Positions 1-64,000 of a stretch of 64,000 nucleotides of DNA are shown in pieces. The first letter of the stretch is position 1. Each line of letters begins with the position of its first letter. The DNA is from Patescibacteria group bacterium (GTDB lineage Bacteria > Patescibacteriota > Microgenomatia > Levybacterales > UBA12049). Made by a program: the position numbers and the translations under genes. The stretch covers positions 1,000-64,999 of the forward strand of contig JAMCZC010000002.1 in the NCBI GenBank assembly GCA_023485865.1. The letters are read 5' to 3'. The notes under the pieces were generated by a model, which had not been told where the DNA came from, made no database searches, and worked only from the letters and a program-made list of their open reading frames with translations.

Positions 1-43
1 TCAATAATATGTCGCTAAAGTTAATTTGTCAAGTGCTTTTCTG

Positions 44-400
44 TCAAAACCAAAACCTTCCTCTGCCGCCTCCTCCGCCCCCGCCATTTCCCCCACCGCC
101 GAAAATCAAAGTACTTACAATCTGGATAATGAAAAAGGAAGCGGAGATAACAATGAGTCCTACTATTGAATAAATCAGCCTATTTCTGGCAGACTGGATT
201 TTTTGCTTGTCTCCTCCCGACATTGTCCATTGAATTCCGGCAAATATTACAAAGGCCAGAGCCGCAACGTCTGCTAAGACAAACAATATGGTTAGAGCAA
301 CCTGGATAATGCCTATTCCGCTTGTGCCAAAGCCTCCGCTTGGAATGCCGCTCGGCACAGGAATAGGGCTCCCATTCATAGTCAAAGCTAACTCTTTCAT
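44..400 (-). CDS. TrbC/VirB2-like pilin (small two-helix membrane protein with Gly-rich C-terminus)
   Basis: 118 aa with two long hydrophobic helices separated by a short basic loop (QWTMSGGDKQKIQSARNRL), the TrbC/VirB2 pilin architecture. The C-terminus is a poly-Gly tail. ATGA start/stop overlap with the upstream gene on the same strand. Family assignment is from topology and motif only, not a search. Confidence 0.45.
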   Translation of the reverse strand: MKELALTMNGSPIPVPSGIPSGGFGTSGIGIIQVALTILFVLADVAALAFVIFAGIQWTMSGGDKQKIQSARNRLIYSIVGLIVISASFFIIQIVSTLIFGGGGNGGGGGGGRGRFWF

Positions 401-1548
401 GGTTTAAAAGCTGGTATATGCAATATGTCCACGCCGATTATTTGCAGTATAACAAGAGCGAAAATGATAAACAATAAGCCGACAATAGCCGCCGTAAGCT
501 GTTCCCTTGCCCCCTTAAGCGCTTCGGGATTGCCTTGGGATGATAATATTTTGTAGCCGGAAATGATAATTAATAGAAGCGCAACTCCCCCAGAAATGCT
601 CAATATTAAACCGAAAGCCCAAGCAATAAAACCTGAAGGATTAGTAGAAATACTTCCTAATGCAGTTTTGCAACTGTCTCCAAAGCAATTGATTTGGTTA
701 AACTGGTCCTGCGTTGTTCCTTTTTGACAAGTAAATTTCTGGTAGTCGGCGTCCGGCAGGCAAACGTATACCCCGTTGCCACAAGAGTTAGCCTTACTCG
801 GGTCGCACTCGCCAGTGGGAACACACGTGTAGGTAGAATTTAATGTAGGGTGGGAGCATGTAGTACTGCCTGTGCAGGCCGGAGAGCATCCTGTATTGGG
901 GACAAAATTGCATTTGCCAATTGTATTAACTCCATCTATGAAGTTGGCGTAAGTTCCAGAAGCGTATTCGCAAATTAAATTACTGCAACATGTCGCTTGG
1001 GTTCCTGCACTGCCAATGCACCCTGTTTGATCTTGTTTAATGCAGTTCGGGACAGGAGGCCTAACAGGAGAACCTTTAGGGTACGCACACCACATTTTGC
1101 CCGCATTATCAAATGAATAACAATACCCTGAACCTGAACATGAGGCTGAACCATAGCCCCATGCAGAACAATCATGGGTGCTGGTGGGGCATCTTGGATC
1201 TCTGTTGGCGCAGTTATAGATAGGGACTGGTGGCGCACCAGTTTTATAAGCACAAAAATGTGCATTATTTTCAGTAGAAAAATAACAACCATTAAGTGTA
1301 TGGCAGTCATTAGCGGGGGTTGCGCTACTTGTTAAATCCTTGCAGTTAGGGTATAGGGAGGTATTTTGCGGGTTACAAGTACTGCTAGTTGGGCTGTTAA
1401 ATCCCGCATTTGGCCTGTTTGAACAGTCAGCTGCATTAGCCTTGCCTGAGAAAGAGGTTAAGAAAAAAGAAATAAAAAAAAATGAAAAAATGAAAATAAA
1501 TATCTTCCTCACACTTTTATCGTACCTTAAGAAATAAACAAAATGCAA
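397..1548 (-). CDS. Secreted Cys-rich protein with C-terminal TrbC/VirB2-like pilin domain (putative pilus-associated adhesin)
   Basis: 383 aa. N-terminal signal-peptide-like hydrophobic segment ending AN-AAD. About 300 aa with roughly 40 Cys, rich in G/S/T/N/P. The last ~80 aa repeat the two-helix-plus-basic-loop pattern of the downstream pilin gene (GFIAWAFGL...YKILSSQGNPEALKGAREQL...IVGLLFIIFALVILQI). 4-nt overlap with the 44..400 gene. Confidence 0.5.
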   Translation of the reverse strand: MHFVYFLRYDKSVRKIFIFIFSFFFISFFLTSFSGKANAADCSNRPNAGFNSPTSSTCNPQNTSLYPNCKDLTSSATPANDCHTLNGCYFSTENNAHFCAYKTGAPPVPIYNCANRDPRCPTSTHDCSAWGYGSASCSGSGYCYSFDNAGKMWCAYPKGSPVRPPVPNCIKQDQTGCIGSAGTQATCCSNLICEYASGTYANFIDGVNTIGKCNFVPNTGCSPACTGSTTCSHPTLNSTYTCVPTGECDPSKANSCGNGVYVCLPDADYQKFTCQKGTTQDQFNQINCFGDSCKTALGSISTNPSGFIAWAFGLILSISGGVALLLIIISGYKILSSQGNPEALKGAREQLTAAIVGLLFIIFALVILQIIGVDILHIPAFKP

Positions 1549-1572
1549 GCCCTGCCCCTATAGATTTCCGAT

Positions 1573-1959
1573 TTATGATTTTTGATTAATGAATGTTTTA
1601 CTTTTTCTGATAAGGCCCTGCAAAAGCGGCCCAACGATATTTGATTGTTTACTTAAAATTGTAAATTGGCTTTCGGTTAAATAGCCTACGTCTTTTGCAA
1701 TAAGTATAAAATTTTTAAGCTCGGATAATGAACCTTTTGCTAAATAATAAAACTGGACTTTTTCTTTATAAGTTTGCCTTCCAAACCCCTCCGCGATATT
1801 TGCAGTTATTGAAGCCGCAGCTCGTCTCATCTGGTCGATTAGCGAGTAGGTTTCTTCTCTTGGGAAATCTTTGGTTATTTTATATACCAAAACAACTAAT
1901 TCATGCCCCTCTTTCCATACGTTCAGATCGGTAAATGATTCAATCTTTCCGTTATTCAT
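1573..1959 (-). CDS. four-helix-bundle protein (23S rRNA intervening-sequence protein family, TIGR02436-like)
   Basis: 128 aa, all-helical. Sequence pattern (W..GHELVVLVYKITKDFPREETYSLIDQMRRAAASITANIAEGFGR...YYLAKGSLSELKNFILIAKDVGYL) matches my memory of this family. Confidence 0.55.
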   Translation of the reverse strand: MNNGKIESFTDLNVWKEGHELVVLVYKITKDFPREETYSLIDQMRRAAASITANIAEGFGRQTYKEKVQFYYLAKGSLSELKNFILIAKDVGYLTESQFTILSKQSNIVGPLLQGLIRKSKTFINQKS

Positions 1960-1996
1960 AAATCTTTAATCAATAATCAGTAATCTTTAAATTTAC

Positions 1997-3382
1997 TTAC
2001 ACAGTAAATTTGAATCCGCGGCCTTTTACCGTTTGGATATGGTTTGGGGTATTGGGGTCGTTTTCTATTTTTTTTCTAAGCCTGAAAATAAGCTGGTCAA
2101 GGGCCTGGTTGGTAACTCCTGCAGTTGACTGCATATTTTCCCAAACTGCATTTATAATTTCTTCTCTTTCAATTATTTTTCCGGCATTTACGATAAAAAA
2201 TTTTAAGAGCTTAAATTCAGACGACGTAAGCTTATCCGAAATAACTAAATTCCCCTTTTTAACCTCATTGGAATTTTGGTCAAAAACAATCTTTTCATTT
2301 TCCGCCGAAAGCTTATTTTTTTCTAAAGCATAGTCTTTTAAAAGCGGAATCGTTAATTTGTTTTTGTCGATTAAACCAACGTTTTCAAGATAAGAAATGT
2401 CCTGATTGGCAAAATTTAAAAGCGTTAATAAGTTTTGTTCGAAAGGGTTTAGGCAGTTCCAAATGCCAAAAAGAGCGCTTCTTACGGGTTTTTGTTTAAG
2501 AAAAAACTCGCCCAGCTCCGAGCTAGACGCTAATGGTTGATTTTTGATTATTGATTTTTGATTATTGATTGTTAGAATTGCCTCCAAACAATGCCTGGTT
2601 AAATTTCCATGTCCTCCGGTTAAGGAAAGAACTTTCCCAAGCGTTTTCTTATCTATTTTTTTGCCTGTTACCTTTTCAAGATATGCAATTCTAAAATCAA
2701 GACCCGGTTTATCTAAAATAGGCAGGTACACAATTTTTCCTGCCATAAATTCGTAAAAATCTCCAAAAAATATAGGTTCAAAAATATCCTCCAGAGGTCT
2801 GGTTGCAGAAAAAACAACGGAAAAGCGGTATTTTGCCCTGTTTCTTAAAACTCTTAAGTTAGCGAAAAAATCAGCGGTTAAAGCGGGAACATATTCTTCG
2901 AACCTGTCTAAAAGGAAAACAATCGCAAGCTCTTTTTCTATGGCCAAAAAATCAATTGCCCTTTTTAGCCCCTGAAATAAAATCAACTCATCATTTAATT
3001 CGATGCTCTCTCTAAAAATTTTATTAACCGCGTCGTATTCATTTTCCATTTTTCTGCCTCTTAAAGAATCTAAAAGCCCTAGGAATATAAATTTAGTTGC
3101 GTCAAAAAGCGGTTTTTTTCTTATTTCCGAAAAATTTAAAAGCACAAAATGAAACCATTTTTGGTTTTCACCTAAATGTTTTAAGCGCACATTTCGGTTA
3201 TAAGCCAAGAGCCCTAAAAGGTTAGATCTTCCTATTCCGGGGACGCCAATTATTTGGCAGGAATTGCCCTCTTTAACAAAAGACAGAATTTTTTCAATCT
3301 CAGGAAATCTCGTATCTTCCGGATACAAAGATTCAAAATGAGAGGAATCGATTGTTAAATTGTTAAATTGTTTCATCTTCAT
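1997..3382 (-). CDS. Transcriptional regulator: N-terminal P-loop ATPase domain fused to C-terminal OmpR/PhoB-type winged-helix DNA-binding domain
   Basis: 461 aa. Walker-A-like GVPGIGRSNLLGLL near the N-terminus (Arg in place of Lys). The C-terminal ~100 aa has the OmpR trans_reg_C signature (FKLLKFFIVNAGKIIEREEIINAVWE...QALDQLIFRLRKKIE...IQTVKGRGFKFTV). Contains an in-frame 15-nt-period tandem repeat at 2536..2571. Confidence 0.55.
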   Translation of the reverse strand: MKMKQFNNLTIDSSHFESLYPEDTRFPEIEKILSFVKEGNSCQIIGVPGIGRSNLLGLLAYNRNVRLKHLGENQKWFHFVLLNFSEIRKKPLFDATKFIFLGLLDSLRGRKMENEYDAVNKIFRESIELNDELILFQGLKRAIDFLAIEKELAIVFLLDRFEEYVPALTADFFANLRVLRNRAKYRFSVVFSATRPLEDIFEPIFFGDFYEFMAGKIVYLPILDKPGLDFRIAYLEKVTGKKIDKKTLGKVLSLTGGHGNLTRHCLEAILTINNQKSIIKNQPLASSSELGEFFLKQKPVRSALFGIWNCLNPFEQNLLTLLNFANQDISYLENVGLIDKNKLTIPLLKDYALEKNKLSAENEKIVFDQNSNEVKKGNLVISDKLTSSEFKLLKFFIVNAGKIIEREEIINAVWENMQSTAGVTNQALDQLIFRLRKKIENDPNTPNHIQTVKGRGFKFTV

Positions 3383-3424
3383 ATCAAAAATAAAATTTTA
3401 AATATAGAATACACATAGTAAAAA

Positions 3425-3796
3425 TCAAATATTATTCCTTTTCCCTTTTAAAGTCAGGACGCTCGATCCGAATATTTTGGAAATTTCATCAAGTTCTGCC
3501 AAAATTGAATCTGCTTCCTCTTTCTCACCGTTACCTGTATCTCGCAATATCAAAACCCAAACCTTGCTTTCATTTGCCGACTTTAGAGAATGATGGAAAT
3601 AGTTCGTATAATCTTTCTTTGAACTTGCAGACTGGCCTTCTATGTAATTACCTAAAATACTTGTCCCGCTTCTTATTAATTGATCTCCGACAATTCTAGT
3701 TGTTTGGGACTTTTTACAATTTTCAACAAATTTAATAATCCTTAAAATAAGGCTATATAAACGTCTTTTAAATTCTCTTTCCCTATTATCTTTCAT
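3425..3796 (-). CDS. four-helix-bundle protein (TIGR02436-like), second copy
   Basis: 123 aa helical protein with the same family pattern (IVGDQLIRSGTSILGNYIEGQSASSKKDYTNYFHHSLKSANESKVWVLIL). It flanks the regulator on the other side. Confidence 0.5.
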   Translation of the reverse strand: MKDNREREFKRRLYSLILRIIKFVENCKKSQTTRIVGDQLIRSGTSILGNYIEGQSASSKKDYTNYFHHSLKSANESKVWVLILRDTGNGEKEEADSILAELDEISKIFGSSVLTLKGKRNNI

Positions 3797-3962
3797 ATTT
3801 AAAATTTAATATTTTATTTAAGTTTTGATATGTATTTTTTATATTTTATATTTAATCTTTTAATTCTCTTCCGCCTTTTGAATTGCTCTGTGGAACTATT
3901 GTAATTTTTTTGTTAGCTAAATATCAAGTTTTTTGTTTGCTTTGGGAATAGAATGACGGCAT

Positions 3963-6900
3963 ATGACAGAGCGAGGGCCAAGAGCAATTGATTTGACAAA
4001 CCAGGCTAATCCTCATAGACTGAATGTAAGAGGAGATATTTTTATGCCAGGAGAACCAGGTGGCGGAGAAACGCCGCCAATACATCATCCAGCAGCAGAA
4101 ACAAGCAAAAAGCCTAGCGAGCCAGCGGAGTCAAAACCAACCTCAAGATATTTACCTGTCACGTTTGAGAGGCAGCAAGAGGTAAGGGAAGCATGGATGA
4201 GAAGACGGGAAGAACAAGAAAGAGGCGGGGAAAGAATAACAAGGGAACAGCTCGAAACGGAAGAAAAACTTATAAGAATGGGAATTCCACCTATTTCAGG
4301 AGGTTCCGGTGATGAACCGGAAGATTCTCAAGGCCAACCTACGGAAACCGATGCGCAAGCTCCTGAAAGAAGAACATTTAAGCCATCTGCTGAATGGCAA
4401 GAAATTCCAAGAAGTGTGGCAATTCCTCCAGGGGCAACAATAAGAATGGATATGGAGTCAGGCAAAAGTTATGCCAAATGGGACACGCCTCCCGAAACAG
4501 AGATTGAATATGAATTTGGAGCAGAAAGTGCCGGAGATGGCGGAGGACAAGAGCCCCCAGTGCGAGGGGCGGGCCCTCCTGCCAGCCCCCCCGGCGGCGA
4601 TGGAGGAGGTAATGAACCGCCCGCTCCGCCAGTAACTCCACCAGGAGGAGAAGGCGGAAATGGAAATGGTGACGAAAATCCTCGGGAAGAACAAGAACCG
4701 GCAAACGAAGGAGCAGATGCGGCTCATGAGCCTGAATCTCCTACGTCGGCCGCAGATCCTATTAGCAAAGCATTGTCTAGGATTCCTGAAGACTTAACTA
4801 AGGATGAAAAAGATTTCATTAGCGAAAATTATGGTGAAGACGCAGAAGACTTAATAAAAAGAGCCACGGAACAAAGAAGGGCGCTAAAACTCTACGCAGA
4901 TCAATTTAGAGAAGAGCGATTTGATAGACTATTCGATCCGGAGCGCTCGTATTATAAATTGAGTGAAGCCATAAGAATGGGAGAGGTCTCCGCGGTAGAG
5001 GCTGAAGAGCTTCGAATGGCAATAGCAACAAGCGCTGTAGCGGAAAGATTACGAAGACAACCCCCTGAAGAAAGGGATGAGATAAGAGATCTACTAGAGA
5101 GAACAAAGGATGGTACGCCGGAAGCAAAACTAGAGAGAAGGAATGGTCTTAAGGGGTGGATTGAAAGAATTAATCCTGATTACATAACAGTTGATCCAAA
5201 TTTCATGCGAGCGGTTGCCGAAGACCCGGAAGCCGCGGAGATGTTTCTTGATAAGATAATTTCAAAACCCTTTGCCTCTCCTGAAGACCAATACAGCCTA
5301 AGCTTTTATGCGGCAATAAATTTATCGGGTTTCTTAACAGAAGTAAATGCCGTAAGTAGACAACGGCACACCGATTATGTGCGGAAAAAAGAAGCTTCGC
5401 TTAGGTTTCATGAAATGAACAGAACCATAATCTCCGAATCGGGCAATCTTGAAGCGTTTTTGAGTATCTCGCGATCGGTAACTCCTCAACACATACAAAC
5501 AGCAACAGAGATAACAGGGGCAGCGCACATGCGACATCTGATTGAAAGCGCCTTTAAAAGGCTATATGCGGCAAAAAATCAAGTAGAGGAACATGACTTT
5601 CCGGAGCAAATTATTGAACGGTCAATAAGGCAATTCTATAGAGATGCAGGGTATGAGCTTGTCGTTGAGCCCGGCGAAAATGAGGGGAAATGGGTATATA
5701 AAGGAAGAGACGTTATCAAAAGCGAATTCCGCGATGCCGATAATAACAAGAGACCCTTAGAAGTTTGGGAAATTGAAAGAGCAGTTGCATTTGGAAGAAA
5801 TATGTCTGCGGCCTTTTACCGTCTATCGGAGCTTGTTTCATGGAGTCATGTTTCCCCGGAAGCGCCGGAATGGCTTAAGTCTATGCCCTCGGAAACCGTG
5901 GTAAGAAATCTCGGAGGCCTTAAAATGCTTCAAGAAAGATTTAAATACGGCCAAACCAAAGGGGGTCCGCAGTTTGTTGCTCTTCTTTACGACAAACTAC
6001 AAAAAGGTTTTAAAGATAAATCCAAAGATTATAACGAAAAGCACGAGAAAGACGGAGAAAGAATGATTACTAAAATTGGCAAACTAAGCATTTTAACAGA
6101 CATACTTCCCACCGGTTTTTATAAGGCCTCGGGATTTGACAAGGGCTGGAGAACTATTGCCGCATACCTTGATACAAAAGTAGCAAGTATAACTATACCT
6201 GATTCAAACATTTTTCCTAATCTAACCAAAAAAGATTTTCCCGAACTCGATCCGAAAAACTTCCCTGACTATAAACCGGAGGATGTGCCAGGCATGGTGA
6301 GAAAAGCAATAGAAGAACTTATGGGTAAAATAAAAGGGAATGAAACAACCTTATATAGATTTCTTCTAAGCCAAGAGCTTGCTGCCCAGCTCGCTACCGC
6401 TGTAAGCGACAAGGAAGCTACGGCTGCCGGGGTATTAACTCCAAAGGAAGACAGACCGTTTAACGCTAAAATACAAAAAATACTTGTTGAACAAGCATTG
6501 ATGCCGCTTTTAGGATATAAATATAACCCGGAGGGAGCTAAGAAAAGAGCTAAAGAGAAAAACCCGCAAGAAGCTAATTGGATAGGTCCGTGGGAATATA
6601 AAGGAGATGCAGAAGCGGGAGATAGGATGGTAGACCAAATAAATCTATCTTTAGGGATTTTGATAGGAAATGGCTCGTCTTCGGAAAGAGTCAAAACTGC
6701 TCTCTGGAAGAAAACTGCGTCTTTCCTGCCGCTTGAAGTTGGGCAACTCTTATCAGAAGCAGGCGTCAGAGAACTTATCGATGATTATGATGTACACAAA
6801 GCCCCCAACGAAAAAATTCAAGGGGAGGGCGAGTTTCTTTTTAGCGACGAATTTGAGAGAAAATTATTCAGGGCGGAACAATCAAGAATTAGAGCGCAAG

Positions 6901-7679
6901 TTCAAGAGCAAGAGAGGGCGGTGGGCGCAGAGGCTAAAGCTGAAAGAATAGCTGGGAGAATTGAGCTCGACAGTTTTCTTGCAACAGCCGGTCTTGATGC
7001 GGATGAAATTGCTTTTGTAAGAAAACTTCAGAAGTTTGGTAAAGATAGAGCCGAACAACTTGCGATGGTTTCTTTCCCGCACATTCCCTTTCTGGAAGAC
7101 GTTCCTTTTGATAAGGCAGATTACATTAGTCTTGGCGCAGAAGTTTTTCCAAGACGAATCGGAAGAGATTTTAGCGGTTATGCAAAAGCAACAGAAGAAG
7201 GCGGAAATATTATCGGCCACCTTGAATTACCATACGAAAACTTTCTTGAAATAGTAGGAAAAGTAGAGGATAGCCTTTCGGGTCCGGAGGGTTCGATAGC
7301 TGCCCAAGATTTGGGCTCAACTTTTCTAAAAACATATATTGATCTTGCCAAACAATGGGGGATTACGCGTTTGCCGCTGGTTAAAGGGGTACGTGAGTTT
7401 AGGGGATTACCAACTTCCGGATTTCAGAAGATCTTCGGACGAGAAGCCCCCTCTTGGGGACCAACGGAGATAAACCATGAAGTTAATGTGGCGCTTGGTA
7501 AAGGACTGATAAGAAGGGAAATAATTCCTGGCGAAAAAGAGTCTCAGACGGATGAAATTTTGCATCACGCACGCGCTGCGTGGCTAAATGTTTTGAATGA
7601 GCAGGGGCCAAAAGGACTGATGTTTCTAATAATGACTGCTCTTTTTAAATTCTTCAAAGAGGTCACGAAAAGTAAGTAA
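3963..7679 (+). CDS. Large acidic hypothetical protein (1238 aa) with Pro/Gly/Glu-rich disordered N-terminal region
   Basis: Single long ORF with no competing frames. No signal peptide or TM segment is visible. Residues ~30-260 are low-complexity (PGGEGGNGNGDE, PPASPPGGDGGG) and locally GC-rich; the remainder looks globular. No domain recognised. The start could instead be the internal MPGEPGG. Confidence 0.6.
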   Translation: MTERGPRAIDLTNQANPHRLNVRGDIFMPGEPGGGETPPIHHPAAETSKKPSEPAESKPTSRYLPVTFERQQEVREAWMRRREEQERGGERITREQLETEEKLIRMGIPPISGGSGDEPEDSQGQPTETDAQAPERRTFKPSAEWQEIPRSVAIPPGATIRMDMESGKSYAKWDTPPETEIEYEFGAESAGDGGGQEPPVRGAGPPASPPGGDGGGNEPPAPPVTPPGGEGGNGNGDENPREEQEPANEGADAAHEPESPTSAADPISKALSRIPEDLTKDEKDFISENYGEDAEDLIKRATEQRRALKLYADQFREERFDRLFDPERSYYKLSEAIRMGEVSAVEAEELRMAIATSAVAERLRRQPPEERDEIRDLLERTKDGTPEAKLERRNGLKGWIERINPDYITVDPNFMRAVAEDPEAAEMFLDKIISKPFASPEDQYSLSFYAAINLSGFLTEVNAVSRQRHTDYVRKKEASLRFHEMNRTIISESGNLEAFLSISRSVTPQHIQTATEITGAAHMRHLIESAFKRLYAAKNQVEEHDFPEQIIERSIRQFYRDAGYELVVEPGENEGKWVYKGRDVIKSEFRDADNNKRPLEVWEIERAVAFGRNMSAAFYRLSELVSWSHVSPEAPEWLKSMPSETVVRNLGGLKMLQERFKYGQTKGGPQFVALLYDKLQKGFKDKSKDYNEKHEKDGERMITKIGKLSILTDILPTGFYKASGFDKGWRTIAAYLDTKVASITIPDSNIFPNLTKKDFPELDPKNFPDYKPEDVPGMVRKAIEELMGKIKGNETTLYRFLLSQELAAQLATAVSDKEATAAGVLTPKEDRPFNAKIQKILVEQALMPLLGYKYNPEGAKKRAKEKNPQEANWIGPWEYKGDAEAGDRMVDQINLSLGILIGNGSSSERVKTALWKKTASFLPLEVGQLLSEAGVRELIDDYDVHKAPNEKIQGEGEFLFSDEFERKLFRAEQSRIRAQVQEQERAVGAEAKAERIAGRIELDSFLATAGLDADEIAFVRKLQKFGKDRAEQLAMVSFPHIPFLEDVPFDKADYISLGAEVFPRRIGRDFSGYAKATEEGGNIIGHLELPYENFLEIVGKVEDSLSGPEGSIAAQDLGSTFLKTYIDLAKQWGITRLPLVKGVREFRGLPTSGFQKIFGREAPSWGPTEINHEVNVALGKGLIRREIIPGEKESQTDEILHHARAAWLNVLNEQGPKGLMFLIMTALFKFFKEVTKSK

Positions 7680-7709
7680 TAATCAGGGTCAGTCTCAAGC
7701 CTAAGATTT

Positions 7710-9428
7710 TCATTTACGCGTAAATGACGGCAATTTAGGGAGCCTTCTTCTTATATAATCCCCGGCTTCAAATACGAGCGCCTGTTTAACGATCGCACTC
7801 GCCGCAGATCCTGGAGCGCCTACAACCGCAGTTCCTGTTCCGAGGTATCTGCCTATCGGAGCAAGGTCAATTTTCGGAGCCTTAAAAGCAGCTTTTGTCA
7901 TATTTACAACACTCGGTGTGGAAAGTATGACTCCGACTGTGATTAAAGCACCTATTGCGCCGGATACTCCGGGGTTGCCAACAAGAGGAGGGACAAATTG
8001 TCCGCCGGTTTGCGTTGCGCCGACAGCAGTACTTAACATTTTTCCAATAAGGAACATAGCTATGGTTACCGGAAAAGCGGAAAGATTAGCAACTATATCT
8101 CTTAGCCAGGCACCGAAGCCTACATTTTGTGAATTCCCCCCAGGCATAAGGCCGGCTATTATCCAAAACGGCGCAAAAATAACATCCACCAAAACCATAA
8201 CGTAGGCTATAATAAGAGTAAACCAAAGCCTGATTAGCGCGGCAAAAACGGCAATAAAAATTATTAAAAATATAATTGTATTAGGGATAATTTCTCTTAA
8301 AAGGACTTCAAAGCCTGCGAGAGAAATAATTCCCGCCCCGCCCCCGATAAGAGTATTTAAGCCAGGTATGTTGCCGAAGAAACCTGCTGGATTTGCTTGA
8401 GCCACTTGTATGCCTGTCATTATTGCTGCTATGCTGCTTATTGTATGAATTAATATGTTTACAGGACTGTTATCAAGTACTCCTCCCAATGGCCCCCCGA
8501 TTCCTATAATGCTCCTAAACATATCTCCGAATGGACCTGCTACCCCCATTATTGCGTTAAAGCCTCCGCCTCCGCTTGCTCCGCCCTTTGCCATCGCATC
8601 AAAAGCTGCAAAAGGAGTGTTGCCTTGGAGAAAAACAGGATTTAGAGTACTTAAGTCAGCATTGGGAACGGACTTAGCAGTTTCAGAAAAAACATTAAAA
8701 AATAAATAAATAGCCACATACATTACGTCGATAAGAAATCCTGCAATTGCAAAGGAAAAAGTCACCATGAGTAATCCGATTATTATTTTGGGAATTTGGT
8801 TTTGAATAGTCATTACGGTTCTTGGGTCAATTTTGACTCTTAGCATGATTGCGATGCCTATAATTACAAACACTAAGATAAAAATAAGATAAACAATATT
8901 TCTGAAAACAGACCAAACGCCAATTAAGTTTAATTTGCTTAGCCCGCAAAACCCAATTCCGCGCGGGTCCTGATAGCAAGGGTTGGGGGCAGGAGATACG
9001 GCGTATGTGGGTTTTGAAATACCAAAATTTTGAGATAAATAGTTAATATAATCTCTGGAGCGTATGGGCGGAGTATATAGGATGGTAATTAAATTACCCA
9101 TTACCCCTACCGCGCCGCCGCCGTTTTCGACAAACCCGATTTTTCCGGTTTTTTGGTCAACGCCTAAGCATTTTGCCGAAGGATTGGTGGGGTCAACTCC
9201 TGCCAGCTGGCAAGTCATTGCCGACATTACTTCTATCATTACGTTTTGCGTCCAGTTGTGGAGATTATTCGGAACATCCGGATTTGTGTTTGGCGAGGTA
9301 TAAGAATTAACCGGTTGAGTTTGCGGCTGAACAGGTGCTTGGGCGAAGGTCGGTGCCTTAATAAGCAACAGCGAAAAAAATACAAGAAGAACAAAAATTA
9401 TGGATTTAAACAAGGCAGCTTTCCTCAT
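7710..9428 (-). CDS. TrbL/VirB6-like polytopic membrane protein (type IV secretion inner-membrane component-like)
   Basis: 572 aa. Signal peptide (MRKAALFKSIIFVLLVFFSLLLIKAPTFAQA) followed by a soluble N-terminal region. At least 6 TM helices and Gly-rich loops (GGASGGGGFNAIMGVAGPFG), typical of TrbL/VirB6. Assignment is from architecture; in the same locus as the pilin genes. Confidence 0.45.
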   Translation of the reverse strand: MRKAALFKSIIFVLLVFFSLLLIKAPTFAQAPVQPQTQPVNSYTSPNTNPDVPNNLHNWTQNVMIEVMSAMTCQLAGVDPTNPSAKCLGVDQKTGKIGFVENGGGAVGVMGNLITILYTPPIRSRDYINYLSQNFGISKPTYAVSPAPNPCYQDPRGIGFCGLSKLNLIGVWSVFRNIVYLIFILVFVIIGIAIMLRVKIDPRTVMTIQNQIPKIIIGLLMVTFSFAIAGFLIDVMYVAIYLFFNVFSETAKSVPNADLSTLNPVFLQGNTPFAAFDAMAKGGASGGGGFNAIMGVAGPFGDMFRSIIGIGGPLGGVLDNSPVNILIHTISSIAAIMTGIQVAQANPAGFFGNIPGLNTLIGGGAGIISLAGFEVLLREIIPNTIIFLIIFIAVFAALIRLWFTLIIAYVMVLVDVIFAPFWIIAGLMPGGNSQNVGFGAWLRDIVANLSAFPVTIAMFLIGKMLSTAVGATQTGGQFVPPLVGNPGVSGAIGALITVGVILSTPSVVNMTKAAFKAPKIDLAPIGRYLGTGTAVVGAPGSAASAIVKQALVFEAGDYIRRRLPKLPSFTRK

Positions 9429-9642
9429 AAACTATACGCTAGACGCTAATTGCTAAACGCTAAATATAGTTTGTCCTATTTTCTTATGGATGTCAACCCC
9501 GTTAAAACTCTGGTTATAAACTTGAATTTAATATGGGGATTGAAAATAGTCAGTTGAGCTTTGAACTAACAAAAGAAACAAAGTTTTAACGGGGTAAGGT
9601 TTGTTAAAAAACATAAATTGAAGTAAAATACCCTTAGGATAT

Positions 9643-9716
9643 GCTCTCGTAGCTCAGCTGGATAGAGCGCGACGTTGCGGACGTCGAGGCCGAAGGTTCG
9701 AATCCTTTCGAGAGCG
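9643..9716 (+). tRNA. tRNA-Arg (anticodon GCG)
   Basis: Manual cloverleaf. Acceptor GCTCTCG/CGAGAGC, D-stem GCTC/GAGC, anticodon stem CGACG/CGTCG with loop TTGCGGA (U33, G37). A20 present (Arg identity element). T-arm GAAGG-TTCGAAT-CCTTT, discriminator G. No CCA encoded. Confidence 0.75.
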
Positions 9717-9720
9717 CTAG

Positions 9721-9807
9721 GGAGGAGTGCAAGAGCGGTTTATTTGGCCGGTTTCGAAAACCGAGCGGGTCGTAAGACTCACACAGGTTCAAATCCTGTC
9801 TCCTCCG
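9721..9807 (+). tRNA. tRNA-Ser (anticodon CGA), type II
   Basis: Acceptor GGAGGAG/CTCCTCC. Anticodon loop TTCGAAA. Long variable arm. T-arm ACAGG-TTCAAAT-CCTGT. Closely resembles E. coli tRNA-Ser(CGA). Confidence 0.8.
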
Positions 9808-9808
9808 C

Positions 9809-10237
9809 ATGAAGTTTCAATTTTCAGCGGGCGGAGTAGTTTATAAGAAAAAAAACGGCGAGACTTTTATTTTGGTTGCCCAGCATTCCCAACATCACGG
9901 CTGGGTTTTCCCAAAAGGATTAATCGGCGATCATGTTGAAAACGAAGATAAAAACGAAACCGCCTTAAGGGAAGTTGAGGAAGAAACCGGAGTCCGTGGT
10001 AAAATTATAAAAACATTAAGCCCTACCGACTATTGGTATGTTTTTGAAGGCGAAAAAATAAAGAAAACAGTTTATTATTATTTAATGACTGTTGTTTCCG
10101 AAGACATAACGAAACATGACAAAGAAATGGAAAACGTAGAATGGCTATCTGCCGAAAAGGTGGAACAAAGATTAACCTATCCATCTGAAAAAAGAGTCTG
10201 GCAGGAAGCCTTAAAAATTTTAAATTTGAAATTTTAA
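9809..10237 (+). CDS. NUDIX hydrolase
   Basis: 142 aa. Nudix box GDHVENEDKNETALREVEEETGV (GX5EX7REUXEEXGU). Starts 2 nt after the tRNA-Ser. Confidence 0.8.
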   Translation: MKFQFSAGGVVYKKKNGETFILVAQHSQHHGWVFPKGLIGDHVENEDKNETALREVEEETGVRGKIIKTLSPTDYWYVFEGEKIKKTVYYYLMTVVSEDITKHDKEMENVEWLSAEKVEQRLTYPSEKRVWQEALKILNLKF

Positions 10238-10253
10238 ATTTGAAATTGAACTT

Positions 10254-10340
10254 GGTGGGATGTCCGAGTGGTTTAAGGAGCACGCTTGGAGAGCGTGTAT
10301 GGTCGCAAGATCATCCCGGGTTCGAATCCCGGTCCCACCG
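10254..10340 (+). tRNA. tRNA-Ser (anticodon GGA), type II
   Basis: GGTGGGA...TCCCACC acceptor. Anticodon stem-loop CACGC-TTGGAGA-GCGTG. Long variable arm. T-arm CCGGG-TTCGAAT-CCCGG. Near-identical in layout to E. coli tRNA-Ser(GGA). Confidence 0.85.
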
Positions 10341-10377
10341 CAAGTAAAACTTAGCTGGTACGTTCGATGCACCGCAC

Positions 10378-10983
10378 TTAAACGCCTTCAAGAGGGAAAT
10401 TTTTGGATAGCCAATCGGCTGATTTATCCATAAAAGTCGGTTTAATATATTCCCTGTAGGGAAGGAAAGGCAAAAGTACGGATTTAACGTGTTCTTCGCT
10501 TATATCTCCCAAAGTTATTGTTAACTCGCCCGGTATAAAAGCATGGGTTCTGACGTGTAAAATATCAATGCCATTTCTTTTTTTAAAATAAAAATCGTAA
10601 AGCTCCTGCCACAAGAAAAAATGATCTTCCACAGTTATTCCTTCAGTGCTAATTCTATAGTGAAAATCTCTGGGCGGAACAGTAGCCAGGGCAAAGGCCA
10701 CAAAAACGAGAGACAAAACAACGAGCATTAACATATATTGGGAAAAAAGAAAAAGAATTACCTCGACAAAAAGCATAATTAAAAGACTGGTTAAGTAATA
10801 CTGTTTTGTCCTTTTTTTAAAAGGCCTACCGGGAGCTGTCCAGGAAAGCAAAGTTTTAACCTCGTTTGGAACGTGATTTTGCAAAAAATCAGGAGCTCTT
10901 TGGGTTTCGTTCAGTTTTCCGCCAGAGGCGGATTTCACTTTCGCCGAGTCAGACTCGGCTTTGTTCAATTTTTGAGCAGCCAT
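10378..10983 (-). CDS. hypothetical membrane protein (two adjacent TM helices)
   Basis: 201 aa ORF with a central hydrophobic hairpin (LLIMLFVEVILFLFSQYMLMLVVLSLVFVAFALA). No recognisable catalytic motif. Confidence 0.45.
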   Translation of the reverse strand: MAAQKLNKAESDSAKVKSASGGKLNETQRAPDFLQNHVPNEVKTLLSWTAPGRPFKKRTKQYYLTSLLIMLFVEVILFLFSQYMLMLVVLSLVFVAFALATVPPRDFHYRISTEGITVEDHFFLWQELYDFYFKKRNGIDILHVRTHAFIPGELTITLGDISEEHVKSVLLPFLPYREYIKPTFMDKSADWLSKNFPLEGV

Positions 10984-11033
10984 AGTTTTACTTTATATCA
11001 ATAAAAATTTTAAGTCAACTGCGACGCTTGGCG

Positions 11034-11123
11034 TGGCGGAGAGGGTGAGATTCGAACTCACGGCTACCTATTGGCAACAAAGGTTTTCAAGACCTTCTCC
11101 TTAAGCCACTCGGACACCTCTCC
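11034..11123 (-). tRNA. tRNA-Ser (anticodon TGA), type II, CCA encoded
   Basis: Reverse complement reads GGAGAGG...anticodon stem-loop AAGGT-CTTGAAA-ACCTT...long variable arm...GTGAG-TTCGAAT-CTCAC-CCTCTCC-G-CCA. Confidence 0.8.
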
Positions 11124-11177
11124 TTAGCTTAATATTATAATTCAACTAAAGGTCGATTGCTAGAAGCTAGAGGCTGA

Positions 11178-12986
11178 CTACCTGCTGGCTCTTAAAGCGT
11201 TAATTATTACCGCAACGTCAATCGCTTCCTGGATAAACGCCCCGCCGATTGGGGGAATTAGGCCAAAAGAGGCTAAAACCATTCCCAAAACACTTATACC
11301 AATTCCCCAAAAAATGCTTTGTTTTGCAATATAAATTGTTTTTTTGGCAATATTTAGCGAATCAAGAACTAGTGAAAAATTACCGCCTAAAAAGACAATA
11401 TCGGCCGCTTCCGAAGCCGCGGTTTGTTCTTCGTTACTAAAAACCATACCAACGTCTGCTAAGGCTAGGGCCGGCGCGTCATTTATTCCGTCTCCGACCA
11501 TTGCGGTAATTTTTCCCTGTTTTTTTAGCTCGTGGATTCCTTTTTGCTTGTCTTCCGGAGCGCACTCGGCTTTTACAATGACATCTCTGCCTAATTGCGC
11601 GGCTACCTTATCTGCAGCTTCTTTTTTATCCCCGGTAAAAATAAAAATCTGAAACCCGGCCTTTTTGAGGTTGGTAATTATATTTTTTGAATCCTGTTTT
11701 ATTTCGTCTTCAAATCTAAAAATTCCGATGGATTTATTATTCTCCAAAATTTCGATTGCCATGCCGTCTGCCGATTTTAACTTGGAAAGAGTGTATTTTT
11801 CGCCGTTTACCGTTCCTGATATTCCAACCCCTACCTTTTCTTGGATTTTTTCAGCGTGGATAACATTTGCATTTTTTTCTTTGGCAAAGTTAACTATAGC
11901 TTTGGCTAAAGGATGCAAAGAGTTTCTTTCGATGCTTTCGGCAATTGCCAAAAGCTCTTTGTCCGTATAGTTTTTGGCTGAATTTTTGAATTCAAGTACT
12001 CTGGGTTTGCCAAGTGTTATGGTACCTGTTTTATCAAAAATCAGTGCCTGGGTACGGGATAGGATTTCAATGCTGGCTAACTTTTTAACGATAATGTGTT
12101 TTTTTGAGGCCGAATTTACTCCTCCCAAAAGCGCAATCGGTGTTGCAATAATTAAAGGACAGGGTGTTGCAATAGCCAAAACTGCCAAGGCCCTGGTTAA
12201 ATCAAAACCCGAGTAAATATATGAAAATCCGGTTATAATTAAAGTGACAAGAGTAAAAATTCCGCTGTATTTATCTGCCATTCTAACCAGCGGTGATTTT
12301 TCGTCCTGCGCCTTTTTAACCATATCGATAATCTTGTTGTAGGTTGAGTCCGCCTGGACTTTGGTTATTTTTATAACTATCGGGTCGCCGATATTAATGG
12401 TTCCGCTTCTGATACTGTCGCCTTTTATTTTTTCAATCGTATAGGGCTCGCCTGTTAAGGAGGATTCGTCGGTTAAGCCGGCCTCGGATTCTAAAATTCC
12501 GTCGAGCCCGATTACTTCGCCTTTTCTGATTAAGACGAAATCGCCTATTTTTACTTTGCCGATAGTTATTTTTGCCCCGGCCCTGGCGCCTGTCCCGTTT
12601 GACGGGATTTCCCACAAAATTACTTCGCTTGGAATTCTTTCCGCCAGTTTTGTCAGGGACTTTTTAGCTTGGGCAACGCCGTAATCTTCCAGGGTTCTGC
12701 CCGAGGAAATCATCAAGGCCAAAATTGAGGCAACGAGATATTCTTTGGTAATTAAAGAAACGACAATTGCCAAAATTGCAATGTAATCCAGAGCAAAGCG
12801 TTTTTTTAAAAGATTTAAGAATGTTTCCTTAAAAAGTCTGTAGCTTCCCAAAATTGTGACAAGAATGGCAATTATTACTGCGGGAGTGTTTTGCTTTAAA
12901 AGCTCTAAGGCAACATATAAAACGATGCCAAAAAGAATTATCGCGGGGACTTTGAAAGTGTTGAGCAGAGCAGTTTTGTTGTTCAT
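11178..12986 (-). CDS. Heavy-metal (Cu+/Zn-type) translocating P1B-type ATPase
   Basis: 602 aa. Phosphorylation motif DKTGTITLG, hinge GDGINDAPAL, and membrane CPC motif (ATPCPLIIATP) characteristic of P1B ATPases. No N-terminal metal-binding domain. Confidence 0.85.
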   Translation of the reverse strand: MNNKTALLNTFKVPAIILFGIVLYVALELLKQNTPAVIIAILVTILGSYRLFKETFLNLLKKRFALDYIAILAIVVSLITKEYLVASILALMISSGRTLEDYGVAQAKKSLTKLAERIPSEVILWEIPSNGTGARAGAKITIGKVKIGDFVLIRKGEVIGLDGILESEAGLTDESSLTGEPYTIEKIKGDSIRSGTINIGDPIVIKITKVQADSTYNKIIDMVKKAQDEKSPLVRMADKYSGIFTLVTLIITGFSYIYSGFDLTRALAVLAIATPCPLIIATPIALLGGVNSASKKHIIVKKLASIEILSRTQALIFDKTGTITLGKPRVLEFKNSAKNYTDKELLAIAESIERNSLHPLAKAIVNFAKEKNANVIHAEKIQEKVGVGISGTVNGEKYTLSKLKSADGMAIEILENNKSIGIFRFEDEIKQDSKNIITNLKKAGFQIFIFTGDKKEAADKVAAQLGRDVIVKAECAPEDKQKGIHELKKQGKITAMVGDGINDAPALALADVGMVFSNEEQTAASEAADIVFLGGNFSLVLDSLNIAKKTIYIAKQSIFWGIGISVLGMVLASFGLIPPIGGAFIQEAIDVAVIINALRASR

Positions 12987-12999
12987 AGAAAAGAGGACT

Positions 13000-13093
13000 T
13001 GGCGGAGGAGGTGAGATTCGAACTCACGCGAGCCTTATTCAGGCTCAAGGGTTTAGCAAACCCTCGCAATGGACCATGCTATGCGACTCCTCC
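13000..13093 (-). tRNA. tRNA-Ser (anticodon GCT), type II, CCA encoded
   Basis: Reverse complement: GGAGGAG acceptor. Anticodon stem-loop AGGGT-TTGCTAA-ACCCT. Long variable arm. T-arm GTGAG-TTCGAAT-CTCAC. 3' end CTCCTCC-G-CCA. Confidence 0.8.
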
Positions 13094-13124
13094 TTTTGGT
13101 CTTTTCGATTATACCACCAAACAG

Positions 13125-13685
13125 TTAAATTTCGTACGAGTAGATTTTGCTGGGGGTGTGCTCAAAAGAACACATTTCGTCAATTGTTATGTGCTCAAAA
13201 TATCTTCGCATCGGCCTTAAAGAGTTGCCGTGGGCCGAAATAAAAATAACATCATCTTTTTTCCAAGTTGGAATAACATCATTTAAAAACTCCAAAACCC
13301 GTTTTTCTACATCTTTTATGCTCTCTCCGCCGGCCGGGGGAACATCATATGAGCGGTGCCACTGTTTATACTGTTCGGGGCTTTGTTTTTCTATTTCAAT
13401 CTTACTTTTGCCCGTTAAGTCACCGTAGTCCCGCTCTTTAATCCTTGCATCGGTGATTATTTCTACATTTTTGTGCCAGCCGTTTAAAACAAGTTCCAGG
13501 GTGTGCTGAGATCTGATTAAATCAGATTGATAAGCTTTGGTTACTTTTTCGTTTTTTAATTTCTCCGCTATTCCTTTTACTTCTTCAATGCCTTCCGGTG
13601 TTAAATCGCTTTGCCTAAAACCCGAAAAGATTTTTTCTTTGTTGTCAAAAGTCTGACCGTGCCGAAAAACAAAAATTTTTGCCAT
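13125..13685 (-). CDS. Histidine phosphatase superfamily protein (phosphoglycerate-mutase-like)
   Basis: RHG catalytic motif at the N-terminus (MAKIFVFRHGQTFDN). Start moved to the MAK ATG; the ORF track begins 4 codons upstream. Confidence 0.75.
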   Translation of the reverse strand: MAKIFVFRHGQTFDNKEKIFSGFRQSDLTPEGIEEVKGIAEKLKNEKVTKAYQSDLIRSQHTLELVLNGWHKNVEIITDARIKERDYGDLTGKSKIEIEKQSPEQYKQWHRSYDVPPAGGESIKDVEKRVLEFLNDVIPTWKKDDVIFISAHGNSLRPMRRYFEHITIDEMCSFEHTPSKIYSYEI

Positions 13686-13792
13686 TTTTATTAGCAACTA
13701 GCAAATAGCATTTAGCAACTAGTTAAGAAATAATATAAACTAATTTACAACAACTAGCAATTAGTTAACTAAAGGCTAGTGGCTAGAAGCTG

Positions 13793-14500
13793 ATGGCTAA
13801 TTTTCTTGATTTTATTTTTCCCAAAAAATGCGTTTCTTGCAAAAAATTAGGCAGTTATCTTTGCGAAAATTGTTTTGCCTATCTTTCTTTTGATGCAAAT
13901 AGTCTTTGTCTTGTTTGTGATAAGCCTTCTTACAATGGCCTAACTCATCCAATCTGTCGAAAAAAATATACGATTGACGGCTGTTTTTCCGCGCTTTCCT
14001 ATAATAAAACTGCGCAAAAACTGATTTATAATTTTAAATACAAGCCTTACTTAACAGATTTAAAAACTGTTCTGGCTGATTTATTTTACGAAAGCTTAAT
14101 TCAAAACGAAAATTTCAACAAAGAATTGGAAAAAGGAGAATGGGCTTTTGTCCCGATTCCGCTTTTTGCCTCAAAATTTCGTAAAAGAGGCTATAACCAA
14201 GCGGAAATTCTGGCAAAAGAATTATCTAAAAACTTTAATTCTAAAACTATGAATATTCTCAAAAGAACAAGAGATACAAAAACGCAAGTAGGACTTTCAA
14301 ATATAGACAGGAAACTTAACATCAAAGATGCATTCGAATTAAATTCATCATTTATCATTAATCATTTATCACTGAAAAATGCAAACATTTTTCTTGTTGA
14401 TGATGTGGTTACAACCGGCGCGACTCTTTTGGAAGCTGCAAAAATCCTTAAAAAAGCAGGGGCAAAAAGAGTGATTGGCCTAACTCTTGCGAGAGATTGA
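13793..14500 (+). CDS. comFC: ComFC-like phosphoribosyltransferase (competence protein F family)
   Basis: 235 aa. N-terminal double CxxC zinc-finger (CVSCKKLGSYLCENC...CLVCDKP). C-terminal PRTase motif IFLVDDVVTTGATLLEAAKIL. Confidence 0.75.
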   Translation: MANFLDFIFPKKCVSCKKLGSYLCENCFAYLSFDANSLCLVCDKPSYNGLTHPICRKKYTIDGCFSALSYNKTAQKLIYNFKYKPYLTDLKTVLADLFYESLIQNENFNKELEKGEWAFVPIPLFASKFRKRGYNQAEILAKELSKNFNSKTMNILKRTRDTKTQVGLSNIDRKLNIKDAFELNSSFIINHLSLKNANIFLVDDVVTTGATLLEAAKILKKAGAKRVIGLTLARD

Positions 14501-14501
14501 A

Positions 14502-14864
14502 TTAGGCGGTGTCTGGTATTTCAGGAGTTGGTTTAGGCAGTTTTCTTGCAATGAATGAATCCAGCGCTTGTTCTAAGGCAGCGTCTATTTCTTCTTCGCC
14601 TAAGCCTGTTTTTTGTAATGCGGAGGATTTGCCATCAAGAAAATAAGCGGCTTCTGTCAATAATACAATAGCATTTGGTGTTATATTTGTTCCTGTAATT
14701 TCAATCGGAACAAATTTAGAATCTGCAGTTTTTGGTTGTCCTTCGGCTATGGCGACAATGCCGGGAATAGCAGTTGCGGCCAGTTGATAAAATGGAACAT
14801 CTTTTGAAGCAATTAAGTATGGGAATCGTACCGTGTGCAAACCATCTGCAACTGCCTCTGTCAT
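14502..14864 (-). CDS. hypothetical protein (leaderless; consensus promoter directly upstream)
   Basis: ORF with ATG at 14864 (MTEAVADGLHTV...). On the minus strand, TTGACG-17 nt-TATAAT lies immediately upstream with only 6 nt to the ATG. The ORF-track start is an upstream TTG inside the promoter. Product unknown. Confidence 0.5.
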   Translation of the reverse strand: MTEAVADGLHTVRFPYLIASKDVPFYQLAATAIPGIVAIAEGQPKTADSKFVPIEITGTNITPNAIVLLTEAAYFLDGKSSALQKTGLGEEEIDAALEQALDSFIARKLPKPTPEIPDTA

Positions 14865-14870
14865 GAAGTA

Positions 14871-14899
14871 ATTATAGTTAGGCCTTGTCCCTTCGTCAA
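14871..14899 (-). promoter_or_regulatory. sigma70-type promoter (TTGACG-17-TATAAT) for leaderless gene 14502..14864
   Basis: Read on the minus strand: TTGACGAAGGGACAAGGCCTAACTATAATTACTTCATG. Confidence 0.5.
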
Positions 14900-15007
14900 G
14901 CAATTAATAAACCCCTCGTAATCAAATTAAATGTTAATTTCCATCAGATCTGAATTAGCTTCGCAAGGCGAGGCCTTGCGAAGCTGGATGTCAAAACGGC
15001 GCAAAAT

Positions 15008-15037
15008 TTGCATTTCTATATAGAAAAGTGATATAAT
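15008..15037 (+). promoter_or_regulatory. Promoter of tmRNA gene (TTGCAT-18-TGaTATAAT, extended -10)
   Basis: TTGCAT at 15008-15013 and TATAAT at 15032-15037 preceded by TGa. The predicted TSS falls at or just before the tmRNA 5' GGGG (15048). Confidence 0.55.
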
Positions 15038-15047
15038 GCTAAGCATT

Positions 15048-15409
15048 GGGGATGCATTGCATCGACAAGATTCGCACTTTAAAAACTGCAAGCCGACAAC
15101 GACTAAATGTCGCAAAACTAGTCAAAATATAAATGCTAATCGTCAAGATTATGCACGCGCTTACGCATTTGCCTAATAACAAATTCGTAATGAGCTGTTC
15201 ATAAAGTCTTTTCTCAGCGGGACTTTTTGAGCATAAATACAGTTGAGAAATTAATAAGGAGGCCGATTAGTTCCTTATCAAATTTATAATCTTGGTTTTA
15301 TTTATTCCCTTCTATTGGAAAAGAATAGAACGACTTTTAAAAGTAGAATAAGCTTGTAGAAGTTTTTAAAATGTTTTCTTGGACTCCGGTTCATTGCCGG
15401 ACATCTCCA
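15048..15409 (+). ncRNA. ssrA: tmRNA (ssrA), standard one-piece; predicted tag peptide ANRQDYARAYAFA
   Basis: 5' end GGGGAUGCAUUGCAUCGACAAG matches the tmRNA 5' consensus (GGGG..UUCGAC). The 3' end is GGACU-CCGG-UUCAUUG-CCGG-A-CAUCUCC-A, a T-arm plus an acceptor strand pairing with the 5' GGGGAUG. That pairing includes a G3:U wobble, the AlaRS identity element, and ends with discriminator A. Internal ORF GCU AAU CGU CAA GAU UAU GCA CGC GCU UAC GCA UUU GCC UAA UAA (15135..15179) ends in the typical double stop and A-rich hydrophobic tail. Length 362 nt. Located next to smpB. Confidence 0.7.
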
Positions 15410-15413
15410 CAAA

Positions 15414-15440
15414 TAAAACCGCTCGAAAGGGCGGTTTTTT
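15414..15440. terminator. Bidirectional intrinsic terminator between ssrA and smpB
   Basis: AAAACCGC-TCGAAAGG-GCGGTTTTTT: hairpin flanked by A-run and T-run, positioned 5 nt after the tmRNA 3' end and 19 nt after the smpB stop. Confidence 0.6.
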
Positions 15441-15458
15441 ATTGACGAACGAATAAAT

Positions 15459-15893
15459 TTAGCTTGAAAGGTCGGTTTCCAACTCTCTTTGCAGGTCTTT
15501 TTTCTTAATACTTTGCTTTTTATCATATTTTTTCTTGCCTTTTCCTAAAGCCAGCTCAACTTTTACAAGATGGGATTTTAAATATAAAGATAAAGGGACA
15601 ATGCTTAAATTTTGACTGTCCATTTTTGATTTTAAAGCAATTATTTCGCTTTTGTGTAAGAGCAGTTTCCTGGTTCTTTTTTCGTCATAGTCATCACTTC
15701 TTGCATTCTCGTAAGGAAAAATTTTGGCATTAATTAAATATGCCTCACTGCCTATAATTTTAACAAAACTGCCGGTTAAATCGGCGTGTCCCAAACGGAT
15801 TGCTTTTACTTCCTGGCCATATAAATTAATCCCGGCTTCAAAGCGGTCTAAAACTTCAAAATTAAAAAAAGCTTTTCGGTTGGTTATCTTCAT
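15459..15893 (-). CDS. smpB: SsrA-binding protein SmpB
   Basis: MKITNRKAFFNFEVLDRFEAGINLYGQEVKAIRLG... is the typical SmpB N-terminus. SD AAGGAGG upstream of this ATG; the ORF-track start is an upstream TTG. Confidence 0.9.
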   Translation of the reverse strand: MKITNRKAFFNFEVLDRFEAGINLYGQEVKAIRLGHADLTGSFVKIIGSEAYLINAKIFPYENARSDDYDEKRTRKLLLHKSEIIALKSKMDSQNLSIVPLSLYLKSHLVKVELALGKGKKKYDKKQSIKKKDLQRELETDLSS

Positions 15894-16073
15894 CCCGTTA
15901 GAAAGACCTCCTTTCAAGGCTTTTAATTAGAATTGTGCAATTTATATAAAAATAAAGCTTTCTAACGGGATTCATTAGCCAATAATACCACACTTCGCTG
16001 TTTTACAGCTACGAGCGGCAGGCTTCAAAAGAGGCCAAGTGGCAATTTACCCTGTACCTAAGTGGTGCGGGGT

Positions 16074-17888
16074 TTACTTAAGGTTGATTTGATAGATTTT
16101 GCCCGAGGAGAGAGTGTAAACCTTTTTACTGCCTTCCAAGACTTCAAAATCACTTGCATTTTTTAGAATATCGGCTTGGTACTGGGCTTTATAGGTACCA
16201 TTTTTATCTAATACTACAATTCTTGAATTGCCCTGGTCTAAAATATAAACATTGCTAAAATCAACAGTTGTGTAAATTCTTAAAGGATTTGAAAAACCCT
16301 TGTCAAGTCCGCTGACAGAAAAGGCATCCGCCTTTCCTTTGGTGAATTTTTCTATTGTTCCGTCTTTAAATAAAATCCAGATTGAGCCGTCAATTGTAAT
16401 TGAAACTGCCCCTGATAAATCAGGCGAAACACCGGAGGCAAAATAATTAGCTTGTCCAAACCCGCTTGAAGTTTGGATAAATTTATTTATTTGCTTTCCG
16501 TCTTTATCTAAAATGTAAACGTTGCCATAATAAATTCCTAACCCCCCGATATTTTTTGGCAAATCACTTGGTTTAATAATCACCTTTGCGTTTCCGCCTG
16601 ATTTACTTTGGGAAGAAATTCCGCTTGAATCCGCAAAATAAACATTCTTATCATCTTGGGTAACATAACTTACTCCTGAATTTTTTATCTCCGCGGACAA
16701 AATACTGCTGACACTATTCTCAACGCTTTGTGCCTTTACCAAATTAACCCCGGAAGAAGCACTAAGAGCTTGGTTTACTTTTTGCAGAAGTGCAAGAATT
16801 TGCTGTTCTTCTTTTGATTTTGGCGGGAATTTTGCTTTTCCGTCTTCAAGCATTTTTTGCGAGGCAGTAAAACTATCGTGAGCTAAATTTTGATTAAGGC
16901 TCAACAGGTTTTGTCCCTCATCGTATTTTTTCTGAGCCGGAGGATAAACCTGATTGAACAAAGCTAAAGTTTTTTCGTCGTTTTGTTTTTTTATGGCCAG
17001 AAAAATACTTGCGGCAAAAATGACGGCAATAATAACAGCGACGGTTAGCAAAAGCTTTTTAGAATGGCTAAAAGCCTCCATTTTAGGAAACTTGATTCTC
17101 TCAAAAATTGACGATAAGAAACCCCCTAATTTTGAGAAAACGCCGGAAGAGGCAATTGCTACGGCAGCTTGCGGTATTTCTCCCGTTTCTTCTTCCGTAA
17201 CCTCTTCGGGCAGAATAGCCGCTTCTTTTTCTATTACTCCAGATTTTACTTCTTCTTCAGCCTCTGCGGATTTTTCAGGGCCTTTATAAGCAAGAATTAT
17301 CGCGGCTGCTCCGGATTGCTCTTTTTCGTTTCCGTGGATTTTGGGAGCAAGAATCTCGGCGATTTCGCTTGGAGGCTGACTATCAAGAGAAGCGGCCAGT
17401 ACTTCTGACGCGATAATCTGGGTAAATTGTTGTGTTTGCAAGACTATAACATCGCCGTCTTGTAGAAATCCCGAAGCAGCCTTAACCGACGAGGGAAGGC
17501 CTTCTTCAACCTGTAAAATTGTTCCCAACTTACCCTCTCTTTTTACATCGATTTTGCCCTTCCCGAGAATAAAAGCGTATAAAAGATTATCAACGAGAGC
17601 GCAAATTACAAAAGAACAAAAAACGTCTTCAGGTATTTTTTTAGAGGTTACAAGGACGGCGTTTTTAATTGAATCCAAGTCTTTTGTTTCAAGGGTAAAA
17701 AATTCCTGTTCCAGATTGTCTAAAATCTCTTTCCCTAAGAGATTTAAAGCGTCTTTTTCTTCTAATTCTTCCTCGTTTCTTTCAAGCGACAAAACAGCGA
17801 AAAGCTTGCCCGCGTTGTAGGCCTGTGACCAGGAATAAGGAGTCGGGTTGGCGACAATTTTTGCAAAAGTAACGTTTGTTTCCGGCAT
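16074..17888 (-). CDS. Single-pass membrane protein: cytoplasmic N-terminal domain, acidic linker, extracellular beta-propeller-like repeats
   Basis: 604 aa with one TM (LLLTVAVIIAVIFAASIFLAI) in the middle. The C-terminal half carries repeated NVYILD/NVYFAD motifs (KNVYFADSSG, GNVYILDKDGKQ, SNVYILDQGNSRIVVLDKNG) suggesting a propeller. The N-terminal domain is possibly PP2C-like but key metal-binding motifs could not be confirmed. Confidence 0.45.
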   Translation of the reverse strand: MPETNVTFAKIVANPTPYSWSQAYNAGKLFAVLSLERNEEELEEKDALNLLGKEILDNLEQEFFTLETKDLDSIKNAVLVTSKKIPEDVFCSFVICALVDNLLYAFILGKGKIDVKREGKLGTILQVEEGLPSSVKAASGFLQDGDVIVLQTQQFTQIIASEVLAASLDSQPPSEIAEILAPKIHGNEKEQSGAAAIILAYKGPEKSAEAEEEVKSGVIEKEAAILPEEVTEEETGEIPQAAVAIASSGVFSKLGGFLSSIFERIKFPKMEAFSHSKKLLLTVAVIIAVIFAASIFLAIKKQNDEKTLALFNQVYPPAQKKYDEGQNLLSLNQNLAHDSFTASQKMLEDGKAKFPPKSKEEQQILALLQKVNQALSASSGVNLVKAQSVENSVSSILSAEIKNSGVSYVTQDDKNVYFADSSGISSQSKSGGNAKVIIKPSDLPKNIGGLGIYYGNVYILDKDGKQINKFIQTSSGFGQANYFASGVSPDLSGAVSITIDGSIWILFKDGTIEKFTKGKADAFSVSGLDKGFSNPLRIYTTVDFSNVYILDQGNSRIVVLDKNGTYKAQYQADILKNASDFEVLEGSKKVYTLSSGKIYQINLK

Positions 17889-17891
17889 TTT

Positions 17892-18113
17892 CTATAGTAT
17901 AACAAGTGCTGTCAAAAAAAGCGAAAGTGCAAAAATAAGATGAGCTATAGAAGTGAAACTTAATATCCGCGACGAATTTGGTACATATACAATGGTATTC
18001 ATAGCTCTTATTTGATTAAAAACGACAAAAGCAAATACGCTATACATCCCAGTTACCAAAAGAAAAATTATTTTTATGATTAAATTAATGTTAAAAATGT
18101 TAAATAAGTCCAT
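17892..18113 (-). CDS. small hydrophobic membrane protein (hypothetical)
   Basis: 73 aa, two hydrophobic segments, 3 nt from the neighbouring genes on the same strand. Could be spurious. Confidence 0.3.
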   Translation of the reverse strand: MDLFNIFNINLIIKIIFLLVTGMYSVFAFVVFNQIRAMNTIVYVPNSSRILSFTSIAHLIFALSLFLTALVIL

Positions 18114-18115
18114 GC

Positions 18116-18781
18116 TTATCCGCTTCCGTCCCCATGTCCGATAGAGTCTGAAATTATATGCGCTCCTCTTGCCGGGTTTGGCACGCCCAATGCTTCGAGA
18201 TTTTCCCTTCCTCCCGCAGTTTGCACGAAAATATCACCGTAATTAAACAAAGAACGAAAAAATCCGACCTTTGTGTAATTGACGTCTTCTACTAAGTTGA
18301 AATTTGTGAAAGCCACATCGTGGTATAAAAGATCGGAATAATCTATGTCGACTACCCCCAAATTAGTAATTAAGGTTATGTTGTAAAACCAATTTAAGAA
18401 ATGTAAAAAAGCGTAGGCAAAAACAAGCAGGTAATAAAAAGTTAATAAAAAGGGAATAAAATTACCCGGCACGAAAGAAAAGAGATTCGTAAACAGACTG
18501 GAGAAGGCAACTGCTAAGAAAGGGACAGAAATTAAGATGAGCGTAATAACTACCCACAGGAAATTGGTAATTAAATGAGCTCTTAAGAATAAAACGATTT
18601 CTTCGTGGGTTTTTTGATTTGCAAAAGTAACTCCGTGAGGTTTTTCCACATAAGCTTTAAAAAATCCCATTTTTTTACGGGTTGATTGAGGCGGCGGGTT
18701 ATCCTCAATTTTTGTGTGGGGCAGAGGCGTTTCTATTTTTTCTTTTTTAGTTTTTGCTTCCGCTACAAAAATATCCGGCAT
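18116..18781 (-). CDS. Membrane protein with bacterial PH-like domain (DUF304/bPH_2-like)
   Basis: 221 aa. Two TM helices followed by a domain ending GDIFVQTAGGRENLEALGVPNPARGAHII, reminiscent of YdbS/YdbT-type bPH_2 proteins. Assignment from memory only. Confidence 0.4.
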   Translation of the reverse strand: MPDIFVAEAKTKKEKIETPLPHTKIEDNPPPQSTRKKMGFFKAYVEKPHGVTFANQKTHEEIVLFLRAHLITNFLWVVITLILISVPFLAVAFSSLFTNLFSFVPGNFIPFLLTFYYLLVFAYAFLHFLNWFYNITLITNLGVVDIDYSDLLYHDVAFTNFNLVEDVNYTKVGFFRSLFNYGDIFVQTAGGRENLEALGVPNPARGAHIISDSIGHGDGSG

Positions 18782-18785
18782 ATAC

Positions 18786-20522
18786 TTATCTTTGCTCTAC
18801 ATTATACAACGGTCCGACAATATTTATATTGCCCGGGGCCCTAATGTTAAAATAGGTCTTAAAAAAATCGCCTGAAAAACTGGCTGAGCCGGCATCTCCG
18901 TTAATATGGACCGTTGTGACTTTTCCAACTCCAAAGTCTGCGTCTACACTCGCACTGGAAACAAAATTAAAAGGAGAAATATTTCTGTTTCTTAATTCCT
19001 GTTTTACTCTGTCCGAACTCCAGGTGTCTGTTCCTGCAGGATTAGATTTGTCGGTTTGATATAAATGTTCTTTGGTGCCCGAGTCGGCTTGAACTAAAAG
19101 CATAACGTTGGCAATATCGGCAACTTCCTCTTGTCTTAGCCAGGCTGTTCCGCCTCTTGAGCCCCAATCGCAGTAAAACCAGGGCGAAGCTTTGTCATAG
19201 GCATTATTTTGTAAATCGGAAAAGCTGTTAATTGGTCCCGATGCGTCCTGGGCCCGTTTTGTAAATGAAGTCCCGCTCCAGCCGATATCGGAAGAAGAAA
19301 AAACATATCCTCCGTGTGTTGAGGAAAACCAGGCCTTAATCGGGCTTCCGCCCTGAACCATCGCTTTTCCGGCGGTGGCGTTGACTGCCTGTTCCCAATT
19401 CCCGCCCTTAGGATCCGTTTTAAATACCTGGCATTGGTCGGTTGGGCATATTGAGCCGCTGCCGTTATTTGTATAAGCGAGTACATAAGAGCGCGCGGCA
19501 ACCGCCTGGGCTTTAAGGGCGGCTAAATTATTGTCTGTCCAGGAATCAGGAACCTCGTAAATTCTTTTCATATAGTCTTCCAAAGATCCGGTCCAGTCAA
19601 TACCATTTCCCGATACGTGAATTTGCGTAGACTGGCTGACATCGGAAATTGAATCAAAATTATAATAAGCCTGGAGAATTTGGTTATAATCCTGGCCTGC
19701 TTTTGCTCTTCCTAAAGCTCCGAATTGGTTAAGCCCGACCCTGTTTGGAACGCCATAAGTAAAAAAGCCGATTTTAGGAGAAAATCCGGGGTCCGGCGCG
19801 CCAGGCAAAATATCGCTTTTGCACCCCCCAAGCATACTATAAGAATTTAAAGAAATTCCCAAAGAGCCGTATTTTTGCGCCAACAATTGCTGTTGGGTTG
19901 CGGAGAGTTCTGCTATTTGAGTTGAAAGATTAGCCTGATATGCTCTTGCGCCGGTTACTATTTTATCAAGCTTTGCCGATTGCTCGTCTAAATTCGATTT
20001 TGCAGCTGTTAATTTTGTCTTTTCATCTTCCAAGGCTTTTTTGTCTATCTCAAGCGTTTCAATTAAAGTCGCAAGGTTATAAATAGTGGCTTTATTCTGA
20101 TTTTCAACCGCCTGTTGGTAGCCTAAAACTCTGGTGATATCTTCAACTGATGAGCCGGATAAAAACGGTATAAGCGGAGAATCTTTATAGCTGTCGATAT
20201 AGTATCTTCTTACAGCCTGATTAAAAATTTCCTGTTGTCTTGCCAAATCTTTATATCTTTGGTCTATGCTTTTTTCTTTTGCCGCAACGCCTTGCTCAAT
20301 TGCAGCCACTCTATTTTTTATATCCTGTATTTGTGACTTTAAACTATCAAGCTGAGACTGCAAGGGCCTAGTTGCATTAATAGACATATTAAGTGCACTG
20401 GTCAAGTCGTTTATTTGTTTTGTAATATCGTCTAATTGATCAGAGGAGCTTTTAGGAACGATAACAAATGAAGCAATAAATAAAAATATGCATAAAAATA
20501 ACAGGGAAAGCACTTTTTTCAT
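18786..20522 (-). CDS. Secreted SpoIID/LytB-domain protein with N-terminal coiled-coil
   Basis: Signal peptide, ~230 aa heptad-rich region, then SpoIID-type motif NLAALKAQAVAARSYVLAYTNNGSGSICPTDQCQVF. Confidence 0.65.
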   Translation of the reverse strand: MKKVLSLLFLCIFLFIASFVIVPKSSSDQLDDITKQINDLTSALNMSINATRPLQSQLDSLKSQIQDIKNRVAAIEQGVAAKEKSIDQRYKDLARQQEIFNQAVRRYYIDSYKDSPLIPFLSGSSVEDITRVLGYQQAVENQNKATIYNLATLIETLEIDKKALEDEKTKLTAAKSNLDEQSAKLDKIVTGARAYQANLSTQIAELSATQQQLLAQKYGSLGISLNSYSMLGGCKSDILPGAPDPGFSPKIGFFTYGVPNRVGLNQFGALGRAKAGQDYNQILQAYYNFDSISDVSQSTQIHVSGNGIDWTGSLEDYMKRIYEVPDSWTDNNLAALKAQAVAARSYVLAYTNNGSGSICPTDQCQVFKTDPKGGNWEQAVNATAGKAMVQGGSPIKAWFSSTHGGYVFSSSDIGWSGTSFTKRAQDASGPINSFSDLQNNAYDKASPWFYCDWGSRGGTAWLRQEEVADIANVMLLVQADSGTKEHLYQTDKSNPAGTDTWSSDRVKQELRNRNISPFNFVSSASVDADFGVGKVTTVHINGDAGSASFSGDFFKTYFNIRAPGNINIVGPLYNVEQR

Positions 20523-20588
20523 AAGAGTAAATTCATTATACCAAATTAAGTATGCCTCGGGTTGCTAAATGCATAAAGAGGTGGTATT

Positions 20589-21197
20589 ATGCAAAAAAGC
20601 AATATGGAAGAGAATCAATTTCAAGAAATATCCCGAACTTTTACTCCGGGAAGACCAAAAAAAAGCCTTCCTAAAAAAACCGTAGTTTTGATCGTAGTCG
20701 TTGTTTTAATAATTCTGGCGTTCTTATTCGTAAAATTAAGCGGTAAATCGGCCAAACAATCAACTTCAACCGCTTCAACCACGCCTTCAGCTACAGAAAT
20801 TCCAATGCAAACCGGAACACCTATTCCTTCTTCTTCCGAAACCCCAACTCCTACCCCAACAGCAAGTCCTACCCCCAAGCCAAGCGTTAATCCTGTCGAT
20901 AAAGCAACGGGTTTGGATAGAAGCAAGCTTTCGGTTACTATTCAAAACGGAAGCGGACAGGCAGGTGTTGCCGGTACAGCTTCGGATTACCTTACGGGTT
21001 TAGGTTATAACGTGTTTTCAACAGGTAATGCGGATAATTACAATTATACCAACGTTTTTATAAAGGTAAAGGCCGGCAAAAGCGATTTCCTTAGTCTTTT
21101 GAAAAAAGATTTGGGCTTTAAGTACACAATAGGCACAAATTCAGCTGATCTTTCCGACAGCTCCTCCGAAGATGCTTTGGTTATAATAGGAAAATAA
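20589..21197 (+). CDS. LytR_C-domain membrane protein (Pro/Thr-rich linker)
   Basis: N-terminal TM. PT-rich linker (TPTPTPTASPTPKPS). C-terminal LSVTIQNGSGQAGVAGTASDYLTGLGYNV, typical LytR_C. Confidence 0.6.
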   Translation: MQKSNMEENQFQEISRTFTPGRPKKSLPKKTVVLIVVVVLIILAFLFVKLSGKSAKQSTSTASTTPSATEIPMQTGTPIPSSSETPTPTPTASPTPKPSVNPVDKATGLDRSKLSVTIQNGSGQAGVAGTASDYLTGLGYNVFSTGNADNYNYTNVFIKVKAGKSDFLSLLKKDLGFKYTIGTNSADLSDSSSEDALVIIGK

Positions 21198-21237
21198 ACT
21201 AGTTGATGGGAAATCGTTCATGGTTCATAATAAACAC

Positions 21238-21687
21238 ATGAAAGTATTTATTGCTGCGGATCACGCCGGTTTTGAATTAAAAGAAGAAGTTAAGAAATTT
21301 CTTATTGCTCAAAACTATGAAGTTGAAGACTGCGGCGCTTTTTCTTTTGAAAAAGGTGATGATTACCCCGACTTAATTGTAAAAGCGGCAGAAAAAGTAT
21401 CCCAGGATCCGCAGTCAAAAGGAATCGTTTTTGGCAAATCCGGAACAGGGGAAGCAATAGTTGCCAATAAGTTTAAAAACGTAAGAGCTGTTTTGGGATT
21501 TTCCGTGGATAACGTCAGATTATCAAGGGAACATAACGATACCAATGTTTTGTCTTTGGGCTCCGAGTTTGTCAGCGCCGAACAGGCAAAAAAGCTAGTG
21601 CAGGTTTTTCTTGAAACTCCATTCTCAAACGAAGCAAGACACGTAAGGAGAATAGAGGAAATACAGGAAATAGAGGATAGAGAGTAG
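21238..21687 (+). CDS. rpiB: Ribose-5-phosphate isomerase B (RpiB/LacAB family)
   Basis: MKVFIAADHAGFELKEEV... canonical RpiB N-terminus. Start moved to this ATG; the track start is 6 codons upstream. Confidence 0.8.
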   Translation: MKVFIAADHAGFELKEEVKKFLIAQNYEVEDCGAFSFEKGDDYPDLIVKAAEKVSQDPQSKGIVFGKSGTGEAIVANKFKNVRAVLGFSVDNVRLSREHNDTNVLSLGSEFVSAEQAKKLVQVFLETPFSNEARHVRRIEEIQEIEDRE

Positions 21688-21787
21688 AAGCTAGAGGTTA
21701 GAATTTGAGGTTAGATAGTAGAAGTTCGAAAATCTAATTTCTAATTTCAAGATCCAACTTCCAGTTTCCATTGTCCAGTATCAAACT

Positions 21788-22423
21788 ATGAGTGAAATTA
21801 TTCCCGGAATTTTGGAAAAAGATTTTGCAGAAATCGAAAAAAAAATAGAATTAGTTAAAGGTTTTGCAAAAACAATACATATAGATATTATTGACGGAAA
21901 ATTTGCTCCAAACACAACTTTTCTAAATCCCAAACCGTTTGAAAAATACTCTAAAGACATTTTTTTAGAAGCTCACCTAATGGTTGAGGAACCGATTAAT
22001 TATTTAGATTCTTTTGCAGCCGCCGGTTTTAAAAGATTTTTGGGACACATTGAACATATGTCAAGCCAGGAAGATTTTGTTGCCAAAGGAGAGCTTTTAG
22101 GAGAAGTCGGGTTGGCATTAGATGTAAATACACCTCTGGAAAGTTTAAAAGCAGATTATCAGGATCTTGATTGCGTATTAGTGATGAGTGTTAAGGCCGG
22201 TTTTTCCGCACAGGAATTTATGCCCGAAGTTTTGGAAAAAGTCAAAAAAATAAGAGAAATTAGCCCAATTCCAATTGAGATTGACGGGGGAATAAATGAC
22301 AAAACAATTACTCAGGGGTCAGGCTGTGGGGTAAGTCGTTTTGTAACAACAAGCTTTCTTTTTAATGGAGATTTCTCTCAAAATTACCAGAAGCTACGCT
22401 CGCTTTTAAAGATTAACGATTAA
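21788..22423 (+). CDS. rpe: Ribulose-phosphate 3-epimerase
   Basis: IIPGILEKDFAEIEKKIELV...IHIDIIDGKFAPN and overall TIM-barrel RPE pattern. Confidence 0.8.
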   Translation: MSEIIPGILEKDFAEIEKKIELVKGFAKTIHIDIIDGKFAPNTTFLNPKPFEKYSKDIFLEAHLMVEEPINYLDSFAAAGFKRFLGHIEHMSSQEDFVAKGELLGEVGLALDVNTPLESLKADYQDLDCVLVMSVKAGFSAQEFMPEVLEKVKKIREISPIPIEIDGGINDKTITQGSGCGVSRFVTTSFLFNGDFSQNYQKLRSLLKIND

Positions 22424-24761
22424 CCGGAATTGCGCTCGGAGTAGCAATAAAATTACAGTTAACCAAGCCTTCGGTCCCTTTTACAAAATATTCAACTCTT
22501 CCTAAACAGGGTTTTTGAATAATATCATCTGGTATTTTTAAGGGTGCGTCAGAAACGTTGCCCAAAAGAGTAGTCATAATTTTGTTCCAAATAGGAGCCG
22601 CCCCTGTGATTCCGGAAGCAAGGCTTTGACTCATCGGAGAGTTATCGTTATTTCCGACCCAAACCGCAACCAATCTTGCCGGGGTAAAGCCGATTGTCCA
22701 ATTGTCTCTTTTGTTATCCGAAGTTCCTGTTTTAACGGAAACTGTATGGTTGGGAATATTTAAAGGAGAATTTGTGCCAAATTCAAAAGAGCGGGAAAGG
22801 TTGTCGGATAAAATATTTGAGATTATAAACGCAACCCCTTCGTCAATTACAGATTTTTCTTCCGGCGTATTTTTTTGATAGACAAGATTCCCCTGATAAT
22901 CGGTTATTTTTAAAATGGGGTCAAGAGCGACTTTATTACCGGAATTTGCTACTGCGCCATAAACAGTTGCCATGTCTGTCATTTTTACTTCTGCGGCTCC
23001 TAAAGTTATTGCCAAACCATATTGATTAGGCTCTCCCCAAGTAGTAATCCCCATTTTTTTGCCCATATCAATCATATTTCCAATGCCTATTTTTTGCAGC
23101 GTCTTAACTGCAGGGATATTAAAAGAATTTGCAAAAGCAATTCTTAAAGGAATCCTTCCATGGTATGCTCCGTCGTAGTTAACAGGTGAATAGGGAGGGT
23201 TCCCTGGAAAAGTTATCGGTGAGTCGTCAAGTATTGTTGCGGCTGTAAAACCATTTGACAGAGCCGCTGCATAAGTAACAACTTTTATGGAAGAACCGGG
23301 CTGTCTTAGGGATGTAGTTAAATTTACATTGCCGCCGTTTGGGTCGTTATAGTCTCGGCTTCCCGCCATTGCCAAAATGTCACCGTTTTTGGGATTAGTT
23401 ACCAAAGCAGCCCCGTTTGTAAGATGAAGATAAAAATCGTTGTCAACTTCTGTTTTTACAATATTTTGGACTTCATCCTGAAGTTTCAAATCAAGACTCG
23501 TAGTTACGCTTAAACCGCCTTTTTCAACCAGAGGCAGTCCGTACTTTTTAATCAAGAGATCTTTAACATACATCACGAAATGAGGTGCATAAATTGGTGT
23601 TTGGGGAGGTAGGAAAGACAGGTCCTCACTTAGTGCGTTTTCCAGTTGATTTTGGCTTATGTAGTCTTGATCCTGCATTTTTTGCAATACATCTTTTTGT
23701 CTTTGCTTCCAGAGATTAGGGTTTTCTCCGTAAGGCGAGTAAACGGTTGGCGCTTGGGGCATACCTGCTAAAAAAGCACTTTCTGCAAGGTCTAAATCTT
23801 TGACGCTTTTCCCAAAGTATACTTCGGATGCGGCTTCTACCCCCCAGGCTGTCCCTCCATATGGGACTTGGTTAAAATACATCTGTAAAATTTCATCTTT
23901 TGTATAAGTTTTTTCAGTCCAAACGGCCAAAATAATTTCTTTAATCTTTCTTCCGATGCTTATTTCCGGGGTTAAAAGTGTTGATTTTATCAGCTGTTGG
24001 GTGATAGTAGACCCCCCCTGTATCGGTTTTCCTGAAAGGTCGGCAATGGCGGCTCTTGCTATCGCGTTTGCGTCAAACCCCGGATTTTTGTAAAAATCTT
24101 TATCTTCAATAGCGATTGTCGCATTAATAAGGTCTTTTGGGATAAGGTTTAAAGGTACCAAGGTTCTATTTTCATTGGCATAAATTTGATATAAAAGAGT
24201 GCCGTTTCTGTCATAGATTTTTGTCGTTTGGGAAATTTCCCGAAGTGATAAACTTTTCGGATTCGGGAGGTTTTGCAAAAAGATTAAAAATAAAAGAGGC
24301 AGGAATATAAAAATAAGGGAAAAAAATCCTCCGAAAAGAAAATATTTTATTCTTAGTCTTACTAAATGCGGTCTTTTGTAAACAACGGTTGTCTTTACTT
24401 TTTTTACTTTCTTAGGCTTTGGTTTTGCTTTTGGCAGTTTTAGCTTAAAAGAAAACCTTTTGAAAGCAGGCAATTTAAGTTTAATTTTTGGGATCTTTGG
24501 CAACGTAAGCCCAAGCTTTGGTAAAGAAAATTTTACATTCTGTTTTGTTTGCAAAATCTGATTTTTCCTAAACGCATAGCGACCGGAAATATCCTGTTTC
24601 TCCCGTTCAGTCGCTATTTTTATCCGCTTAAAACTTGTCTTAAGTTTTTTTGATGCCAAGCGAATAATTCGGAGAAAAAACTTAATAACCAGTAAAACAA
24701 CATCCCCTATTTTAATAAGAAGATTTAAAATTAAAACAATAGCGTCCAAAAACAGCTTCAT
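22413..24761 (-). CDS. Class A penicillin-binding protein (bifunctional transglycosylase/transpeptidase), copy 1
   Basis: GT51 motifs ATIAIEDKDFYKNPG and GGSTITQQL. Transpeptidase SSIK, and KTGT(S)D. Long basic N-terminal tail with TM. Confidence 0.85.
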   Translation of the reverse strand: MKLFLDAIVLILNLLIKIGDVVLLVIKFFLRIIRLASKKLKTSFKRIKIATEREKQDISGRYAFRKNQILQTKQNVKFSLPKLGLTLPKIPKIKLKLPAFKRFSFKLKLPKAKPKPKKVKKVKTTVVYKRPHLVRLRIKYFLFGGFFSLIFIFLPLLFLIFLQNLPNPKSLSLREISQTTKIYDRNGTLLYQIYANENRTLVPLNLIPKDLINATIAIEDKDFYKNPGFDANAIARAAIADLSGKPIQGGSTITQQLIKSTLLTPEISIGRKIKEIILAVWTEKTYTKDEILQMYFNQVPYGGTAWGVEAASEVYFGKSVKDLDLAESAFLAGMPQAPTVYSPYGENPNLWKQRQKDVLQKMQDQDYISQNQLENALSEDLSFLPPQTPIYAPHFVMYVKDLLIKKYGLPLVEKGGLSVTTSLDLKLQDEVQNIVKTEVDNDFYLHLTNGAALVTNPKNGDILAMAGSRDYNDPNGGNVNLTTSLRQPGSSIKVVTYAAALSNGFTAATILDDSPITFPGNPPYSPVNYDGAYHGRIPLRIAFANSFNIPAVKTLQKIGIGNMIDMGKKMGITTWGEPNQYGLAITLGAAEVKMTDMATVYGAVANSGNKVALDPILKITDYQGNLVYQKNTPEEKSVIDEGVAFIISNILSDNLSRSFEFGTNSPLNIPNHTVSVKTGTSDNKRDNWTIGFTPARLVAVWVGNNDNSPMSQSLASGITGAAPIWNKIMTTLLGNVSDAPLKIPDDIIQKPCLGRVEYFVKGTEGLVNCNFIATPSAIPVNR

Positions 24762-24824
24762 AATCTGGGGCAGAAAAACTGACCGAATTATACTATAGGA
24801 GTATCAGCTTTGAAAGGGGTAAAA

Positions 24825-27017
24825 CTAATGTCCCGGCGCGGGGGTCGGGGTAGGAGTCGGATGCGGACAACTTAGGCAATACCTATCTCCTACTGGGTCG
24901 GTATATATGTTTTCGTTTTTGGTTTCCAAATTATCCGTTTGTCCTTTTGCCGGTAAGTCTTGGGTTGTTTTGTCAACAGCAACGTTTTCGGATGAGAGTT
25001 TGCCGGTGGAGTTTTCGGTCCCCTTTATAAAATATTCAAATCTTGTAGGACAGGTTGTTCCGCCCGGCGCAATGGAGGGGAAAAATCCGACGTCGGAACA
25101 AACCTGTTTTTGAATTACCGATGGCGGTCTTGAAATTGCTTCGGGAGTTTTTCCCTTAAGAAGATAAGACATAATATCATTCCAAATTGGAGCCGCCCCG
25201 GTAATTCCGGATACCAATCCGCTCATTTGAGTGTTGTCGCTATTGCCAACCCATGTTGCAACCAGAAACGAGGGGGTGTAGCCGATTGTCCAATTGTCTT
25301 TATAGTCATTGGTGGTTCCGGTTTTAACCGATACGGTTTGTCCCCGTATCTTAAGTTGAGAATTGTCTCCGAATTCCAAAAGTCTTGCCCCGTTATCAGC
25401 TAAAATATCGGAAATTATGTAAGCGACTCCTTCGGGGAGTACTTTTTTGCCAAATATCGGACTGGACGGAGGCTTATATTCTTCCAATACTTTACCGGTT
25501 TTATCTGTAACCTTAAGAATTGGATGAAGGTTAATTCGATAACCCGAGTTTGCAAAGACCCCAAAAGCGGTTGCCATGTCTGTCATTCTTACTTCTGCTC
25601 CTCCCAAAGTTAAAGAAAGCCCGTAATTTTCAGGGTGAGTAAAAGTGGTTATTCCCATGGCCGAGGCGGTAGCGATCATACTGTTAATTCCATTTAGCTT
25701 AAGCATTTTAACGGCAGGAATATTGAGGGAATTTCCCAAGGCGTAGCGCATTTGAACAAGTCCATGCCATTTGCCGTCGTAGTTAAGCGGACAGTAGTCT
25801 TTTCCTCCCTGATTTGGAAAACAGATAGGCCCGTCTACAAATGTAGTAGCGGCGTTATACTTATTGATTAGGCCTGCGGCATAATTTATTGGCTTTATGG
25901 AAGAGCCGGGTTGTCTTAAGGCGGTAGTTATATTAAAGTTTCCGGCAATTTTTGTGTCAAAATAGTCTTTGCTTCCAACCATAGCTAAAATTTCTCCGGT
26001 TGCGGGATTTGTTACCAAAGCGGCTCCGTTTGTAACGTGATAGTAGCCGGGAAGATCGTTAACTTCTCCGGAAACAGATGCCTCGGCGTAGGCTTGGATA
26101 TTAGCATCAAGGCTGGTAATTACTTTTAAGCCCCCCTCTTCAACGGTTTTTTGTCCATATTTTGCTATCAAAAGATCTTTGACATACAAAACAAAATGCG
26201 GAGCCTCGATATTATTTGAAATCCTTTTGTAATTTAAAACTTCACTTTCGGCCTTTTTTTCCTGGTCGCGGCTTATATATCCAAGTTCTTGCATCGTCTT
26301 TAAAACCTCAACCTGCCTTGCTTTTCCAAGTTCCGGATGCGCCCCAAAGGGAGAAAATTGTGTGGGAGCTTGAGGAAGACCGGCCAAAAGTGCACTTTCT
26401 GCCAAGTCCAACTCTTTGGCGTGTTTATTAAAGTAAGCTTCGGAGGCCGTTTCAACTCCATAGGCAGGTCCTCCATACGGACTTTGATTTAGATACATTT
26501 CCAAAATCTGGTTTTTAGAATAAATAAATTCTGTTGCAAAAGCCAGAATTATTTCTTTTATTTTTCTTGGAATAGTTTGTTCTTGACTTAACAAACTGTT
26601 TTTAACCAGCTGCTGGGTTAAGGTTGAACCTCCTTGGATTTGCTTATGAAAAACTATTGATACCGCCGCTCTTACAATACCCCGCAAATCAACAGCTCCG
26701 TGGGTATAAAAATTCCTGTCTTCAATGGCAATTGTTGCTTGCTGCATTGTTTTTGGAATGCTTGACAGAGGAACAAACGACTGATTCTTCTTATCATAAA
26801 TGTTGTACAATAGTTTTCCGTTTCTATCATAAATTAGGGTTGATTGAGGTGTTGAGGAGCTGCTTAATCTGGTGGGTAAAGGAAGATCTTTTAAAATCGT
26901 AAAATAAAAAAACAAAGAAAATACTGCTAACGCTAGTATTATAAAACCAGTTACGAAACTATTTCTCTTAAAATGCCTTTTGTAAACTTTATATGGTTTT
27001 TTGAGGTAATTTTGCAT
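24825..27017 (-). CDS. Class A penicillin-binding protein, copy 2 (tandem paralog)
   Basis: ATIAIEDRNFYTHGAVD, GGSTLTQQL, SSIKP, KTGTTND. C-terminal PTPTPTPAP tail. Confidence 0.85.
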   Translation of the reverse strand: MQNYLKKPYKVYKRHFKRNSFVTGFIILALAVFSLFFYFTILKDLPLPTRLSSSSTPQSTLIYDRNGKLLYNIYDKKNQSFVPLSSIPKTMQQATIAIEDRNFYTHGAVDLRGIVRAAVSIVFHKQIQGGSTLTQQLVKNSLLSQEQTIPRKIKEIILAFATEFIYSKNQILEMYLNQSPYGGPAYGVETASEAYFNKHAKELDLAESALLAGLPQAPTQFSPFGAHPELGKARQVEVLKTMQELGYISRDQEKKAESEVLNYKRISNNIEAPHFVLYVKDLLIAKYGQKTVEEGGLKVITSLDANIQAYAEASVSGEVNDLPGYYHVTNGAALVTNPATGEILAMVGSKDYFDTKIAGNFNITTALRQPGSSIKPINYAAGLINKYNAATTFVDGPICFPNQGGKDYCPLNYDGKWHGLVQMRYALGNSLNIPAVKMLKLNGINSMIATASAMGITTFTHPENYGLSLTLGGAEVRMTDMATAFGVFANSGYRINLHPILKVTDKTGKVLEEYKPPSSPIFGKKVLPEGVAYIISDILADNGARLLEFGDNSQLKIRGQTVSVKTGTTNDYKDNWTIGYTPSFLVATWVGNSDNTQMSGLVSGITGAAPIWNDIMSYLLKGKTPEAISRPPSVIQKQVCSDVGFFPSIAPGGTTCPTRFEYFIKGTENSTGKLSSENVAVDKTTQDLPAKGQTDNLETKNENIYTDPVGDRYCLSCPHPTPTPTPAPGH

Positions 27018-27079
27018 TCATTTATAATACCATTATATCTAATGACTGACAACCATTTCGGGATTGTATATAATAGACA

Positions 27080-28111
27080 ATGTTTATGGATATTAATGCT
27101 CTTCTTTCCTTGATCTCCATATCTAGCTTAGGATTTAACTGGATTGATATTTTAATACTAATTGTTGTTATTTTTTATGGCTTCGAAGGTTACGCCCTCG
27201 GTTTTTACGTAGCTTTAGTAGATTTAATAAGTTTTATTGTTTCTTTTGCTTTCGGTCTTTTGTTTTACGCAGTTATAGGCGGGATTCTGGTTAAAGTTTT
27301 CTCGATGCCTTCCGGTTTTGCCAATGCGATAGGATTTTTTATGGTGGCATTTATTACAGAAATTATTATTAGCTACATTTTAAAACATCTTGTTTTAAGT
27401 GCGACATTTATTGCCGAGTTTGAAAATCAACCAGAGAATATTAAAATACTCAATAATTTCCTTGGCATTCTTCCGGCTGTTTTTTCCGGGCTTTTGCTTC
27501 TTTCTTTTATACTGACAATGATTATTGCTCTACCTGTTTCAACTTTTCTTAAACATTCCGTATCCTCTTCTAGAGTAGGAAACGTTTTGGTTACCAATAC
27601 CCAGGGGCTTGCAAAAGACTTAAACAGCGTTTTTGGCGGTGCGGTTAACGAAACTTTGGCTTTCCTAACGGTTGAACCAAAGAGCAACGAAGTGGTTAAT
27701 CTTAATTTTAAAACCAGTAGCTTTAGCGTCGACCAAGTTTCCGAAGAAAAAATGTTCACTATGGTAAATCGGGAAAGAACTTCCCGGGGAGTGTCCGCGC
27801 TTTTGTTGTGGGACAAGTTAACGGATGTTGGTAGGGCTCATTGTGAAGATATGCTAAAAAGAGGTTATTTTTCTCATTACACACCCGAAGGAATTTCTCC
27901 TTTTGACAGAATGGCTAAGGCTGATATTGAATTTACTTTTGCCGGGGAAAATCTTGCTCTGGCACCAAACACGGAATTGGCAATGCAGGGGTTTATGCAA
28001 AGCCCCGGGCACAGGGCAAATATTTTATCAGCAGATTTCCACAGGATCGGAATAGCGGCAATAGACGCCGGAGTTTACGGACAAATGTATTGCCAGGAAT
28101 TCTCTGACTAA
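27080..28111 (+). CDS. CvpA-family membrane domain fused to C-terminal CAP/SCP (YkwD-like) domain
   Basis: N-terminal ~170 aa with 4 TM helices of CvpA type. The C-terminal domain contains GYFSHYTPEG...SPGHRANIL...RIGIA, a CAP/SCP signature. Confidence 0.55.
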   Translation: MFMDINALLSLISISSLGFNWIDILILIVVIFYGFEGYALGFYVALVDLISFIVSFAFGLLFYAVIGGILVKVFSMPSGFANAIGFFMVAFITEIIISYILKHLVLSATFIAEFENQPENIKILNNFLGILPAVFSGLLLLSFILTMIIALPVSTFLKHSVSSSRVGNVLVTNTQGLAKDLNSVFGGAVNETLAFLTVEPKSNEVVNLNFKTSSFSVDQVSEEKMFTMVNRERTSRGVSALLLWDKLTDVGRAHCEDMLKRGYFSHYTPEGISPFDRMAKADIEFTFAGENLALAPNTELAMQGFMQSPGHRANILSADFHRIGIAAIDAGVYGQMYCQEFSD

Positions 28112-28114
28112 AAT

Positions 28115-28140
28115 AATGATAAATGATTAAGGATTAATGA
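28115..28140 (+). repeat. 26-nt conserved motif AATGATAAATGATTAAGGATTAATGA (copy 1 of 3; contains SD-ATG of pgk)
   Basis: Identical 26-mer at 60730..60755; close variant (24/26) at 41272..41297. Confidence 0.6.
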
Positions 28141-29177
28141 TTAGATTAAAAAAAATACAAGAAGCCGATGTTAAGAATAAAACGGTTCTTTTAAGAGCGG
28201 ATTTGGATATTCCTCTCGCGGGGGGGAAGATTGCAGACGATTTTCGTTTAATTACTTCTCTTGAAACTATCAATTATTTTTTAAAGCAAACAAAGACAAT
28301 AGTTATTATCGGTCACCTCGGACGTCCGGAAGAAGGAGATAAAAGTTTAAGTTTGAAAGTTGTGGCGAAGTGGTACGCCAAAAATTTCAAATTTCAAATT
28401 TCAAATTTCAAATTAAAGGATTTTACTGGATGGAAAATTGGAGAAAAGTTAATTCTTTTGGAAAATCTTAGATTCTTTCAGGGCGAAGAAAAAAATGATC
28501 AGGGTTTTTCTAAACAATTAGCCTCACTTGCCGATATTTATGTTAACGACGCTTTTGCTTCTTCGCATAGAGCGCATGCTTCAATAGTCAGTGTCACTAA
28601 ATATTTGCCTTCCTTTGCAGGATTAAGGCTTGAAAAAGAAGTCGAAGAACTTTCAAAAATTCTAAATGGCCCCAAACGGCCGCTGGTGGTGATAATAGGC
28701 GGGGCAAAAATCGAGACAAAACTTCCCCTGGTTGAAAAAATGCACCACTTTGCCGACTATGTTTTGGTGGGCGGGGAAATTGCGGAAAATGATAAAGTTC
28801 TTCTTAAAGTTCAACATGAAAAAATTACAGGCAGAAAATCAATTCTTCTGGTGGCCGATTCGAACGAAGATTTAAACGATATTACTTCCAAATCGGCTGA
28901 AAACTTTGTTCAGATAATTCAAAATGCAAAAACAATTGTTTGGAATGGTCCGATGGGTGTTACGGAAGAAAAAGAAAATCAAAACGGAACAAATATTTTG
29001 GCAGAAGGCATAGTCCAAACATCCGCGGATACAATAGTTGGGGGAGGAGACACACTGGCATTTTTAAAAGAAAAAAATCTGCTTGATAAATTTTCTTTTG
29101 TTTCAACAGGAGGCGGCGCAATGCTGGAATTTTTGGCAGATGAAAATCTCCCGGGCCTGGAAGTGTTGGATATTTAA
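28137..29177 (+). CDS. pgk: Phosphoglycerate kinase
   Basis: VLLRADLDIP..., GHLGRPEEG, and a C-terminal GGGDT-type motif (VGGGDTLAF). Carries an in-frame 7-nt-period repeat (28382..28413) encoding KNFKFQISNFKL. The 3' end (29115..29177) is duplicated downstream at 29767..29832. Confidence 0.9.
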   Translation: MIRLKKIQEADVKNKTVLLRADLDIPLAGGKIADDFRLITSLETINYFLKQTKTIVIIGHLGRPEEGDKSLSLKVVAKWYAKNFKFQISNFKLKDFTGWKIGEKLILLENLRFFQGEEKNDQGFSKQLASLADIYVNDAFASSHRAHASIVSVTKYLPSFAGLRLEKEVEELSKILNGPKRPLVVIIGGAKIETKLPLVEKMHHFADYVLVGGEIAENDKVLLKVQHEKITGRKSILLVADSNEDLNDITSKSAENFVQIIQNAKTIVWNGPMGVTEEKENQNGTNILAEGIVQTSADTIVGGGDTLAFLKEKNLLDKFSFVSTGGGAMLEFLADENLPGLEVLDI

Positions 29178-29197
29178 CTTTAATTTTTCGGGGGGTT

Positions 29198-29226
29198 GAC
29201 AATTTTGTAACTATTGTATATACTTT
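29198..29226 (+). promoter_or_regulatory. Consensus sigma70 promoter (TTGACA-17-TATACT) with flanking inverted repeat, for the relB-yafQ cassette
   Basis: TTGACAattttgtaactattgtaTATACT. An inverted repeat TTGTAAC...GTTACA brackets the -10 and is a candidate autoregulatory operator. Only ~8 nt from the -10 to the ATG (near-leaderless). Confidence 0.5.
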
Positions 29227-29234
29227 GGTTACAT

Positions 29235-29510
29235 ATGAGAACTGTAATTTATATTAAAACAGACAACGAAATAAAAAAGAACGCCCAGAAACTAGCCCTA
29301 GAGCTAGGGCTTAATCTAAGTGACGTAATTAATGCATCTCTTAGAAATTTTATAAGAACTCGAGAGGTCTATTTTTCTTCTATTCCTAAAATGACTTTAG
29401 AGCTTGAGAGAATTCTCGGGCCGATAGATGAAGACATAAAAAGAGGTAGGAATCTTTCCCGACAACTTTCTGATTCTTCTGAAGTAAATGATTACCTCAA
29501 TTCCTTATGA
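29235..29510 (+). CDS. RelB/DinJ-family antitoxin
   Basis: MRTVIYIKTDNEIKKNAQKLALELGLNLSDVINASLRNFI is the RelB/DinJ RHH pattern. 4-nt ATGA overlap with the downstream toxin. Confidence 0.7.
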   Translation: MRTVIYIKTDNEIKKNAQKLALELGLNLSDVINASLRNFIRTREVYFSSIPKMTLELERILGPIDEDIKRGRNLSRQLSDSSEVNDYLNSL

Positions 29511-29764
29511 TAGTTCGCGTTCATAAAAACTTTGAAAAACAATATAAGAAATTAAAAAAAACAGAGAAAGATAAATTTAAAGAGAGAATTAATATTTTTA
29601 TTACAGATGAATTCAATCCAATACTTAATAATCACCCGCTTAGAGGTAAATATTTAGGTTATAGAAGTATTAATGTGACAGGAGATCTTCGGGCAATATA
29701 TAAAAGAGAAGAAAATCTAACAATTTTTGTTGCAGTTAATTCGCACAGCAACCTATATCGATAA
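29507..29764 (+). CDS. RelE/YafQ-family mRNA-interferase toxin
   Basis: 85 aa, basic. Matches the YafQ/RelE pattern (…FKERINIFITDEF…LRGKYLGYRSINVTGDLRAIY…IFVAVNSHSNLY). Confidence 0.7.
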   Translation: MIVRVHKNFEKQYKKLKKTEKDKFKERINIFITDEFNPILNNHPLRGKYLGYRSINVTGDLRAIYKREENLTIFVAVNSHSNLYR

Positions 29765-29766
29765 TT

Positions 29767-29832
29767 GGCGCAATGCTTGAATTTTTAGCCGGCGAAAATC
29801 TCCCGGGCCTGGAAGTCTTGGAACAAAGCTAA
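29767..29832 (+). repeat. Diverged duplicate of the pgk 3' end (~85% identical to 29115..29177), right boundary of the TA cassette
   Basis: GGCGCAATGCTTGAATTTTTAGCCGGCGAAAATCTCCCGGGCCTGGAAGTCTTGGAACAAAGCTAA compared with GGCGCAATGCTGGAATTTTTGGCAGATGAAAATCTCCCGGGCCTGGAAGTGTTGGATATTTAA. The reverse-strand six-frame ORFs at both sites share the same peptide (…LPGPGDF…). Confidence 0.8.
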
Positions 29833-29878
29833 ATAAAAGCACACAATAAGATAAATAAAATAGATCTATTTTTGATAT

Positions 29879-29907
29879 CTTGACAAATAGATTTATTTTT
29901 GTTATTA
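29879..29907 (+). promoter_or_regulatory. sigma70-type promoter (TTGACA-17-TATTAT), near-leaderless, for the DGQHR gene
   Basis: TTGACAaatagatttatttttgtTATTATaattttgttATG. Confidence 0.45.
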
Positions 29908-29917
29908 TAATTTTGTT

Positions 29918-31054
29918 ATGCAAAAAGATAGTATAAGTTTCAAAATTCCAGCAATACGCCTTTTCCAAAGAGAGACAGAGGGGAAAGCAATTTACGTAGG
30001 AGTTATTAAGGCTTCAGATTTATCTTCTCATCCGCAAGAAAGATTTAGGATTGCCTATTTTGACAGAGAAAACAAAAATGCAGGTTATCAAAGAAGACTT
30101 CAGGATAATAAAGTCGAGAAACTTAAGGAATTTATACTTAAAGAGACTAAGACCCCATTGTTCCCAACTGCAATATTAGTTAATTCAAGAGAAATGTTAG
30201 ATTTTAAAGAAATCTCTAAGGGGGTAGGAACACTTCATGTAAATGAGCCACTTTTTGTGATTGATGGACAGCATCGTGTTACAGCGTGGAGAGCAATTGT
30301 GGATGAAACCGATCTTGCGGATAAATGGAAGGATTATGAATTTCCAATTGTACTAATGAGCGGTTTTAAAATCCTAGAAGAGATGGAGCAATTTTATGTG
30401 ATAAATTCTAGGCAAACGAAAATCAAAACAGATCTGGTTCACAGCTTGCTACTTGAGTTTGAGAAAAAAGATGAGACTAGAAATTTAGTTAAAGAAAAAG
30501 ACAAATGGATACCTAGGGCAGTAGTAATAACAGAAAATTTAAACAAATCTGGGGCATGGAAAGATAGAATTGGTTACGATTCAGATAGCGATTTAATGCG
30601 AAAGACAAGAGTTATTCAGGCCACGTCAGTTGTCGGAGCTTTAAAGCATTTATTTGTAGGAAATAAAAAGTTATTTGACATAGAAAATCCTAAAATTGAC
30701 GAGTGGATAAAATTTCTAAATGATTATTGGGAAATTATTGCAGATATTTATCCAAATGCAGTTAACAATGCAAACGATTATTCGTTAATGAAGACGGTTG
30801 GAATAAATGTAATGCATATTTTACTAGCCGATAAGTCTTACGATTTAGGCTTAGGCATAGAACAAAAAGAGGAACTCTTAAAAAAAATGAGAGAAACTTT
30901 AGTTCGTGCTGCGATTAGCGATATCCCTGAGGATTTTTGGAGATCTGATGTTTCTAAACAAACAAGAGAGAGAGGAAGATATGCCGGAGCTTTTTCATCC
31001 TCTGCGGGACATAAGAGACTAGCCACAGCAATATTCATAAACAGATTTGATTAA
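29918..31054 (+). CDS. DGQHR-domain protein (DndB-like, ParB/sulfiredoxin-fold nuclease superfamily)
   Basis: 378 aa containing the eponymous motif FVIDGQHRVTAW, with the surrounding pattern of DndB/DGQHR proteins. No dndCDE or other partner genes nearby. Confidence 0.6.
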   Translation: MQKDSISFKIPAIRLFQRETEGKAIYVGVIKASDLSSHPQERFRIAYFDRENKNAGYQRRLQDNKVEKLKEFILKETKTPLFPTAILVNSREMLDFKEISKGVGTLHVNEPLFVIDGQHRVTAWRAIVDETDLADKWKDYEFPIVLMSGFKILEEMEQFYVINSRQTKIKTDLVHSLLLEFEKKDETRNLVKEKDKWIPRAVVITENLNKSGAWKDRIGYDSDSDLMRKTRVIQATSVVGALKHLFVGNKKLFDIENPKIDEWIKFLNDYWEIIADIYPNAVNNANDYSLMKTVGINVMHILLADKSYDLGLGIEQKEELLKKMRETLVRAAISDIPEDFWRSDVSKQTRERGRYAGAFSSSAGHKRLATAIFINRFD

Positions 31055-31099
31055 TCTCCTCTTGCTCATTTTTTAATTCCTCTGTTATACTAAATTACT

Positions 31100-32158
31100 A
31101 TGATTAAAGTCGCGATTAATGGATACGGAAGAATTGGCAGGTTGGCACATCGGGTTGTTTTGGAAAGATATACTCAAGACATTGATATAGTTGCTATAAA
31201 TGCGGGCTCCTCAACGGATATTAAGGGTTGGATGTATTTGTTAAAATACGATACTACCTACGGGCCGATACTTGATAGGCCTATTTCTTATCAGGAAGCC
31301 GAGGGGAATTCGGTAACGAGCAAACTTTTGGGTTATCTTCTTGTCGGAAACGCAAAAATCCCGGTTTACTCCGAAAAAGACCCGACACTTTTACCTTGGA
31401 AAGATTTAAACGTTGACGTTGTAATAGAATCAACCGGTCATTTTACAACGGAAGAAAAATTAAAAACTCATCTTCAGGCGGGTGCAAAAGCGGCAGTTTT
31501 ATCCGCTCCGGTAAAAGAAGGGGACATTAATACTTACGTTTTATCGGTTAACGCCCAAAACTACAACGGAGAAAATTTAATCAGTAATGCCTCTTGTACT
31601 ACCAATTGCATTGCTCCAGTTGCAAAAATTATGGTAAATCATTTTGGGGTTGAAAAGGCAATGATGACAACTGTCCATGGATATACATCTGATCAAAAAC
31701 TTCAAGACGGAGGACACAAAGATTATAGACGCGCCAGGGCGGCCGCTTTGAATATTGTCCCAACTTCAACCGGCGCGACAATTGCGGCGGCAAAAGCGGT
31801 GCCGGAACTTGCGGGACTTTTTTCTGGTCTTGCGATTAGGGTCCCTGTTCCTGCGGGTTCGCTTTCGGATTTTACCTTCATTTTAAAAAAAGAAACTACA
31901 AAAGAAGAAGTAAATAGTATTTTTAAACAGGAAGCGCAAAGCCAGAATTTTGAAGGAATACTGATGGTAACGGAAGATCCTTTGGTTTCTAGTGATATAA
32001 TCGGAAATCCATACTCGGCTATTGTAGATTTATCTTTAACCCAAGTTTTGGGAAATTTAGTAAAGGTAATTGCCTGGTACGATAATGAATACGGATATGC
32101 TAATAGGCTGGTTGAGGAAACCATAATGATTGGCAGTAAGCTTACAAGTACAATATGA
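31100..32158 (+). CDS. gap: Glyceraldehyde-3-phosphate dehydrogenase
   Basis: MIKVAINGYGRIGR, SNASCTTNCIAP active site, WYDNEYGY. Confidence 0.9.
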   Translation: MIKVAINGYGRIGRLAHRVVLERYTQDIDIVAINAGSSTDIKGWMYLLKYDTTYGPILDRPISYQEAEGNSVTSKLLGYLLVGNAKIPVYSEKDPTLLPWKDLNVDVVIESTGHFTTEEKLKTHLQAGAKAAVLSAPVKEGDINTYVLSVNAQNYNGENLISNASCTTNCIAPVAKIMVNHFGVEKAMMTTVHGYTSDQKLQDGGHKDYRRARAAALNIVPTSTGATIAAAKAVPELAGLFSGLAIRVPVPAGSLSDFTFILKKETTKEEVNSIFKQEAQSQNFEGILMVTEDPLVSSDIIGNPYSAIVDLSLTQVLGNLVKVIAWYDNEYGYANRLVEETIMIGSKLTSTI

Positions 32159-32742
32159 AAACTCCCGTTGAACTTCCCGGCATTAGAAATATTACTATCT
32201 CCGGCAGAATCGGAGCAGGAGCAACTACCTTGGCTAAAAAACTTTCCGAAAAACTAAACTGGCCTTTGCTTGAGGGAGGGGAAATATTTGCAAAAATCCA
32301 CAAAGAGTTAGATATCAGCCAAGTAGATGTTTTACAAAGGCCGGATAGTTTCGATCTTAAATTTGAAGCACAAATAAAAAAAACACTTGCCAAAGAAAAG
32401 CATCAAATCATCCAAAGCCATTTGGCAGGATTTGACGCCCAGGGAATTGAGGGCGTTTTTAAAATTTTGATTATTTGCCGCGATGAAGAAGGCGATGACA
32501 AGGCTGATATTAGGATAGACAGGCTTATGAATAGAGATGGTATTTCTCTTGAGCAGGCAAAACATGAAATTCTAGAAAGAGAAAAAGCTAATATAGAAAA
32601 ATTCAGAAAACTTTATGCTAAAAACGACCCGAATTGGGTTTATTGGAATAAAAAATATTACGATTTTATAGTAAATACATATTCGCATAATCAGGAAGAA
32701 ACTCTAGATCTGGTCTTACGGGGGATAGGATATGGAAAATAG
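32155..32742 (+). CDS. Cytidylate-kinase-like P-loop NMP kinase
   Basis: ITISGRIGAGATTLAKKL P-loop at the N-terminus; size and layout as (d)CMP kinase family. 4-nt overlap with gap. Confidence 0.55.
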   Translation: MKTPVELPGIRNITISGRIGAGATTLAKKLSEKLNWPLLEGGEIFAKIHKELDISQVDVLQRPDSFDLKFEAQIKKTLAKEKHQIIQSHLAGFDAQGIEGVFKILIICRDEEGDDKADIRIDRLMNRDGISLEQAKHEILEREKANIEKFRKLYAKNDPNWVYWNKKYYDFIVNTYSHNQEETLDLVLRGIGYGK

Positions 32743-32792
32743 AATCAACCTCTTTATCTACTGTGCTATAATACCAGCTAGCTTTAATAACA

Positions 32793-33338
32793 ATGAAAAA
32801 AATTTTATTTTTAGTAATTTTAAGTTTAATATTTTTTATTAATATCGGACGCGCTTATGCGCAACAGACGGCCAGTCCAACTTCCACTGCATCTGTTGAT
32901 TATTCTCTTCCATATCCCGGAATTTTGCCCGATAACCCTTTATATTTTATGAAAGCCTTAAGAGATAGAATTGTTTCATTTTTCATTTCCGATCCTTTGA
33001 AAAAAGCTGAATTTGATTTATTAATGGCGGACGTTAGGTTAAATGCGGCTCAATATCTTTTTGCAAAAGGAGAAAACAAATATAGTCTTGCCGAAACAAC
33101 AATTTCTAAAGGAGAAAATTATTTTTATAACTCACTAGCGATGACTAACGACGCAAAGCAGCAGGGGATGAGGTTTAATGATTTTGTTCCAAAACTTATA
33201 ATTGCCGCCAAGAAACACCAACAAGTTATCAAAGGCTTGGAAGTTAAAAGCCCGCCTTTTATAAGGGATAGACTTGCGGAAGATGAAAAACGGGCCAAAG
33301 ATTTTGAAATAAGAGCAATTCAGATAAAGCTTAATTAA
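32793..33338 (+). CDS. secreted hypothetical protein
   Basis: Signal peptide MKKILFLVILSLIFFINIGRAYAQQ. No recognisable domain. Confidence 0.5.
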   Translation: MKKILFLVILSLIFFINIGRAYAQQTASPTSTASVDYSLPYPGILPDNPLYFMKALRDRIVSFFISDPLKKAEFDLLMADVRLNAAQYLFAKGENKYSLAETTISKGENYFYNSLAMTNDAKQQGMRFNDFVPKLIIAAKKHQQVIKGLEVKSPPFIRDRLAEDEKRAKDFEIRAIQIKLN

Positions 33339-33497
33339 CAATCCAAAAACCAAATAAAGAACAATTTTTATATTAGTCATTTTAGGACAGTCTTTACATC
33401 GAACAAATTTTCTTATTCAAATTTCCCCTCTTTTTAAAATCAACAAAGATTTGAAGCTAAAAATTAACTTGGCCTAGTTTGATATAGAAATTAATAG

Positions 33498-33549
33498 TTG
33501 ACAGGGTAGATCTAGTGTCATACTATCCTTCTTGGCACTACAAGTAGTG
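33498..33549 (+). promoter_or_regulatory. nrdR-nrdJ promoter (TTGACA-17-TACTAT) with NrdR-box
   Basis: CACTACAAGTAGTG (33536..33549) fits the palindromic NrdR-box consensus acaCwAtATaTwGtgt. A weaker half-palindrome TAGTGTCATACTAT overlaps the -10. Confidence 0.5.
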
Positions 33550-33605
33550 ATTTAAAGTTAAAATTCAAAAGTCAAAGGTCAAAAGTTAATAATTTTGAAT
33601 TTTTT

Positions 33606-34055
33606 ATGAAATGTCCTTATTGCGGTAGCAAAGATACAGAAGTAGTAGAAACAAGAGACAGCGAAGACTTGGAAACCATTAGGAGAAGAAGGGCTTGCCT
33701 TAAGTGTGAGAAGAGATTTACTACTTACGAAAGAGTTGAAAATGTCAATTTGGTAGTAATAAAAAAAGACGGAAGACGAGAACAATTTAACAGAGATAAA
33801 TTAAAAAACGGAATAATCAGGTCTTGCGAGAAAACAAAAGTATCTCTTGATGACATAGAAAGAATAGTAACGGAAGTTGAAAGAGAATTAAGGGGAGAGT
33901 CGGGTGTCGAAGTGGAAAGCAAAAAAATAGGACAGCTGGTTGCAACAAGACTTAAGAAAATTGACAAGGTTGCATACATAAGATTTTCGAGCGTCTTCAG
34001 AAGGTTTGTTGACGTAGAAGATTTTGAAAAAGAAGTAAAAAAACTAATTAAATAA
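33606..34055 (+). CDS. nrdR: Transcriptional repressor NrdR
   Basis: MKCPYCGSKDTEVVETRDSEDLETIRRRRACLKCEKRFTTYERVE: zinc ribbon plus ATP-cone, highly conserved. Confidence 0.9.
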   Translation: MKCPYCGSKDTEVVETRDSEDLETIRRRRACLKCEKRFTTYERVENVNLVVIKKDGRREQFNRDKLKNGIIRSCEKTKVSLDDIERIVTEVERELRGESGVEVESKKIGQLVATRLKKIDKVAYIRFSSVFRRFVDVEDFEKEVKKLIK

Positions 34056-34058
34056 ATT

Positions 34059-36500
34059 ATGAAACTTGACGGAATAAGACAAAAAGTATTTTTAGACAGA
34101 TATTCTTTTAAAGATAAACAGGGTAATCCTATGGAAAAAACTCCCGAGGAAATGTGGAGGAGGGTTGCCAAAGGAATTGCCGGAGTTGAAAAACCGAAAG
34201 AGCGAAAAAAATGGGAAAAGAAATTTTATGATGTAATGGATGATTTCAAATTCTTGCCCGGCGGAAGAATTCTGGCAGGCGCCGGAACCGGATTTGATGT
34301 TACTTATTACAACTGTTTTGTTATCCCAAATCCGCCTGATTCTAGGGGCGGAATAATGGCAAACCTTACCCAGATGATAGAAATTATGGCCCACGGTGGC
34401 GGAGTCGGGCTTAATCTTTCAAGTCTTCGTCCAAGGGGTTCAAGGGTTAAAAAAGTAAATGGCTTTTCTTCGGGTCCGTTAAACTGGGCGGAACTTTATT
34501 CTCTGGCGACAAAAGATATTGTCCAGCAGGGTGGAAGTCGAAGGGGCGCTTTAATGCTTATGCTTTGGGATTGGCATCCCGATATCGAAGAGTTTATAAC
34601 CGTTAAACAGGATTTAAATAAAATAAACGGTGCCAATCTTTCGGTCTGCATTTCGGACGCTTTTATGGAAGCGGTAAAAAAGAACGCCGATTGGGATTTG
34701 GTTTATCCGGACTTGGATGATCCAAAATATGATAAAAAATGGACAGGAGATTTAAGTGCATGGAAAAAAGCGGGCGGGAAAATAGTTGTTAAAAAAACAG
34801 TTAAGGCGCAATATCTTTGGGATTTAATTTGTCAGGCAGCCTGGAGAAGTGCCGAGCCGGGACTCCACTTCTTAGATAGAAGCAATAAACGAAGCAATAC
34901 CTGGTATTTTGAGACATTGCTTTCAACAAATCCCTGCGGTGAACAACCTCTTTCCGCTTGGGCAGTTTGCAATTTGGGCGCAATGAATTTAGCGGCTTAT
35001 GTAAGAAGCGGAAAATTTGATTTTGAAAATTTTGGCAAAGACGTAAAAGTTGCGATGAGATTTTTGGACAATGTTATTGATGATACGTATTATTTCTACA
35101 AAGAAAACGAGAAAGTTGCCAAAGACATAAGAAGAACGGGCTTAGGAATTTTAGGCCTTGCCGATGCTTTAATAAAAATGAAAGTTAAATACGGCTCGGA
35201 AGAATCTTTAAAAATTATTGACAAAATCTTTAAAACCCTAAGGGATAATGCCTATATTGCTTCATCGGATATTGCCGAAGAAAAAGGTACTTTTCCAAAA
35301 TATAACAAGGAAAAATATCTTGCGGGATGGCATATTAAAAAATTACCGGAGGAAATAAAAGCAAAAATTGCTAAACAAGGAATAAGAAATGCAGTTTTGC
35401 TAACGGTTGCTCCGACCGGAACAACATCGCTTATCTCGGGAGTTTCATCGGGGATAGAACCGGTTTACGAATTTGAATTTTTAAGAAACGACAGACTTGG
35501 CCAGCATTTAATGTATCATCCTTTGTATGAAGAATGGAAAAAAACAAATCCCGGGAGAGCAAAACCCGACTATTTTGTTTCGGCAAACGACTTAACTCCG
35601 GAAGAGCATGTTAAAGTTCAGGCAATTGCGCAGGAATACGTTGATTCTTCGATTAGCAAAACAGTAAATGCTCCAAAGGAACATACAGTTGACGATGTAA
35701 AAAATCTCTATATGCTTTCTTATGACTCCGGTCTTAAAGGCGTTACTTATATGCGGGATGGTTCCCGTCAGGGAGTTTTGGAAAGAATAGATGATAAAAA
35801 AGAAAAAACGCAAGAAAAAGCGTCAATTCCTGTTGTAGCTCCGGTTGTTCCAAGACCTGTTATGGTTGAAGGAGTTACTTATCAAACCGAAACTCCGGTT
35901 GGAAAAACTTTTATAACGATTAATCATAACGAGAATAAAGACCCGTTTGAGGTATTTATAACCGTTGGTAAATCAGGTTCCGATGTTACCGCAATGGCAG
36001 ACGCATTGGGCAGAATGATCTCTTTAAACCTTCGTCTTAACGGAGCGCTTTCCTCAAGAGAAAGAATAAAACAGGTGGTGGCCCAGCTTATAGGTATCGG
36101 CGGAGCAAGAAGCGTTGGTTTTGGAGAAAACAAAGTCCGTTCTCTTCCTGATGCAATTGCTAAAGTTTTGTCAAAACACTTTGAATTTAGAGTAAACGGA
36201 GTTGTTGAAGATAAATCTAAGAACGGAACAAGCGGCAATGGAGCAGTTTATAAAAACGGCACCACAAACGGTCTTTCTAATGAGCATATAAAGCTTACAG
36301 CTGACGGAGTTGAAAAAAAACAAACGGATGAAATAATTAAGCTGGAACAGTTAACGCTTGGGACACAAGAAGGGCCTATGATAGCAGGGGAGGATCCGGC
36401 AACAGGACTTTCCGATATCTGCCCCGAGTGCGGAGGAGCGAGCCTTGCCTACGAAGAGGGCTGTAAAAAATGCTACGCCTGCGGATATTCGGAATGTTAA
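34059..36500 (+). CDS. nrdJ: Class II (adenosylcobalamin-dependent) ribonucleotide reductase
   Basis: 813 aa. Catalytic NPCGEQPL motif. C-terminal Zn-ribbon CPECGG...CKKCYACGYSEC typical of monomeric NrdJ. Confidence 0.85.
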   Translation: MKLDGIRQKVFLDRYSFKDKQGNPMEKTPEEMWRRVAKGIAGVEKPKERKKWEKKFYDVMDDFKFLPGGRILAGAGTGFDVTYYNCFVIPNPPDSRGGIMANLTQMIEIMAHGGGVGLNLSSLRPRGSRVKKVNGFSSGPLNWAELYSLATKDIVQQGGSRRGALMLMLWDWHPDIEEFITVKQDLNKINGANLSVCISDAFMEAVKKNADWDLVYPDLDDPKYDKKWTGDLSAWKKAGGKIVVKKTVKAQYLWDLICQAAWRSAEPGLHFLDRSNKRSNTWYFETLLSTNPCGEQPLSAWAVCNLGAMNLAAYVRSGKFDFENFGKDVKVAMRFLDNVIDDTYYFYKENEKVAKDIRRTGLGILGLADALIKMKVKYGSEESLKIIDKIFKTLRDNAYIASSDIAEEKGTFPKYNKEKYLAGWHIKKLPEEIKAKIAKQGIRNAVLLTVAPTGTTSLISGVSSGIEPVYEFEFLRNDRLGQHLMYHPLYEEWKKTNPGRAKPDYFVSANDLTPEEHVKVQAIAQEYVDSSISKTVNAPKEHTVDDVKNLYMLSYDSGLKGVTYMRDGSRQGVLERIDDKKEKTQEKASIPVVAPVVPRPVMVEGVTYQTETPVGKTFITINHNENKDPFEVFITVGKSGSDVTAMADALGRMISLNLRLNGALSSRERIKQVVAQLIGIGGARSVGFGENKVRSLPDAIAKVLSKHFEFRVNGVVEDKSKNGTSGNGAVYKNGTTNGLSNEHIKLTADGVEKKQTDEIIKLEQLTLGTQEGPMIAGEDPATGLSDICPECGGASLAYEEGCKKCYACGYSEC

Positions 36501-36640
36501 AAAAGCTAATTGCTGAGGTCGCTTACGAAATTTTTTCCGGTACGTGCGCGATGGGACTTAATCAGTCCATCAACTAATGCCCGCTAATCCGTTCCTCAAA
36601 AATTTGTAAGCTCCCCGCAATTATAATTTTGAATTAATTT

Positions 36641-37180
36641 ATGTCAGTCTATACAAGATTTGGGGATAAAGGTAAAACTTCTTTATACGGCGGGAAAGCG
36701 GTTTCTAAAGGCAGTTTAAGAATTGATGCATATGGTAGTCTTGATGAATTAAATAGCGCGATAGGGGTTGTTCTTACCGAAATTCAAAACCCCGGCGTAA
36801 AAAAAGAGTTGTTGCTTATCCAAAACGACTTATTTGCAATCGGCGCAAGTCTTGCAAGCAACATGGAGAATAAAAAACTTGGAGAATATTTAAAAAAGAG
36901 GGTTAGGGATTTTGAAAAACAAATAGACAGCTTATCGGAAAAGCTTCCCGAGCTTATGAATTTTATACTTCCGGGAGGGGGAAAAGCGGGTTCGTTTTTG
37001 CACCTTGCAAGAACTGTTTGCAGACGCTCCGAAAGAAGGGTCGTTGAACTTTTGGAAAAAGAGAACGTCAATAAAGAAACGTTAATCTATATTAATAGGC
37101 TTTCGGACTTGCTTTTTACTTTCGCAAGATATATAAATTACCAAGAAAAGAAAAAAGAAATTATCTGGTCTTCCAGATAA
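36641..37180 (+). CDS. PduO-type ATP:cob(I)alamin adenosyltransferase
   Basis: MSVYTRFGDKGKTSLYGGKAVSKGSLRIDAYGSLDELNSAIG matches the PduO/MMAB N-terminal signature. Confidence 0.8.
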   Translation: MSVYTRFGDKGKTSLYGGKAVSKGSLRIDAYGSLDELNSAIGVVLTEIQNPGVKKELLLIQNDLFAIGASLASNMENKKLGEYLKKRVRDFEKQIDSLSEKLPELMNFILPGGGKAGSFLHLARTVCRRSERRVVELLEKENVNKETLIYINRLSDLLFTFARYINYQEKKKEIIWSSR

Positions 37181-37184
37181 AATC

Positions 37185-37330
37185 TTTCGGGTGAAGAGGG
37201 TGGAATTCCCTCGCTGTGCCGCAACTGTATAGTCAGAACCCCGTTCTGCAAAGCAGAATTTGCAGAGAAAAATCTTCCGAGCAGAAGTGCATTTTTATTT
37301 TACACAACTTCTCGGAATGGGGAGTTTTTT
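37185..37330 (+). promoter_or_regulatory. Candidate cobalamin riboswitch (B12 element) in 5' leader of gene 37332..38444
   Basis: Contains GAGGG-UGGAAUU-CCCUC (the GGUGnnAAnUCC hairpin of B12 elements). This is followed by GCUGUGCCGCAACUGUA, matching the conserved GCUGnnCCGCAACnGUAA junction, then AGUCAGAACCCCG resembling the B12-box AGYCMGGAGACCKGCC. Called from memory of the consensus; not verified by a covariance model. Confidence 0.4.
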
Positions 37331-37331
37331 T

Positions 37332-38444
37332 ATGGCCGAAGCGCAATCTTACAATTACCAAAGACCAAGGGAGCTTGCCGATTCTAAAAATTTTGCCGTT
37401 GAGTACGCACCGATTGTTAACAGAAGAGAAATAGAAGACGATATCATTGCTTATCTTGGTGAATTCAGATTTGGATTAAAGAAATCCGATTATCGTTTGG
37501 TATTTTCTCGCACAGACGATGAGGGTTGGAGACTTCGTGACCCCCACAGGCTGGAATCAATGGCAATTAAAGCGCAAAGGGCGATAACAGAAAGAAGACA
37601 ACGGGGGGAAATTACGCCTAGGGAAACAGCGGAGGCTAGTGGTCTTAATTTTTTAGATCAACAGTTGCAAACTGCAAGCGAAGAGGGTTCAATCGTTTGG
37701 GCCAGTCCGCCGGGAGCAGAAAGCCAAGGCTACGGAGATTATGGATTCTTCTACATCGGACAAATTGGGAGAATGATTGCCAACAGAAGAGAAGTTGCAA
37801 TGACGGCAATCAGAGTTAACGGAAGAAGCCTTCCTGATTATGAAAAAGCTTTTAAAAGGTTGTCCGGAATTGACTTCAAATTTAAAAACCCGGAAGATTT
37901 TTTAAGAATGCCGGTGATTTTAAATGACAGTTTGCCTAAAGAGCTTATTGACAGTACTCTGGGTACTATTTTTCCAAATCAAGAAAATGTAAGCGACAAT
38001 TCGGTTGAATTTCAGTTAGCTATTGCAAGAATAAAAAATAGAATAGGAGAATTCATAGATTATTGTGCTTTTGCAACTCCGACCGAAAAAGCTAAAGCTT
38101 TTCATGCCTTAGAGAATTATTTTCTTGAGGTTAGAGAAGAGATTAGATCCGGAAAAACAGTTGTTTATCAAAAGAAACGGGAGTTCAAACAGTTGGTTGC
38201 TGACTATGGTAGCAGAAAAACTCCTGAAGTTAAAGGAAGCTGTCCTATCTCAAGCCAGAACCCTTTAAATAGCAGTAACATTTTTAATGGTGGATTTGAA
38301 GCTTTGAACAACCTAATAAACCAGGAATGGTTTACTTGTCCCAAATGTCATTACAAAGCAGACGGGCCGGTTGGAAATACCTGTCCAGGTTGTGGTTTGA
38401 CAAAGGAGGCTTATGCGCAAGAATCAGGGCAAATCTGCGAGTGA
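37332..38444 (+). CDS. hypothetical protein with C-terminal Zn-ribbon (CPKCHYK...CPGCG)
   Basis: ATG at 37332 with GGGGAG SD 9 nt upstream. The ORF-track N-terminal extension would overlap the structured leader. No family recognised. Confidence 0.5.
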   Translation: MAEAQSYNYQRPRELADSKNFAVEYAPIVNRREIEDDIIAYLGEFRFGLKKSDYRLVFSRTDDEGWRLRDPHRLESMAIKAQRAITERRQRGEITPRETAEASGLNFLDQQLQTASEEGSIVWASPPGAESQGYGDYGFFYIGQIGRMIANRREVAMTAIRVNGRSLPDYEKAFKRLSGIDFKFKNPEDFLRMPVILNDSLPKELIDSTLGTIFPNQENVSDNSVEFQLAIARIKNRIGEFIDYCAFATPTEKAKAFHALENYFLEVREEIRSGKTVVYQKKREFKQLVADYGSRKTPEVKGSCPISSQNPLNSSNIFNGGFEALNNLINQEWFTCPKCHYKADGPVGNTCPGCGLTKEAYAQESGQICE

Positions 38445-38488
38445 GAGTTCATTGTCGAAGACCTTCAATCGTGTTATGATTATTATGT

Positions 38489-38896
38489 ATGGATGATACG
38501 TCTCAAAAGCAAAATCAACATCAAGTTCAAGGTCAAAATCAAACCCAACAACCTGTAAGTCCCGTAAGCACTCCTCAAAAAGAGGTTGAAGCGGCCCCTG
38601 TTAGTGACTATATTGTGCCTTCGGAGGTAACGCCTAGAATCGAAAAGGAAGTTTCTGAAGCGGGAGTCAAAGAAGTGGGTAAGGCTCCACAACTTACAGA
38701 AGAGCATTTTAAAACCGGGATTAAGCATGCGCCGGAGTCAACTCCGGTTCCAAAAGAACCAACGGGAGCAGTTAAATTGCCAATGACGAAAAGCCAAGCA
38801 GAGCAACAAGCTAAAGGAAATCCCGACGACGCTGCTACTTGGCTTGCGAATTTTATTTTAAGACTGTTAAAGAAAATGCGACTGGTAAATAATTAA
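38489..38896 (+). CDS. Gln/Pro-rich low-complexity small protein with C-terminal amphipathic helix (hypothetical)
   Basis: 135 aa, QNQHQVQGQNQTQQP... Ends 4 nt before the ATPase gene and is probably co-transcribed. Confidence 0.45.
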   Translation: MDDTSQKQNQHQVQGQNQTQQPVSPVSTPQKEVEAAPVSDYIVPSEVTPRIEKEVSEAGVKEVGKAPQLTEEHFKTGIKHAPESTPVPKEPTGAVKLPMTKSQAEQQAKGNPDDAATWLANFILRLLKKMRLVNN

Positions 38897-38899
38897 AGT

Positions 38900-41272
38900 A
38901 TGTTTTTACGAACTTTTTCTCTGGACAATTTGATGTCTCTTTTTATTTCCTTATTGATTGGTCTTTTTATTGCGGCCATTTTAGTTTTGCTTTTGGTTTT
39001 GCTGTCTTATGTTTTTGTTCTTTGGTATAGAAATAGAGACAGAGAAAGGCAGTCTTTAGAATCGACTCTTTTACAAGTTACTCTTCCCAGGGACAACGAG
39101 ATAAAAATCGATGCGGCAGAGCAGCTTTTTTCAAGTTTTGGCTCAATGAGAAAAGGCGGAAGGCTGTCTTTTTTAAAGCTTCAGCCCCATTTGTCTTTTG
39201 AAATTGTCGGAATGCCGGGAGATATCCGTTTTTACGTTAACACCCCTAATAAATTTAAAGATTTAGTTGAAAAACAAATAAACGGAGCATATCCTGATGC
39301 GGAGATTAAGGTAGTCGATGAAAAATCCCAGAAGCCGGGTTATGTCTTAGGCAACGAATATAATATTTTTGCCGACAATGCCAAGGTTGCTTTTGCAAGC
39401 CTTAGACTCAAAAGTTCAAACTACGCACCGATAAAAGTATTTAAGGATTTGCCAACAGACCCCCTGTCTTCAATTACTTCAGTTCTGGCAAAAATGACTT
39501 TGGGGGAGGGAGCGGCAATTCAGGTCTTAATCAGTCCTGCCGATTCAAAATGGAAAAAAATGGGAAGAAAGTACATTGCCAGAACAAAAAAGAACGAGTC
39601 AAATCCCGAGACGGCAAAGTATTCGGCAGATCCAAAAGAGCTTGAGGGAATAGAAAATAAAATAGGCAAACCCGGGTTTAATACGGTTGTAAGAATTGTT
39701 GTTTCTTCAAGCTCCGTGGAGGCTGCTTCTGCGCATCTTGGTAATATAACCAGTGCCTTTTCCCAATTTGACGGGGCAAATTCATTCACTAAAAACAAGC
39801 ATCGGTTTAAAGGAATGTTTATGACAGATTTTATCTATAGATTTTTGCCGATGAGAGGGCAAACGTCGGTTTTAACCAGCGAAGAATTGGCAACAATTTT
39901 TCATTTCCCAAATAAAAGTGTTTCAACGCCTCATATCTTTTGGATTTCCTCCAAAAGAGCACCTGCTCCGGCTCAAATTCCGGACAGCGGTTTATACCTT
40001 GGAATGAGTACTTTTAGAGGCTTGAGCAGGCCTGTTTATATGCAAAGAGATGACAGAAGAAGGCATATGTATGTAATTGGAAAAACCGGTGTCGGAAAAT
40101 CGGAATTTCTAAAAGATATGATTTTGCAGGATATTAAAAACGGGGAAGGGGTTTGTTTTATAGACCCTCACGACACAATAGACAAACTGTTGCCGCTTAT
40201 TCCGCCCGAGCGAGCCGAAGACGTAATCCTTTTTGACCCTTCGGATACCGACAGGCCGATGGGTTTGAATATGCTTGAGGCAAATACCGAATCGGAAAAA
40301 CATTACGTTGTCTCATCAATTGTCGGTCTTATGTACAAACTTTACGATCCCAATAAAACAGGTATTATCGGGCCTCGTTTTGAACACGCAATAAGAAACG
40401 CAATGTTAACCGTAATGTATGAAAAAGGCAGTACTTTTGTCGAGGTTGTAAGAGCTTTGACAGACGCAACTTTTGTCCAGGAGCTTTTGCCAAAAGTTCA
40501 GGACCCTATTATCAGACGTTATTGGACAGACCAGATTGCCCAGACTTCAGACTTTCACAAATCCGAAGTTTTAGATTACATTGTTTCCAAATTCGGCCGT
40601 TTTGTTACCAATAAAATGATGAGAAACATTATCGGCCAATCTTCCTCGGCTTTTGATTTTAGAAAAGTTATGGATGAGGGAAAAATTCTTTTAGTTTCTC
40701 TTTCTAAAGGGAAAATAGGAGAGGAAAATGCCAGCTTTTTAGGCTTAATTCTGGTCCCTAAAATTTTGGTGGCCGCAATGAGCAGGCAAGATATCCCTGA
40801 AGAACAAAGACGGGATTTCTTTCTGTATGTTGACGAGTTCCAAAACTTCGCCACTCCCGATTTTGCCCAAATATTGTCGGAGGCAAGAAAATACAGGCTT
40901 GATTTAATTGTTGCCAATCAGTTTATCGGGCAAATGGACGAAGAGGTTAAGAACGCAATTTTTGGCAATGTCGGAACGCTTGTTTCTTTTAGGGTAGGAG
41001 TAACGGATGCAAATTATCTTGCGCATGAATTCCAGCCGACTTTTACGGAAGCCGATTTAATCAATGTAGACGTCTACAATACTTATGTTAAAACAATAGT
41101 GCATAATGAACCGGTTACGCCTTTTTCTATGGATTTAACCCGTGATATGAGTAAAGAAAAAGATCTTGCCAATCCAAGAGTGGCAGAGTTAATAAGAGAG
41201 CTTTCAAGGCTAAAATTCGGTAAAGATGTCCGAACGATAGAAGGAGAAATTGCCCAAAGAGCCAGGCTCTAA
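38900..41272 (+). CDS. Type-IV-secretion coupling-protein-like ATPase (VirD4/TraG/TraD-VirB4 superfamily) with N-terminal TM anchor
   Basis: 790 aa. N-terminal TM helix. Walker A GKTGVGKSEF. Walker B FFLYVDEFQNF, followed by RKYRLDLIVANQFIGQ...IFGNVGTLVSFRV, the pattern seen after the DEF box in TraG/VirD4-type T4CPs. Subfamily cannot be settled by eye. Confidence 0.55.
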   Translation: MFLRTFSLDNLMSLFISLLIGLFIAAILVLLLVLLSYVFVLWYRNRDRERQSLESTLLQVTLPRDNEIKIDAAEQLFSSFGSMRKGGRLSFLKLQPHLSFEIVGMPGDIRFYVNTPNKFKDLVEKQINGAYPDAEIKVVDEKSQKPGYVLGNEYNIFADNAKVAFASLRLKSSNYAPIKVFKDLPTDPLSSITSVLAKMTLGEGAAIQVLISPADSKWKKMGRKYIARTKKNESNPETAKYSADPKELEGIENKIGKPGFNTVVRIVVSSSSVEAASAHLGNITSAFSQFDGANSFTKNKHRFKGMFMTDFIYRFLPMRGQTSVLTSEELATIFHFPNKSVSTPHIFWISSKRAPAPAQIPDSGLYLGMSTFRGLSRPVYMQRDDRRRHMYVIGKTGVGKSEFLKDMILQDIKNGEGVCFIDPHDTIDKLLPLIPPERAEDVILFDPSDTDRPMGLNMLEANTESEKHYVVSSIVGLMYKLYDPNKTGIIGPRFEHAIRNAMLTVMYEKGSTFVEVVRALTDATFVQELLPKVQDPIIRRYWTDQIAQTSDFHKSEVLDYIVSKFGRFVTNKMMRNIIGQSSSAFDFRKVMDEGKILLVSLSKGKIGEENASFLGLILVPKILVAAMSRQDIPEEQRRDFFLYVDEFQNFATPDFAQILSEARKYRLDLIVANQFIGQMDEEVKNAIFGNVGTLVSFRVGVTDANYLAHEFQPTFTEADLINVDVYNTYVKTIVHNEPVTPFSMDLTRDMSKEKDLANPRVAELIRELSRLKFGKDVRTIEGEIAQRARL

Positions 41273-41297
41273 AATGATTAATGATTAAGGATTAAAG
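41272..41297 (+). repeat. Variant copy of the 26-nt AATGAT(A/T)AATGATTAAGGATTAA(T/A)GA motif
   Basis: AATGATTAATGATTAAGGATTAAAGA immediately after the ATPase stop codon; 24/26 identical to the other two copies. Confidence 0.5.
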
Positions 41298-41358
41298 AAA
41301 TTTAAATTCCTCGATTATTCTTGCCTAATTAAGAGCCATTTGTTAAAATCGTTTTGTT

Positions 41359-41431
41359 GGAGCTGTAGTTCATCGGTCAGAACGCGACTCTTATAAAGTC
41401 GATGCAGATGGTTCAACTCCATCCAGCTCCA
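41359..41431 (+). tRNA. tRNA with anticodon UAU (tRNA-Ile decoding AUA)
   Basis: Acceptor GGAGCTG/CAGCTCC. D-stem GTTC/GAAC. Anticodon stem-loop CGACT-CTTATAA-AGTCG with U33 and anticodon T-A-T. T-arm GATGG-TTCAACT-CCATC. Discriminator A. No CCA. Confidence 0.7.
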
Positions 41432-41523
41432 CAAGCAGATGTTCTTGCCTGCCCTTCCGAAGTTTTAACGAAGGAGGGGTTCGAACCCAAGCAGACGCAC
41501 CGCGTCAAACGCTGCTTCGCCTA

Positions 41524-42390
41524 TTAGAGTTCGGTAAGCGCGGCGCCTTCTTTGCTTTTTCCAACCTCTCCGACGTATTGAAGATATCTTTCGGTTGTTG
41601 AAAGTCTTTTGTGTCCTAAAACTTTGGACAAAACAATTAATGAAACGCCGTGTTTTAAGTGGTGGGCGACAAAAGTGTGCCTCAAATCGTTAACTTTCGC
41701 TTCTCTTATTTCTGCTAAGCGGAAATATCTTTCAACAGCCGTTCTAATATTTCTTATCAAAAACGGCTTGCCGGATTTTGTTATGAACAAATGGTCCTCT
41801 TTAACGCTTGGCCGAATATTCATGTACCTAGTTAAAGCTTCCCTGGCGCTTTTATTAAGGGGAACAATTCTGTCTTCATGCTTTTCAAAAGGAGCTATGT
41901 GCAGGCTGTCTTTGGTAACATCCGAAAGTCTTAAGTTTGAAAGCTCGCCGATTCTAATCCCCGTTTGTAAAAGAAGCTCTATAATTGCAAACATTCTCGG
42001 GTCGTTTTTTGCGGCGTCTCTTAATGCCCTATATTCTGTTGGGGTTAAGATTCGCGGGGGCGCCAGCTGATATTTGGGGTGGGATACCAAAAGGGAGGGG
42101 TCATCCGTAACGTATTCGTTTACTTTTAAAAATCGATAAAAGGTTCTGGTTGAATTTATTTTTCTTGAAATTGATTTAGGTGTATAGTTATCCTTGCTCA
42201 TTTTGGCTAGAAAAGCTTCGATGTCTTCCTTAGATACCTCGTGGACCTCGTTTCTTTGCAGTTCTTCCAGGAACGAAAGTAATTGGTCAATATCTTTTCC
42301 GTACGCAATTACGGTGGAGTTTGATTTATTATTTTCCTTTAAATATTTTTTAAATTCTTCGTGGGCATCGCGAAGCTTAATCGGCTTCAT
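41524..42390 (-). CDS. Tyrosine site-specific recombinase (XerC/XerD-like)
   Basis: 288 aa. N-terminal SAM-like core-binding domain. C-terminal catalytic residues within LRHTFVAHHLKHGVSLIVLSKVLGHKRLSTTERYLQY (H-x-x-R ... Y). Its size suits Xer better than a phage integrase. Lies ~90 nt from the tRNA 3' end. Confidence 0.7.
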   Translation of the reverse strand: MKPIKLRDAHEEFKKYLKENNKSNSTVIAYGKDIDQLLSFLEELQRNEVHEVSKEDIEAFLAKMSKDNYTPKSISRKINSTRTFYRFLKVNEYVTDDPSLLVSHPKYQLAPPRILTPTEYRALRDAAKNDPRMFAIIELLLQTGIRIGELSNLRLSDVTKDSLHIAPFEKHEDRIVPLNKSAREALTRYMNIRPSVKEDHLFITKSGKPFLIRNIRTAVERYFRLAEIREAKVNDLRHTFVAHHLKHGVSLIVLSKVLGHKRLSTTERYLQYVGEVGKSKEGAALTEL

Positions 42391-42522
42391 ATTTCAATTC
42401 CTTCAATATTCCCTTGAGCTTGTCGACGGGTCATAGTGTCCTATAATATCACTAATTTGGGTTATAGTCAAGGCCAAGAATTTAGGAATCTTTGAAATGT
42501 GCTAGTATGTTTAAAGATAAAT

Positions 42523-42858
42523 ATGCTAAAAAAAGCCATCTTTATAGTTGTTGTAATCGTTCTTTTGGTTATTATTAATAACCTTGTGCGTTCCATTTAT
42601 GATATTTGGAGTAAGCAAGACTTATTAAATCAGGCTCAAAAAGAATTAACCAGGGAAGAGCAGAAAAACCAAAAACTAAAAGCGGAATTGTCTTTCGTCC
42701 AAACTCCTAAATTTATCGAAGAAGAGGCAAGGAATAAGCTGTTTTTAGTAAAACCGGGAGAACAGCAAGTGTTAATACCAAATAAATCTACGGAAAGCTC
42801 AAAAAAGCAGGAGGTTCAAATCCCTAATTGGCAAAAATGGCTCAATTTGTTCTTTTAA
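42523..42858 (+). CDS. FtsB/DivIC-like septum formation initiator
   Basis: N-terminal TM, coiled-coil, then EEEARNKLFLVKPGEQQVLIP, the conserved FtsB/DivIC C-terminal motif. Start moved to MLKKAIF. Confidence 0.55.
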   Translation: MLKKAIFIVVVIVLLVIINNLVRSIYDIWSKQDLLNQAQKELTREEQKNQKLKAELSFVQTPKFIEEEARNKLFLVKPGEQQVLIPNKSTESSKKQEVQIPNWQKWLNLFF

Positions 42859-43849
42859 CCGGTCCGACAGGGAAGATTTCAACTCGCTCCGCATCTGCCG
42901 GTTTAGGTTTTTTATTCTCAGGATGAACTTTCTGCCAAATACCCCTAAGCTTAGCATGGATTTTAAGAAAGGGAACAGCAAATGAGGCCTCATCTATTTT
43001 GCCGTTAAGTTTGTACACGTCAAATGGGAGATTCATGCCTAAGACGGTCCACACATGTCCTTTGTCTGTTCTGGTTTCTCTATTTTTTTGTTCCAGCACA
43101 TTGTAATCAAAGCCAGGCATATTGATAACTAATTTTTTTAATAATTCATAGGGTGGATACAAAAGTCCAAATCTGGAAAATTTCCATCTTCTGTAGAGAT
43201 GCGCATAATGATTGTGTTCGTGTTCGACATAAACAGGCTCTTGGTATACTACTCCGGTTGGGTGGGTTTTTATTCTTACATAATCTCTGCTGAATTTATG
43301 AGCGCCTTTTTCTTTTATAATGTCTTCAACAGATTTAAATTCAACGCCTTCCTTTCCCGGAGTTCTGCGAAGAAATGAGAGGAAGCCTTTTAAATAACCC
43401 ATTATTGATTTAGGATTGTGGTTTATCCCATCCGGATGGTTAAATAACCATTTAATTGTTCTAAAATGTGTTCCGTGCGCAATATCTATCGTTTTTATAG
43501 ATTCAGATGGTAGGGCGGCTTGAACCTCCCCCAAGGTGCTATATGCGTCTCCTTGTCTAACTATTGCTTCAGGCGGTACTTCGCGAGATTTAATATCGCT
43601 TGCCATGCTCTCGCCTTCGTTTTGATTTTGCGGCCCCCATAAGTGGCCTAACGGCAACACTATCTGCGGGGGTTTTTCGTCTCTTGCAATAGCTTGATCC
43701 GCCTGAGCTTGGTTTTCTAAAGCGGTTGCTAAATCTACAAGTCGGGTCATTAGACCTATTCCGGTTATATGTTCGCTGGGCCAATAACCGTGAGATAATA
43801 TTTTTACTCGCACTGATTCCTTGTGTTGAGTGGGTGCTTCTACTGTCAT
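42842..43849 (-). CDS. hypothetical protein (His-rich patch HEHNHYAH; possible metal-dependent enzyme)
   Basis: 335 aa clean ORF. No family recognised. Confidence 0.5.
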   Translation of the reverse strand: MTVEAPTQHKESVRVKILSHGYWPSEHITGIGLMTRLVDLATALENQAQADQAIARDEKPPQIVLPLGHLWGPQNQNEGESMASDIKSREVPPEAIVRQGDAYSTLGEVQAALPSESIKTIDIAHGTHFRTIKWLFNHPDGINHNPKSIMGYLKGFLSFLRRTPGKEGVEFKSVEDIIKEKGAHKFSRDYVRIKTHPTGVVYQEPVYVEHEHNHYAHLYRRWKFSRFGLLYPPYELLKKLVINMPGFDYNVLEQKNRETRTDKGHVWTVLGMNLPFDVYKLNGKIDEASFAVPFLKIHAKLRGIWQKVHPENKKPKPADAERVEIFPVGPVKRTN

Positions 43850-43891
43850 AGGGGGGAATTATAGCGCTGGAGTTACTATAAGTCAAATTAG

Positions 43892-43964
43892 TACCAGGGG
43901 CGAGGATCGAACTCGCGACCACCGGGATATGAATCCGGCGCTACTACCACTGAGCTACCCTGGC
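43892..43964 (-). tRNA. tRNA-Met (anticodon CAT; elongator-type, could alternatively be lysidine-modified tRNA-Ile2)
   Basis: Reverse complement: GCCAGGG-TA-GCTC-AGTGGTAG-TAGC-G-CCGGA-TTCATAT-CCCGG-TGGTC-GCGAG-TTCGATC-CTCGC-CCCTGGT-A. The 1:72 pair is G:U, not the C-A mismatch of initiators. Confidence 0.75.
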
Positions 43965-44024
43965 TTCAAAAACTATTTTATCATCTGCTTTAATTGAAAG
44001 CAATTTTATGCTACAATACACAAA

Positions 44025-44340
44025 CACGCGGGGTAGTGTACAGTGCACGTGAGGCTTAACATAATGGGCCGTTTTGATAGTAATAACAAAACAGTATTCA
44101 GCTATATCGGTGAACTCCTAAAATTTTAGGACAATACCGAGGGAAGACTCGCCTAGGCGAGAACCCGTAGAGACTACACGCTGGGCCCCCCGATTAAATC
44201 GGGGGTGAAGATATAGTCCGACACTTCAAGTAATTGAAGAAACAGATGCATAATCTCACAGGCTAGGCGCAACTCCTAGCCCCGCAACACTTCGACTCAC
44301 TTACGTTCACTCAGTGTAAGCACTTTAAGAATGAAAAGAA
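44025..44340 (+). ncRNA. Candidate structured ncRNA or long structured murD leader (unclassified)
   Basis: ~320 nt with no ORF over 20 codons. GC content is clearly above the surrounding intergenic DNA. Promoter-like TGcTACAAT at 44009..44017. At least five strong hairpins, including CUUCAA-GUAA-UUGAAG (GNRA loop), CCCCCG-AUUAAAU-CGGGGG, GGCUAGG-CGCAACU-CCUAGCC and CUCGC-CUAG-GCGAG. Does not fit RNase P, SRP, tmRNA or 6S consensus by eye. Confidence 0.35.
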
Positions 44341-44371
44341 TGAAGTGAGTTTTTATTGTATAATTGGGCGT

Positions 44372-45724
44372 ATGGATTTTAAAAATTCCAGATCTGCCTT
44401 TGGCGGAAAGAAAATTGCAGTGATAGGGGAAGGTCTGGAGGGCATATCGAGCGCTAAGTATTTAAAAAAGCACGGCGCTGATGTTAATATCTTAGACCAA
44501 AAGCAAGGAAAGGACTACCTAGAAAATTTAGATAAATACGATTTAATTGTCAGAAGCCCGGGTGTCAAGATTTCTGATTTAGAAAAGTATGTTCCTAAAG
44601 GGAAAATTACTTCTCAAACAAGAATTTTTATGGAGCTTTGTCCTTGTAAAATAATCGGAGTAACGGGAACAAAAGGAAAAGGAACCACATCCTCTTTAAT
44701 CTACGAAATGCTTAAAAAACAATCCTCCTTCGCCAAGGCTTCAGGGGATAGGGGCTTTGATGTGTATTTAGGTGGTAATATTGGTAAGCCTCCATTAGAG
44801 TTTTTGGATAAATTAAATGTTCAATCGATAGTTGTCCTGGAGTTATCTAGTTTTCAGCTTTTAGACCTTACCCAAAGTCCTCATATTGCCGTAATGCTTA
44901 TGACAACCAGCGAACATCTTGATTACCATCAAGATGTTGATGAGTATGTTGATGCGAAACGAAACATTTTAAAATTTCAAACCGAAAATGACTTTGCTAT
45001 CGTTAACAGAGATTATCCTGCCAGTAACGAATCGGATATTCATACAAACGGTAAAGTATTTTATGTAAGCACAGAAAGAAATGGATACGAGGGATGTTCT
45101 GTGAAAAAGAATGCAGTTTTTCTAAAACTAAACGGAAAAGAAGAGAGGGTTATTGACGCTTCGCAAATTCTTTTGCCCGGGAAACACAATCTGGAAAATG
45201 TCTGCGCAGCTTCTATGGCTGCATATTTGGCTGGGGTTTCGGTTCAAAATATTGCCTATGTTCTAAAAACTTTTAAAGGCCTTGAGCATAGGCTGGAACT
45301 TGTTGCGGAAGTTAACGGCGTTAAATATTATGATGATTCTTTTTCAACAATTCCAGAGACAACAATAGCAGCTATAAATGCTTTTAAAAATCCGGAGATT
45401 TTAATTCTTGGAGGATCAAGCAAAAGCAGTAATTTTAAAGAATTAGGAGAGGTTATTGCAAAAGCGGAAAATATAAAAGCAATAATAGGCATTGGGGTTG
45501 AATGGGGAAAAATAAAATCAAAAATCAAAAATCAAAAATCAAAAATCCTTTTAGTTGAAGGAGCAGATAGTATGGAAAAAATAGTCAAAGCAGCTTCAAA
45601 AATCGCCTTGCCGGGAGACTTAGTTTTGTTAACACCTGCCTGCGCCTCTTTTGATATGTTTAAAAACTATAAAGACAGAGGAAGCCAGTTTAAGTCGGAA
45701 GTTTTAAAACTTAAAACTCCCTAA
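44372..45724 (+). CDS. murD: UDP-N-acetylmuramoylalanine--D-glutamate ligase
   Basis: KKIAVIGEGLEGISSAKYL, IIGVTGTKGKGTTSSLIYEML (Mur ligase P-loop). In-frame 7-nt repeat at 45512..45548 encoding KIKSKIKNQKSKI. Start set at MDFKNS; the track start is an upstream GTG. Confidence 0.85.
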   Translation: MDFKNSRSAFGGKKIAVIGEGLEGISSAKYLKKHGADVNILDQKQGKDYLENLDKYDLIVRSPGVKISDLEKYVPKGKITSQTRIFMELCPCKIIGVTGTKGKGTTSSLIYEMLKKQSSFAKASGDRGFDVYLGGNIGKPPLEFLDKLNVQSIVVLELSSFQLLDLTQSPHIAVMLMTTSEHLDYHQDVDEYVDAKRNILKFQTENDFAIVNRDYPASNESDIHTNGKVFYVSTERNGYEGCSVKKNAVFLKLNGKEERVIDASQILLPGKHNLENVCAASMAAYLAGVSVQNIAYVLKTFKGLEHRLELVAEVNGVKYYDDSFSTIPETTIAAINAFKNPEILILGGSSKSSNFKELGEVIAKAENIKAIIGIGVEWGKIKSKIKNQKSKILLVEGADSMEKIVKAASKIALPGDLVLLTPACASFDMFKNYKDRGSQFKSEVLKLKTP

Positions 45725-45846
45725 ATTTTCAATTTCAAATTTTTAATTTTTAATGAATTTCCAATGACCCAATTTTAAAATTAAAGAATTTAAATATATT
45801 TAATCTGTGTTTTTAATATTTAATTTTTGATATTTAATATTGAATT

Positions 45847-47082
45847 ATGAGGCCGACTTTCAAAATAATCAAAAAAGACAAGAAATCAAAAGCCAGAGCT
45901 GGTATTATCAAAACCCCCCATGGTGAGATCGAAACGCCGATTTTTATTCCGGTCGGGACCCAAGGGACGGTAAAAGCAGTTTCACCGCGTGACCTAAAAG
46001 AAATGGGGGCGCAAATAGTTTTGGCAAATACCTATCATTTACACTTAAGGCCGGGAGAAGACCTTATTCAAAAGTTCGGAGGTTTGGCAAAGTTCATGGG
46101 GTGGGAAGACGGTCCCCACTTCGCCAAGACTTCGAGGGGCAGGCCGACGATGACAGACTCCGGAGGTTTTCAGGTTTTTTCTTTAGGGGTAGGAAAGATG
46201 GGCGGAGGGGTGAAATTCCTCAAAGAGGAAATATCAAATTTAAAATATCAAATTTCAAATATAGAAGAGGCAAGGCCAAGACTTAATAAAATTACTGAAG
46301 AAGGGGTGACTTTTCAGTCGCATATTGACGGGTCAAGCCATAAACTGACTCCGGAAAGCTCAATCAAAATTCAGGAAAAGCTCGGAGCCGATTTAATTGT
46401 TGCTTTTGACGATTTGGAGTCGCCCAAATACTCTTTTGAAGAAACAAAAAAATCACTCGAACTTACAAACAGATGGGAGTTGCGTTCGAAAAAAGCTCAC
46501 AAAAGGAAAGATCAATTGCTGTACGGCGTAACTCACGGAGGGCCGTTTAGAGACTTAAGAGAACTTTCCGCCAAATTTGTTGACGAGAACTTTGACGCTA
46601 TTGGTATGGGCGGAGCACACTTGTCAAAGAAAAATTTATATGAGGTAGTTAGTTGGACAACGGATATTGTTTCGGATGAAAAGCCGAGGCATCTTTTGGG
46701 AATTGGAGAAGTTGATGATATTTTTGAAATTATTCAAAGGGGCGTTGATACTTTTGACTGCGTAATTCCAACAAGAATTGGAAGAACTGGATTTTTCTTT
46801 GTTTTCCCGCCCAAAGGCACAGTCAAAAACCGCTTTAGAACAGACATAGACAAGCCAAATTTTAGAACCGACCCAAAACCTTTGGATTTAAATTGCAAAT
46901 GTTATGCTTGTCAGAATTTCAGTAGAGCTTACATCCATCACTTATTTCGAAGCAAGGAACTATTGTCGTATCATCTTTTAAGCCTTCACAACGTCCGTTT
47001 TCTCATTAACCTTACAAAACAAATTAGGAAAGCGATTTTAGAAGATAAGTTTCAAAACCTAAAAAAAGACTGGATTGGTTGA
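45847..47082 (+). CDS. tgt: Queuine tRNA-ribosyltransferase (tRNA-guanine transglycosylase)
   Basis: TPIFIPVGTQGTVK, DSGGFQVFSLG. Zn site CKCYACQNFSRAYIHHLF. Carries an in-frame repeat-derived insertion (46229..46263, KYQISNIEE). The 3' ~90 nt is duplicated downstream at 48709..48796. Confidence 0.85.
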   Translation: MRPTFKIIKKDKKSKARAGIIKTPHGEIETPIFIPVGTQGTVKAVSPRDLKEMGAQIVLANTYHLHLRPGEDLIQKFGGLAKFMGWEDGPHFAKTSRGRPTMTDSGGFQVFSLGVGKMGGGVKFLKEEISNLKYQISNIEEARPRLNKITEEGVTFQSHIDGSSHKLTPESSIKIQEKLGADLIVAFDDLESPKYSFEETKKSLELTNRWELRSKKAHKRKDQLLYGVTHGGPFRDLRELSAKFVDENFDAIGMGGAHLSKKNLYEVVSWTTDIVSDEKPRHLLGIGEVDDIFEIIQRGVDTFDCVIPTRIGRTGFFFVFPPKGTVKNRFRTDIDKPNFRTDPKPLDLNCKCYACQNFSRAYIHHLFRSKELLSYHLLSLHNVRFLINLTKQIRKAILEDKFQNLKKDWIG

Positions 47083-47107
47083 TATTACAATATAGATTTG
47101 ATACTAT

Positions 47108-47719
47108 TTGAGTATGTCAGAGGCCAAAGATGTTTCAGGATCTTATTCAGAAACAGAAGCCCCTACCATAAAAAGATTTTCTAAAGAAGCACTTTCGGCG
47201 CTGGAAAGAAATGGTTTTTGGTTAGGAGAATTAACAGGACAAAGCATAGCAGGTTATGAAAAAGCAGGGAGAAGATTTTATACTAAAACAATTGATAGAT
47301 ACCCTGAGATTAAAGATTTGCTTTCAAGAGCCTCTGAGGTAGCAATAGGAGATCCTCTTAATAAACCATACGATTATATTCTTCCTGATTATAACTGGAA
47401 GAGTTTTAGTGATTATTTTGGGATGATTGATGAATATAATAAAGATTTGCAGGAAAAGATTCCGGACGTAGAGGCTGTAATAGGTGAAGCTCCGGATTAT
47501 GTTGAACTTCTTTGTTCTTTTAGGGATGAAACAGGATTAATACTACTTGATGGTTTGGCATATGCCGCAACAAAAACAAGAGTTGGTAAGAGTACAGTAT
47601 CTGTAGGTCATCAAGATTTTACACCTGATTATGAAATGATCATTCATGCGAATGAAATGCCGGCAGATTATAAATATTTTCTTTCTATGTATTGCGTGCC
47701 CCTTGTTTTTCCTAAGTAA
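47108..47719 (+). CDS. hypothetical protein (cargo of the tgt-associated insertion)
   Basis: 203 aa, no recognised motif. Lies between the two copies of the tgt 3' end. Confidence 0.45.
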   Translation: MSMSEAKDVSGSYSETEAPTIKRFSKEALSALERNGFWLGELTGQSIAGYEKAGRRFYTKTIDRYPEIKDLLSRASEVAIGDPLNKPYDYILPDYNWKSFSDYFGMIDEYNKDLQEKIPDVEAVIGEAPDYVELLCSFRDETGLILLDGLAYAATKTRVGKSTVSVGHQDFTPDYEMIIHANEMPADYKYFLSMYCVPLVFPK

Positions 47720-47899
47720 ATATTATTAATAAAATTTAACTTCTGTGATAATATAGAGGAAATGAGTAAAGTTGTTTTTTCGGGGGTTCAGCTAAGCGAA
47801 ATCTTAAGAGTCAAATAAATGATATGCTAAAAATATGCCTATTGTTTTTTCGACCCACTCCAAAAATCAGCTCAAAAGGCGGCTAAAGAGAAAAATAAT

Positions 47900-48106
47900 A
47901 TGAAAGTTCAATACGCCCCTAAAATAGACGCAATTTATATAGAATTAGCAAAAGGAACATACAAAAATACACGTAAAGTTTCCGATGCTATCTTAGTGGA
48001 TGAAGATAAAAAGGGAAAAGTTTTGGGGATTGAAATTTTAGATGCGACAAAAAACGTTAACGCTTTTAATCCTAAAAATCCAAAACTTTTTATAAGCCCC
48101 CAATAA
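47900..48106 (+). CDS. DUF2283-family small protein
   Basis: 68 aa. MKVQYAPKIDAIYIELAKGTYKNTRKVSDAILVDEDKKGKVLGIEILDA matches the DUF2283 pattern as I remember it, often the small partner in two-gene TA-like pairs. Confidence 0.5.
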   Translation: MKVQYAPKIDAIYIELAKGTYKNTRKVSDAILVDEDKKGKVLGIEILDATKNVNAFNPKNPKLFISPQ

Positions 48107-48138
48107 TCACAAAACTGCTATAATTGCCTCATAGGAAA

Positions 48139-48624
48139 ATGAAGACTTTAAGGATTAAGATTATACTTACTTGTTGGGAAAAAGAACTCGTATGGCGCGT
48201 GATTGAGATTCCTGAAAACAAAACGCTTCATCAGCTGCATCTTGCAATTCAGAAAGCATTTGGCTGGTACAACGATCATTTATATTCATTTTTCATGAGC
48301 AACAACAGGATGGATAGAAAGGGAGAATACACGAGTCCGGTTGACATTGAAGAAGCAGGAGAGGATGCGTTATCGGCAGCAGAAACAAAGTTAAAAGATT
48401 TGAACTTACAGTTAAAGAAAAAATTTCTCTACCTCTATGATTTTGGTGATAATTTAGATCATGAAGTAGAAGTGGTAGGCTTTGGTGAAACGGACGACTT
48501 CCATAAATATCCTCAACTCATAGGCGCATTCGGCGCAGCGCCTGAACAGTACGCAATCCGGCGAGCAGGTATGGAAGAGACAGAGAATGAGAAGTCCCCA
48601 AAATATACAGAAGAGAAAAATTAG
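48139..48624 (+). CDS. pRiA4b ORF-3-like family protein
   Basis: LHQLHLAIQKAFGWYNDHLYSFFM...YLYDFGDNLDHEV. The W..DHLY.F core matches my memory of this family. Start moved to MKTLRIK. Confidence 0.45.
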   Translation: MKTLRIKIILTCWEKELVWRVIEIPENKTLHQLHLAIQKAFGWYNDHLYSFFMSNNRMDRKGEYTSPVDIEEAGEDALSAAETKLKDLNLQLKKKFLYLYDFGDNLDHEVEVVGFGETDDFHKYPQLIGAFGAAPEQYAIRRAGMEETENEKSPKYTEEKN

Positions 48625-48708
48625 TTCTAAACTACAGCACTACATAGTACTATACTTTAGTGAGGTATATCAAAAATTCTCGGGTTAAATCATAATGTTT
48701 ATTTTTTG

Positions 48709-48796
48709 ATTAACCTTACAAAACAAATAAGAAATTCAATTTTGGAAGATAAATTTCAGAAAATGAAAAAAGAATGGCTGGTGTGATAATATAGGG
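48709..48796 (+). repeat. Diverged duplicate (~80% identity) of the tgt 3' end, right boundary of the 1.6-kb insertion
   Basis: ATTAACCTTACAAAACAAATAAGAAATTCAATTTTGGAAGATAAATTTCAGAAAATGAAAAAAGAATGGCTGGTGTGATAATATAG compared with copy 47005..47096. It keeps the in-frame stop at the corresponding position. Confidence 0.75.
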
Positions 48797-48798
48797 AT

Positions 48799-49797
48799 AT
48801 GAAAAGAGTTTTAACAGGAGATACGCCAACCGGCAAACTTCATTTAGGCCATTATGTCGGGACACTCGAAAACAGAATAAAACTGCAAAACGAATATGAA
48901 ATGTTTATTCTTTTTGCAGACACACATGCCTTAACTACGCTAAGTTCCACTCCGAAAATGATTGCGGAATATACAAAAGAAGTTCTTTTGGACAATTTAT
49001 CTGTCGGTTTAGACCCTAAAAGTGTCACTTTTTTTGTTGAATCGGCAATTCCGGAAATATATGAACTAGCTGCAATTTTTAGCATGTACGTTTCCCATAA
49101 TAGGGCATTAAGAAATCCCACAATAAAAGATGAGATTAAATCAAAAGGACTTGGAGATCAATATAGTTTAGGCTTCATAAATTATCCGATTTTCCAGGCT
49201 GCGGATATTCTCTGCGTTAAAGGTCAAGTTGTCCCGGTCGGAAGAGATCAGGAAGCACATCTTGAGCAAACAAGAGAAATCGCAAGAGAATTGAATAAGC
49301 TTACTAATTCAGATATTTTCCCCGAGCCGCAGGCTTTAGCCGGAAGAGTAGGGAAGTTAATTGGAACCGACGGCAATCCTAAGATGGGAAAAAGCCTTAA
49401 TAACACAATTTATCTTTCCGATTCAAAGGATGAAGTTGAAAAAAGGGTTATGAACATGTATACCGACCCAAAAAGAATTCATCCGAGCGATCCGGGAACA
49501 GTGGAAGGGAACCCCGTTTTTATTTATCTCGATACCTTTGCGGCAGAAAAGGACAAAAGACAAATTGAAGAATACAAAAATAAATATAAAAAAGGAGAAG
49601 TAGGGGATGTAGAAGTTAAGAAGTTTTTAACAGGTATCTTGAACGAATTTCTGGAGCCGATAAGACAAAGGCGTGCAGAATATGAAAAAAAACCCGATCT
49701 TTTGCAATCAATTTTGGACAAAGGAAACGTAAGGGTCAGGGAAGATGCAGCAAGGACATTAAATGAATTAAAGCAAAAAATGGGATTGGACCTCTAA
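48799..49797 (+). CDS. trpS: Tryptophan--tRNA ligase
   Basis: Class I HIGH-type motif TGDTPTGKLHLGHYVG and KMSKS-type KMGKSLNN. Confidence 0.85.
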   Translation: MKRVLTGDTPTGKLHLGHYVGTLENRIKLQNEYEMFILFADTHALTTLSSTPKMIAEYTKEVLLDNLSVGLDPKSVTFFVESAIPEIYELAAIFSMYVSHNRALRNPTIKDEIKSKGLGDQYSLGFINYPIFQAADILCVKGQVVPVGRDQEAHLEQTREIARELNKLTNSDIFPEPQALAGRVGKLIGTDGNPKMGKSLNNTIYLSDSKDEVEKRVMNMYTDPKRIHPSDPGTVEGNPVFIYLDTFAAEKDKRQIEEYKNKYKKGEVGDVEVKKFLTGILNEFLEPIRQRRAEYEKKPDLLQSILDKGNVRVREDAARTLNELKQKMGLDL

Positions 49798-49832
49798 TTC
49801 TTTCAAGAAATGGTGGTAATTGAGTTCAGGCT

Positions 49833-51710
49833 GTGGTATACTTTGCCGTACCTATGGCAAACGGAAAAAGAACAAAAAACTTAAAACGCATCAAGTTAAA
49901 GATGAATCTTTCGTGGAAAAACCTGATTATTTATGCATTTCTGCTTCTTTTTGTGAGTTTTATTTTCTTAGGGCTTAACGAGCAAAACGGGTCTTTCCAG
50001 GAAACAAAAACCGTTCCTCTTTCTAAAGTTATCTCCGATGTAAAAGCAGGAAAAGTTACAAGCATCGAGGTTTTACCTAACAAGCTGACTGTTCACGAAA
50101 AGACGGGAGATTTGCAAAGCTTTAAAGAGCAAAGCTCAAACATTTATCAGCTTTTCAAGGATGCGGGAGTGCCTTTGGACAAAACAAACGTTGTTATAAA
50201 AGATGAAACTACTATTAATAACTGGATAAATATTATTTCTTCAATTCTTCCGGTTATTTTAATGGTGGCTTTTTTCTACTTTATTTTTAGGCAGGCTAGG
50301 GGAGCACAGGAAAGCGTTTTTTCTTTTGGCCAATCAAAAGCAAAAGTATTTAACAAAGACAACCCAAAAATTACTTTTGCAGATGTTGCGGGAGTTGATG
50401 AAGCTAAGCAAGAATTAATGGAAATTGTTGATTTTCTAAAAAATCCCGGCAAATACAAAGCAATGGGGGCTCGTACGCCAAAGGGCGTATTAATGATTGG
50501 TCCTTCGGGAACAGGAAAAACACTTTTAGCAAGGGCAACAGCTGGGGAAGCCGGCGTTCCGTTTTTTTCAATGGCAGGAAGTGAATTTATGGAAATGCTA
50601 GTTGGAGTTGGAGCTTCTAGAGTCAGAGATTTATTCTCAACTGCCAAAAAAGCCCAGCCCGCAATTATTTTTATAGATGAGATAGATGCAATTGGAAGGC
50701 AGAGAGGGTATGGGCTAATGGGCGGACACGACGAAAGAGAGCAGACTTTAAATCAAATTCTAGTTGAAATGGATGGGTTTTCCCCCACAGAGCAATTAGT
50801 AGTAATAGCGGCAACCAATAGGCCCGATGTTTTGGACCCTGCGCTTGTCAGGCCCGGAAGATTTGACAGACGTGTGGCTTTGGATATGCCGGATGTTAAC
50901 GGCAGGAAAGCAATTTTGGCAATCCACGCAAGAGGCAAGCCTTTTGTAAAAAATGTAATTTGGGAAAAAATTGCCAAGAGAACAGTCGGTTTTTCCGGAG
51001 CGGATTTGGAAAATATGTTAAACGAAGCTGCAATTTTAGCAGCGCGTCTTGGCAAAAAAGCAATTGATATGAGCGATTTGGAAGAGGCGGCTACTAAAGT
51101 AAAATTAGGGCCGGAAAAAAAGAGATTGCAGACGGAAGAAGATAGGAAAATGACGGCTTATCACGAGGCCGGTCACGCCTTAGTCTCATGGTTTATGCCG
51201 GGCATGGACCCAGTACATAGAATTTCAATTGTTTCAAGGGGAATGTCTTTGGGGCATACAATGATGGAGCCAATGGACAGAATTCATGAAACCAAAACCC
51301 ATCTTTTGGAACAAATTGCCGTAATGCTTGGCGGAAGAGCCGCGGAAAACCTCGTTTTCAAAGAAATGACAACCGGCGCATCCGATGATATTGCCAAAGC
51401 AACAGAGGTGGCAAGGACAATGGTGGTTGAATTCGGAATGAGCGAGTTAGGGCCCATTAACCTGGACGGAGAAAGACGCATGCCATACGAGCAATCTCAA
51501 GTTTCTCCGGAAATGGCTGCTAAAATTGACGGGCAAGTTAAAAAAATAACCGATGAGGCTTATGGGAAAGCTTCGGATATTCTTAAAAAATTAATGGACA
51601 AATTGGATGTTTTGGCCGAAGAGCTTTTGAAAAAAGAAACAATAGAATCCGAAGAGTTTGTCAGAATAATCGGTCCTAAGAAAGTTGTTTTGGCAAAAGT
51701 CAGAGCCTAG
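49833..51710 (+). CDS. ftsH: ATP-dependent zinc metalloprotease FtsH
   Basis: AAA motif [16 protein letters not shown] region, HEAGHAL zinc site. The true start is probably an internal ATG (e.g. MNLSWKN at 49902). Confidence 0.9.
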
Positions 51711-51748
51711 TTGACAATTATCCTCCCCCGTGAGATTATCAAAAAGAT

Positions 51749-52408
51749 ATGGCAGCAGCTAAAAAGAATTCGTCTTCAAAAACTTCGGCAAAACCGCACT
51801 TTTCTAAAAAAGAAGCCATAAACTTTGGGTTTGAAATTGCCAAGAAAAACATAATATTTTTTATCGGACTTTTTGTTGTAGTTGTTGTTGTCTCTGCCTT
51901 GACATCACTTATTCAATTTGGAGCAACCTTAGAAAAACAGCCTCTTTTATATATTGTTTTGTATGTCGTAACATTTATTATCAATACAATTATCGGAATG
52001 GGGCTTATTAAGATATCTTTAGAATTTGTAGATAAGAAAAAACCCAAATTCAAAGACCTTTTTCACACGAAAAATCTGGTAAATTTTATTTTAGTTTCTT
52101 TAATAAGAGGAGTAATAACTCTAATTGGATTTATTTTACTGATTATCCCCGGAATAATTTTTTCTATAAGACTTCAATATGCTACCTATCTTGTTATTGA
52201 TAAAAATCTGTCGCCTGTTGATGCCGTTAAAAAAAGTTGGGATATGACAAGGGGAAATGTTTGGAACTTATTCTTTTTTGTAATCTTACTTGCTCTTGTA
52301 AATATTTTAGGAGCTCTTCTTCTTTTGGTGGGGCTTTTTGTAACAGTGCCTTTGATGATGATTGCTACAACCTTTGTCTACCGTAAGCTCCTCAATGTAA
52401 GTAAATAG
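51749..52408 (+). CDS. polytopic membrane protein (hypothetical)
   Basis: 219 aa with 5-6 TM helices. Confidence 0.5.
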   Translation: MAAAKKNSSSKTSAKPHFSKKEAINFGFEIAKKNIIFFIGLFVVVVVVSALTSLIQFGATLEKQPLLYIVLYVVTFIINTIIGMGLIKISLEFVDKKKPKFKDLFHTKNLVNFILVSLIRGVITLIGFILLIIPGIIFSIRLQYATYLVIDKNLSPVDAVKKSWDMTRGNVWNLFFFVILLALVNILGALLLLVGLFVTVPLMMIATTFVYRKLLNVSK

Positions 52409-52447
52409 CGATTAGCGTATAGCGTTTAGTTCTTGTATAATCAACCC

Positions 52448-53374
52448 ATGCAGAAACTGGTTATAATTGACGGCAATGCGATTGTGCACCGTGCCTTCCA
52501 CGCTTTACCTTCGATGAATACTCAAGACGGCCAGTTAACAAACGCAGTATATGGGTTTTTTGCCATGCTGTTAAAGCTGTTAAATGACCTTAAGCCTCAA
52601 TATCTGATTGTTTGTTTTGACCGCCCCAAACCTACTTTTAGGAAGCAAATGTATGTCGGGTATCAGGCAAAAAGACCCAAGATGTCGGATGATTTAGCTC
52701 CGCAAATAGACCTTTTGCATAAAGTTTTGGAAAGAGCAAAAATTGAGCATTTTGAAATAGACGGATATGAGGCCGACGATATTATCGGAACAATTGCCAC
52801 CCAATCCGCTGCAAAAAACCTTCAGACAATTATTGTTTCGGGGGATAGGGATATGCTTCAGCTTGTAAATCATAAAGTTCTTGTTCTGGCGCCAATTTCG
52901 GGAATTACTAAAATGGCACTTTTTGACGACGAAAAAGTAAAAGAAAAATACGGTTTAAAAGCCTCTCAATTCATAGACTACAAAGCTTTGGTGGGTGATA
53001 GTTCGGATAATTACCCGGGAGTTTCGGGAATCGGGCCAAAAACAGCAGCAGAGCTTATTAATAAATATCAAACTTTTGAAAATCTCTACGCGCATATTTC
53101 GGAACTGCCTCAAAATTTAAGTTCAAAACTGGCTACGGATGCGGAACAGGCGGCTCTTGCCAAAAAACTGGCAACAATCGCCCTTGACGCGCCTATTAAA
53201 ATAAATTTGGAAAAAGCAAAGGTAGGAAAGATTGATAAACTTGGACTCTTGGAGGCTTTTAAAGAGCTTGGCTTCAAAACCTTAATAGGAAGAGTATTAA
53301 ATTCAGATTCGAGTAAAAATATGAATAAGCCTAAAGAGAAGAAGAGCAATGATGAACAGTTGGGGCTTTTGTAA
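52448..53374 (+). CDS. 5'-3' exonuclease (Pol I N-terminal/FEN-like domain only)
   Basis: MQKLVIIDGNAIVHRAFHALP, plus downstream acidic clusters and a helix-hairpin-helix region. No polymerase domain. TATAAT sits 7 nt upstream of the ATG, so the gene is probably leaderless. Confidence 0.8.
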   Translation: MQKLVIIDGNAIVHRAFHALPSMNTQDGQLTNAVYGFFAMLLKLLNDLKPQYLIVCFDRPKPTFRKQMYVGYQAKRPKMSDDLAPQIDLLHKVLERAKIEHFEIDGYEADDIIGTIATQSAAKNLQTIIVSGDRDMLQLVNHKVLVLAPISGITKMALFDDEKVKEKYGLKASQFIDYKALVGDSSDNYPGVSGIGPKTAAELINKYQTFENLYAHISELPQNLSSKLATDAEQAALAKKLATIALDAPIKINLEKAKVGKIDKLGLLEAFKELGFKTLIGRVLNSDSSKNMNKPKEKKSNDEQLGLL

Positions 53375-53470
53375 ATTTCTAATTTCTAATTCTTAATTTC
53401 TAATGAAATCAAAATGCTTAAATTTAAAACATTAAAAATTGATTGAAAATTGAAAATTAATAATTGAAAA
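53375..53470. repeat. A/T-rich 7-nt tandem repeat tract (AATTTCT / TGAAAAT units), intergenic
   Basis: aaatttctaatttctaattcttaatttctaatg...attgaaaattgaaaattaataattgaaaatt. Belongs to the same repeat family seen inside CDSs at 28382, 45512, 46229, 61053 and 63254, and in intergenic DNA at 21688..21780, 45725..45846, 10206..10252, 33551..33600 and 59561..59626. Confidence 0.7.
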
Positions 53471-53474
53471 TTAT

Positions 53475-54692
53475 ATGCGAGTTGCAATTGTTCACGATTA
53501 TATAAAAGAATATGGTGGGGCAGAGAGGGTTTTGGAAAAACTCCATGAAGTTTTTCCCGACGCGCCAATCTACACAACGGTTTACTTGCCTTCGTTTTTA
53601 GGGCCTCATAAAAAAAGGTTTGAGGGGATGAATATTAAAACGTCGTTCTTGCAATTTTTTCCGTTTAAATCAAAGCTAATCAGCCCTTTTAGACTTTTGG
53701 CACAAACGGCATTCAGAAGCTTTGATTTTTCCGCATATGATGTAATAATTGTTTCCCAAACCGGTTCGTATTTTCCAAACGCGGTTAAAAAAAGAGGAGC
53801 TAAGCTTATTTGTTATTGCCATACGCCGCCAAGGTATCTTTATGGGTTTGAAACGGCAAGAGACTGGAAAAAAAATAAGCTATTTATGGTTTTGAGCATG
53901 ATTTCGATTCACTTTTTAAGAATGACAGATTTTAAATCTTCGCAAAACGTAGATTATTTTATCGCGAACTCGGAAAACGTCAGAAAAAGAATCCAGAAGT
54001 TTTATCGCAAAGACGCTGTTGTAATCTATCCGCCGGTTTCGGTGGGTGACGGTAGAGGATCGAAAATAGATGGTAGAACTTCGAAGACGGAAGATAGAAG
54101 ATTGATCCATCCTCAATCCTCAACCCTCAAAAATCTATCTTCTGCCCTCCATGATCTATCGTCTAGGGAATACTATCTGGCCGGAGGAAGGCTGGCAAGG
54201 CCCAAACACGTTGATTTAATAGTGGAGACTTTTTCAAAACTAAATCTTCCCTTAAAAATATTCGGAAAGGAATTTGCAGGGCATGGAGAAGAATTGAAAT
54301 CAAAAATCATCCATTCGACAAGCTCAGGACAAAAATCAAAAATAGAATTTCTGGGAGAAATAACGGACGAAGAAAAATATGAGCTTATGAAAAGAGCAAA
54401 AGCATTTGTTTTTGCTTCGGAAGATGAGGATTTCGGCATAACTCCGGTTGAAGCGGAAAGCTTGGGGACGCCCGTTATAGCTTTTGCATCGGGAGGAACA
54501 TTGGAAACCGTAGTTGACGGGAAAACAGGGGTATTTTTTAATAAATTATCAGTTGAGTCACTTTCAAAAGCAATAGAAAAGTTTAATAAAGCCAAGTTCA
54601 ATATTGAAGTTATTAGAAATCAGGGTAAAAAGTTTTCGGAAAGCATTTTTAAATCTAAAATAAAGGAGTTTGTAGCTTCTAAAATAAAGTAA
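53475..54692 (+). CDS. Glycosyltransferase family 4 (GT-B fold)
   Basis: MRVAIVHDYIKEYGGAERVLEKL at the N-terminus; EDFGITPVEAESLGTPVIA (EX7E-type) at the C-terminus. Unusual ~45-aa low-complexity insert (GRGSKIDGRTSKTEDRRLIHPQSSTLKNLSSALHDLSS). Confidence 0.75.
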   Translation: MRVAIVHDYIKEYGGAERVLEKLHEVFPDAPIYTTVYLPSFLGPHKKRFEGMNIKTSFLQFFPFKSKLISPFRLLAQTAFRSFDFSAYDVIIVSQTGSYFPNAVKKRGAKLICYCHTPPRYLYGFETARDWKKNKLFMVLSMISIHFLRMTDFKSSQNVDYFIANSENVRKRIQKFYRKDAVVIYPPVSVGDGRGSKIDGRTSKTEDRRLIHPQSSTLKNLSSALHDLSSREYYLAGGRLARPKHVDLIVETFSKLNLPLKIFGKEFAGHGEELKSKIIHSTSSGQKSKIEFLGEITDEEKYELMKRAKAFVFASEDEDFGITPVEAESLGTPVIAFASGGTLETVVDGKTGVFFNKLSVESLSKAIEKFNKAKFNIEVIRNQGKKFSESIFKSKIKEFVASKIK

Positions 54693-55211
54693 TTAGCGTC
54701 GTTTTACGGCAGGAACAACAATGTCTTTGCCAGTGGCGGGATAAAAGTAACCATCGCTTGCTTTTGCAACCATCTCCGGAGCTTTTCCGCCTGATTGTGC
54801 CCAATCCAAAGCTTTCCTGCCTGCATATTCCATTTTAGCAGCTTCCTCCGGAGTAAATAATTTAACATAGTCTCCTACCCAGATATTTCTAGATTCTGGT
54901 ACCGCTTCTAAAAAATCAGTTGACTTACCATCAATTGCAACTCTTACTTTTCTTCTGATCTCTTCATGAATACCCAGAAATCTCTCTGTGCCAGTACTGC
55001 CTGGCATTGAATTATTTTGATGAACAATTACCATGCTCGCATAATCGCCTGTATCTTTTCCAAATTGTCCTTGATTAGCAACGAGGCTTTCATCCAAAGG
55101 CTCTATTAATAATCCACTTCGACCCCTGACAACTAAAAGTTCTCTTTTTATTTCAGGGGGTAGTACTTCTACGCTTTCAGCAGATGGTTTATATTCACCT
55201 GATTCTGACAT
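54693..55211 (-). CDS. hypothetical protein
   Basis: 172 aa ORF with SD. No motif recognised. Confidence 0.4.
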   Translation of the reverse strand: MSESGEYKPSAESVEVLPPEIKRELLVVRGRSGLLIEPLDESLVANQGQFGKDTGDYASMVIVHQNNSMPGSTGTERFLGIHEEIRRKVRVAIDGKSTDFLEAVPESRNIWVGDYVKLFTPEEAAKMEYAGRKALDWAQSGGKAPEMVAKASDGYFYPATGKDIVVPAVKRR

Positions 55212-55338
55212 ATCTTGCTTATTATATGAGTTTTTTTCTAAAAATCAAGTTAATGATTTGGTATAATCAAAAATAAAATATATTTTCTATTTACTATGTG
55301 TATTTACTATTTAATATTTAATATTTTATATTTCAAAC

Positions 55339-56202
55339 ATGCCTGAACTTCCAGAAATAGAAACAGTCAAATTAGGGCTGAAAAAATATCTTGTCGGGCA
55401 CAAGATCGAAAATATTGAGGTCAGAATTCCTAAAATGTTTGCCGGATCTGCAAAGCAGATTATAGGAGTAAAAATAATCAATATTAAGAGGATAGGTAAG
55501 GGATTAATTATTGAATTTGAGAATGATTATCTTTTGGCGGTGCATTTTAAAATGACCGGCCAGCTGGTTTTTAGAGACGCTAAAAATAATCAACCCCTTT
55601 CTCCAAAAGTCGGCGGAGATATTCTTCCGTCCAAATATTCCCATATTATTTTTACTTTAGATAAAGGAGCAATGCTTTATTATAACGATCTTCGCCAGTT
55701 TGGCTGGGTAAAGGTTTTAAAAAAAGATGAGTTAATGCATATGCCCTTTTTTGGCGAAATGGGACCTGAACCAAAAGTAGGAAATGATTTGGCAGGTAAA
55801 GAATTAACATTTGATTATTTCAAGAGCGTTTTGTTAAAAAGTAATTTACCTATCAAGGTAATTTTAATGGACCAGAAAAAAATCGGCGGAATAGGCAATA
55901 TCTATGCCAACGACGCTTTATTTAAAGCAGGAATTGACCCGAGAAAAAAAGGAAAAACGCTTTCTGGGGAAGAATTAGATAAGCTGTATAAGGCAATATT
56001 TTTTGTTTTGGAAAAAAGTTTAGAATACGGGGGTTCTTCGGATGAGAATTTCGTCAACGCGCTTGGACAAGATGGGGCATATCAAAATCACACTTTAGTT
56101 TATGGTAAAAAAGGCGAGAAATGTCCTAATGGAAACGGAACAATTGAAAAAATCCAGCTTGGCGGCCGCGGAACTTTCTTTTGCCCCGCCTGCCAGCGCT
56201 AG
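55339..56202 (+). CDS. mutM: Formamidopyrimidine-DNA glycosylase
   Basis: MPELPEIETV N-terminus (catalytic Pro2, Glu3). C-terminal zinc finger CPNGNG...CPACQR. Confidence 0.85.
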   Translation: MPELPEIETVKLGLKKYLVGHKIENIEVRIPKMFAGSAKQIIGVKIINIKRIGKGLIIEFENDYLLAVHFKMTGQLVFRDAKNNQPLSPKVGGDILPSKYSHIIFTLDKGAMLYYNDLRQFGWVKVLKKDELMHMPFFGEMGPEPKVGNDLAGKELTFDYFKSVLLKSNLPIKVILMDQKKIGGIGNIYANDALFKAGIDPRKKGKTLSGEELDKLYKAIFFVLEKSLEYGGSSDENFVNALGQDGAYQNHTLVYGKKGEKCPNGNGTIEKIQLGGRGTFFCPACQR

Positions 56203-56339
56203 GCGCAGGCTTTGCGGGCAGGCCCAAATGCCAAAATAATGCATTTGATTTATTTGACAATTAATGATAGTATTTACATCTAGCACTATCCGAACAGGAA
56301 AATGCTAGTTTTTTATGGTTCGGCAAGCTCACCATTATT

Positions 56340-57041
56340 ATGGCGTATAAAGATAGAATCGTAATGTCCATAGGAGGATCCCTCATCGTTCCAAACGGAG
56401 GGATTGACACTAAGTTTCTTAAGGAACTTAATCAATTCGTTAGAAAAGAACTGGCAGAAAATAAAAATCGCCAGTTTTTTTTGATAATTGGGGGAGGAAA
56501 AATTTCCAGAAAATATAGAGACGCCGGAAGAGAGGTAATAGGCCACGAGTTAACAAGAGACGATTTGGATTGGCTGGGAATACACGCAACCAAGCTCAAC
56601 GCGCATCTTGTCCGCACTATCTTCAGGGACATTGCCCACCCCTACATCATTAAACACTACGAAATTATCAGAAAAGCCGAAGAACCGGTTGTTGTTGCCG
56701 CCGGCTGGAAGCCAGGATGGTCAACTGATTACCCAGCGGTTTTACTTTGTGAAGATTATAATGTAAAAGAAATGCTCAATTTAAGTAATGTTGCCCAAGT
56801 TTATGACAAGGACCCAAAACAAAACAAAGACGCAAAGCCGATAAAGAAAATTTCCTGGCCGGATTTTAGAGAATTGGTTGGGGATGAATGGATTCCCGGA
56901 ATGAACGCTCCTTTTGATCCGGTTGCGTCTAAAAAAGCTCAAGAACTTGGTGTTAAAGTGGTAGTTATATCAGGCCACGATTTTGCTAATTTAGAAAAAT
57001 ATTTTAAAGGCGAAGATTTTGTTGGCACTGTGATAGAATAA
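56340..57041 (+). CDS. pyrH: Amino-acid-kinase-fold protein, probable UMP kinase
   Basis: IVMSIGGSLIVP...FFLIIGGGKISRKYR matches the AAK fold of uridylate kinases. Confidence 0.6.
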   Translation: MAYKDRIVMSIGGSLIVPNGGIDTKFLKELNQFVRKELAENKNRQFFLIIGGGKISRKYRDAGREVIGHELTRDDLDWLGIHATKLNAHLVRTIFRDIAHPYIIKHYEIIRKAEEPVVVAAGWKPGWSTDYPAVLLCEDYNVKEMLNLSNVAQVYDKDPKQNKDAKPIKKISWPDFRELVGDEWIPGMNAPFDPVASKKAQELGVKVVVISGHDFANLEKYFKGEDFVGTVIE

Positions 57042-57045
57042 CCTC

Positions 57046-58155
57046 GTGTTAAAAAGTATTTCTCTTCAAAACTTCAGAAGCTATAAGAAGGCAGAATTTA
57101 ATTTCTCAGGCGGCACGACTATTGTTATTGGTCCTAACACCTCGGGTAAAACCAATTTTATTGAGGCTATTTTTCTTCTCTCAACCGGTAAAAGTTTTCG
57201 GACGGATAAAGATACTCAAATGATCTCTTTTAGGGAAGATTTGGCAAGGGTTAAGGCTAGGGTCGGTGATCCTTCGGCAAACTCAGGACAAGTTACGGAA
57301 CTTGAGGTAATAATCACAAACGGGCAAATAGGCGGGAAAACGTCTCAATATAAAAAGTTTCTGGTAAACGGAGTTAGTAAAAGAAGGGTTGATTTTGCCG
57401 AAAATTTAACTGCTGTTTTGTTTTCGCCGGAAGACTTAGAAATTATTGTTGATTCCCCCTCGCTTCGCAGGAAATTCCTGGACAGCGTTTTAGAGCAAGT
57501 TGATAGGGAATATCGGCTAGCTGTTAGTGCATATACAAAGGCCCTGCGGCAAAGAAATGCGCTTTTGGAAAATGCCAGGGAAACGGGGGTTAGGAACGAA
57601 AAACAGTTTGAGTACTGGGATAATTTGGTAATTGAAAACGGGGAGTTGATTACTAAGAAAAGAGAAGAATTTATTAATTTTGTGAATAACGAGGCCAAGG
57701 ATATTTTTGATTTTGTGGCATTTTACGATAAAAGCGTAATTTCAAAACAAAGGCTTCTGCAGTATAAAGAAGCGGAAGTGGCCTCAGGGGTAACCTTAGT
57801 AGGCCCTCATAGAGACGATTTTTCTGTTTCAATGTTCAATCCTTCGACCAGCTCAGGACAAGCAACGACGCATGATATCAAATTTTACGGCTCCCGCGGT
57901 CAGCAAAGATTGACAATTCTGCAGCTTAAAATGCTCGAACTTTTGTTTGTTGAAAAAAAATTAGGGCAAAGGCCGGTTTTAATACTTGATGACATTTTTT
58001 CGGAATTAGACGAAGGACACATAAAGCTTATTTTAGAAATGATTAATCTTCAGCAGACGATTATTACAACAACTCACAAGGAATTTATTCCGGCCAATGT
58101 TCTAAATAAGATGCAAGTCCTGCATTTTTCTAAAGAGCAACAAAAAACAGGATAA
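57046..58155 (+). CDS. recF: DNA replication and repair protein RecF
   Basis: LQNFRSYKKAEFNFSGGTTIVIGPNTSGKTNFIEAI (Walker A). C-terminal signature/Walker B LILDDIFSELD. Contains two copies of the CTCAGGACAAG short repeat encoding SGQ. Confidence 0.8.
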   Translation: MLKSISLQNFRSYKKAEFNFSGGTTIVIGPNTSGKTNFIEAIFLLSTGKSFRTDKDTQMISFREDLARVKARVGDPSANSGQVTELEVIITNGQIGGKTSQYKKFLVNGVSKRRVDFAENLTAVLFSPEDLEIIVDSPSLRRKFLDSVLEQVDREYRLAVSAYTKALRQRNALLENARETGVRNEKQFEYWDNLVIENGELITKKREEFINFVNNEAKDIFDFVAFYDKSVISKQRLLQYKEAEVASGVTLVGPHRDDFSVSMFNPSTSSGQATTHDIKFYGSRGQQRLTILQLKMLELLFVEKKLGQRPVLILDDIFSELDEGHIKLILEMINLQQTIITTTHKEFIPANVLNKMQVLHFSKEQQKTG

Positions 58156-58184
58156 ATGATAAAATTAGCTAAGGAGGAAAAATA

Positions 58185-59003
58185 ATGGAAGAATTTAACG
58201 TTAATGATTTAAAGAAACTTTATGTCCCGGTAAAGGATTCTCATAAAGGACAAAACGGAAAGTTGATGGTTATCGGCGGATCAGTTCTTTTCCACGCCGC
58301 ATCGCTTTGGGCGTTGAATATTGCATCGCGAATTGTCGATATGGTGTTTTATTCTTCGGTTGATTCGAATAACGAAATTGTTCAGAAAGAAAAGCAGGAA
58401 TTTAGAGACGGAATCATTGTTCCAAGAGATAAAATTGAGCATTATATTGACGAAGCGGACGCTATTTTAATCGGTCCCGGCCTTCCCAGAGAAGAGGGAG
58501 TTGAAAAAGGAGACGACGATACAAAACTCCTTACGGAAAGTCTTCTTCAAAAATATCCCCAAAAAAAGTGGGTTATAGACGGAGGGTCTTTGCAGGTAAT
58601 AAATCCTGAAGTTTTGCCAGAAACAACAATAATAACTCCTCACAAAAAAGAGTTTGAAACCCTTTTTTCTTTAGAGCCTGCATTTGACAATGCTGAAAAA
58701 ATGGCGCAAAAATATAACATAACGATACTTTTAAAAGGAAAAGAGGACATTATCTGTAATGATAAAAAATCAATTATCATTAAGGGAGGAAATCAGGGCA
58801 TGACAAAAGGTGGAACAGGCGATGTTTTGGCAGGTTTGGTGGCAGCCTTATATTGCAAAAACGATGCATTTCTATCAGCAAAATGCGCTTCTTTTATTAA
58901 CAAAAAAGCAGGAGGGGAACTTTACAAAACTATGGGGCTATACTATAATGCCTCCGATTTAGCTTTAGAAATACCAAAAGTTATGAAGAAATTTATTTTA
59001 TAA
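58185..59003 (+). CDS. nnrD: ADP-dependent NAD(P)H-hydrate dehydratase (YjeF C-terminal family)
   Basis: GGTGDVLAGLVAAL motif and carbohydrate-kinase fold layout. Confidence 0.7.
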   Translation: MEEFNVNDLKKLYVPVKDSHKGQNGKLMVIGGSVLFHAASLWALNIASRIVDMVFYSSVDSNNEIVQKEKQEFRDGIIVPRDKIEHYIDEADAILIGPGLPREEGVEKGDDDTKLLTESLLQKYPQKKWVIDGGSLQVINPEVLPETTIITPHKKEFETLFSLEPAFDNAEKMAQKYNITILLKGKEDIICNDKKSIIIKGGNQGMTKGGTGDVLAGLVAALYCKNDAFLSAKCASFINKKAGGELYKTMGLYYNASDLALEIPKVMKKFIL

Positions 59004-59021
59004 AGAAAGGAGGAGAATGAT

Positions 59022-59258
59022 ATGAGAGCGCGATGTGAATTACCTAGCGACCCTGCATTACTAGAATCTATACAGATTTGTCACGAAAGGGGAAGGGGAA
59101 GGGTTTATACCGCTGGCTTAGATCCAGAGGTTTTTGCTGACAGACAAATTTTGGGACATGAAAGACATACAAACGGAGCAGTAGAGGCACAGCGTCAAGA
59201 CTTAGATTATCACGGTGGATCAAGCACAGTAGATATAGTAGACAGCTTGGATTTGTAA
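59022..59258 (+). CDS. small hypothetical protein (78 aa)
   Basis: Strong SD AAGGAGG 8 nt upstream of the ATG. GC content is above neighbours. The overlapping reverse ORF 59068..59307 lacks an SD. Confidence 0.4.
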   Translation: MRARCELPSDPALLESIQICHERGRGRVYTAGLDPEVFADRQILGHERHTNGAVEAQRQDLDYHGGSSTVDIVDSLDL

Positions 59259-59260
59259 AT

Positions 59261-59554
59261 TTATTCATTAATTTTTTCGCTAAGTTTTGAAAGTTGGTAA
59301 GTAACAAACACTGCCAATGCAGTTATCGCTACGGCATAAATCAGAAGAGAAATTATTCCGCTATTTGCAGGAAGCCACTTTTTAACGTAAGAATTTACAA
59401 ACTCCTGAATAAGACTGTTCCACGCTAAAGCCGCGACTAAACCAAAACCGCTTGTTGCAAGGGTTAGCATCTGTCTTATAAGTTCAATATGTAATTTCTT
59501 ATCAGCGACTGTTTCTTTTCGGGAATTCTTCGGCATATATTTGATATAATACAA
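59261..59554 (-). CDS. small membrane protein (two TM helices), hypothetical
   Basis: 97 aa; TM segments LATSGFGLVAALAW and ISLLIYAVAITALAVFV. Confidence 0.45.
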   Translation of the reverse strand: MYYIKYMPKNSRKETVADKKLHIELIRQMLTLATSGFGLVAALAWNSLIQEFVNSYVKKWLPANSGIISLLIYAVAITALAVFVTYQLSKLSEKINE

Positions 59555-59640
59555 GATAGAAAGTCAAAATTCAAAGGTTAAAACTCAAAAGTTTAAGTAA
59601 AAGGTCAAAAGTTTTTAATTTTGCCTTTTAACTTTTTATT

Positions 59641-60717
59641 ATGTATCAGCCCAAATTTACCATTACCAATAAAATCCTCAAAAATATCGGCAGTATTGAA
59701 GCCTCAAAAGAAATAATCGATAAAGCTCCGCTTTTACCTTACTACGAAAAAGAATTCAGGCAAGACGCAATTGTCAGAAGTGTTCACTTTGGAACGCACA
59801 TTGAGGGAAACGAGCTTAATCTTTCGCAGGCTGAAAAAGTTTTGGAGGGAGTAGAGATTGCCGCCAGAGAAAGAGATATCCAGGAAGTTATTAATTACCG
59901 GAAAGTAATGGAGTATATAGGAGAATCTAGGATTCAGAATTCCCCAGCCTCGACAAGCGAAGCGGGGCGGGCAGAATTTAAAATAGACGAAGAATTAATA
60001 AAACATCTTCACAAGCTTACTGTTAATAAAATTCTGGAGCCTGAAAAGTGCGGAATTTTTAGAAAAACACAGGTTGTGGTTAAAAATAGCCTTACGGGTG
60101 AAGTTTCGTTTAAACCGCCGATGGCGGTTGCGGTGCCTTTTCAAATTAAAGATTTGCTTTTATTTATTAACACTCCGTCCGAAATCCACCCGGTTTTAAA
60201 AGGGGGGATAGTCCATTACGAATTAGTCAGAATCCATCCCTTTTTGGATGGCAACGGAAGGGTTGCCAGGGTACTTTCAACCTTAATCTTGTTTCAGGAA
60301 GGCTATGATATTAGAAAATTTTTCTCTTTGGAAGAATACTTTGACTCCGACGCCGGAGCATATTATGATGCTTTGCAAAGCGTTTCCAAAAGTGAAGGGG
60401 ATTTGACGGGTTGGCTTGAGTATTTTTCCCTGGGGCTTTCTATAGAGCTTTCCAAAATAAAAGAGAAGGTGGAAAATATTTCAATTGACGCAAAATTAAA
60501 GGAAAAATTGGGGGGAAAACCGCTGCTTTTATCAAATAGACAGTTAAGAATAATTGAATATATTCAGAAAACGGGGTTTTTGCAAAATCAAGCTTTCGGA
60601 AGTCTTTTTCCAATGGTTTCCGAAGATACGATTTTAAACGAATTAAAATCTCTGGTTGCTTCGGGAATTGTAAAAAAACACGGAGTTACCAAAGGCGCGA
60701 AGTACATTATGGCCTAA
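59641..60717 (+). CDS. Fic/DOC family protein (AMPylation-type motif) with C-terminal winged-helix domain
   Basis: Canonical Fic motif HPFLDGNGRVARVL, with the N-terminal helical extension and C-terminal wHTH found in long Fic proteins. Confidence 0.8.
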   Translation: MYQPKFTITNKILKNIGSIEASKEIIDKAPLLPYYEKEFRQDAIVRSVHFGTHIEGNELNLSQAEKVLEGVEIAARERDIQEVINYRKVMEYIGESRIQNSPASTSEAGRAEFKIDEELIKHLHKLTVNKILEPEKCGIFRKTQVVVKNSLTGEVSFKPPMAVAVPFQIKDLLLFINTPSEIHPVLKGGIVHYELVRIHPFLDGNGRVARVLSTLILFQEGYDIRKFFSLEEYFDSDAGAYYDALQSVSKSEGDLTGWLEYFSLGLSIELSKIKEKVENISIDAKLKEKLGGKPLLLSNRQLRIIEYIQKTGFLQNQAFGSLFPMVSEDTILNELKSLVASGIVKKHGVTKGAKYIMA

Positions 60718-60729
60718 AGGCCAATAATT

Positions 60730-60755
60730 AATGATAAATGATTAAGGATTAATGA
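60730..60755 (+). repeat. 26-nt motif AATGATAAATGATTAAGGATTAATGA (copy identical to 28115..28140)
   Basis: Exact 26/26 match, located just upstream of the ligase gene start. Confidence 0.6.
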
Positions 60756-60762
60756 ATAAAAT

Positions 60763-62499
60763 ATGAAGTATAAAGACTTATCAGAATATTTTGAAAAATT
60801 GGAATATACGTCATCCCGTTTGGTGTTGATAGAAATTCTCTCGGAACTATTCAAAGAAACGCCAGGCAGTGAAATTGAAAAAATAGTTTATCTATTACAA
60901 GGAAGGCTGTCGCCTTTTTTTGTACAGGTTGAAATCGGGATGGCGGAAAAAACAGTTGCTCAATCAATTGCCAATGCTTATGGCTCAACAAGAGAGGAAG
61001 TTCTAAAACTTTATCAAAGGTTTGGGGATATGGGATTAGTCGCAGAGCGACTAAATATCAAATATAAAATATCAAATATAAAATATCCAATAGACGTTGA
61101 TGAGGCGTTCAATACTCTTACAGAGATTGCCAATACCAAAGGCGAAGGAACTGTGGAAAAAAGGCAAAAACTTTTATCGGATTTGCTGCAAAAACTCGAC
61201 CCTATTTCCGCAAAACATCTGGTTAGAATTCCTTTAGGCAATACGCGCCTGGGGATTGGTGACCCGACAGTTTTAGACGCCTTAGCAACTGCAAAATTGG
61301 GAGATAAAAGCAACAGAAAACTTTTAGAAGGCGCTTATAATAGAACTTCGGATTTGGGTTTAATCGCAAAGACTTTATGGGAAAAGGGATTAACAGGCGT
61401 TGAAAAACTGCAAGTAAGGGTTGGTGCGCCTATACGTTCGGAATTATGTGAAAGGCTTCCGACTCCTGAAAAAGTAATAGAGAAAATGGAAGAAGTTGAT
61501 GTCCAGTATAAATACGACGGATTTAGAGTTCAAATCCATAAAAAAGGCGACGAAATTAGAATGTTTTCCAGAAACTTGGAAGAAATGACGCATATGTTTC
61601 CCGAGCTTACCAAAGCCGCAAAGAAGCAAATTAAAGCCGATTCGGTAATTTTGGATTCGGAAGCGCTGGCTTATAATCCGCAGTCCGAGGAGTTTTTGCC
61701 TTTCCAGGAAACAACCAAAAGAAGAAGAAAGCACGGTATTGAGGAAATGGCGGGGAAGCTTCCTCTAAAAGCTTTTGTTTTTGACATTTTGTATAAAAAC
61801 GGAAAACAGCTTTTAGACGAACCGCTTAAAAAAAGAATGGAGATTTTGTCTTCAACAATTGCAGAAGACGGCGTTTTAATCAGAACGAAAAACCAGACCG
61901 TAAGGGATGCAAAAACTTTGGGAATTTTGTTGGAGGACGCTATTTCAAAAGGTCTGGAGGGGTTAGTTGTAAAGCGCTTGAAAAGCCCGTACGAAGCCGG
62001 TGGGCGCAACTTTAATTGGGTTAAGCTGAAAAGACACAGTAGCGGCGAATTAAGCGATACAATTGATTGTGTCATTTTGGGATACATTACGGGAAAAGGT
62101 AAGAGAGCGGAGTTCGGAGCAGGAGCATTATTGGTTGGTGTTTACGACGACAAAAAAGACGAATTTGTTACCGTTTCTAAAATCGGCACCGGTCTTACGG
62201 ATGAAGAGTGGAGAGAAGTCCATAAGAGAGCAGACAGAATAAAACTTGATCACAAACCTGCAAGAGTTAACTCACAAATTATTCCTTCGGTTTGGATAAA
62301 ACCGGAAATTGTTATTGAGGTTTTGGCAGACGAAATAACGAGAAGTCCTATTCATACGGCAGGAAAAACAGATGGAGAGCCGGGGTACGCACTTAGATTT
62401 CCGCGTTTAGTATCTTTCAGGAGTTTAGACAAAAAGGCCGAAGACGCAACTTCGGTTTCCGAATTAATAGAAATGTACAAACAGCAGGGCCGAGTCTGA
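60763..62499 (+). CDS. ATP-dependent DNA ligase
   Basis: Adenylation motif I KYDGFRVQIH (KxDG). OB-fold domain motifs EGLVVK and WVKLK. In-frame 7-nt repeat insertion (61053..61088, NIKYKISNIKY). Confidence 0.85.
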   Translation: MKYKDLSEYFEKLEYTSSRLVLIEILSELFKETPGSEIEKIVYLLQGRLSPFFVQVEIGMAEKTVAQSIANAYGSTREEVLKLYQRFGDMGLVAERLNIKYKISNIKYPIDVDEAFNTLTEIANTKGEGTVEKRQKLLSDLLQKLDPISAKHLVRIPLGNTRLGIGDPTVLDALATAKLGDKSNRKLLEGAYNRTSDLGLIAKTLWEKGLTGVEKLQVRVGAPIRSELCERLPTPEKVIEKMEEVDVQYKYDGFRVQIHKKGDEIRMFSRNLEEMTHMFPELTKAAKKQIKADSVILDSEALAYNPQSEEFLPFQETTKRRRKHGIEEMAGKLPLKAFVFDILYKNGKQLLDEPLKKRMEILSSTIAEDGVLIRTKNQTVRDAKTLGILLEDAISKGLEGLVVKRLKSPYEAGGRNFNWVKLKRHSSGELSDTIDCVILGYITGKGKRAEFGAGALLVGVYDDKKDEFVTVSKIGTGLTDEEWREVHKRADRIKLDHKPARVNSQIIPSVWIKPEIVIEVLADEITRSPIHTAGKTDGEPGYALRFPRLVSFRSLDKKAEDATSVSELIEMYKQQGRV

Positions 62500-62518
62500 C
62501 TCGGCAGGGGAAATAAGT

Positions 62519-63931
62519 ATGGAATACGTAGCGGATCTTCATTTACACTCAAAATATTCAAGAGCAGTCTCCCGCGATATGGTTTTGCCGACAATGGCTT
62601 TATGGGCCAAGAAAAAAGGAATTAATATTCTTTCAACCGGAGACTTTACTCATCCGTTATGGTTTAGAGAAATAAAAGATCAGCTTGAAGAGGCGAGCGA
62701 AGGCCTCTTTAAACTCAAATCAGCAATCAGCAACCCGCCAGCTGGCGAGGCAGGTCAGCAATCAGCAATCAGCAAGGATCTGTTGTTTTTATTATCGGTT
62801 GAGATTTCCAGTATTTATTCGCAAGGCGGAAGAGGGCATAGGATACATAATCTGGTTTTTGCACCGAGTTTTGAAACAGCGGAAAAAATAAACAAGGAGC
62901 TTGTCAAAAGAGGGTCTAACTTAGCTTCGGATGGGCGTCCGATAATAGGACTTTCTTCAATTCAACTATTAGAGCTTATTCTCTCTATTGATAAAAACGC
63001 GATTCTTATTCCTTGCCATGCCTGGACGCCGTGGTTTTCTTTATATGGTTCAAGCTCGGGCTTTGATTCAATAGACGAGGCTTTCGGAGGTTATGCAAAA
63101 TATATTTATGGGGTTGAAACCGGTCTTTCAAGCGATCCTTATATGAATTGGCAAATTCCCGAGCTTGAAAAGCGTTCGATTTTATCTTTTTCCGATGCCC
63201 ATTCTCCAATGAAAATGGGAAGAGAAGCGACCGTCTTTGTCCGCAAAGACGGAATTTCCAATTCTCAATTTCCAATTTCCAATGACGATAAGATTTCATA
63301 TCAAGATATAATATCAGCCATAAAAAAAGAAGAATCGGCAAAATTCAAAATTGGATACACAATAGAATTTTATCCGGAAGAGGGAAAGTATCACTACAAT
63401 GGACACAGGAATTGTCAGGTTGTGCAAACACCTGGCGAAACAAAAGAAAAAGGGGCAATTTGTCCTGTCTGCCACCGCCCGCTAACGGTTGGCGTAATGC
63501 ATAGAGTTGAGGAACTGGCAAAAGGAAATGATTGGTTCGGGAACGAAACAATAAAGTCGAATGCAAACGGAGTCAAGTGGATTCTGGACGAAAACGGTAA
63601 ACATCCGCCTTTTGTAAAACTTGTGCAGCTTATTCAAATTATTGCTGAAAGCCTTTCTTCGACGGTATCAAGCCTTAAAGTCATAAACGCGTACGACGAG
63701 CTTTGTTTGAAATTCGGTTCGGAACTTACGGTTTTATTAAAAACTCCGGTTGATGAAATAAAAAAAGAAGCGGGGGAAAAAATTGCGGAAGGCATAGACA
63801 AAGTCAGAAAAGGAGACATAGTTATATTACCCGGATTTGACGGTCAGTATGGAATTGTAAAAATCTGGGATGATAAGAAAGTTTCCGAAAAGCAAACGAA
63901 TCTAGTTAGCCAACTCGGTATTGATTTTTAA
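62519..63931 (+). CDS. PHP-domain protein, endonuclease-Q-like
   Basis: N-terminal ADLHLHSKYSRA (PHP metal-binding His). Internal CPVCHRPLTVGVMHRVEEL zinc-binding cluster. Size and layout resemble the EndoQ/TIGR00375 family. Two in-frame low-complexity repeat insertions. Confidence 0.55.
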   Translation: MEYVADLHLHSKYSRAVSRDMVLPTMALWAKKKGINILSTGDFTHPLWFREIKDQLEEASEGLFKLKSAISNPPAGEAGQQSAISKDLLFLLSVEISSIYSQGGRGHRIHNLVFAPSFETAEKINKELVKRGSNLASDGRPIIGLSSIQLLELILSIDKNAILIPCHAWTPWFSLYGSSSGFDSIDEAFGGYAKYIYGVETGLSSDPYMNWQIPELEKRSILSFSDAHSPMKMGREATVFVRKDGISNSQFPISNDDKISYQDIISAIKKEESAKFKIGYTIEFYPEEGKYHYNGHRNCQVVQTPGETKEKGAICPVCHRPLTVGVMHRVEELAKGNDWFGNETIKSNANGVKWILDENGKHPPFVKLVQLIQIIAESLSSTVSSLKVINAYDELCLKFGSELTVLLKTPVDEIKKEAGEKIAEGIDKVRKGDIVILPGFDGQYGIVKIWDDKKVSEKQTNLVSQLGIDF

Positions 63932-64000
63932 TCGTGGTTGGTTTACTATCAATTTATAAGGAACCCGCCTAAGTTTTCCGTTCGAACCCGTCAGACGGGT

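Follow-up and report, generated by a model that had tools for sequence, protein, structure and literature searches.

Heptanucleotide repeats in core genes and spacers of Levybacteria-like Patescibacteria: probable simple-sequence repeats filtered by selection

The window, the whole 64,000-nt stretch of Patescibacteria DNA that was analysed, carries pgk, murD and tgt together with genes for an ATP-dependent DNA ligase, an EndoQ-like protein, a GT4 glycosyltransferase and a ComF-like phosphoribosyltransferase, a Fic gene, and a regulator ORF whose product has an OmpR-type winged-helix C-terminal domain (Trans_reg_C). Tandem Repeats Finder (TRF) and the ORF list together give 27 arrays of period 7, of which 10 lie within ORFs and 17 are intergenic (Table 1). 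An earlier note on this DNA had reported A/T-rich heptamer repeats in-frame in pgk, murD, tgt, the ligase gene and the EndoQ-like gene, and its coordinates, peptides (in MurD, KIKSKIKNQKSK) and gene identities were all borne out. An exact look-up of the PGK product returned no match and PGK was then found by homology search; the identities of MurD, TGT and the ligase were also confirmed, and the EndoQ-like protein matches PfuEndoQ (5zb8) at E=2e-40. At all claimed sites the 7-nt units lie head to tail, with a period-7 match of 80–100% (TRF). The 15-nt period ascribed to the regulator tract, on the other hand, proved to be a period of 7/14.

Table 1. Period-7 arrays of the window and the genes or spacers in which they lie.
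Position	Strand	Repeat	Location	Remarks
1563..1592	.	(GATTTAT)	intergenic or gene-edge	
1956..1994	.	(TAATCAA)	intergenic	
2537..2570	-	(TTGATTT/TTGATTA) on + strand, AAATCAA/TAATCAA sense	ORF 1997..3382	period 14 at 100%, period 7 at 88%
3786..3865	.	(TTATATT), two adjacent degenerate arrays	divergent spacer 3797-3962	
9432..9464	.	(CTAAACG)	intergenic	
10211..10250	.	(AAATTTT/AAATTTG)	overlaps NUDIX ORF stop codon	period 14 at 100%
13690..13722	.	(TAGCAAC)	intergenic	
14343..14371	+	(ATTTATC/ATTAATC)	ComF-like phosphoribosyltransferase ORF (13793..14500)	
21721..21748	.	(AATTTCT)	intergenic	
28112..28143	.	(TAATGAT/TAAGGAT)	intergenic	includes Shine-Dalgarno-like AAGGA and pgk ATG
28382..28414	+	(AAATTTC)x4.7	pgk (ORF 28137..29177)	period 7, 100% match; residues 82-93, KNFKFQISNFKL
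33551..33594	.	(AAAGTCA/AAAGTTA)	intergenic	
41268..41298	.	(AATGATT/AAGGATT)	intergenic	overlaps stop codon of ORF 38900..41272
45508..45547	+	(AAAATCA)x~5	murD (44345..45724)	TRF 45514-45547: 4.9 copies, 100%; encodes GKIKSKIKNQKSKI
45722..45758	.	(AATTTCA/AATTTTT)	intergenic	directly follows murD stop codon
45810..45850	.	(TTTAATA)	intergenic	runs into tgt start codon
46229..46262	+	AAATATC/AAATTTA alternating	tgt (45847..47082)	period 14 at 95%, period 7 at 80%; EISNLKYQISNI
53369..53404	.	(AATTTCT)	intergenic	overlaps stop codon of ORF 52433..53374
53442..53472	.	(ATTGAAA)	intergenic	upstream of GT4 gene
54103..54137	+	(ATCCTCA), degenerate	GT4 glycosyltransferase (53475..54692)	interdomain linker
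55297..55340	.	(TATTTAA/TATTTAC)	intergenic	upstream of ORF 55339..56202
59560..59612	.	(AAAGTCA)-type, 7.7 degenerate copies	intergenic	90-nt spacer upstream of Fic gene
60723..60759	.	(TAATGAT/TAAGGAT)	intergenic	fills 45-nt Fic-to-ligase spacer
61053..61092	+	AAATATC/AAATATA alternating	ATP-dependent DNA ligase (60763..62499)	period 14 at 96%, period 7 at 84%; NIKYKISNIKY
62755..62775	+	(TCAGCAA)x3	EndoQ-like ORF	encodes QQSAISK
63253..63283	+	(AATTTCC)x4.4	EndoQ-like ORF (62519..63931)	83% match; encodes GISNSQFPISND

The preference for a period of seven is strong and is shared with related loci. In a scan of periods 4 to 30 under an 18-of-21 self-match rule, the window contains nine regions of period 7, seven of period 14 and at most one of any other period, while 30 dinucleotide shuffles of the window gave a mean of at most 0.03 regions. 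Within its ORFs, 11 arrays were observed versus 0.12 in codon shuffles. Across 1.26 Mb of CPR pgk loci there are 49 period-7 arrays, and no other period between 4 and 13 exceeds 8; across 2.13 Mb of related Patescibacteria loci the count is 108, with no more than 10 at each of the other periods between 5 and 12. Long ORFs in the latter set hold 62 period-7 arrays, compared with 1 of period 6, 4 of period 9 and 2 of period 12. The arrays are concentrated in non-coding DNA, which makes up 9.7% of the window yet holds 17 of the 27 (binomial p=2e-11), an enrichment that is ~6-fold across related loci. They are short: 4–6.6 units in the window's genes and up to ~8 copies between them, with coding arrays spanning 28–49 nt across 2.1 Mb of related loci.

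The units themselves are diverse. At least 15 different ones occur in the window, A/T-rich and containing no more than one or two G or C, among which the AAATTTC-like, AATGATT, AAAGTCA/AAAATCA and TATTTAA groups recur. Some arrays alternate two units (ABAB), matching at 95–100% at period 14 and only 80–88% at period 7 (TRF), which is a duplication signature. Every coding unit is free of stop codons on the sense strand, while 12 of the 17 intergenic units contain stop codons whichever strand is read, which bars them from any ORF. The coding units thus look alike because only stop-free AT-rich heptamers can survive within an ORF, and the proposal that intergenic and coding tracts form one family holds for the few recurring groups and fails for those 12 units. 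The tracts are nonetheless what they had been taken for, namely heptanucleotide repeats at the DNA level, read in three frames, as opposed to conserved enzyme peptides.

How the coding arrays sit in their proteins differs between genes. In PGK, the array segment adds no length relative to PGKs in the PDB or to 35 relatives, and in an AlphaFold model it forms a helix end and β-strand 88–93 at pLDDT 93–96 with no added loop; the loop modelling that had been suggested as a check thus yields ordinary structure here, not a surface-loop insertion. The MurD array region is 2 aa longer than in 3lk7 and aligns without gaps to relatives (65–83% identity) that have KIKEQITNLGS or NIKAQIKSSKL there. The ligase array shows no gap against 2cfm; its segment is equally long with or without an array, and tract classes vary by only ~2 aa, not by units. 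In TGT, on the other hand, the array lies within an insertion of ~31–34 aa relative to TGTs in the PDB, in a loop of 25 to 94 aa among relatives (41–44 aa in array-bearing homologs versus a modal 31–36); the TGT structure model was unusable (mean pLDDT 50.6), and the loop assignment therefore rests on the PDB and homolog alignments. The larger EndoQ-like array is a 14-aa insertion relative to PfuEndoQ, at a site where L166 and L167 carry arrays of other units and L168 has none and is 8 aa shorter; the smaller one falls in residues 67–107, a stretch ~26 aa longer than in PfuEndoQ. No alignment with relatives spans the GT4 interdomain linker. The description of the arrays as inserted loops is therefore apt for TGT, the EndoQ-like protein and GT4, where they occupy variable or inserted loops, and not for PGK, MurD and the ligase, where they align to ordinary residues (0 to +2 aa). 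In about half of the genes tested, arrays replace tolerant segments and do not add to them.

Between genes, comparison with relatives shows that arrays add length to spacers. The Fic-to-ligase spacer measures 45 nt in the window, whereas L168 has 1 nt and L166 has 13 nt there, and the spacer upstream of the Fic gene is 90 nt versus 27 nt, with no array, in both of these relatives. Directly after murD, L095 has (AATTTCT)n and L103, L110 and L097 have ~20 nt without an array.

Orthologous sites indicate how the arrays evolve. Homologs were searched for array-derived peptides, defined as 10-aa stretches equal at no fewer than 9 of 10 residues to the translation of a perfect heptamer array, a test in which shuffled proteins scored 0 of 600 in each of the ligase, PGK and TGT families. 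Such stretches occur in 43 of 120 ligase homologs, all at residues 90–109, in 20 of 120 PGK homologs at four sites and in 5 of 120 TGT homologs, all in one loop. The ligase arrays were verified at the DNA level in L166, L167 and L169, and at least 12 different heptamer units are found at this linker site among the 120 homologs. At the pgk site the units among relatives are AAATTTC, TCAGAGT, AAATTTT, CAATTTC or AAAGTTC; the tracts are equal in length across relatives down to 52–65% protein identity, and six population contigs are identical there. That many relatives carry different units at the same place and at the same or nearly the same length indicates concerted evolution, and the arrays are old and length-stable.

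Arrays are also shared between lineages by recombination, on short mosaic patches. An identical pgk tract is found in L081 and L082, which are ~70% identical overall, and blocks of 75–110 nt at 92–100% identity surround the pgk and ligase arrays in genomes that are ~70% identical elsewhere, while the overall closest relatives carry different sequence at those blocks. Since the relatives sharing arrays were chosen because of that sharing, the patches say nothing on whether arrays promote recombination. The identical tract in two such divergent genomes, the presence of the period-7 excess in 45 of 161 related loci and the heptamer excess already described for many bacteria (PMC4692102 and PMC4679880, both citing Mrazek 2007) all contradict the earlier suggestion of a genome-specific, expanding repeat.

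The dynamics seen between sequences are modest. The comparison of copy number that had been proposed as a check found no length polymorphism at the window's arrays among the relatives compared, which include no strain close to the window's genome (the sequence clusters having one member each), and no frameshifted ortholog of any window gene was seen among them. Between near-identical contig pairs, 1 of ~22 arrays had an indel, and contigs at least 85% identical show no excess of 7/14/21-nt indels (3 of 7 nt from 2 events, 10 of 8 nt and 5 of 9 nt); turnover is therefore slow. In a set of 5,024 substitutions scored in contig pairs of at least 90% identity there was no sign of templated substitution at a 7-nt offset, the fraction of alleles matching the base 7 nt away being 0.50, equal to other offsets. 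The generating step itself was not observed in the window's lineage. One clear 7-nt step was found in a distant Patescibacteria TGT, which is intact in L127 and shorter by exactly one unit in L140 and L143 (two other metagenomes), where the deletion truncates the ORF and the downstream reading frame is still intact. It is arithmetically right, as had been pointed out, that only copy-number changes of three units keep the frame, and this distant TGT shows that one-unit slippage does happen in nature. The idea of slippage hot spots finds no support at the window's loci, being at odds with the constant length of the PGK tract, the ~2-aa variation in the ligase and the single indel among ~22 arrays. 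A split PBP gene in L087 was traced to a run of N in the scaffold, with no repeat frameshift.

Taken together, the data make it likely that the arrays are heptanucleotide simple-sequence repeats of a known kind, filtered by selection in Levybacteria-like Patescibacteria (CPR), for which no function has been demonstrated. The comparisons directly show the period-7 excess, the filtering by selection, the recurrence of sites, the near-constancy of length, the turnover of units, the mosaic sharing and one natural one-unit frameshift in a distant relative, while slippage or misalignment as the generator and the lack of a dedicated function are inferred. DNA strands misaligned in a register of 7 nt, at times 14 nt, while being replicated or repaired would create and homogenise arrays of ~4–7 units, and selection would then decide which of them survive. 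Between genes they would be tolerated, lengthening otherwise minimal spacers. Within genes, survival would depend on three things. First, the unit must be stop-free in all three frames, which in AT-rich DNA would leave units made of an A-run, a T-run and a C. Second, the overall frame must be kept. Third, the resulting seven-residue peptide, rich in K/N/I/S/F/Q, must fall in a tolerant segment. Coding arrays would consequently be confined to a few permissive sites per protein and persist there for long, with units changing in concert at fixed or nearly fixed length, and they would pass between lineages on short patches of homologous recombination.

Several points speak against this reading. 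Simple gain and loss of units does not readily explain the length-neutral periodicity and unit change in PGK, MurD and the ligase, since single-unit steps would be frameshifts. The searches for a 7-nt-offset signal among substitutions and for an excess of 7-nt indels gave nothing, and a few unit families recur in the window, together with a 19-mer at three spacers, where purely random seeding would be more diverse. The choice of relatives by array sharing also limits what the mosaic patches can say. We also consider, as a less likely proposal, a lineage-wide and heptamer-specific process in Patescibacteria, largely length-neutral (e.g. transient 7-nt-register misalignment or intra-array conversion), which would overwrite tolerant coding segments and so make period 7 dominant even in ORFs. 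If true, such a process would keep supplying core enzymes with new loops and would occasionally inactivate dispensable genes by frameshift, as in the TGT of L127 versus L140/L143.

It is rather improbable that the arrays are functional cis-elements, bound by a protein or ribosomal component (e.g. S1, cold-shock or CsrA-type) and tuning translation or transcription, even though many intergenic arrays adjoin start codons. A TAATGAT/TAAGGAT-type 19-mer with a Shine-Dalgarno-like motif recurs at three spacers (10 matches versus 0.07 expected), one of them the array that contains AAGGA and the pgk ATG, which is conserved in L082 and different in L081; the arrays upstream of pgk and of the ligase gene are predicted to be unstructured, A/U-rich leaders, and a comparable function has been suggested in PMC4679880 for the TAACTGA repeats that precede start codons in Beggiatoaceae. 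A bound element is, however, difficult to reconcile with the unit diversity in the window and at the single ligase site, with arrays lying deep within ORFs and with orthologous spacers of close relatives that have no array and are 1–27 nt long, and no candidate binding partner was identified. Folding gave no structure signal in seven of the eight regions (z −1.4 to +1.2, around 0); in the eighth, 59555-59640, the array and a downstream T-rich complement fold with z=−2.9. A programmed −1 ribosomal frameshift at the pgk tract was considered separately and rejected: A AAT TTC fits in one register, but the fold scores z=0.53 against shuffles, and the ORF list has no other + strand ORF of at least 40 aa between the tract and 28732.

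We regard it as very unlikely that arrays and flanks together form small mobile cassettes, spreading from genome to genome and inserting into genes or overwriting them, as the term cryptic mobile sequence in the earlier note would imply. The high-identity blocks around the pgk and ligase arrays, at which the closest relatives differ, could be taken in this sense, but their shared flanks are homologous gene sequence with no element ends, the relatives were picked for array sharing, and L170 shares with the window another high-identity block that is free of arrays, so that ordinary mosaic recombination explains the pattern. A search of the window revealed neither terminal inverted repeats nor target duplications, and no dispersed copies that share their flanks; a MITE- or REP-like element was likewise rejected, the direct-repeat families there being the arrays alone with differing flanks.

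Equally hard to credit, and marginally less likely than mobile cassettes, are contingency (phase-variation) switches working by one-unit slippage, as in E. coli K1 neuO. The coding units are not a multiple of three, and the distant TGT has an intact allele and minus-one-unit alleles. The window arrays, however, have 4–6.6 units compared with 14–39 in neuO and 13–24 at hmw1A (PMC8653822, PMC8262952), and the relatives compared, which include no same-species strains, showed no on and off alleles differing in copy number. Furthermore, the genes concerned (PGK, MurD, DNA ligase, TGT, EndoQ-like) are not surface, host-interaction or dispensable functions, an off state in PGK, MurD or the ligase should be lethal or costly, and in many relatives the length of orthologous tracts is unchanged or nearly so. 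The suggestion of such switches thus finds no support at the window loci. Selection at the protein level for a seven-residue structural repeat, with the DNA repeat as by-product, is close to refuted, for although the peptides have that period and the modelled PGK segment is well ordered, they span only ~1.6 such periods, the 7-nt periodicity of the DNA is perfect and extends to synonymous positions, like arrays fill non-coding spacers, and the peptides found there in relatives are equal in length but unrelated.

Coding tandem repeats are expected in multiples of three, and in these Patescibacteria loci the 7-nt unit is the commonest inside genes. The arrays offer a clean natural example of concerted evolution across dozens of relatives, usable for studying how repeats are generated and homogenised, and they flag stretches in PGK, MurD, TGT, the ligase and the EndoQ-like protein where almost any K/N/I/S/F/Q-rich sequence is tolerated. 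For annotation, relatives should be compared before such tracts are called insertions, mobile DNA or switches, bearing in mind that they can yield real frameshift alleles in dispensable genes.

Several known systems resemble these arrays in part. The poly-psi repeat of neuO (E. coli K1 prophage CUS-3, PMC8653822) is likewise a coding heptamer array read in three frames as a seven-residue repeat, with a full-length product only when copy number keeps the frame; it occupies the 5' end of a surface-modification gene carried by a phage and switches at 1–2% over a few generations, whereas the window arrays are internal to core enzymes and conserved in length among relatives. The (ATCTTTC)n arrays of hmw1A/hmw2A in Haemophilus influenzae (PMC8262952) are intergenic heptamers, lying between promoter elements and gene, with proven graded control of transcription at 13–24 copies; here there are 4–8 copies, the units are many and nothing points to regulation. 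TAACTGA repeats of marine Beggiatoaceae, Cyanobacteria and Bacteroidetes (PMC4679880) are comparably short (2–6 copies), mostly upstream of start codons, and some lie within ORFs in the stop-free orientation only, mainly at protein termini or in hypothetical proteins; one fixed unit is used genome-wide, unlike the many units internal to conserved enzymes in the window, in which TAACTGATAACTGA had 0 matches with up to 2 mismatches. The cyanobacterial STRR (three heptanucleotides in Calothrix PCC 7601) and the GGGAATC / GGGGA(T/C)T repeats of Xanthomonas and Nostoc (PMC4692102) similarly vary in length and sequence at the same intergenic site between related genomes; those units are G-rich or otherwise defined and some are G-quadruplex-capable, while ours are rich in A/T, contain one C or G and have no predicted structure.

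Our literature search found no paper joining heptamer repeats with Patescibacteria/CPR, and a 2025 STR survey (PMC12699852) mentions neither heptamers nor Patescibacteria. The general class is well described: according to PMC4679880 and PMC4692102, both citing Mrazek 2007, no long SSR is more abundant than heptamers in most prokaryote genomes, with slippage linked to the polymerase footprint proposed as their cause. The window arrays resemble these heptanucleotide LSSRs (Mrazek, Guo and Shah 2007; PMC4679880, PMC4692102), as summarised there, in being tandem 7-nt repeats that exceed both chance and the unit lengths next to seven, that lie mostly between genes, are phylogenetically patchy and are attributed to polymerase slippage. 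They differ in one respect: the 2007 survey, as those papers summarise it, found units in multiples of three likeliest in coding sequence, whereas here period 7 dominates even in ORFs.

The earlier note's observation of heptanucleotide tracts within genes is confirmed: the positions it gave in pgk, murD, tgt, the DNA ligase gene and the EndoQ-like gene are correct, as are the peptides it listed, while the tract in the regulator gene, which it had assigned a 15-nt period, has a measured period of 7/14. Under a strict rule, which demands that 18 of 21 positions be identical to the base one period away, the window holds nine regions of period 7 and seven of period 14; all remaining periods from 4 to 30 give at most one region each, and 30 dinucleotide shuffles of the window a mean of at most 0.03. 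In arrays where two units alternate (ABAB arrays), the period-14 match exceeds that at period 7. A laxer rule (16 of 21 positions) yields 27 arrays, 10 within ORFs and 17 in spacers or at gene edges, a surplus of non-coding arrays given a coding share of 90.3% (binomial p=2e-11). Codon shuffles, for their part, give 0.12 in-ORF arrays vs 11 in the real sequence.

Coding arrays and neighbouring features of the window
Feature	Position	Context
AAATTTC, perfect, 4.7 copies	28382-28414	inside phosphoglycerate kinase (PGK) gene, 346 aa
(AAAATCA)x4.9		in murD
AAATATC/AAATTTA		in tgt
AAATATC/AAATATA		in ATP-dependent DNA ligase gene
(AATTTCC)x4.4		in gene for endonuclease Q-related protein (PfuEndoQ 5zb8, E=2e-40)
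Period-7/14 tract	2537-2570	in regulator gene
Fine-scale mosaics, sharp breakpoints	28105-28470; 61018-61107	pgk; ligase gene
56-nt direct repeat, 89% identical	29115-29170; 29767-29822	duplicated 3' end of pgk
RelB/DinJ-type antitoxin, RelE/YafQ-type toxin	29214..29510; 29507..29764	ORFs between the 56-nt copies
AdoCbl-II riboswitch	37171-37251	upstream of ORF 37260..38444
tRNA-Ile, anticodon TAT	41359-41432	
Group I intron, Rfam 78.8 bits	44047-44240 (+)	
Intron flanks	44013-44046; 44241-44285	5' part CGCGGGG..., 3' part ...CCCCGCAACA
102-nt direct repeat, 76% identical (family D5)	46986-47087; 48690-48791	3' end of tgt; ~1.7 kb further on, immediately upstream of ORF 48799..49797
A-rich array and T-rich complement, predicted paired	59555-59640	upstream of Fic gene; complement directly before start codon

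The arrays are not, as had been proposed, specific to this genome, whose closest named relatives by PGK, ligase and TGT proteins are Levybacteria. In 80 pgk loci of other Patescibacteria (1.26 Mb) we found 49 period-7 arrays; none of the remaining periods between 4 and 13 exceeded eight. Pooling all loci fetched, with near-duplicates taken out (2.13 Mb), gives 108 period-7 arrays, with at least one such array in 45 of 161 loci; no further period between 5 and 12 yields more than 10. Long ORFs contain 62 of the 108; the other 46 lie outside them, in DNA that makes up 10.6% of the total. In-ORF arrays at periods 6, 9 and 12 number 1, 4 and 2 in the same pool.

Why, then, do the coding units look alike? 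With 7 mod 3 = 1, successive copies are translated in each of the three frames in turn, and an ORF thus tolerates only units whose cyclic sequence is free of TAA, TAG and TGA. The sense strand of every coding unit is indeed stop-free, and 12 of 17 intergenic units carry stops on both strands. AT-rich survivors consist essentially of a run of A, a run of T and a C, encoding K, N, I, S, F and Q. The likeness among coding units is thus largely a filter effect; of the single repeat family proposed in the earlier note, what stands is that a few unit groups nonetheless recur in the window.

The coding arrays are old, recurrent and evolving in concert. Homologs were screened for 10-aa stretches in which at least 9 residues agree with what a perfect heptamer array lacking stops would encode, and such stretches occur in 43 of 120 ligases (all at residues 90-109), 20 of 120 PGKs (at four sites) and 5 of 120 TGTs (all in one loop), with 0 of 600 shuffled controls for each protein. 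The ligase site implies at least 12 distinct units, including TCAAAAT, TCAAAGT, TCAAAAC, AATCTCA and AATATCA, three of the set being confirmed at the DNA level. At the pgk site, the AAATTTC unit of the window is shared by two related loci (L081 and L082), while the closest relative (L092, 84% aa) has TCAGAGT/TCAGAAT, L089-91 have AAATTTT, L083-88 CAATTTC and L011 AAAGTTC, all in one register and of equal total length. Because the same column is altered in every unit, these arrays have evolved in concert, a pattern that neither independent point mutation nor protein-level selection can account for.

In the six proteins compared (PGK, MurD, ligase, TGT, EndoQ-like and GT4), about half of the coding arrays are not insertions. 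In alignments, the PGK array (residues 82-95) corresponds to ordinary N-domain residues of solved PGKs, the query being if anything shorter there, and segment length is unchanged in nearly all of 35 relatives. The AlphaFold model (mean pLDDT 91.6) places the array not in the surface loop anticipated earlier but at the end of a predicted helix (74-84) and in a strand (88-93), where block pLDDT is 93-96. The MurD tract is 2 aa longer than in 3lk7 and aligns without gaps to relatives bearing KIKEQITNLGS, RIKAQISSSDS or NIKAQIKSSKL; the ligase tract shows zero gap against 2cfm, and in its linker, segments with and without an array alike measure 29 or 31 aa. The claim of insertion holds, on the other hand, for TGT and the EndoQ-like protein. 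The TGT tract lies in a stretch of ~31-34 aa that solved TGTs lack, within a loop of 25 to 94 aa in relatives (41-44 aa in array-bearing homologs vs a modal 31-36), and a second EndoQ-like array forms a 14-aa insertion relative to PfuEndoQ, missing in the related locus L168 (-8 aa). The GT4 array sits in an interdomain linker not common to relatives.

At the end of pgk, a toxin-antitoxin cassette looks to have inserted together with a replacement gene end; the downstream 56-nt copy matches the L081 version of this gene end, and a YafQ toxin is also found at this position in L089. Some close ligase homologs (P0137, P0202 and P0232, 916-919 aa; L171, 6796-9555) contain an intein, recognized by LAGLIDADG and intein-splicing Pfam matches, which the window's ligase lacks. 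Elsewhere, the group I intron appears, from its flanks, to split an initiator-type tRNA, which ARAGORN did not call.

Intergenic arrays, unlike coding ones, turn over and lengthen spacers. Fic and the ligase gene are separated by 45 nt in the window, nearly all of it array, and by 1 and 13 nt in L168 and L166; upstream of Fic, the window has a spacer of 90 nt and relatives one of 27 nt. Between murD and tgt, the window and L095 carry arrays of unlike units, and L103, L110 and L097 none. Array RNA is predicted to be unstructured; the region upstream of Fic is the sole one folding better than shuffles (MFE -15.8 kcal/mol, z=-2.9). The TAATGAT/TAAGGAT arrays that precede pgk and the ligase gene bear a Shine-Dalgarno motif and could have a regulatory role.

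Distant genomes, too, can carry an identical array. DNA identity among the window, L081 (from GCA_000380825.1) and L082 (Hainich groundwater) is ~70%, yet 92-97% across the shared pgk array and ~60 nt of downstream flank, where L001, closer overall, falls to 48-63%. Similarly, the ligase block at 61018-61107 is 93-100% identical to L172 and L170 and 40-56% to L168 and L166, the closest relatives overall. The simplest reading is ordinary short-patch recombination between related lineages, because the window and L170 also share a block that holds no array. These relatives were picked for having the same peptide, so the comparison says nothing on whether arrays draw in recombination. It does show that copy number was held while flanks gained 5-7% differences. 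More generally, mosaic blocks of 75-370 nt, 88-100% identical to genomes ~70% identical elsewhere, imply frequent short-patch recombination among Levybacteria-like lineages.

The further proposal that the arrays act as contingency switches finds no support in the window, where tracts are short, lie in core enzymes and keep equal or near-equal length in relatives. As slipped-strand hot spots they fare little better: between contigs at least 95% identical, just 1 of ~22 arrays differs in length, and 7-nt indels are not in excess among contigs at least 85% identical. One-unit slippage does, however, occur in coding arrays. In that one case, from a distant Patescibacteria population (L127), an intact 409-aa TGT carries an (AAATTAA)-type array (10939-10988), from which loci of two other metagenomes, L140 (near 10917-10960) and L143 (near 3564-3610), lack exactly one 7-nt unit; their ORF ends at residue 318, and the remainder, including the zinc motif, is open in another frame. 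Slippage can thus knock out a dispensable gene, and this allele may represent a pseudogene, a switch that can revert, or a gene with frameshift-corrected expression.

As to the generator, the data directly show that arrays are in surplus at period 7, pass a selection filter, come back at the same permissive sites and exchange their units while length stays (near-)constant; ABAB arrays and a single natural step of one unit are likewise observed. The likely source would be replication- or repair-associated misalignment in a 7-nt register, a mechanism already put forward for other bacteria. Single-unit steps, being frameshifts, hardly account for periodicity at unchanged length in PGK, MurD and ligase; what would fit is length-neutral copying from an adjacent unit, whether by intra-array conversion or by transient misalignment. 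Substitutions that copy the base 7 nt away gave no signal in a genome-wide search, so such copying, if real, would be limited to existing arrays.

Taken together, the earlier interpretation is partly supported, and the window's arrays are a known kind of repeat in a new instance, in Patescibacteria; our literature search found no paper connecting heptamer repeats with this group. The coding arrays have 4-6.6 units, compared with 13-39 in heptamer switches with proof (PMC8653822, PMC8262952). Length-neutral concerted evolution at fixed protein sites merits follow-up, as does the dominance of period 7 even within ORFs. According to PMC4679880 and PMC4692102, which both cite Mrazek 2007, heptanucleotides outnumber all other long simple-sequence repeats in most prokaryotic genomes, polymerase-footprint slippage has been suggested as the cause, and coding DNA is expected to hold repeats in multiples of three; in the Patescibacteria loci, by contrast with that expectation, period 7 leads within ORFs as well.

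Follow-up and report, generated by a model that had tools for sequence, protein, structure and literature searches.

An insertion between pgk and gap

The window, by which we mean the whole 64-kb stretch of DNA analyzed here (64 kb of a 66-kb contig), contains 59 ORFs. Between its glycolytic genes pgk and gap, and on the same strand, lies an ORF for a 378-aa protein that NCBI lists, for exactly this protein, as [quoted passage not shown]. The features of the locus are as follows.

28137-29177: pgk (PF00162, 317 bits)
29178-29766, plus strand: RelBE insertion, separate from the DGQHR unit and absent from all homologous loci
29196-29224, plus strand: the RelBE cassette's own promoter (consensus scan)
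29214/29235-29510, plus strand: RelB/DinJ antitoxin (HMM)
29507-29764, plus strand: RelE/YafQ toxin (HMM)
29767-29830, plus strand: remnant of the original pgk 3′ end, which reads GAMLEFLAGENLPGLEVLEQS-stop and marks the old pgk stop codon (direct repeat)
29849-31055, plus strand: self-contained DGQHR cassette of operator-like sites, promoter and ORF (blastn to L029-L031)
29857-29872, no strand: operator-like site O1, which lies directly before the -35 box and is a perfect palindrome of 16 nt, AAAATAGATCTATTTT
29880-29908, plus strand: promoter, TTGACA, 17 nt, (TG)TATTAT (consensus scan, 11/12 matches, extended -10 TG)
29885-29898, no strand: operator-like site O2 in the -35/-10 spacer; its sequence, AAATAGATTTATTT, matches O1 at 13/14 positions
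29918-31054, plus strand: gene for the 378-aa DGQHR-domain protein (HMM, AF2 model, dN/dS)
29918-30427, plus strand: N-terminal ParB/sulfiredoxin-fold NTPase-like domain, residues ~1-170 (motifs GYQR, DGQHRvtA, FyviN)
30263-30277, plus strand: codons of the DGQHR pentapeptide (sequence reading; invariant in alignment A2)
30428-31051, plus strand: C-terminal all-helical domain, residues ~171-378 (alignment A2, AF2 model)
31055-31099, plus strand: native pgk-gap spacer with the gap promoter (...GTTATACTAAATTACT ATG), aligning with the spacers of L107 and L108
31100-32158, same strand as the DGQHR gene and downstream of it: gap

A copy of the gene whose product is 90% identical is found at L029-L031. 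In blastn comparisons with these loci, 84% identity extends across exactly 29849-31055, and there is no homology outside these limits. The copy sits between unrelated genes, with a 117-aa unknown protein encoded upstream and a 267-aa unknown protein and a HEPN protein encoded downstream. The DGQHR gene moves as a single-gene cassette that comprises the operator-like sites, the promoter and the ORF. In L029 (1595-3007), the downstream 267-aa protein is a weak DUF5677 match and is followed by the HEPN-domain protein; these two genes may form another conflict module.

Directly after the DGQHR stop codon, the native pgk-gap spacer restarts. The relative L107, whose PGK is 77% identical, has the gene order of the window throughout (PBP, PBP, CvpA/CAP, pgk, gap, CMP-kinase-like, DUF5667, nrdR, RNR), and in it pgk is followed by 89 nt and then by gap. 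Because this site is empty, the DGQHR gene represents an insertion into a conserved pgk-gap pair, which bears out the preliminary description of the interval as a landing pad for accessory genes. In a second relative, L108, this position is taken by different cargo, namely a TrpR-like gene.

The adjacent toxin-antitoxin pair has a history of its own. Direct repeats of 56 nt from the pgk 3′ end flank it (29115-29170 and 29767-29822; 89% identity), and the downstream one stays in frame to a stop codon at 29828-29830. Homology of the DGQHR cassette begins at 29849, downstream of both RelBE and the pgk remnant, and no RelBE neighbor was found beside the 90%-identical copy or at ~20 other family loci. 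RelBE and the DGQHR gene are separate insertions with separate promoters and scars. The preliminary description had raised the possibility of a minimal system formed by the two; since RelBE is a separate insertion, absent from all homologous loci, that proposal is unsupported.

In L108, copies of the pgk 3′ end (5984-6044 and 6690-6750) lie around the TrpR-like cargo, and the remnants in the window and in L108 start at the same position (CGCAATGCT). The likeness of these remnants suggests site-specific integration into the 3′ end of pgk, the last ~60 nt of which look like an att-type integration site. No integrase gene is adjacent to the duplicated pgk 3′ ends in the window or in L108. Within this lineage, small cargo cassettes appear to enter the 3′ end of pgk repeatedly.

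The DGQHR protein, its family and its neighbors

The motif FVIDGQHRV occupies residues 113-121. Assignment of the protein to the DGQHR/DndB ParB-fold family, as made in the preliminary description, was confirmed by scores of 100.3 bits against the TIGR03187 DGQHR domain (curated cut-off 58.85) and 59.6 bits against Pfam PF14072, DndB (cut-off 29.1). The three signature motifs of DGQHR/DUF262 proteins are GYQR, DGQHR and FxxxN (PMC4619093), and their counterparts here, GYQR 56-59, DGQHR 116-120 and F159..N163, are invariant in alignment A2 and nearly so in alignment A4. DGQHRvtA (116-123) fits the ParB GxxRxxA phosphate-binding motif (G117-R120-A123), with FyviN at 159-163, and on the strength of the GxxRxxA-compatible motif and N163 the protein is predicted to bind NTPs.

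An AlphaFold2 model built from 33 family sequences (pLDDT 90, pTM 0.83) agrees with the ParB-type fold that had been proposed: its N-terminal domain resembles solved ParB/Srx structures. No significant match to solved structures was obtained with the C-terminal half (~171-378), and structure matches in BFVD have the N-terminal domain only in common (TM 0.3-0.4). The C-terminal domain carries family-specific invariant residues (W214, W271, K292, G295, H300, W341 and A356..S360..G364-H365, "SSSAGH"), and the last ~70 residues of the protein lie outside the coverage of the TIGR03187, DpdB and DndB models. No HNH/DUF1524 (EHxxP), PD-(D/E)XK or HEPN motif or domain was detectable in the protein, a result that gives no direct support to the stand-alone nuclease raised as a possibility in the preliminary description. 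No DNA-binding HTH was positively identified in the AF2 model. For DndB, the C-terminal domain has been proposed to be of the HEPN type (PMC3632139); the same assignment was rejected here, as Pfam gave no match, the Rx4-6H motif is missing, and the broader family does not conserve H365. Comparison with the 90%-identical homologue gave dN/dS = 0.06 at a dS of ~0.9, values from which we conclude that the gene is real and under strong purifying selection.

Models for the characterized relatives gave low scores. The protein reached 21.1 bits with the DndB equivalog TIGR03233 (cut-off 328), 64.9 bits with the DpdB equivalog NF041060 (cut-off 300; 64.2 bits with the PADLOC DpdB model), 31.8 bits with DGQHR_dnd_1 (cut-off 450), and 17 bits with GmrSD_N (DUF262; cut-off 33.2). 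Because both equivalog models fail widely, the protein is neither DndB nor DpdB; it is a solitary member of a distinct, uncharacterized DGQHR (DndB/DpdB-like) subfamily.

A PADLOC search of the 59 window ORFs revealed no dnd, ssp or dpdA genes, and no dndCDE, dpdA or ssp genes were found in ~20 family loci, some of them with 10-17 kb of flanking sequence. The lack of dnd and ssp partners remarked on in the preliminary description is a property of these homologues as well. PADLOC matches to mad3, mad8 and IetA in the window were discarded as cross-matches of RecF, FtsK and FtsH. The one remaining match, 29 kb from the DGQHR gene, is a SoFic-like Fic-domain protein (59641-60717) that fits the PADLOC single-gene defense model SoFic with an E value of 6.5e-48 and scores 62.6 bits with the NCBIfam SoFic equivalog, far under its cut-off of 550. 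The one TGT gene of the window, at 45847-47082, codes for the canonical tRNA enzyme (TIGR00430, 425.9 bits against a cut-off of 306.75), and its candidacy as DpdA was dismissed at 23.7 bits against a cut-off of 200.

Three further features of the window are recorded here. A 1238-aa ORF (3963-7679) has no NCBIfam or PADLOC match; upstream of it are a 461-aa protein with an OmpR/PhoB-type winged-helix C-terminus (1997-3382, minus strand) and two small flanking ORFs (1573-1959 and 3425-3796). A gene for a XerC/XerD-like tyrosine recombinase (41524-42390; 172 bits, under the equivalog cut-offs) lies ~90 nt from, and on the opposite strand to, a tRNA-Ile gene with the unusual anticodon TAT (41359-41432). 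A tRNA-Met(CAT) gene is located at 43891-43964.

Some 58 full-length homologues of 374-407 aa were found, with identities of 35-90%. In an exhaustive profile search, ~14 representative clusters exceeded 300 bits; the broader full-length family to which they belong numbered 339 at E<1e-30 and reached 2707 at E<1e-3. Record titles place most family members in Patescibacteria/CPR (Saccharibacteria, Dojkabacteria) and other uncultured lineages. The family is not one of phages or plasmids, since their sequence collections yielded nothing closer than distant relatives (≤25% identity); the distant DGQHR genes of plasmids occur in other, two-gene contexts. In the broader family there are occasional fusions to UvrD-type helicase or HTH modules, and weak ones to GIY-YIG. 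Neighbors that could be assigned include the following.

L035: type I hsdRMS
L036-41: MmeI-like IIG enzyme and PLD-helicase
L004/5/6/52/53: C5 methyltransferase and a 279-aa unknown protein
L054/55/57: EcoRI-like methyltransferase and DUF262-HNH
L045/48/49: small HNH nucleases
L045, L006, L052/53: Schlafen-type (SLFN-like) helicase and MazG-like protein
L048/49: HATPase_c_3 protein (MORC-like HATPase)
L046/49: Cas4-like nucleases

The preliminary description had linked the family to defense and had looked to a survey of neighborhoods for recurring partners. The first idea holds in part: many loci do lie among R-M and other defense genes, from which a defense role may be proposed through guilt by association, but about a third of the contexts, this window included, are housekeeping regions. 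The second fared worse, as blastp clustering of the neighbors in 27 loci yielded no cluster, and thus no partner, common to the family. An apparent neighbor cluster spanning 6 loci was rejected as a mere shared HNH motif between unrelated nucleases.

One clade stands apart in its surroundings. In this Dojkabacteria/Caldisericia clade, the DGQHR gene is always beside a C5 DNA methyltransferase and a conserved 279-283-aa protein with no Pfam domain (L004 3584-4423, L005 1784-2635, L006 5246-6085, L052 880-1719, L053 1639-2478), which may be a restriction enzyme. The promoter motif of this clade differs as well, being TTTTAGATGTTGACAT with a GGATTT..AAATCC inverted repeat.

Promoter and palindromic sites

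The DGQHR gene has its own promoter, as the preliminary description had stated, and it is sigma-70-like. TTGACA (29880-29885) and TATTAT (29903-29908) form the best consensus match in the region. Just 9 nt separate the -10 box from the ATG, and there is no Shine-Dalgarno sequence; given this distance, the transcript is near-leaderless. The -35 region, ATCTTGACA, is kept among family members with 42-90% protein identity. Strong TTGACA- or TATAcT-type promoters a few nt before the start codon were also observed for the toxin-antitoxin pair (29196-29224) and gap (~31060-31092), and with three promoters placed in this way, near-leaderless transcription seems to be the rule in this stretch. No Rfam elements were found in 28000-32500.

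What the preliminary description missed is a conserved palindromic element in this promoter. O1 and O2 are the only sites with ≤1 mismatch in the 64-kb window, and both fall within the DGQHR promoter. O2 is conserved in L029 and L035, and the arrangement of palindromes is preserved in L003, L035 and L045 despite protein identities of only 44-48%. Between this gene and its 90%-identical homologue, the first 50 nt upstream of the gene are 88% identical, compared with a 53% difference at synonymous sites.

The element recurs throughout the family. Of 20 distinct family promoters, 16 have the AGATCT core of the TAGATCTA-type palindrome no more than 120 nt upstream of the ATG. The background for a stretch of 120 nt is 3.3% in these loci, and control windows rich in AT gave 4.1%; the binomial P of ~1e-20 overstates independence, since the promoters are related by descent. 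In most cases the site reads wTAGATCTAw and lies near or over the -35 box or in the spacer, with positions and flanks that vary and with occasional tandem duplicates. The four promoters from which AGATCT is absent belong to the L004/L006/L051/L053 clade. Intragenic AGATCT is mildly enriched (0.65 vs 0.28 per kb) and was considered as a source of extra parS-like sites; this was rejected, as the occurrences stem from K(T/V)DL and WRS codons and are not conserved in the closest homologue.

A cis element that migrates with a gene across unrelated hosts and contexts is most simply explained as a site for the gene's own product. With two palindromic sites overlapping the DGQHR promoter and the motif kept in most family promoters, the conserved TAGATCTA-type palindromes point to autoregulation of the DndB type and suggest that it would take the form of autorepression. 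Alternatively, a host factor, or GATC methylation, could act at the palindrome instead of the DGQHR protein.

A second TAGATCTA in the window (33507-33514) is located in the nrdR promoter spacer (33499-33550), with a CACTACAAGTAGTG palindrome 33 bp beyond it. The sequence is identical in L107, which has no insert, and this copy is for that reason probably unrelated to the DGQHR operator; the two nrdR-spacer palindromes are probably tandem NrdR boxes.

Proposed mode of action and comparison with known systems

From the biology of DndB, DpdB and ParB we infer that the protein binds the palindrome, binds and perhaps hydrolyzes NTP, and has a defense-type role. In the model that we favor, and to which we assign about an even chance, a one-gene cassette was inserted immediately downstream of the pgk stop codon, at a hotspot for insertions between pgk and gap. 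Its product, an NTP-binding and probably dimeric ParB-fold protein, would bind DNA and recognize the TAGATCTA-type palindromes situated beside and across the -35 and -10 elements of its gene, thereby repressing the strong promoter there in the way that DndB represses that of dnd. The payload function would be exercised without a dedicated partner and would probably be conflict-related, for example DNA sensing or occlusion in defense islands.

Other readings place the function elsewhere. The protein might be a stand-alone effector, acting as a ParB/Srx NTPase and/or non-specific DNA nickase or through NTP depletion, that provides single-gene defense, exclusion or abortive infection; tight autorepression would then hold a potentially toxic protein at low levels. 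ParB/Srx proteins with intrinsic ATPase and DNase activity, Osa and RK2 ParB, are documented (Maindola 2014 and Johnson 1999, as cited in PMC12839542), DpdB is a DNA-stimulated ATPase dimer with robust ATPase activity even without DNA (PMC10164549), and the frequent proximity to R-M and other defense genes, together with the weak GIY-YIG and the UvrD fusions of the broader family, which suggest DNA targeting, fits such a role. We nevertheless consider it unlikely: neither a recognizable nuclease domain nor an EHxxP/HNH motif occurs in the protein, it is not accompanied by an immunity partner, PADLOC sees only the weak DpdB-like match, and the near-absence of the family from phage and plasmid collections gives no hint that it serves for exclusion on mobile elements. 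Less probable again is that the protein regulates a Dnd, Dpd or similar DNA-modification system with genes elsewhere in the genome, works for it as an accessory ATPase, or is the evolutionary leftover of one. Its best specific HMM matches are indeed to DpdB and DGQHR_dnd_1, DndB is dispensable and sometimes found apart from its own system, and only 64 kb of the genome is in view, so that dnd or dpd genes may lie elsewhere in it. But the scores are far under the equivalog cut-offs, the ~20 family loci contain no dndCDE, dpdA or ssp, the sole Tgt of the window is the tRNA enzyme, and a decaying leftover is contradicted by strong purifying selection and by horizontal movement as one gene.

The two readings suggested by position alone have little to recommend them. 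Only 153 nt separate the toxin stop codon from the DGQHR ATG, and both insertions are in the same spacer; a functional unit with RelBE is still very improbable in view of the pgk 3′-end duplication that brackets the toxin-antitoxin pair by itself, the start of DGQHR homology past the remnant, the separate promoters, and family loci, the 90%-identical copy among them, that all lack RelBE. A housekeeping regulator of the glycolytic genes is just as hard to credit. The gene does lie between pgk and gap on the same strand, with no terminator predicted before gap, but it is missing from the syntenic L107 and replaced by different cargo in L108, its homologues occur in unrelated contexts, and gap retains its own promoter in the native spacer.

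A further possibility is a minimal one-gene "ParB-parS-like" module, in which an NTP-gated clamp would load at its own TAGATCTA, spread or slide, and silence or guard neighboring DNA (for instance defense-island genes) or sense incoming DNA. We regard this as a long shot; if true, it would constitute a new class of partner-less, self-loading defense/regulatory element, widespread in CPR.

The protein family and its annotation are already known, and orphan "DGQHR domain-containing proteins" are common. In the searchable literature we found no account of this subfamily as an autonomous one-gene cassette, of its conserved palindromic operator, or of DGQHR insertion at a recurrent pgk 3′-end hotspot. 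DGQHR-domain proteins have been annotated by the thousands and studied only as parts of Dnd and Dpd. The present analysis groups proteins of ~380 aa into a coherent subfamily that travels as one autonomous gene, keeps a palindromic operator-like site across >50% protein divergence, and tends to lodge among restriction and defense genes of CPR bacteria, which have few known defense systems. It offers a testable prediction, sequence-specific and NTP-modulated autorepression at TAGATCTA, and with it an entry point to the role of solitary DndB-like proteins.

Among known systems, the DUF262/GmrSD-type proteins (GmrSD, BrxU, SspE, DndI) differ from the DGQHR protein in having a DUF1524/HNH nuclease, which it lacks, and in an unlike C-terminal domain. 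ParB/KorB-type NTP-gated clamps load at a palindromic site; the DGQHR gene has no ParA partner, and clamp behavior of its product is hypothetical. DpdB, the ATPase of Dpd 7-deazaguanine DNA modification, is the best specific HMM match, over residues 9-307; it is of similar size, likewise has an NTPase domain of ParB type ahead of a helical one, and like the DGQHR protein is without the EHxxP nuclease motif. It has DGQQR where the protein here has DGQHR, and the window contains neither DpdA, a TGT paralogue, nor DpdC-K. With DndB (DptB), the protein has in common the DGQHR motif, a PF14072 score above threshold and membership in the ParB/Srx superfamily; DndB-like proteins bind ATP and GTP (PMC12704722), and the DndB model does not cover the "SSSAGH" C-terminal region. 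DndB regulates the dndBCDE phosphorothioation operon, whereas the DGQHR gene is monocistronic and mobile, with no dndCDE or dndA nearby at this locus or at any homologous one. In its own promoter, DndB binds two palindromes, as demonstrated by footprinting, and represses transcription (PMC4507180); the operator is TACGN10CGTA in that case and TAGATCTA in the DGQHR cassette, where two candidate sites, recognized from sequence, likewise overlap the gene's own promoter.

Follow-up and report, generated by a model that had tools for sequence, protein, structure and literature searches.

At the junction of pduO and a gene here denoted X, a 64,000-nucleotide stretch of Patescibacteria DNA (the window) carries a compact class II cobalamin riboswitch, identified by its Rfam match, by covariation and by its conservation in about 90 loci. 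The protein encoded by X belongs to a cytoplasmic orphan family specific to Patescibacteria. The explanation that best accounts for RNA and protein jointly, and in which we place moderate confidence, is a class II OFF attenuator in nrdR-nrdJ-pduO combined with a protein X that would prepare or escort cobalamin for PduO.

Gene order of the island

The protein-coding genes of the island and its downstream flank are as follows:

33606–34055, + strand: nrdR, Zn-ribbon and ATP-cone repressor, opening the conserved island (Pfam Zn_ribbon_NrdR 8.7e-20, ATP-cone 1.2e-19)
34059–36500, + strand: nrdJ, class II (AdoCbl-dependent) ribonucleotide reductase (RNR) (Pfam Ribonuc_red_lgC 2.6e-124, lgN, TSCPD)
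36641–37180, + strand: pduO-type ATP:cob(I)alamin adenosyltransferase, 179 aa (Pfam Cob_adeno_trans, PF01923, 2.3e-57; full length, profile 1–171 of 171)
37332–38444, + strand: gene X, riboswitch-regulated orphan, 370 aa
38489–38896, + strand: gene Y, small low-complexity protein, 135 aa, with a basic amphipathic C-terminal helix and no Pfam model
38900–41272, + strand: VirD4/TraD-like coupling ATPase (Pfam TraG-D_C, TrwB_AAD_bind; NCBIfam TraD)

The neighbours agree with a preliminary description of this DNA; they are NrdR, the class II RNR, the PduO-type enzyme, the low-complexity 135-aa protein and the VirD4/TraD-like ATPase. Its length for X, 371 aa, has to be corrected to 370 aa (ATG at 37332, stop at 38442–38444). 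nrdR is syntenic in most homologous loci. The C-terminal tail of NrdJ, read from the translation, is Cys-rich and its chain end is ...CPECGG..CKKCYACGYSEC; tails of this type have been described for class II RNRs (PMC5704485).

A compact, covarying cobalamin aptamer

Two features define the ligand-binding part of the element:

37171–37251, + strand: cobalamin aptamer, Rfam RF01689 (AdoCbl-II), 46.4 bits (GA 36.5), E 5.1e-8, model positions 1–81 of 81
37196–37212, + strand: P5/L5 hairpin GAGGG-UGGAAUU-CCCUC, from the Rfam alignment

RF01689 was the top-scoring family of clan CL00101 at this position, matched above GA and over the full model, with the E-value referring to an Rfam scan of the whole window; the lineage model R1 scores the same aptamer at 76.7 bits. 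The element had been proposed to start at 37185. The aptamer actually begins at 37171/37175, with the pduO stop codon (37178–37180) falling inside its 5′ end. The three sequence elements on which that proposal was built are all present and in the claimed order: the P5/L5 hairpin GGUGGAAUUCC (37196–37212), GCUGUGCCGCAACUGUA (37213–37229) and AGUCAGAACCCCG (37231–37243). With 81 nt in total and a P6 consisting of a 3-bp stem and a 7-nt loop, the aptamer is compact and lacks the P6 extension of class I (RF00174/RF01482); short P6 insertions occur in the aptamers of some relatives.

Conserved structure was also found in the homologous leaders. Across 90 aptamers from 82 sources, double changes were observed in 12 of 16 pairs, 90.8% of cells were paired compared with 30–45% in slid controls, and the covariation score reached 0.547 (0.04–0.13 in the controls), values that refer to an alignment fitted to the covariance model. 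P5 was paired in 98.6% and showed double changes in four of its five pairs, and the homologous leaders share the L5 consensus U-G-N-R-A-N-U. A rule for ligand selectivity was sought in PMC6158498; none was applicable to the window aptamer.

An expression platform with mutually exclusive structures

Downstream of the aptamer, three further RNA features precede the start codon of X:

37274–37287, + strand: P13 regulatory hairpin, stem CUUC/GAAG, loop CGAGCA (37278–37283), the loop being conserved in leaders
37275–37317, + strand: antiterminator UUCCGAG (37275–37281)/CUCGGAA (37311–37317), from the MFE fold and compensatory variants
37306–37331, + strand: intrinsic terminator and RBS sequestor AACUUCUC-GGAAU-GGGGAGUU followed by U7 (37325–37331), from the terminator scan

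Folded by itself, the platform adopts the antiterminator as its MFE structure (−17.0 kcal/mol). This pairing is mutually exclusive with both P13 and the terminator; enforcing P13 in the folding replaced the antiterminator by the terminator. The antiterminator covaries as well, with compensatory pairs such as CUUUCGAG/CUCGAAAG, CUCUCGAG/CUCGAGAG, CUUCCGAAG/CUUCGGAA and UCCCGAG/CUCGGGA in other leaders. The Shine-Dalgarno sequence GGGGAG (37319–37324) lies within the 3′ arm of the terminator, and the U7 tract adjoins the AUG at 37332. Among 85 distinct leaders, 63 have the L13 loop CGAGCA and another 17 a near variant of it, and most of the 85 have a terminator with U6–8 abutting the AUG. At least 13 leaders without a terminator (among them those of loci L010, L016, L027, L082, L105 and L107) carry the Shine-Dalgarno sequence in the 3′ arm of P13, few nucleotides before the AUG, a count made by eye, the automatic split being contaminated by chance AUGs. 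The 5′-UG of L5 can pair with the CA-3′ of L13. Because both loops are nearly invariant, no covariation between them was seen across the homologous leaders; L5 is presumed to be the kissing-loop partner of L13.

The analysis demonstrates the aptamer, its conservation and the design of the platform, and from this structure we infer that the window riboswitch would act as an OFF switch. Without B12, UUCCGAG would pair with CUCGGAA, keeping the terminator open and the Shine-Dalgarno sequence free, and X, probably also Y, would be expressed. With B12 bound, L5 would capture the P13 hairpin via its CGAGCA loop, upon which the terminator/sequestor (37306–37326) and U7 would form; the proposed consequence is that transcription would end at the AUG and ribosomes would lose access to their binding site. 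Since the aptamer begins inside the last codons of pduO, the riboswitch is likely an attenuator within the nrdR-nrdJ-pduO transcription unit.

It is very improbable that the RNA is instead a relic or an ON switch, with the hairpin and U7 serving merely as the terminator of pduO and X not being repressed by B12. Activating corrinoid riboswitches do exist (PMC10327014), and the terminator sits where the pduO transcription unit ends, but the aptamer is full-length, above GA and covarying, the logic of P13, antiterminator and terminator is itself conserved and covarying, and the terminator-less leaders show the classical class II OFF design.

The closest described relative is the env8HyCbl/class II type (RF01689, formerly AdoCbl-variant), with which the window element shares a four-way-junction aptamer of about 80 nt without a large P6 extension and a P13 that follows a single-stranded linker. 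The G-A-G run in the P13 loop resembles the purine run G96-A97-G98 of env8 (PMC5028336). In env8HyCbl the RBS is located in P13, as in the at least 13 related leaders mentioned above, whereas P13 of the window and of most relatives lacks it and would serve as an anti-antiterminator that frees a terminator/Shine-Dalgarno sequestor, with U7 directly at the AUG in the window. A further difference is that the window switch lies within an operon and overlaps the pduO stop codon.

Riboswitch control is a nearly constant feature of the X family

To place the window in its wider context, 105 non-redundant loci with an X homologue were compiled, the window included, of which 94 were informative. An RF01689-class aptamer was present at 91 of these 94, directly before the X homologue in 65 and before an overlapping or abutting pduO in 26. 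By arrangement (RS, riboswitch aptamer), 45 loci were pduO-RS-X, 26 RS-pduO-X, 8 had two aptamers, 12 were RS-X and 3 had no match. Where no aptamer intervened between pduO and X, the two genes overlapped or were separated by at most 5 nt in most cases, and RS-X was retained apart from both pduO and nrdJ in L082, L105 and L107. The X family comprises about 740 sequence clusters. The synteny came largely from one related lineage group (Levyibacteriota and relatives).

X belongs to no described family, so the suggestion that it might represent a new B12-responsive function stands, and it is strengthened by the finding that this family is essentially always under B12-riboswitch control. Such constant B12 control beside PduO, the enzyme that activates B12, in about ninety related uncultured bacteria suggests a step in B12 handling that has yet to be described. 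A literature search found no paper on a cobalamin riboswitch or adenosyltransferase of Patescibacteria, CPR or Microgenomates.

Genes repressed by B12 may also encode B12-independent substitutes, as metE and nrdDG do in other bacteria, so that the regulatory logic alone leaves the function of X unfixed. X could accordingly be a B12-sparing protein induced when the B12-dependent RNR fails, providing an alternative deoxynucleotide route or a stress function. This would fit an OFF switch placed next to the one B12-dependent enzyme in view, and a thiol-rich tail that resembles RNR tails in architecture. We nevertheless consider this improbable: X resembles no RNR, deoxynucleoside kinase or deoxyribosyltransferase, the likeness of its tail to that of NrdJ is not significant (see below), and the aptamer shared with pduO in 26 loci, together with the usual overlap or abutment of the two genes, ties X to making AdoCbl rather than to doing without it.

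Anatomy of protein X

X is a soluble protein with a confident AF2 model, and neither a signal peptide nor a membrane segment was found in it. Cys304 lies in a GSC motif and is followed by a disordered linker (residues 305–332), a Cys4 knuckle (C336, C339, C351, C354) and Cys369; the C-terminal CPKC...CPGC motif noted earlier is thus present. Among 208 family members, E44 is found in 100% and the GSC Cys in 98%; 207 have at least four Cys within their last 60 residues and 166 have a Cys within the last four. In distant members the ribbon is swapped for quite different Cys-rich tails, while the terminal Cys is kept in most. The core is a candidate PAS-like domain, in which a conserved His is absent.

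Searches of Pfam, NCBIfam and PDB sequences with X, 10 longer members and 50 alignment members returned only marginal matches of the tail to zinc-ribbon or rubredoxin-like proteins. An ungapped alignment was obtained between the knuckle and the rubredoxin-like domain at the C-terminus of rubrerythrin (PDB 3mps, 1nnq; marginal E 0.03), the two agreeing in their CxxC-x11-CxxC spacing and in the CPxCG form of the second knuckle; NCBIfam nigerythrin was matched at a likewise marginal E of 0.09, and RUBY_RBDX (PF21349) by four of the 50 members with a marginal best E of 0.0062. Unlike rubrerythrin, X has no diiron four-helix-bundle domain. The rubredoxin-like character of the Cys4 site is of marginal significance only, and Zn may be the metal bound there. 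No similarity in sequence or fold was detected to CblC/MMACHC, CblD, PduS, BtuF, BtuM, the B12-binding Rossmann domain or transcobalamin, and our sequence and fold searches placed X in no described family. B12-related domains were also sought in the N-terminal extensions and neighbouring ORFs of atypical loci (L010, L019, L022, L107) and none was found, the exception being DUF4430/DUF6580 in L082.

X resembles the Cys-rich zinc-finger tail of class II RNRs (PMC5704485) in having a flexible low-complexity linker, then a CxxC...CxxC metal site and finally a Cys where the chain ends. The adjacent NrdJ carries a redox-shuttle tail organised in exactly this way. The tail of X is attached to an unrelated, PAS-like core, however, and a test for homology of the two tails gave a pairwise E-value of 0.05, which is not significant.

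A PAS-like ligand domain combined with a Zn ribbon could also suggest a sensor or regulator that responds to a metabolite cue by tuning the expression or activity of nrdJ and pduO, or by tethering to Y. This is a distinctly improbable reading, as no DNA-binding or output domain was detected in X, a reading-frame overlap with an enzyme gene would be unusual for a regulator, and the ribbon is replaced by different Cys-rich tails in distant members.

Uptake, trapping or processing

Salvage and uptake had both been envisaged for X. Uptake is unlikely and was rejected as its main function: X has no signal or membrane segment, and some X islands contain a separate membrane pair, DUF4430 + DUF6580, that is a better candidate. 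This pair stands behind its own aptamer in L019, L086, L087 and, with a partial match, L048, and RS-X follows directly 3′ of it in L082, L094 and L099. DUF4430 is the C-terminal domain of transcobalamin (PMC4350170), and DUF4430 + DUF6580 are here regarded as a putative uptake module. A cytoplasmic salvage or processing role together with PduO fits X better.

X might still be a passive cytoplasmic trap or store for B12, or an accessory of DUF4430/DUF6580, binding tightly, giving uptake its direction and handing the cofactor on with no chemistry. It is B12-repressed as uptake genes are, it follows the module in the three loci just named, and a PAS-like core is a typical fold for binding small ligands. 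We judge this unlikely, though less so than the other alternatives, for the GSC Cys, the tethered knuckle and the terminal Cys resemble catalytic or redox equipment, X is translationally coupled to pduO and not to the membrane proteins, and neither DUF4430 nor DUF6580 was found near X in most islands, including this window.

Judged by context and anatomy, X would most likely be a partner of PduO that processes or escorts cobalamin in the cytoplasm. Under B12 scarcity, imported cobalamin would be bound by X and then prepared or escorted, by removal of the upper ligand and/or by thiol- or metal-mediated reduction, and PduO would then convert the prepared cobalamin to AdoCbl for the class II RNR. 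A more specific version, in which X founds a new class of cobalamin-processing enzymes or chaperones with an unseen fold and uses Cys304 and its tethered Cys4/terminal-Cys tail to strip or reduce imported cobalamin and to load PduO, is tentative and on balance doubtful. A weak point of the processing model as a whole is that rubredoxin-type centres and dithiols are poor reductants for the step from cob(II) to cob(I).

The order of steps would resemble the human pathway, in which a transcobalamin-type binder (here DUF4430) is followed by cytoplasmic processing and escort by CblC (MMACHC) and CblD (MMADHC) and by MMAB, a PduO-type adenosyltransferase. X holds the genomic position expected for a CblC/CblD-type step, a functional and unproven analogy; no sequence or fold similarity was found between X and the nitroreductase-like CblC/CblD. 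In the PduS-PduO system, too, a partner is encoded with PduO: this partner, PduS, supplies reduced cobalamin, and X for its part may contain a metal or redox module. PduS carries a flavin and two 4Fe-4S clusters, whereas X lacks any flavin or Fe-S signature and has only the Cys4 knuckle and two further Cys.

Genes downstream of X

The Q/P-rich protein Y and the ATPase had both been proposed to be co-regulated with X. For Y this is plausible: of 74 loci, 47 have a homologue of about 140 aa directly 3′ of X, some of them lacking the ATPase, the terminator scan predicted no terminator between X and Y, and Y is probably co-transcribed with X. The link is weaker for the VirD4-like ATPase, which is on the same strand and downstream of X in 38 loci but absent from 25 of the 63 loci with enough downstream sequence (at least 2.5 kb). 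Its adjacency therefore looks like lineage synteny, and the ATPase is probably outside the B12 unit, as context only.

Implications for cobalamin use in Patescibacteria

Patescibacteria (CPR) combine very small genomes with a dependence on partners for cofactors. The B12-dependent enzyme visible in the islands examined is the class II RNR, so the ability of these bacteria to make DNA may depend on obtaining B12 and adenosylating it. To our knowledge, the bacterial steps between import and adenosylation (ligand removal, reduction and hand-over) are poorly defined, and the X family, almost never without a B12 riboswitch and often translationally coupled to PduO, is a strong candidate for this missing cobalamin-trafficking step. 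With no fold relative at hand, a B12-bound structure would be informative. The leaders also supply roughly 85 natural versions of a class II platform whose presumed kissing-loop hairpin would control a terminator rather than an RBS, and these should be useful for riboswitch mechanism and engineering. If the proposed function is true, X would complete, together with DUF4430 (transcobalamin-like) and DUF6580, a minimal B12 salvage line of Patescibacteria, from capture and import via X and PduO to NrdJ, whose expression would be graded by attenuator riboswitches inside the nrdJ operon.

A class II cobalamin riboswitch in front of an orphan gene

The preliminary description proposed a cobalamin riboswitch before an ORF for a Zn-ribbon protein. 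All three cobalamin-element motifs that it quoted were found in the order claimed, and an Rfam 15 scan of the entire 64-kb window at gathering thresholds returned RF01689 (46.4 bits vs a gathering score of 36.5, E 5.1e-8). The regulated ORF is real as well, running from an ATG at 37332 to a stop codon at 38442-38444 and encoding 370 aa (here termed X) with CPKC...CPGC near the C-terminus. Pfam agrees with the neighbours named there, i.e., a B12-dependent RNR, PduO, a small protein (Y) and a T4SS-type ATPase.

Features of the nrdR-nrdJ-pduO-X island in the window
33606-34055, + strand: NrdR (Pfam)
34059-36500, + strand: class II RNR NrdJ (Pfam)
36641-37180, + strand: PduO-type adenosyltransferase (Pfam)
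37171-37251, + strand: AdoCbl-II cobalamin aptamer (Rfam RF01689, full model matched, E 5.1e-8)
37196-37212, + strand: P5/L5 of the aptamer, GAGGG-UGGAAUU-CCCUC
37274-37287, + strand: P13 hairpin, stem CUUC/GAAG, loop (L13) CGAGCA, separated from the aptamer by a 22-nt linker
37306-37326, + strand: terminator/sequestor hairpin AACUUCUC-GGAAU-GGGGAGUU (terminator scan)
37319-37324, + strand: Shine-Dalgarno GGGGAG, in the 3' arm of the terminator hairpin
37325-37331, + strand: U7 tract immediately 5' of the AUG at 37332
37332-38444, + strand: X
38489-38896, + strand: low-complexity protein Y, 135 aa (Pfam scan of neighbours)
38900-41272, + strand: VirD4/TraD-like ATPase (Pfam)

The aptamer starts within the final pduO codons (stop codon 37178-37180). 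Because the Shine-Dalgarno sequence is its 3' arm, the hairpin at 37306-37326 serves as intrinsic terminator and ribosome-site sequestor at once. UUCCGAG (37275-81), comprising the P13 5' arm and half of its loop, is complementary to CUCGGAA (37311-17) in the terminator 5' arm and apex. When the platform alone was folded with RNAfold, this antiterminator was the minimum-energy structure (-17.0 kcal/mol); enforcing P13 with its loop single-stranded, as in a kissing complex, gave the terminator instead (-12.9 kcal/mol). We are highly confident that the RNA in the window is a real, OFF-type, class II riboswitch; its aptamer is a new member of an already known Rfam family.

A perfect palindrome, TTATCTGG-TCTT-CCAGATAA (37161-37180, + strand), lies at the pduO stop codon and shares nucleotides with the outermost helix of the Rfam alignment (its 5' strand). 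In the minimum-energy fold of the full leader it replaces this helix, and the true P1 may therefore be shorter than in the Rfam drawing.

Conservation of the leader among homologous loci

Loci were collected via the protein rather than the RNA: 28 from GTDB genomes (C-terminal peptide patterns), 80 from metagenomes (N-terminal core patterns) and one further contig. As the patterns were drawn from the X family, the set samples its better-conserved part; many loci come from related lineages, and the counts are inflated by shared ancestry. Of 26 GTDB loci scanned, 15 had RF01689 at or above the gathering score ahead of the homologue or of the pduO that goes with it; in six more, families of the cobalamin clan matched there below threshold. 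R1, a lineage model made from 17 aptamers, detected the aptamer in nearly all loci.

Arrangement of aptamer (RS), pduO and X in 105 non-redundant loci, the window included
pduO-RS-X: 45/105
RS-(...)-pduO-X: 26/105
Separate aptamers before pduO and before X: 8/105
RS-X, no pduO in view: 12/105
Truncated too near to judge: 11/105
Informative, no aptamer match: 3/105 (L020, L024, L056)

Among the last three, L056 has no aptamer match of any kind before its X homologue, and L024 shares the ribbon only. In L020 (3492-3680, + strand; a Curtissbacteria MAG), a class I AdoCbl match below threshold (RF01482, 33.1 bits, E 0.008) stands before the X homologue where the class II aptamer is expected, which suggests a swap of riboswitch class in front of the same gene.

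Absence of conserved structure in homologous leaders had been named as evidence against a riboswitch; we found the opposite, since the aptamer helices covary. In an alignment of 90 aptamers, 90.8% of cells were paired vs 30-45% with slid partners, 12 of 16 pairs had changes on both sides, and the covariation score was 0.547 vs 0.04-0.13 in controls. Fitting this alignment to the model biases it towards the structure; P5 alone still displays 4-5 pair types per position. Downstream, 63 of the 85 distinct leaders have CGAGCA as the L13 loop and another 17 differ from it by a single base; most of the 85 close with a GAGGAG-bearing hairpin and U6-8 directly before the AUG. The antiterminator covaries too, through compensatory variants:

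CUUUCGAG/CUCGAAAG: L037
CUCUCGAG/CUCGAGAG: L045
CUUCCGAAG/CUUCGGAA: L065, L069
UCCCGAG/CUCGGGA: L015, L044

At least 13 leaders, read by eye, lack a terminator and carry the Shine-Dalgarno sequence in the P13 3' arm, a few nt from the AUG (e.g., L010, L016, L027, the second aptamer of L042, L082, L093-L095, L105 and L107), sharing the env8-type translational design (PMC5028336). L5 (U-G-N-R-A-N-U) and L13 are nearly invariant, hence the presumed kissing pairs give no covariation signal. The 5'-UG of L5 is complementary to the CA-3' of L13, and the G-A-G run of L13 parallels G96-A97-G98 of env8 (PMC5028336).

Attenuation within the nrdJ operon

From these structures we infer OFF logic: B12 would stabilise the L5-L13 kissing complex, and P13 held in this way would withhold the antiterminator strand, allowing the terminator/sequestor to form. 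At many loci the aptamer begins a few nt from the stop codon of the gene before it (nrdJ or pduO) or overlaps this codon. No promoter-like site was found on the + strand at 36500-37171 of the window, which is weak evidence; the promoter and terminator scans register consensus matches only. The simplest reading is therefore one of attenuators within a single nrdR-nrdJ-pduO-X transcription unit. With ample B12 the transcript would end after nrdJ or after pduO; with scarce B12 it would continue past the attenuator.

Where no aptamer intervenes, the reading frames of pduO and X overlap (-19, -8, -4, -1) or are separated by no more than 5 nt in most such loci, and gaps of about 60 nt or more are nearly always filled by an aptamer. 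The constant target is thus X, with pduO often targeted alongside it. One or two class II switches inside an nrdJ operon, read as attenuators, are a new arrangement. It is likewise new that P13, the kissing-loop hairpin, would serve as anti-antiterminator to a hairpin that is terminator and ribosome-site sequestor in one.

In five related loci the NPC active-site motif of NrdJ (codon ~293) is split by 345-409 additional aa in the same frame. The ends of this insert resemble those of an intein, with Cys as the first residue and ...SANG(L/M)I(V/I)SN|C at the close. Four of the five read stop-free, and one stop lies within the L003 span; the nrdJ of the window has no insert.

L003 1329-2389: nrdJ insert
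L013 432-1660: nrdJ insert
L028 992-2028: nrdJ insert
L037 1260-2380: nrdJ insert
L052 1491-2566: nrdJ insert

Downstream of X, a Y homologue follows directly in 47 of 74 loci (13-100 nt away in the closest cases), also at loci without a VirD4-like gene, and many loci without a recognised Y have an ORF of 130-150 aa at the same place. Y is Q/P-rich and matches no Pfam model; members of its low-complexity family share a conserved centre, ...AG(V/I)...H..., and end in an amphipathic helix of basic character (W-L-A...LKK). The VirD4-like ATPase follows X in 38 loci and is absent from 25 with sufficient downstream sequence; its identity across loci is ~68-87% vs 25-50% for X, and it appears to be linked to X by synteny and not as a partner. 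Right after it lies a tRNA-Ile gene (anticodon UAU; 41359-41432, + strand), and related loci again have a tRNA there.

Other features of the window and of the locus records

A group I intron (RF00028, 78.8 bits) was detected at 44047-44240 (+ strand). Its flanks (~44028-44057 and ~44255-44290) look like a tRNA gene split in two (5' GCGGGGT...GTGAG; 3' CTCAC...CTAGG-CGCAACT-CCTAG-CCCCGCA), for which ARAGORN made no call; introns of the RF00028 type also occur in L008 (12162-12354) and L009 (12491-12680). A tmRNA gene (118.5 bits) lies at 15048-15412 (+ strand). The island-bearing GTDB records L003, L010, L011, L014-L017, L019, L022, L025, L026 and L028 bear titles ('uncultured Gammaproteobacteria', 'Methylomirabilota', 'Lysobacterales' or 'Acidiferrales') that clash with a gene content of Levyibacteriota type. 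These are probably mislabelled or contaminated bins, and the conflicting titles were disregarded.

Protein X

A Patescibacteria MAG record has the identical protein, annotated as hypothetical (P0001). X had no match in Pfam, NCBIfam or PDB sequences. Scanning all 50 aligned members gave only marginal Zn-ribbon/rubredoxin-like matches confined to the tail, and ten members with extensions contained no additional Pfam domain. A word-seeded search found 81 relatives and an exhaustive profile search 740 clusters (50% identity) at E <= 1e-3, 211 of them at E <= 1e-30. The 150 matches listed are mostly 330-510 aa long, with a few shorter fragments; L011-L028 encode longer proteins in this place, which are divergent family members. 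The AlphaFold2 model is confident (pLDDT 82.6, pTM 0.74) and comprises:

Residues ~31-178: beta2-helices-beta3 PAS-like domain
Residues 203-292: helical bundle
Residues 305-332: disordered S/N/G-rich linker
C-terminus: small knuckle

Conserved motifs are YLGEYR, RExAE, W-SPPG-x4-GYGDYGF, MTAIRVE, ALENYAL and PPxVxGSC. E44 is present in all of 208 members and Cys304, in the GSC motif, is 98% conserved; 207 have at least four Cys within the last 60 residues and 166 a Cys among the final four. Distant members have other Cys-rich tails instead of the ribbon, and most family members retain the near-end Cys. X is a soluble protein with a nearly invariant Cys and a tethered tail of Cys4 plus terminal Cys.

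The CxxC-x11-CxxC spacing of the knuckle is identical to that of the rubrerythrin rubredoxin-like Fe(Cys)4 domain, to which the knuckle of the window aligns without gaps at an E of only 0.03. The tail also mirrors the architecture of the NrdJ tail encoded 830 nt upstream, although the similarity between the two is non-significant (E 0.05). NrdJ ends (36300-36500, + strand) in a low-complexity S/N/G linker followed by CPECGG-x8-CKKCYACGYSEC, the Cys-rich redox-shuttle zinc-finger tail known for class II RNRs (PMC5704485).

A candidate import module and the possible role of X

In some related islands, RS-X or pduO is accompanied by genes for a DUF4430 protein (PF14478, 4e-20; hydrophobic N-terminal anchor) and a DUF6580 protein (PF20221, 1e-46; several hydrophobic stretches, apparently membrane-spanning). 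DUF4430 is the C-terminal domain of transcobalamin (PMC4350170). The window has no copy of either.

L082 3789-4711, L094 48-970, L099 994-1915: DUF4430 + DUF6580, immediately followed by RS-X
L048 3442-4204, L076 3186-4110, L086 3227-4053, L019 3599-4355: DUF4430 + DUF6580 between nrdJ and pduO
L087 1469-1987: DUF6580 only, between nrdJ and pduO

The module follows a full AdoCbl-II aptamer of its own in L019, L086 and L087, and a partial match in L048. The latter (3197-3238, identical in L049; 45.6 bits, upstream of DUF4430) covers model positions 22-63 only and is either a degenerate switch or split by a large insertion.

This module is the natural candidate to capture and import B12, so that X would be left with a role in the cytoplasm. 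Throughout the family, as sampled here, the predicted leaders place X under B12-riboswitch control, and gene spacing indicates that it is often translationally coupled to PduO. X would be induced at B12 scarcity along with pduO and with any import module that is present. As rival readings we see a cytoplasmic protein that passively traps B12 or assists its uptake, a substitute that spares B12, and a sensor or regulator. The role that we rate above these rivals, as possible rather than probable, is a cobalamin-processing step between import and adenosylation by PduO. Cobalamin would bind in the PAS-like pocket lined by the conserved E44, R46, R97, E98, E101, Y134, D136, Y137 and R161, Cys304 and the mobile tail would strip off or swap the upper ligand, reduce the cobalt, or do both, and X would then hand the cofactor to PduO. 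The comparison with CblC/CblD before MMAB, or PduS before PduO, is a functional analogy only; as no similarity to CblC/CblD/PduS was found, we do not claim X as a member of these families. Full-text literature searches found no papers on such a system in Patescibacteria, CPR or Microgenomates, and a large orphan family defined by B12-riboswitch control and partnership with PduO is new.
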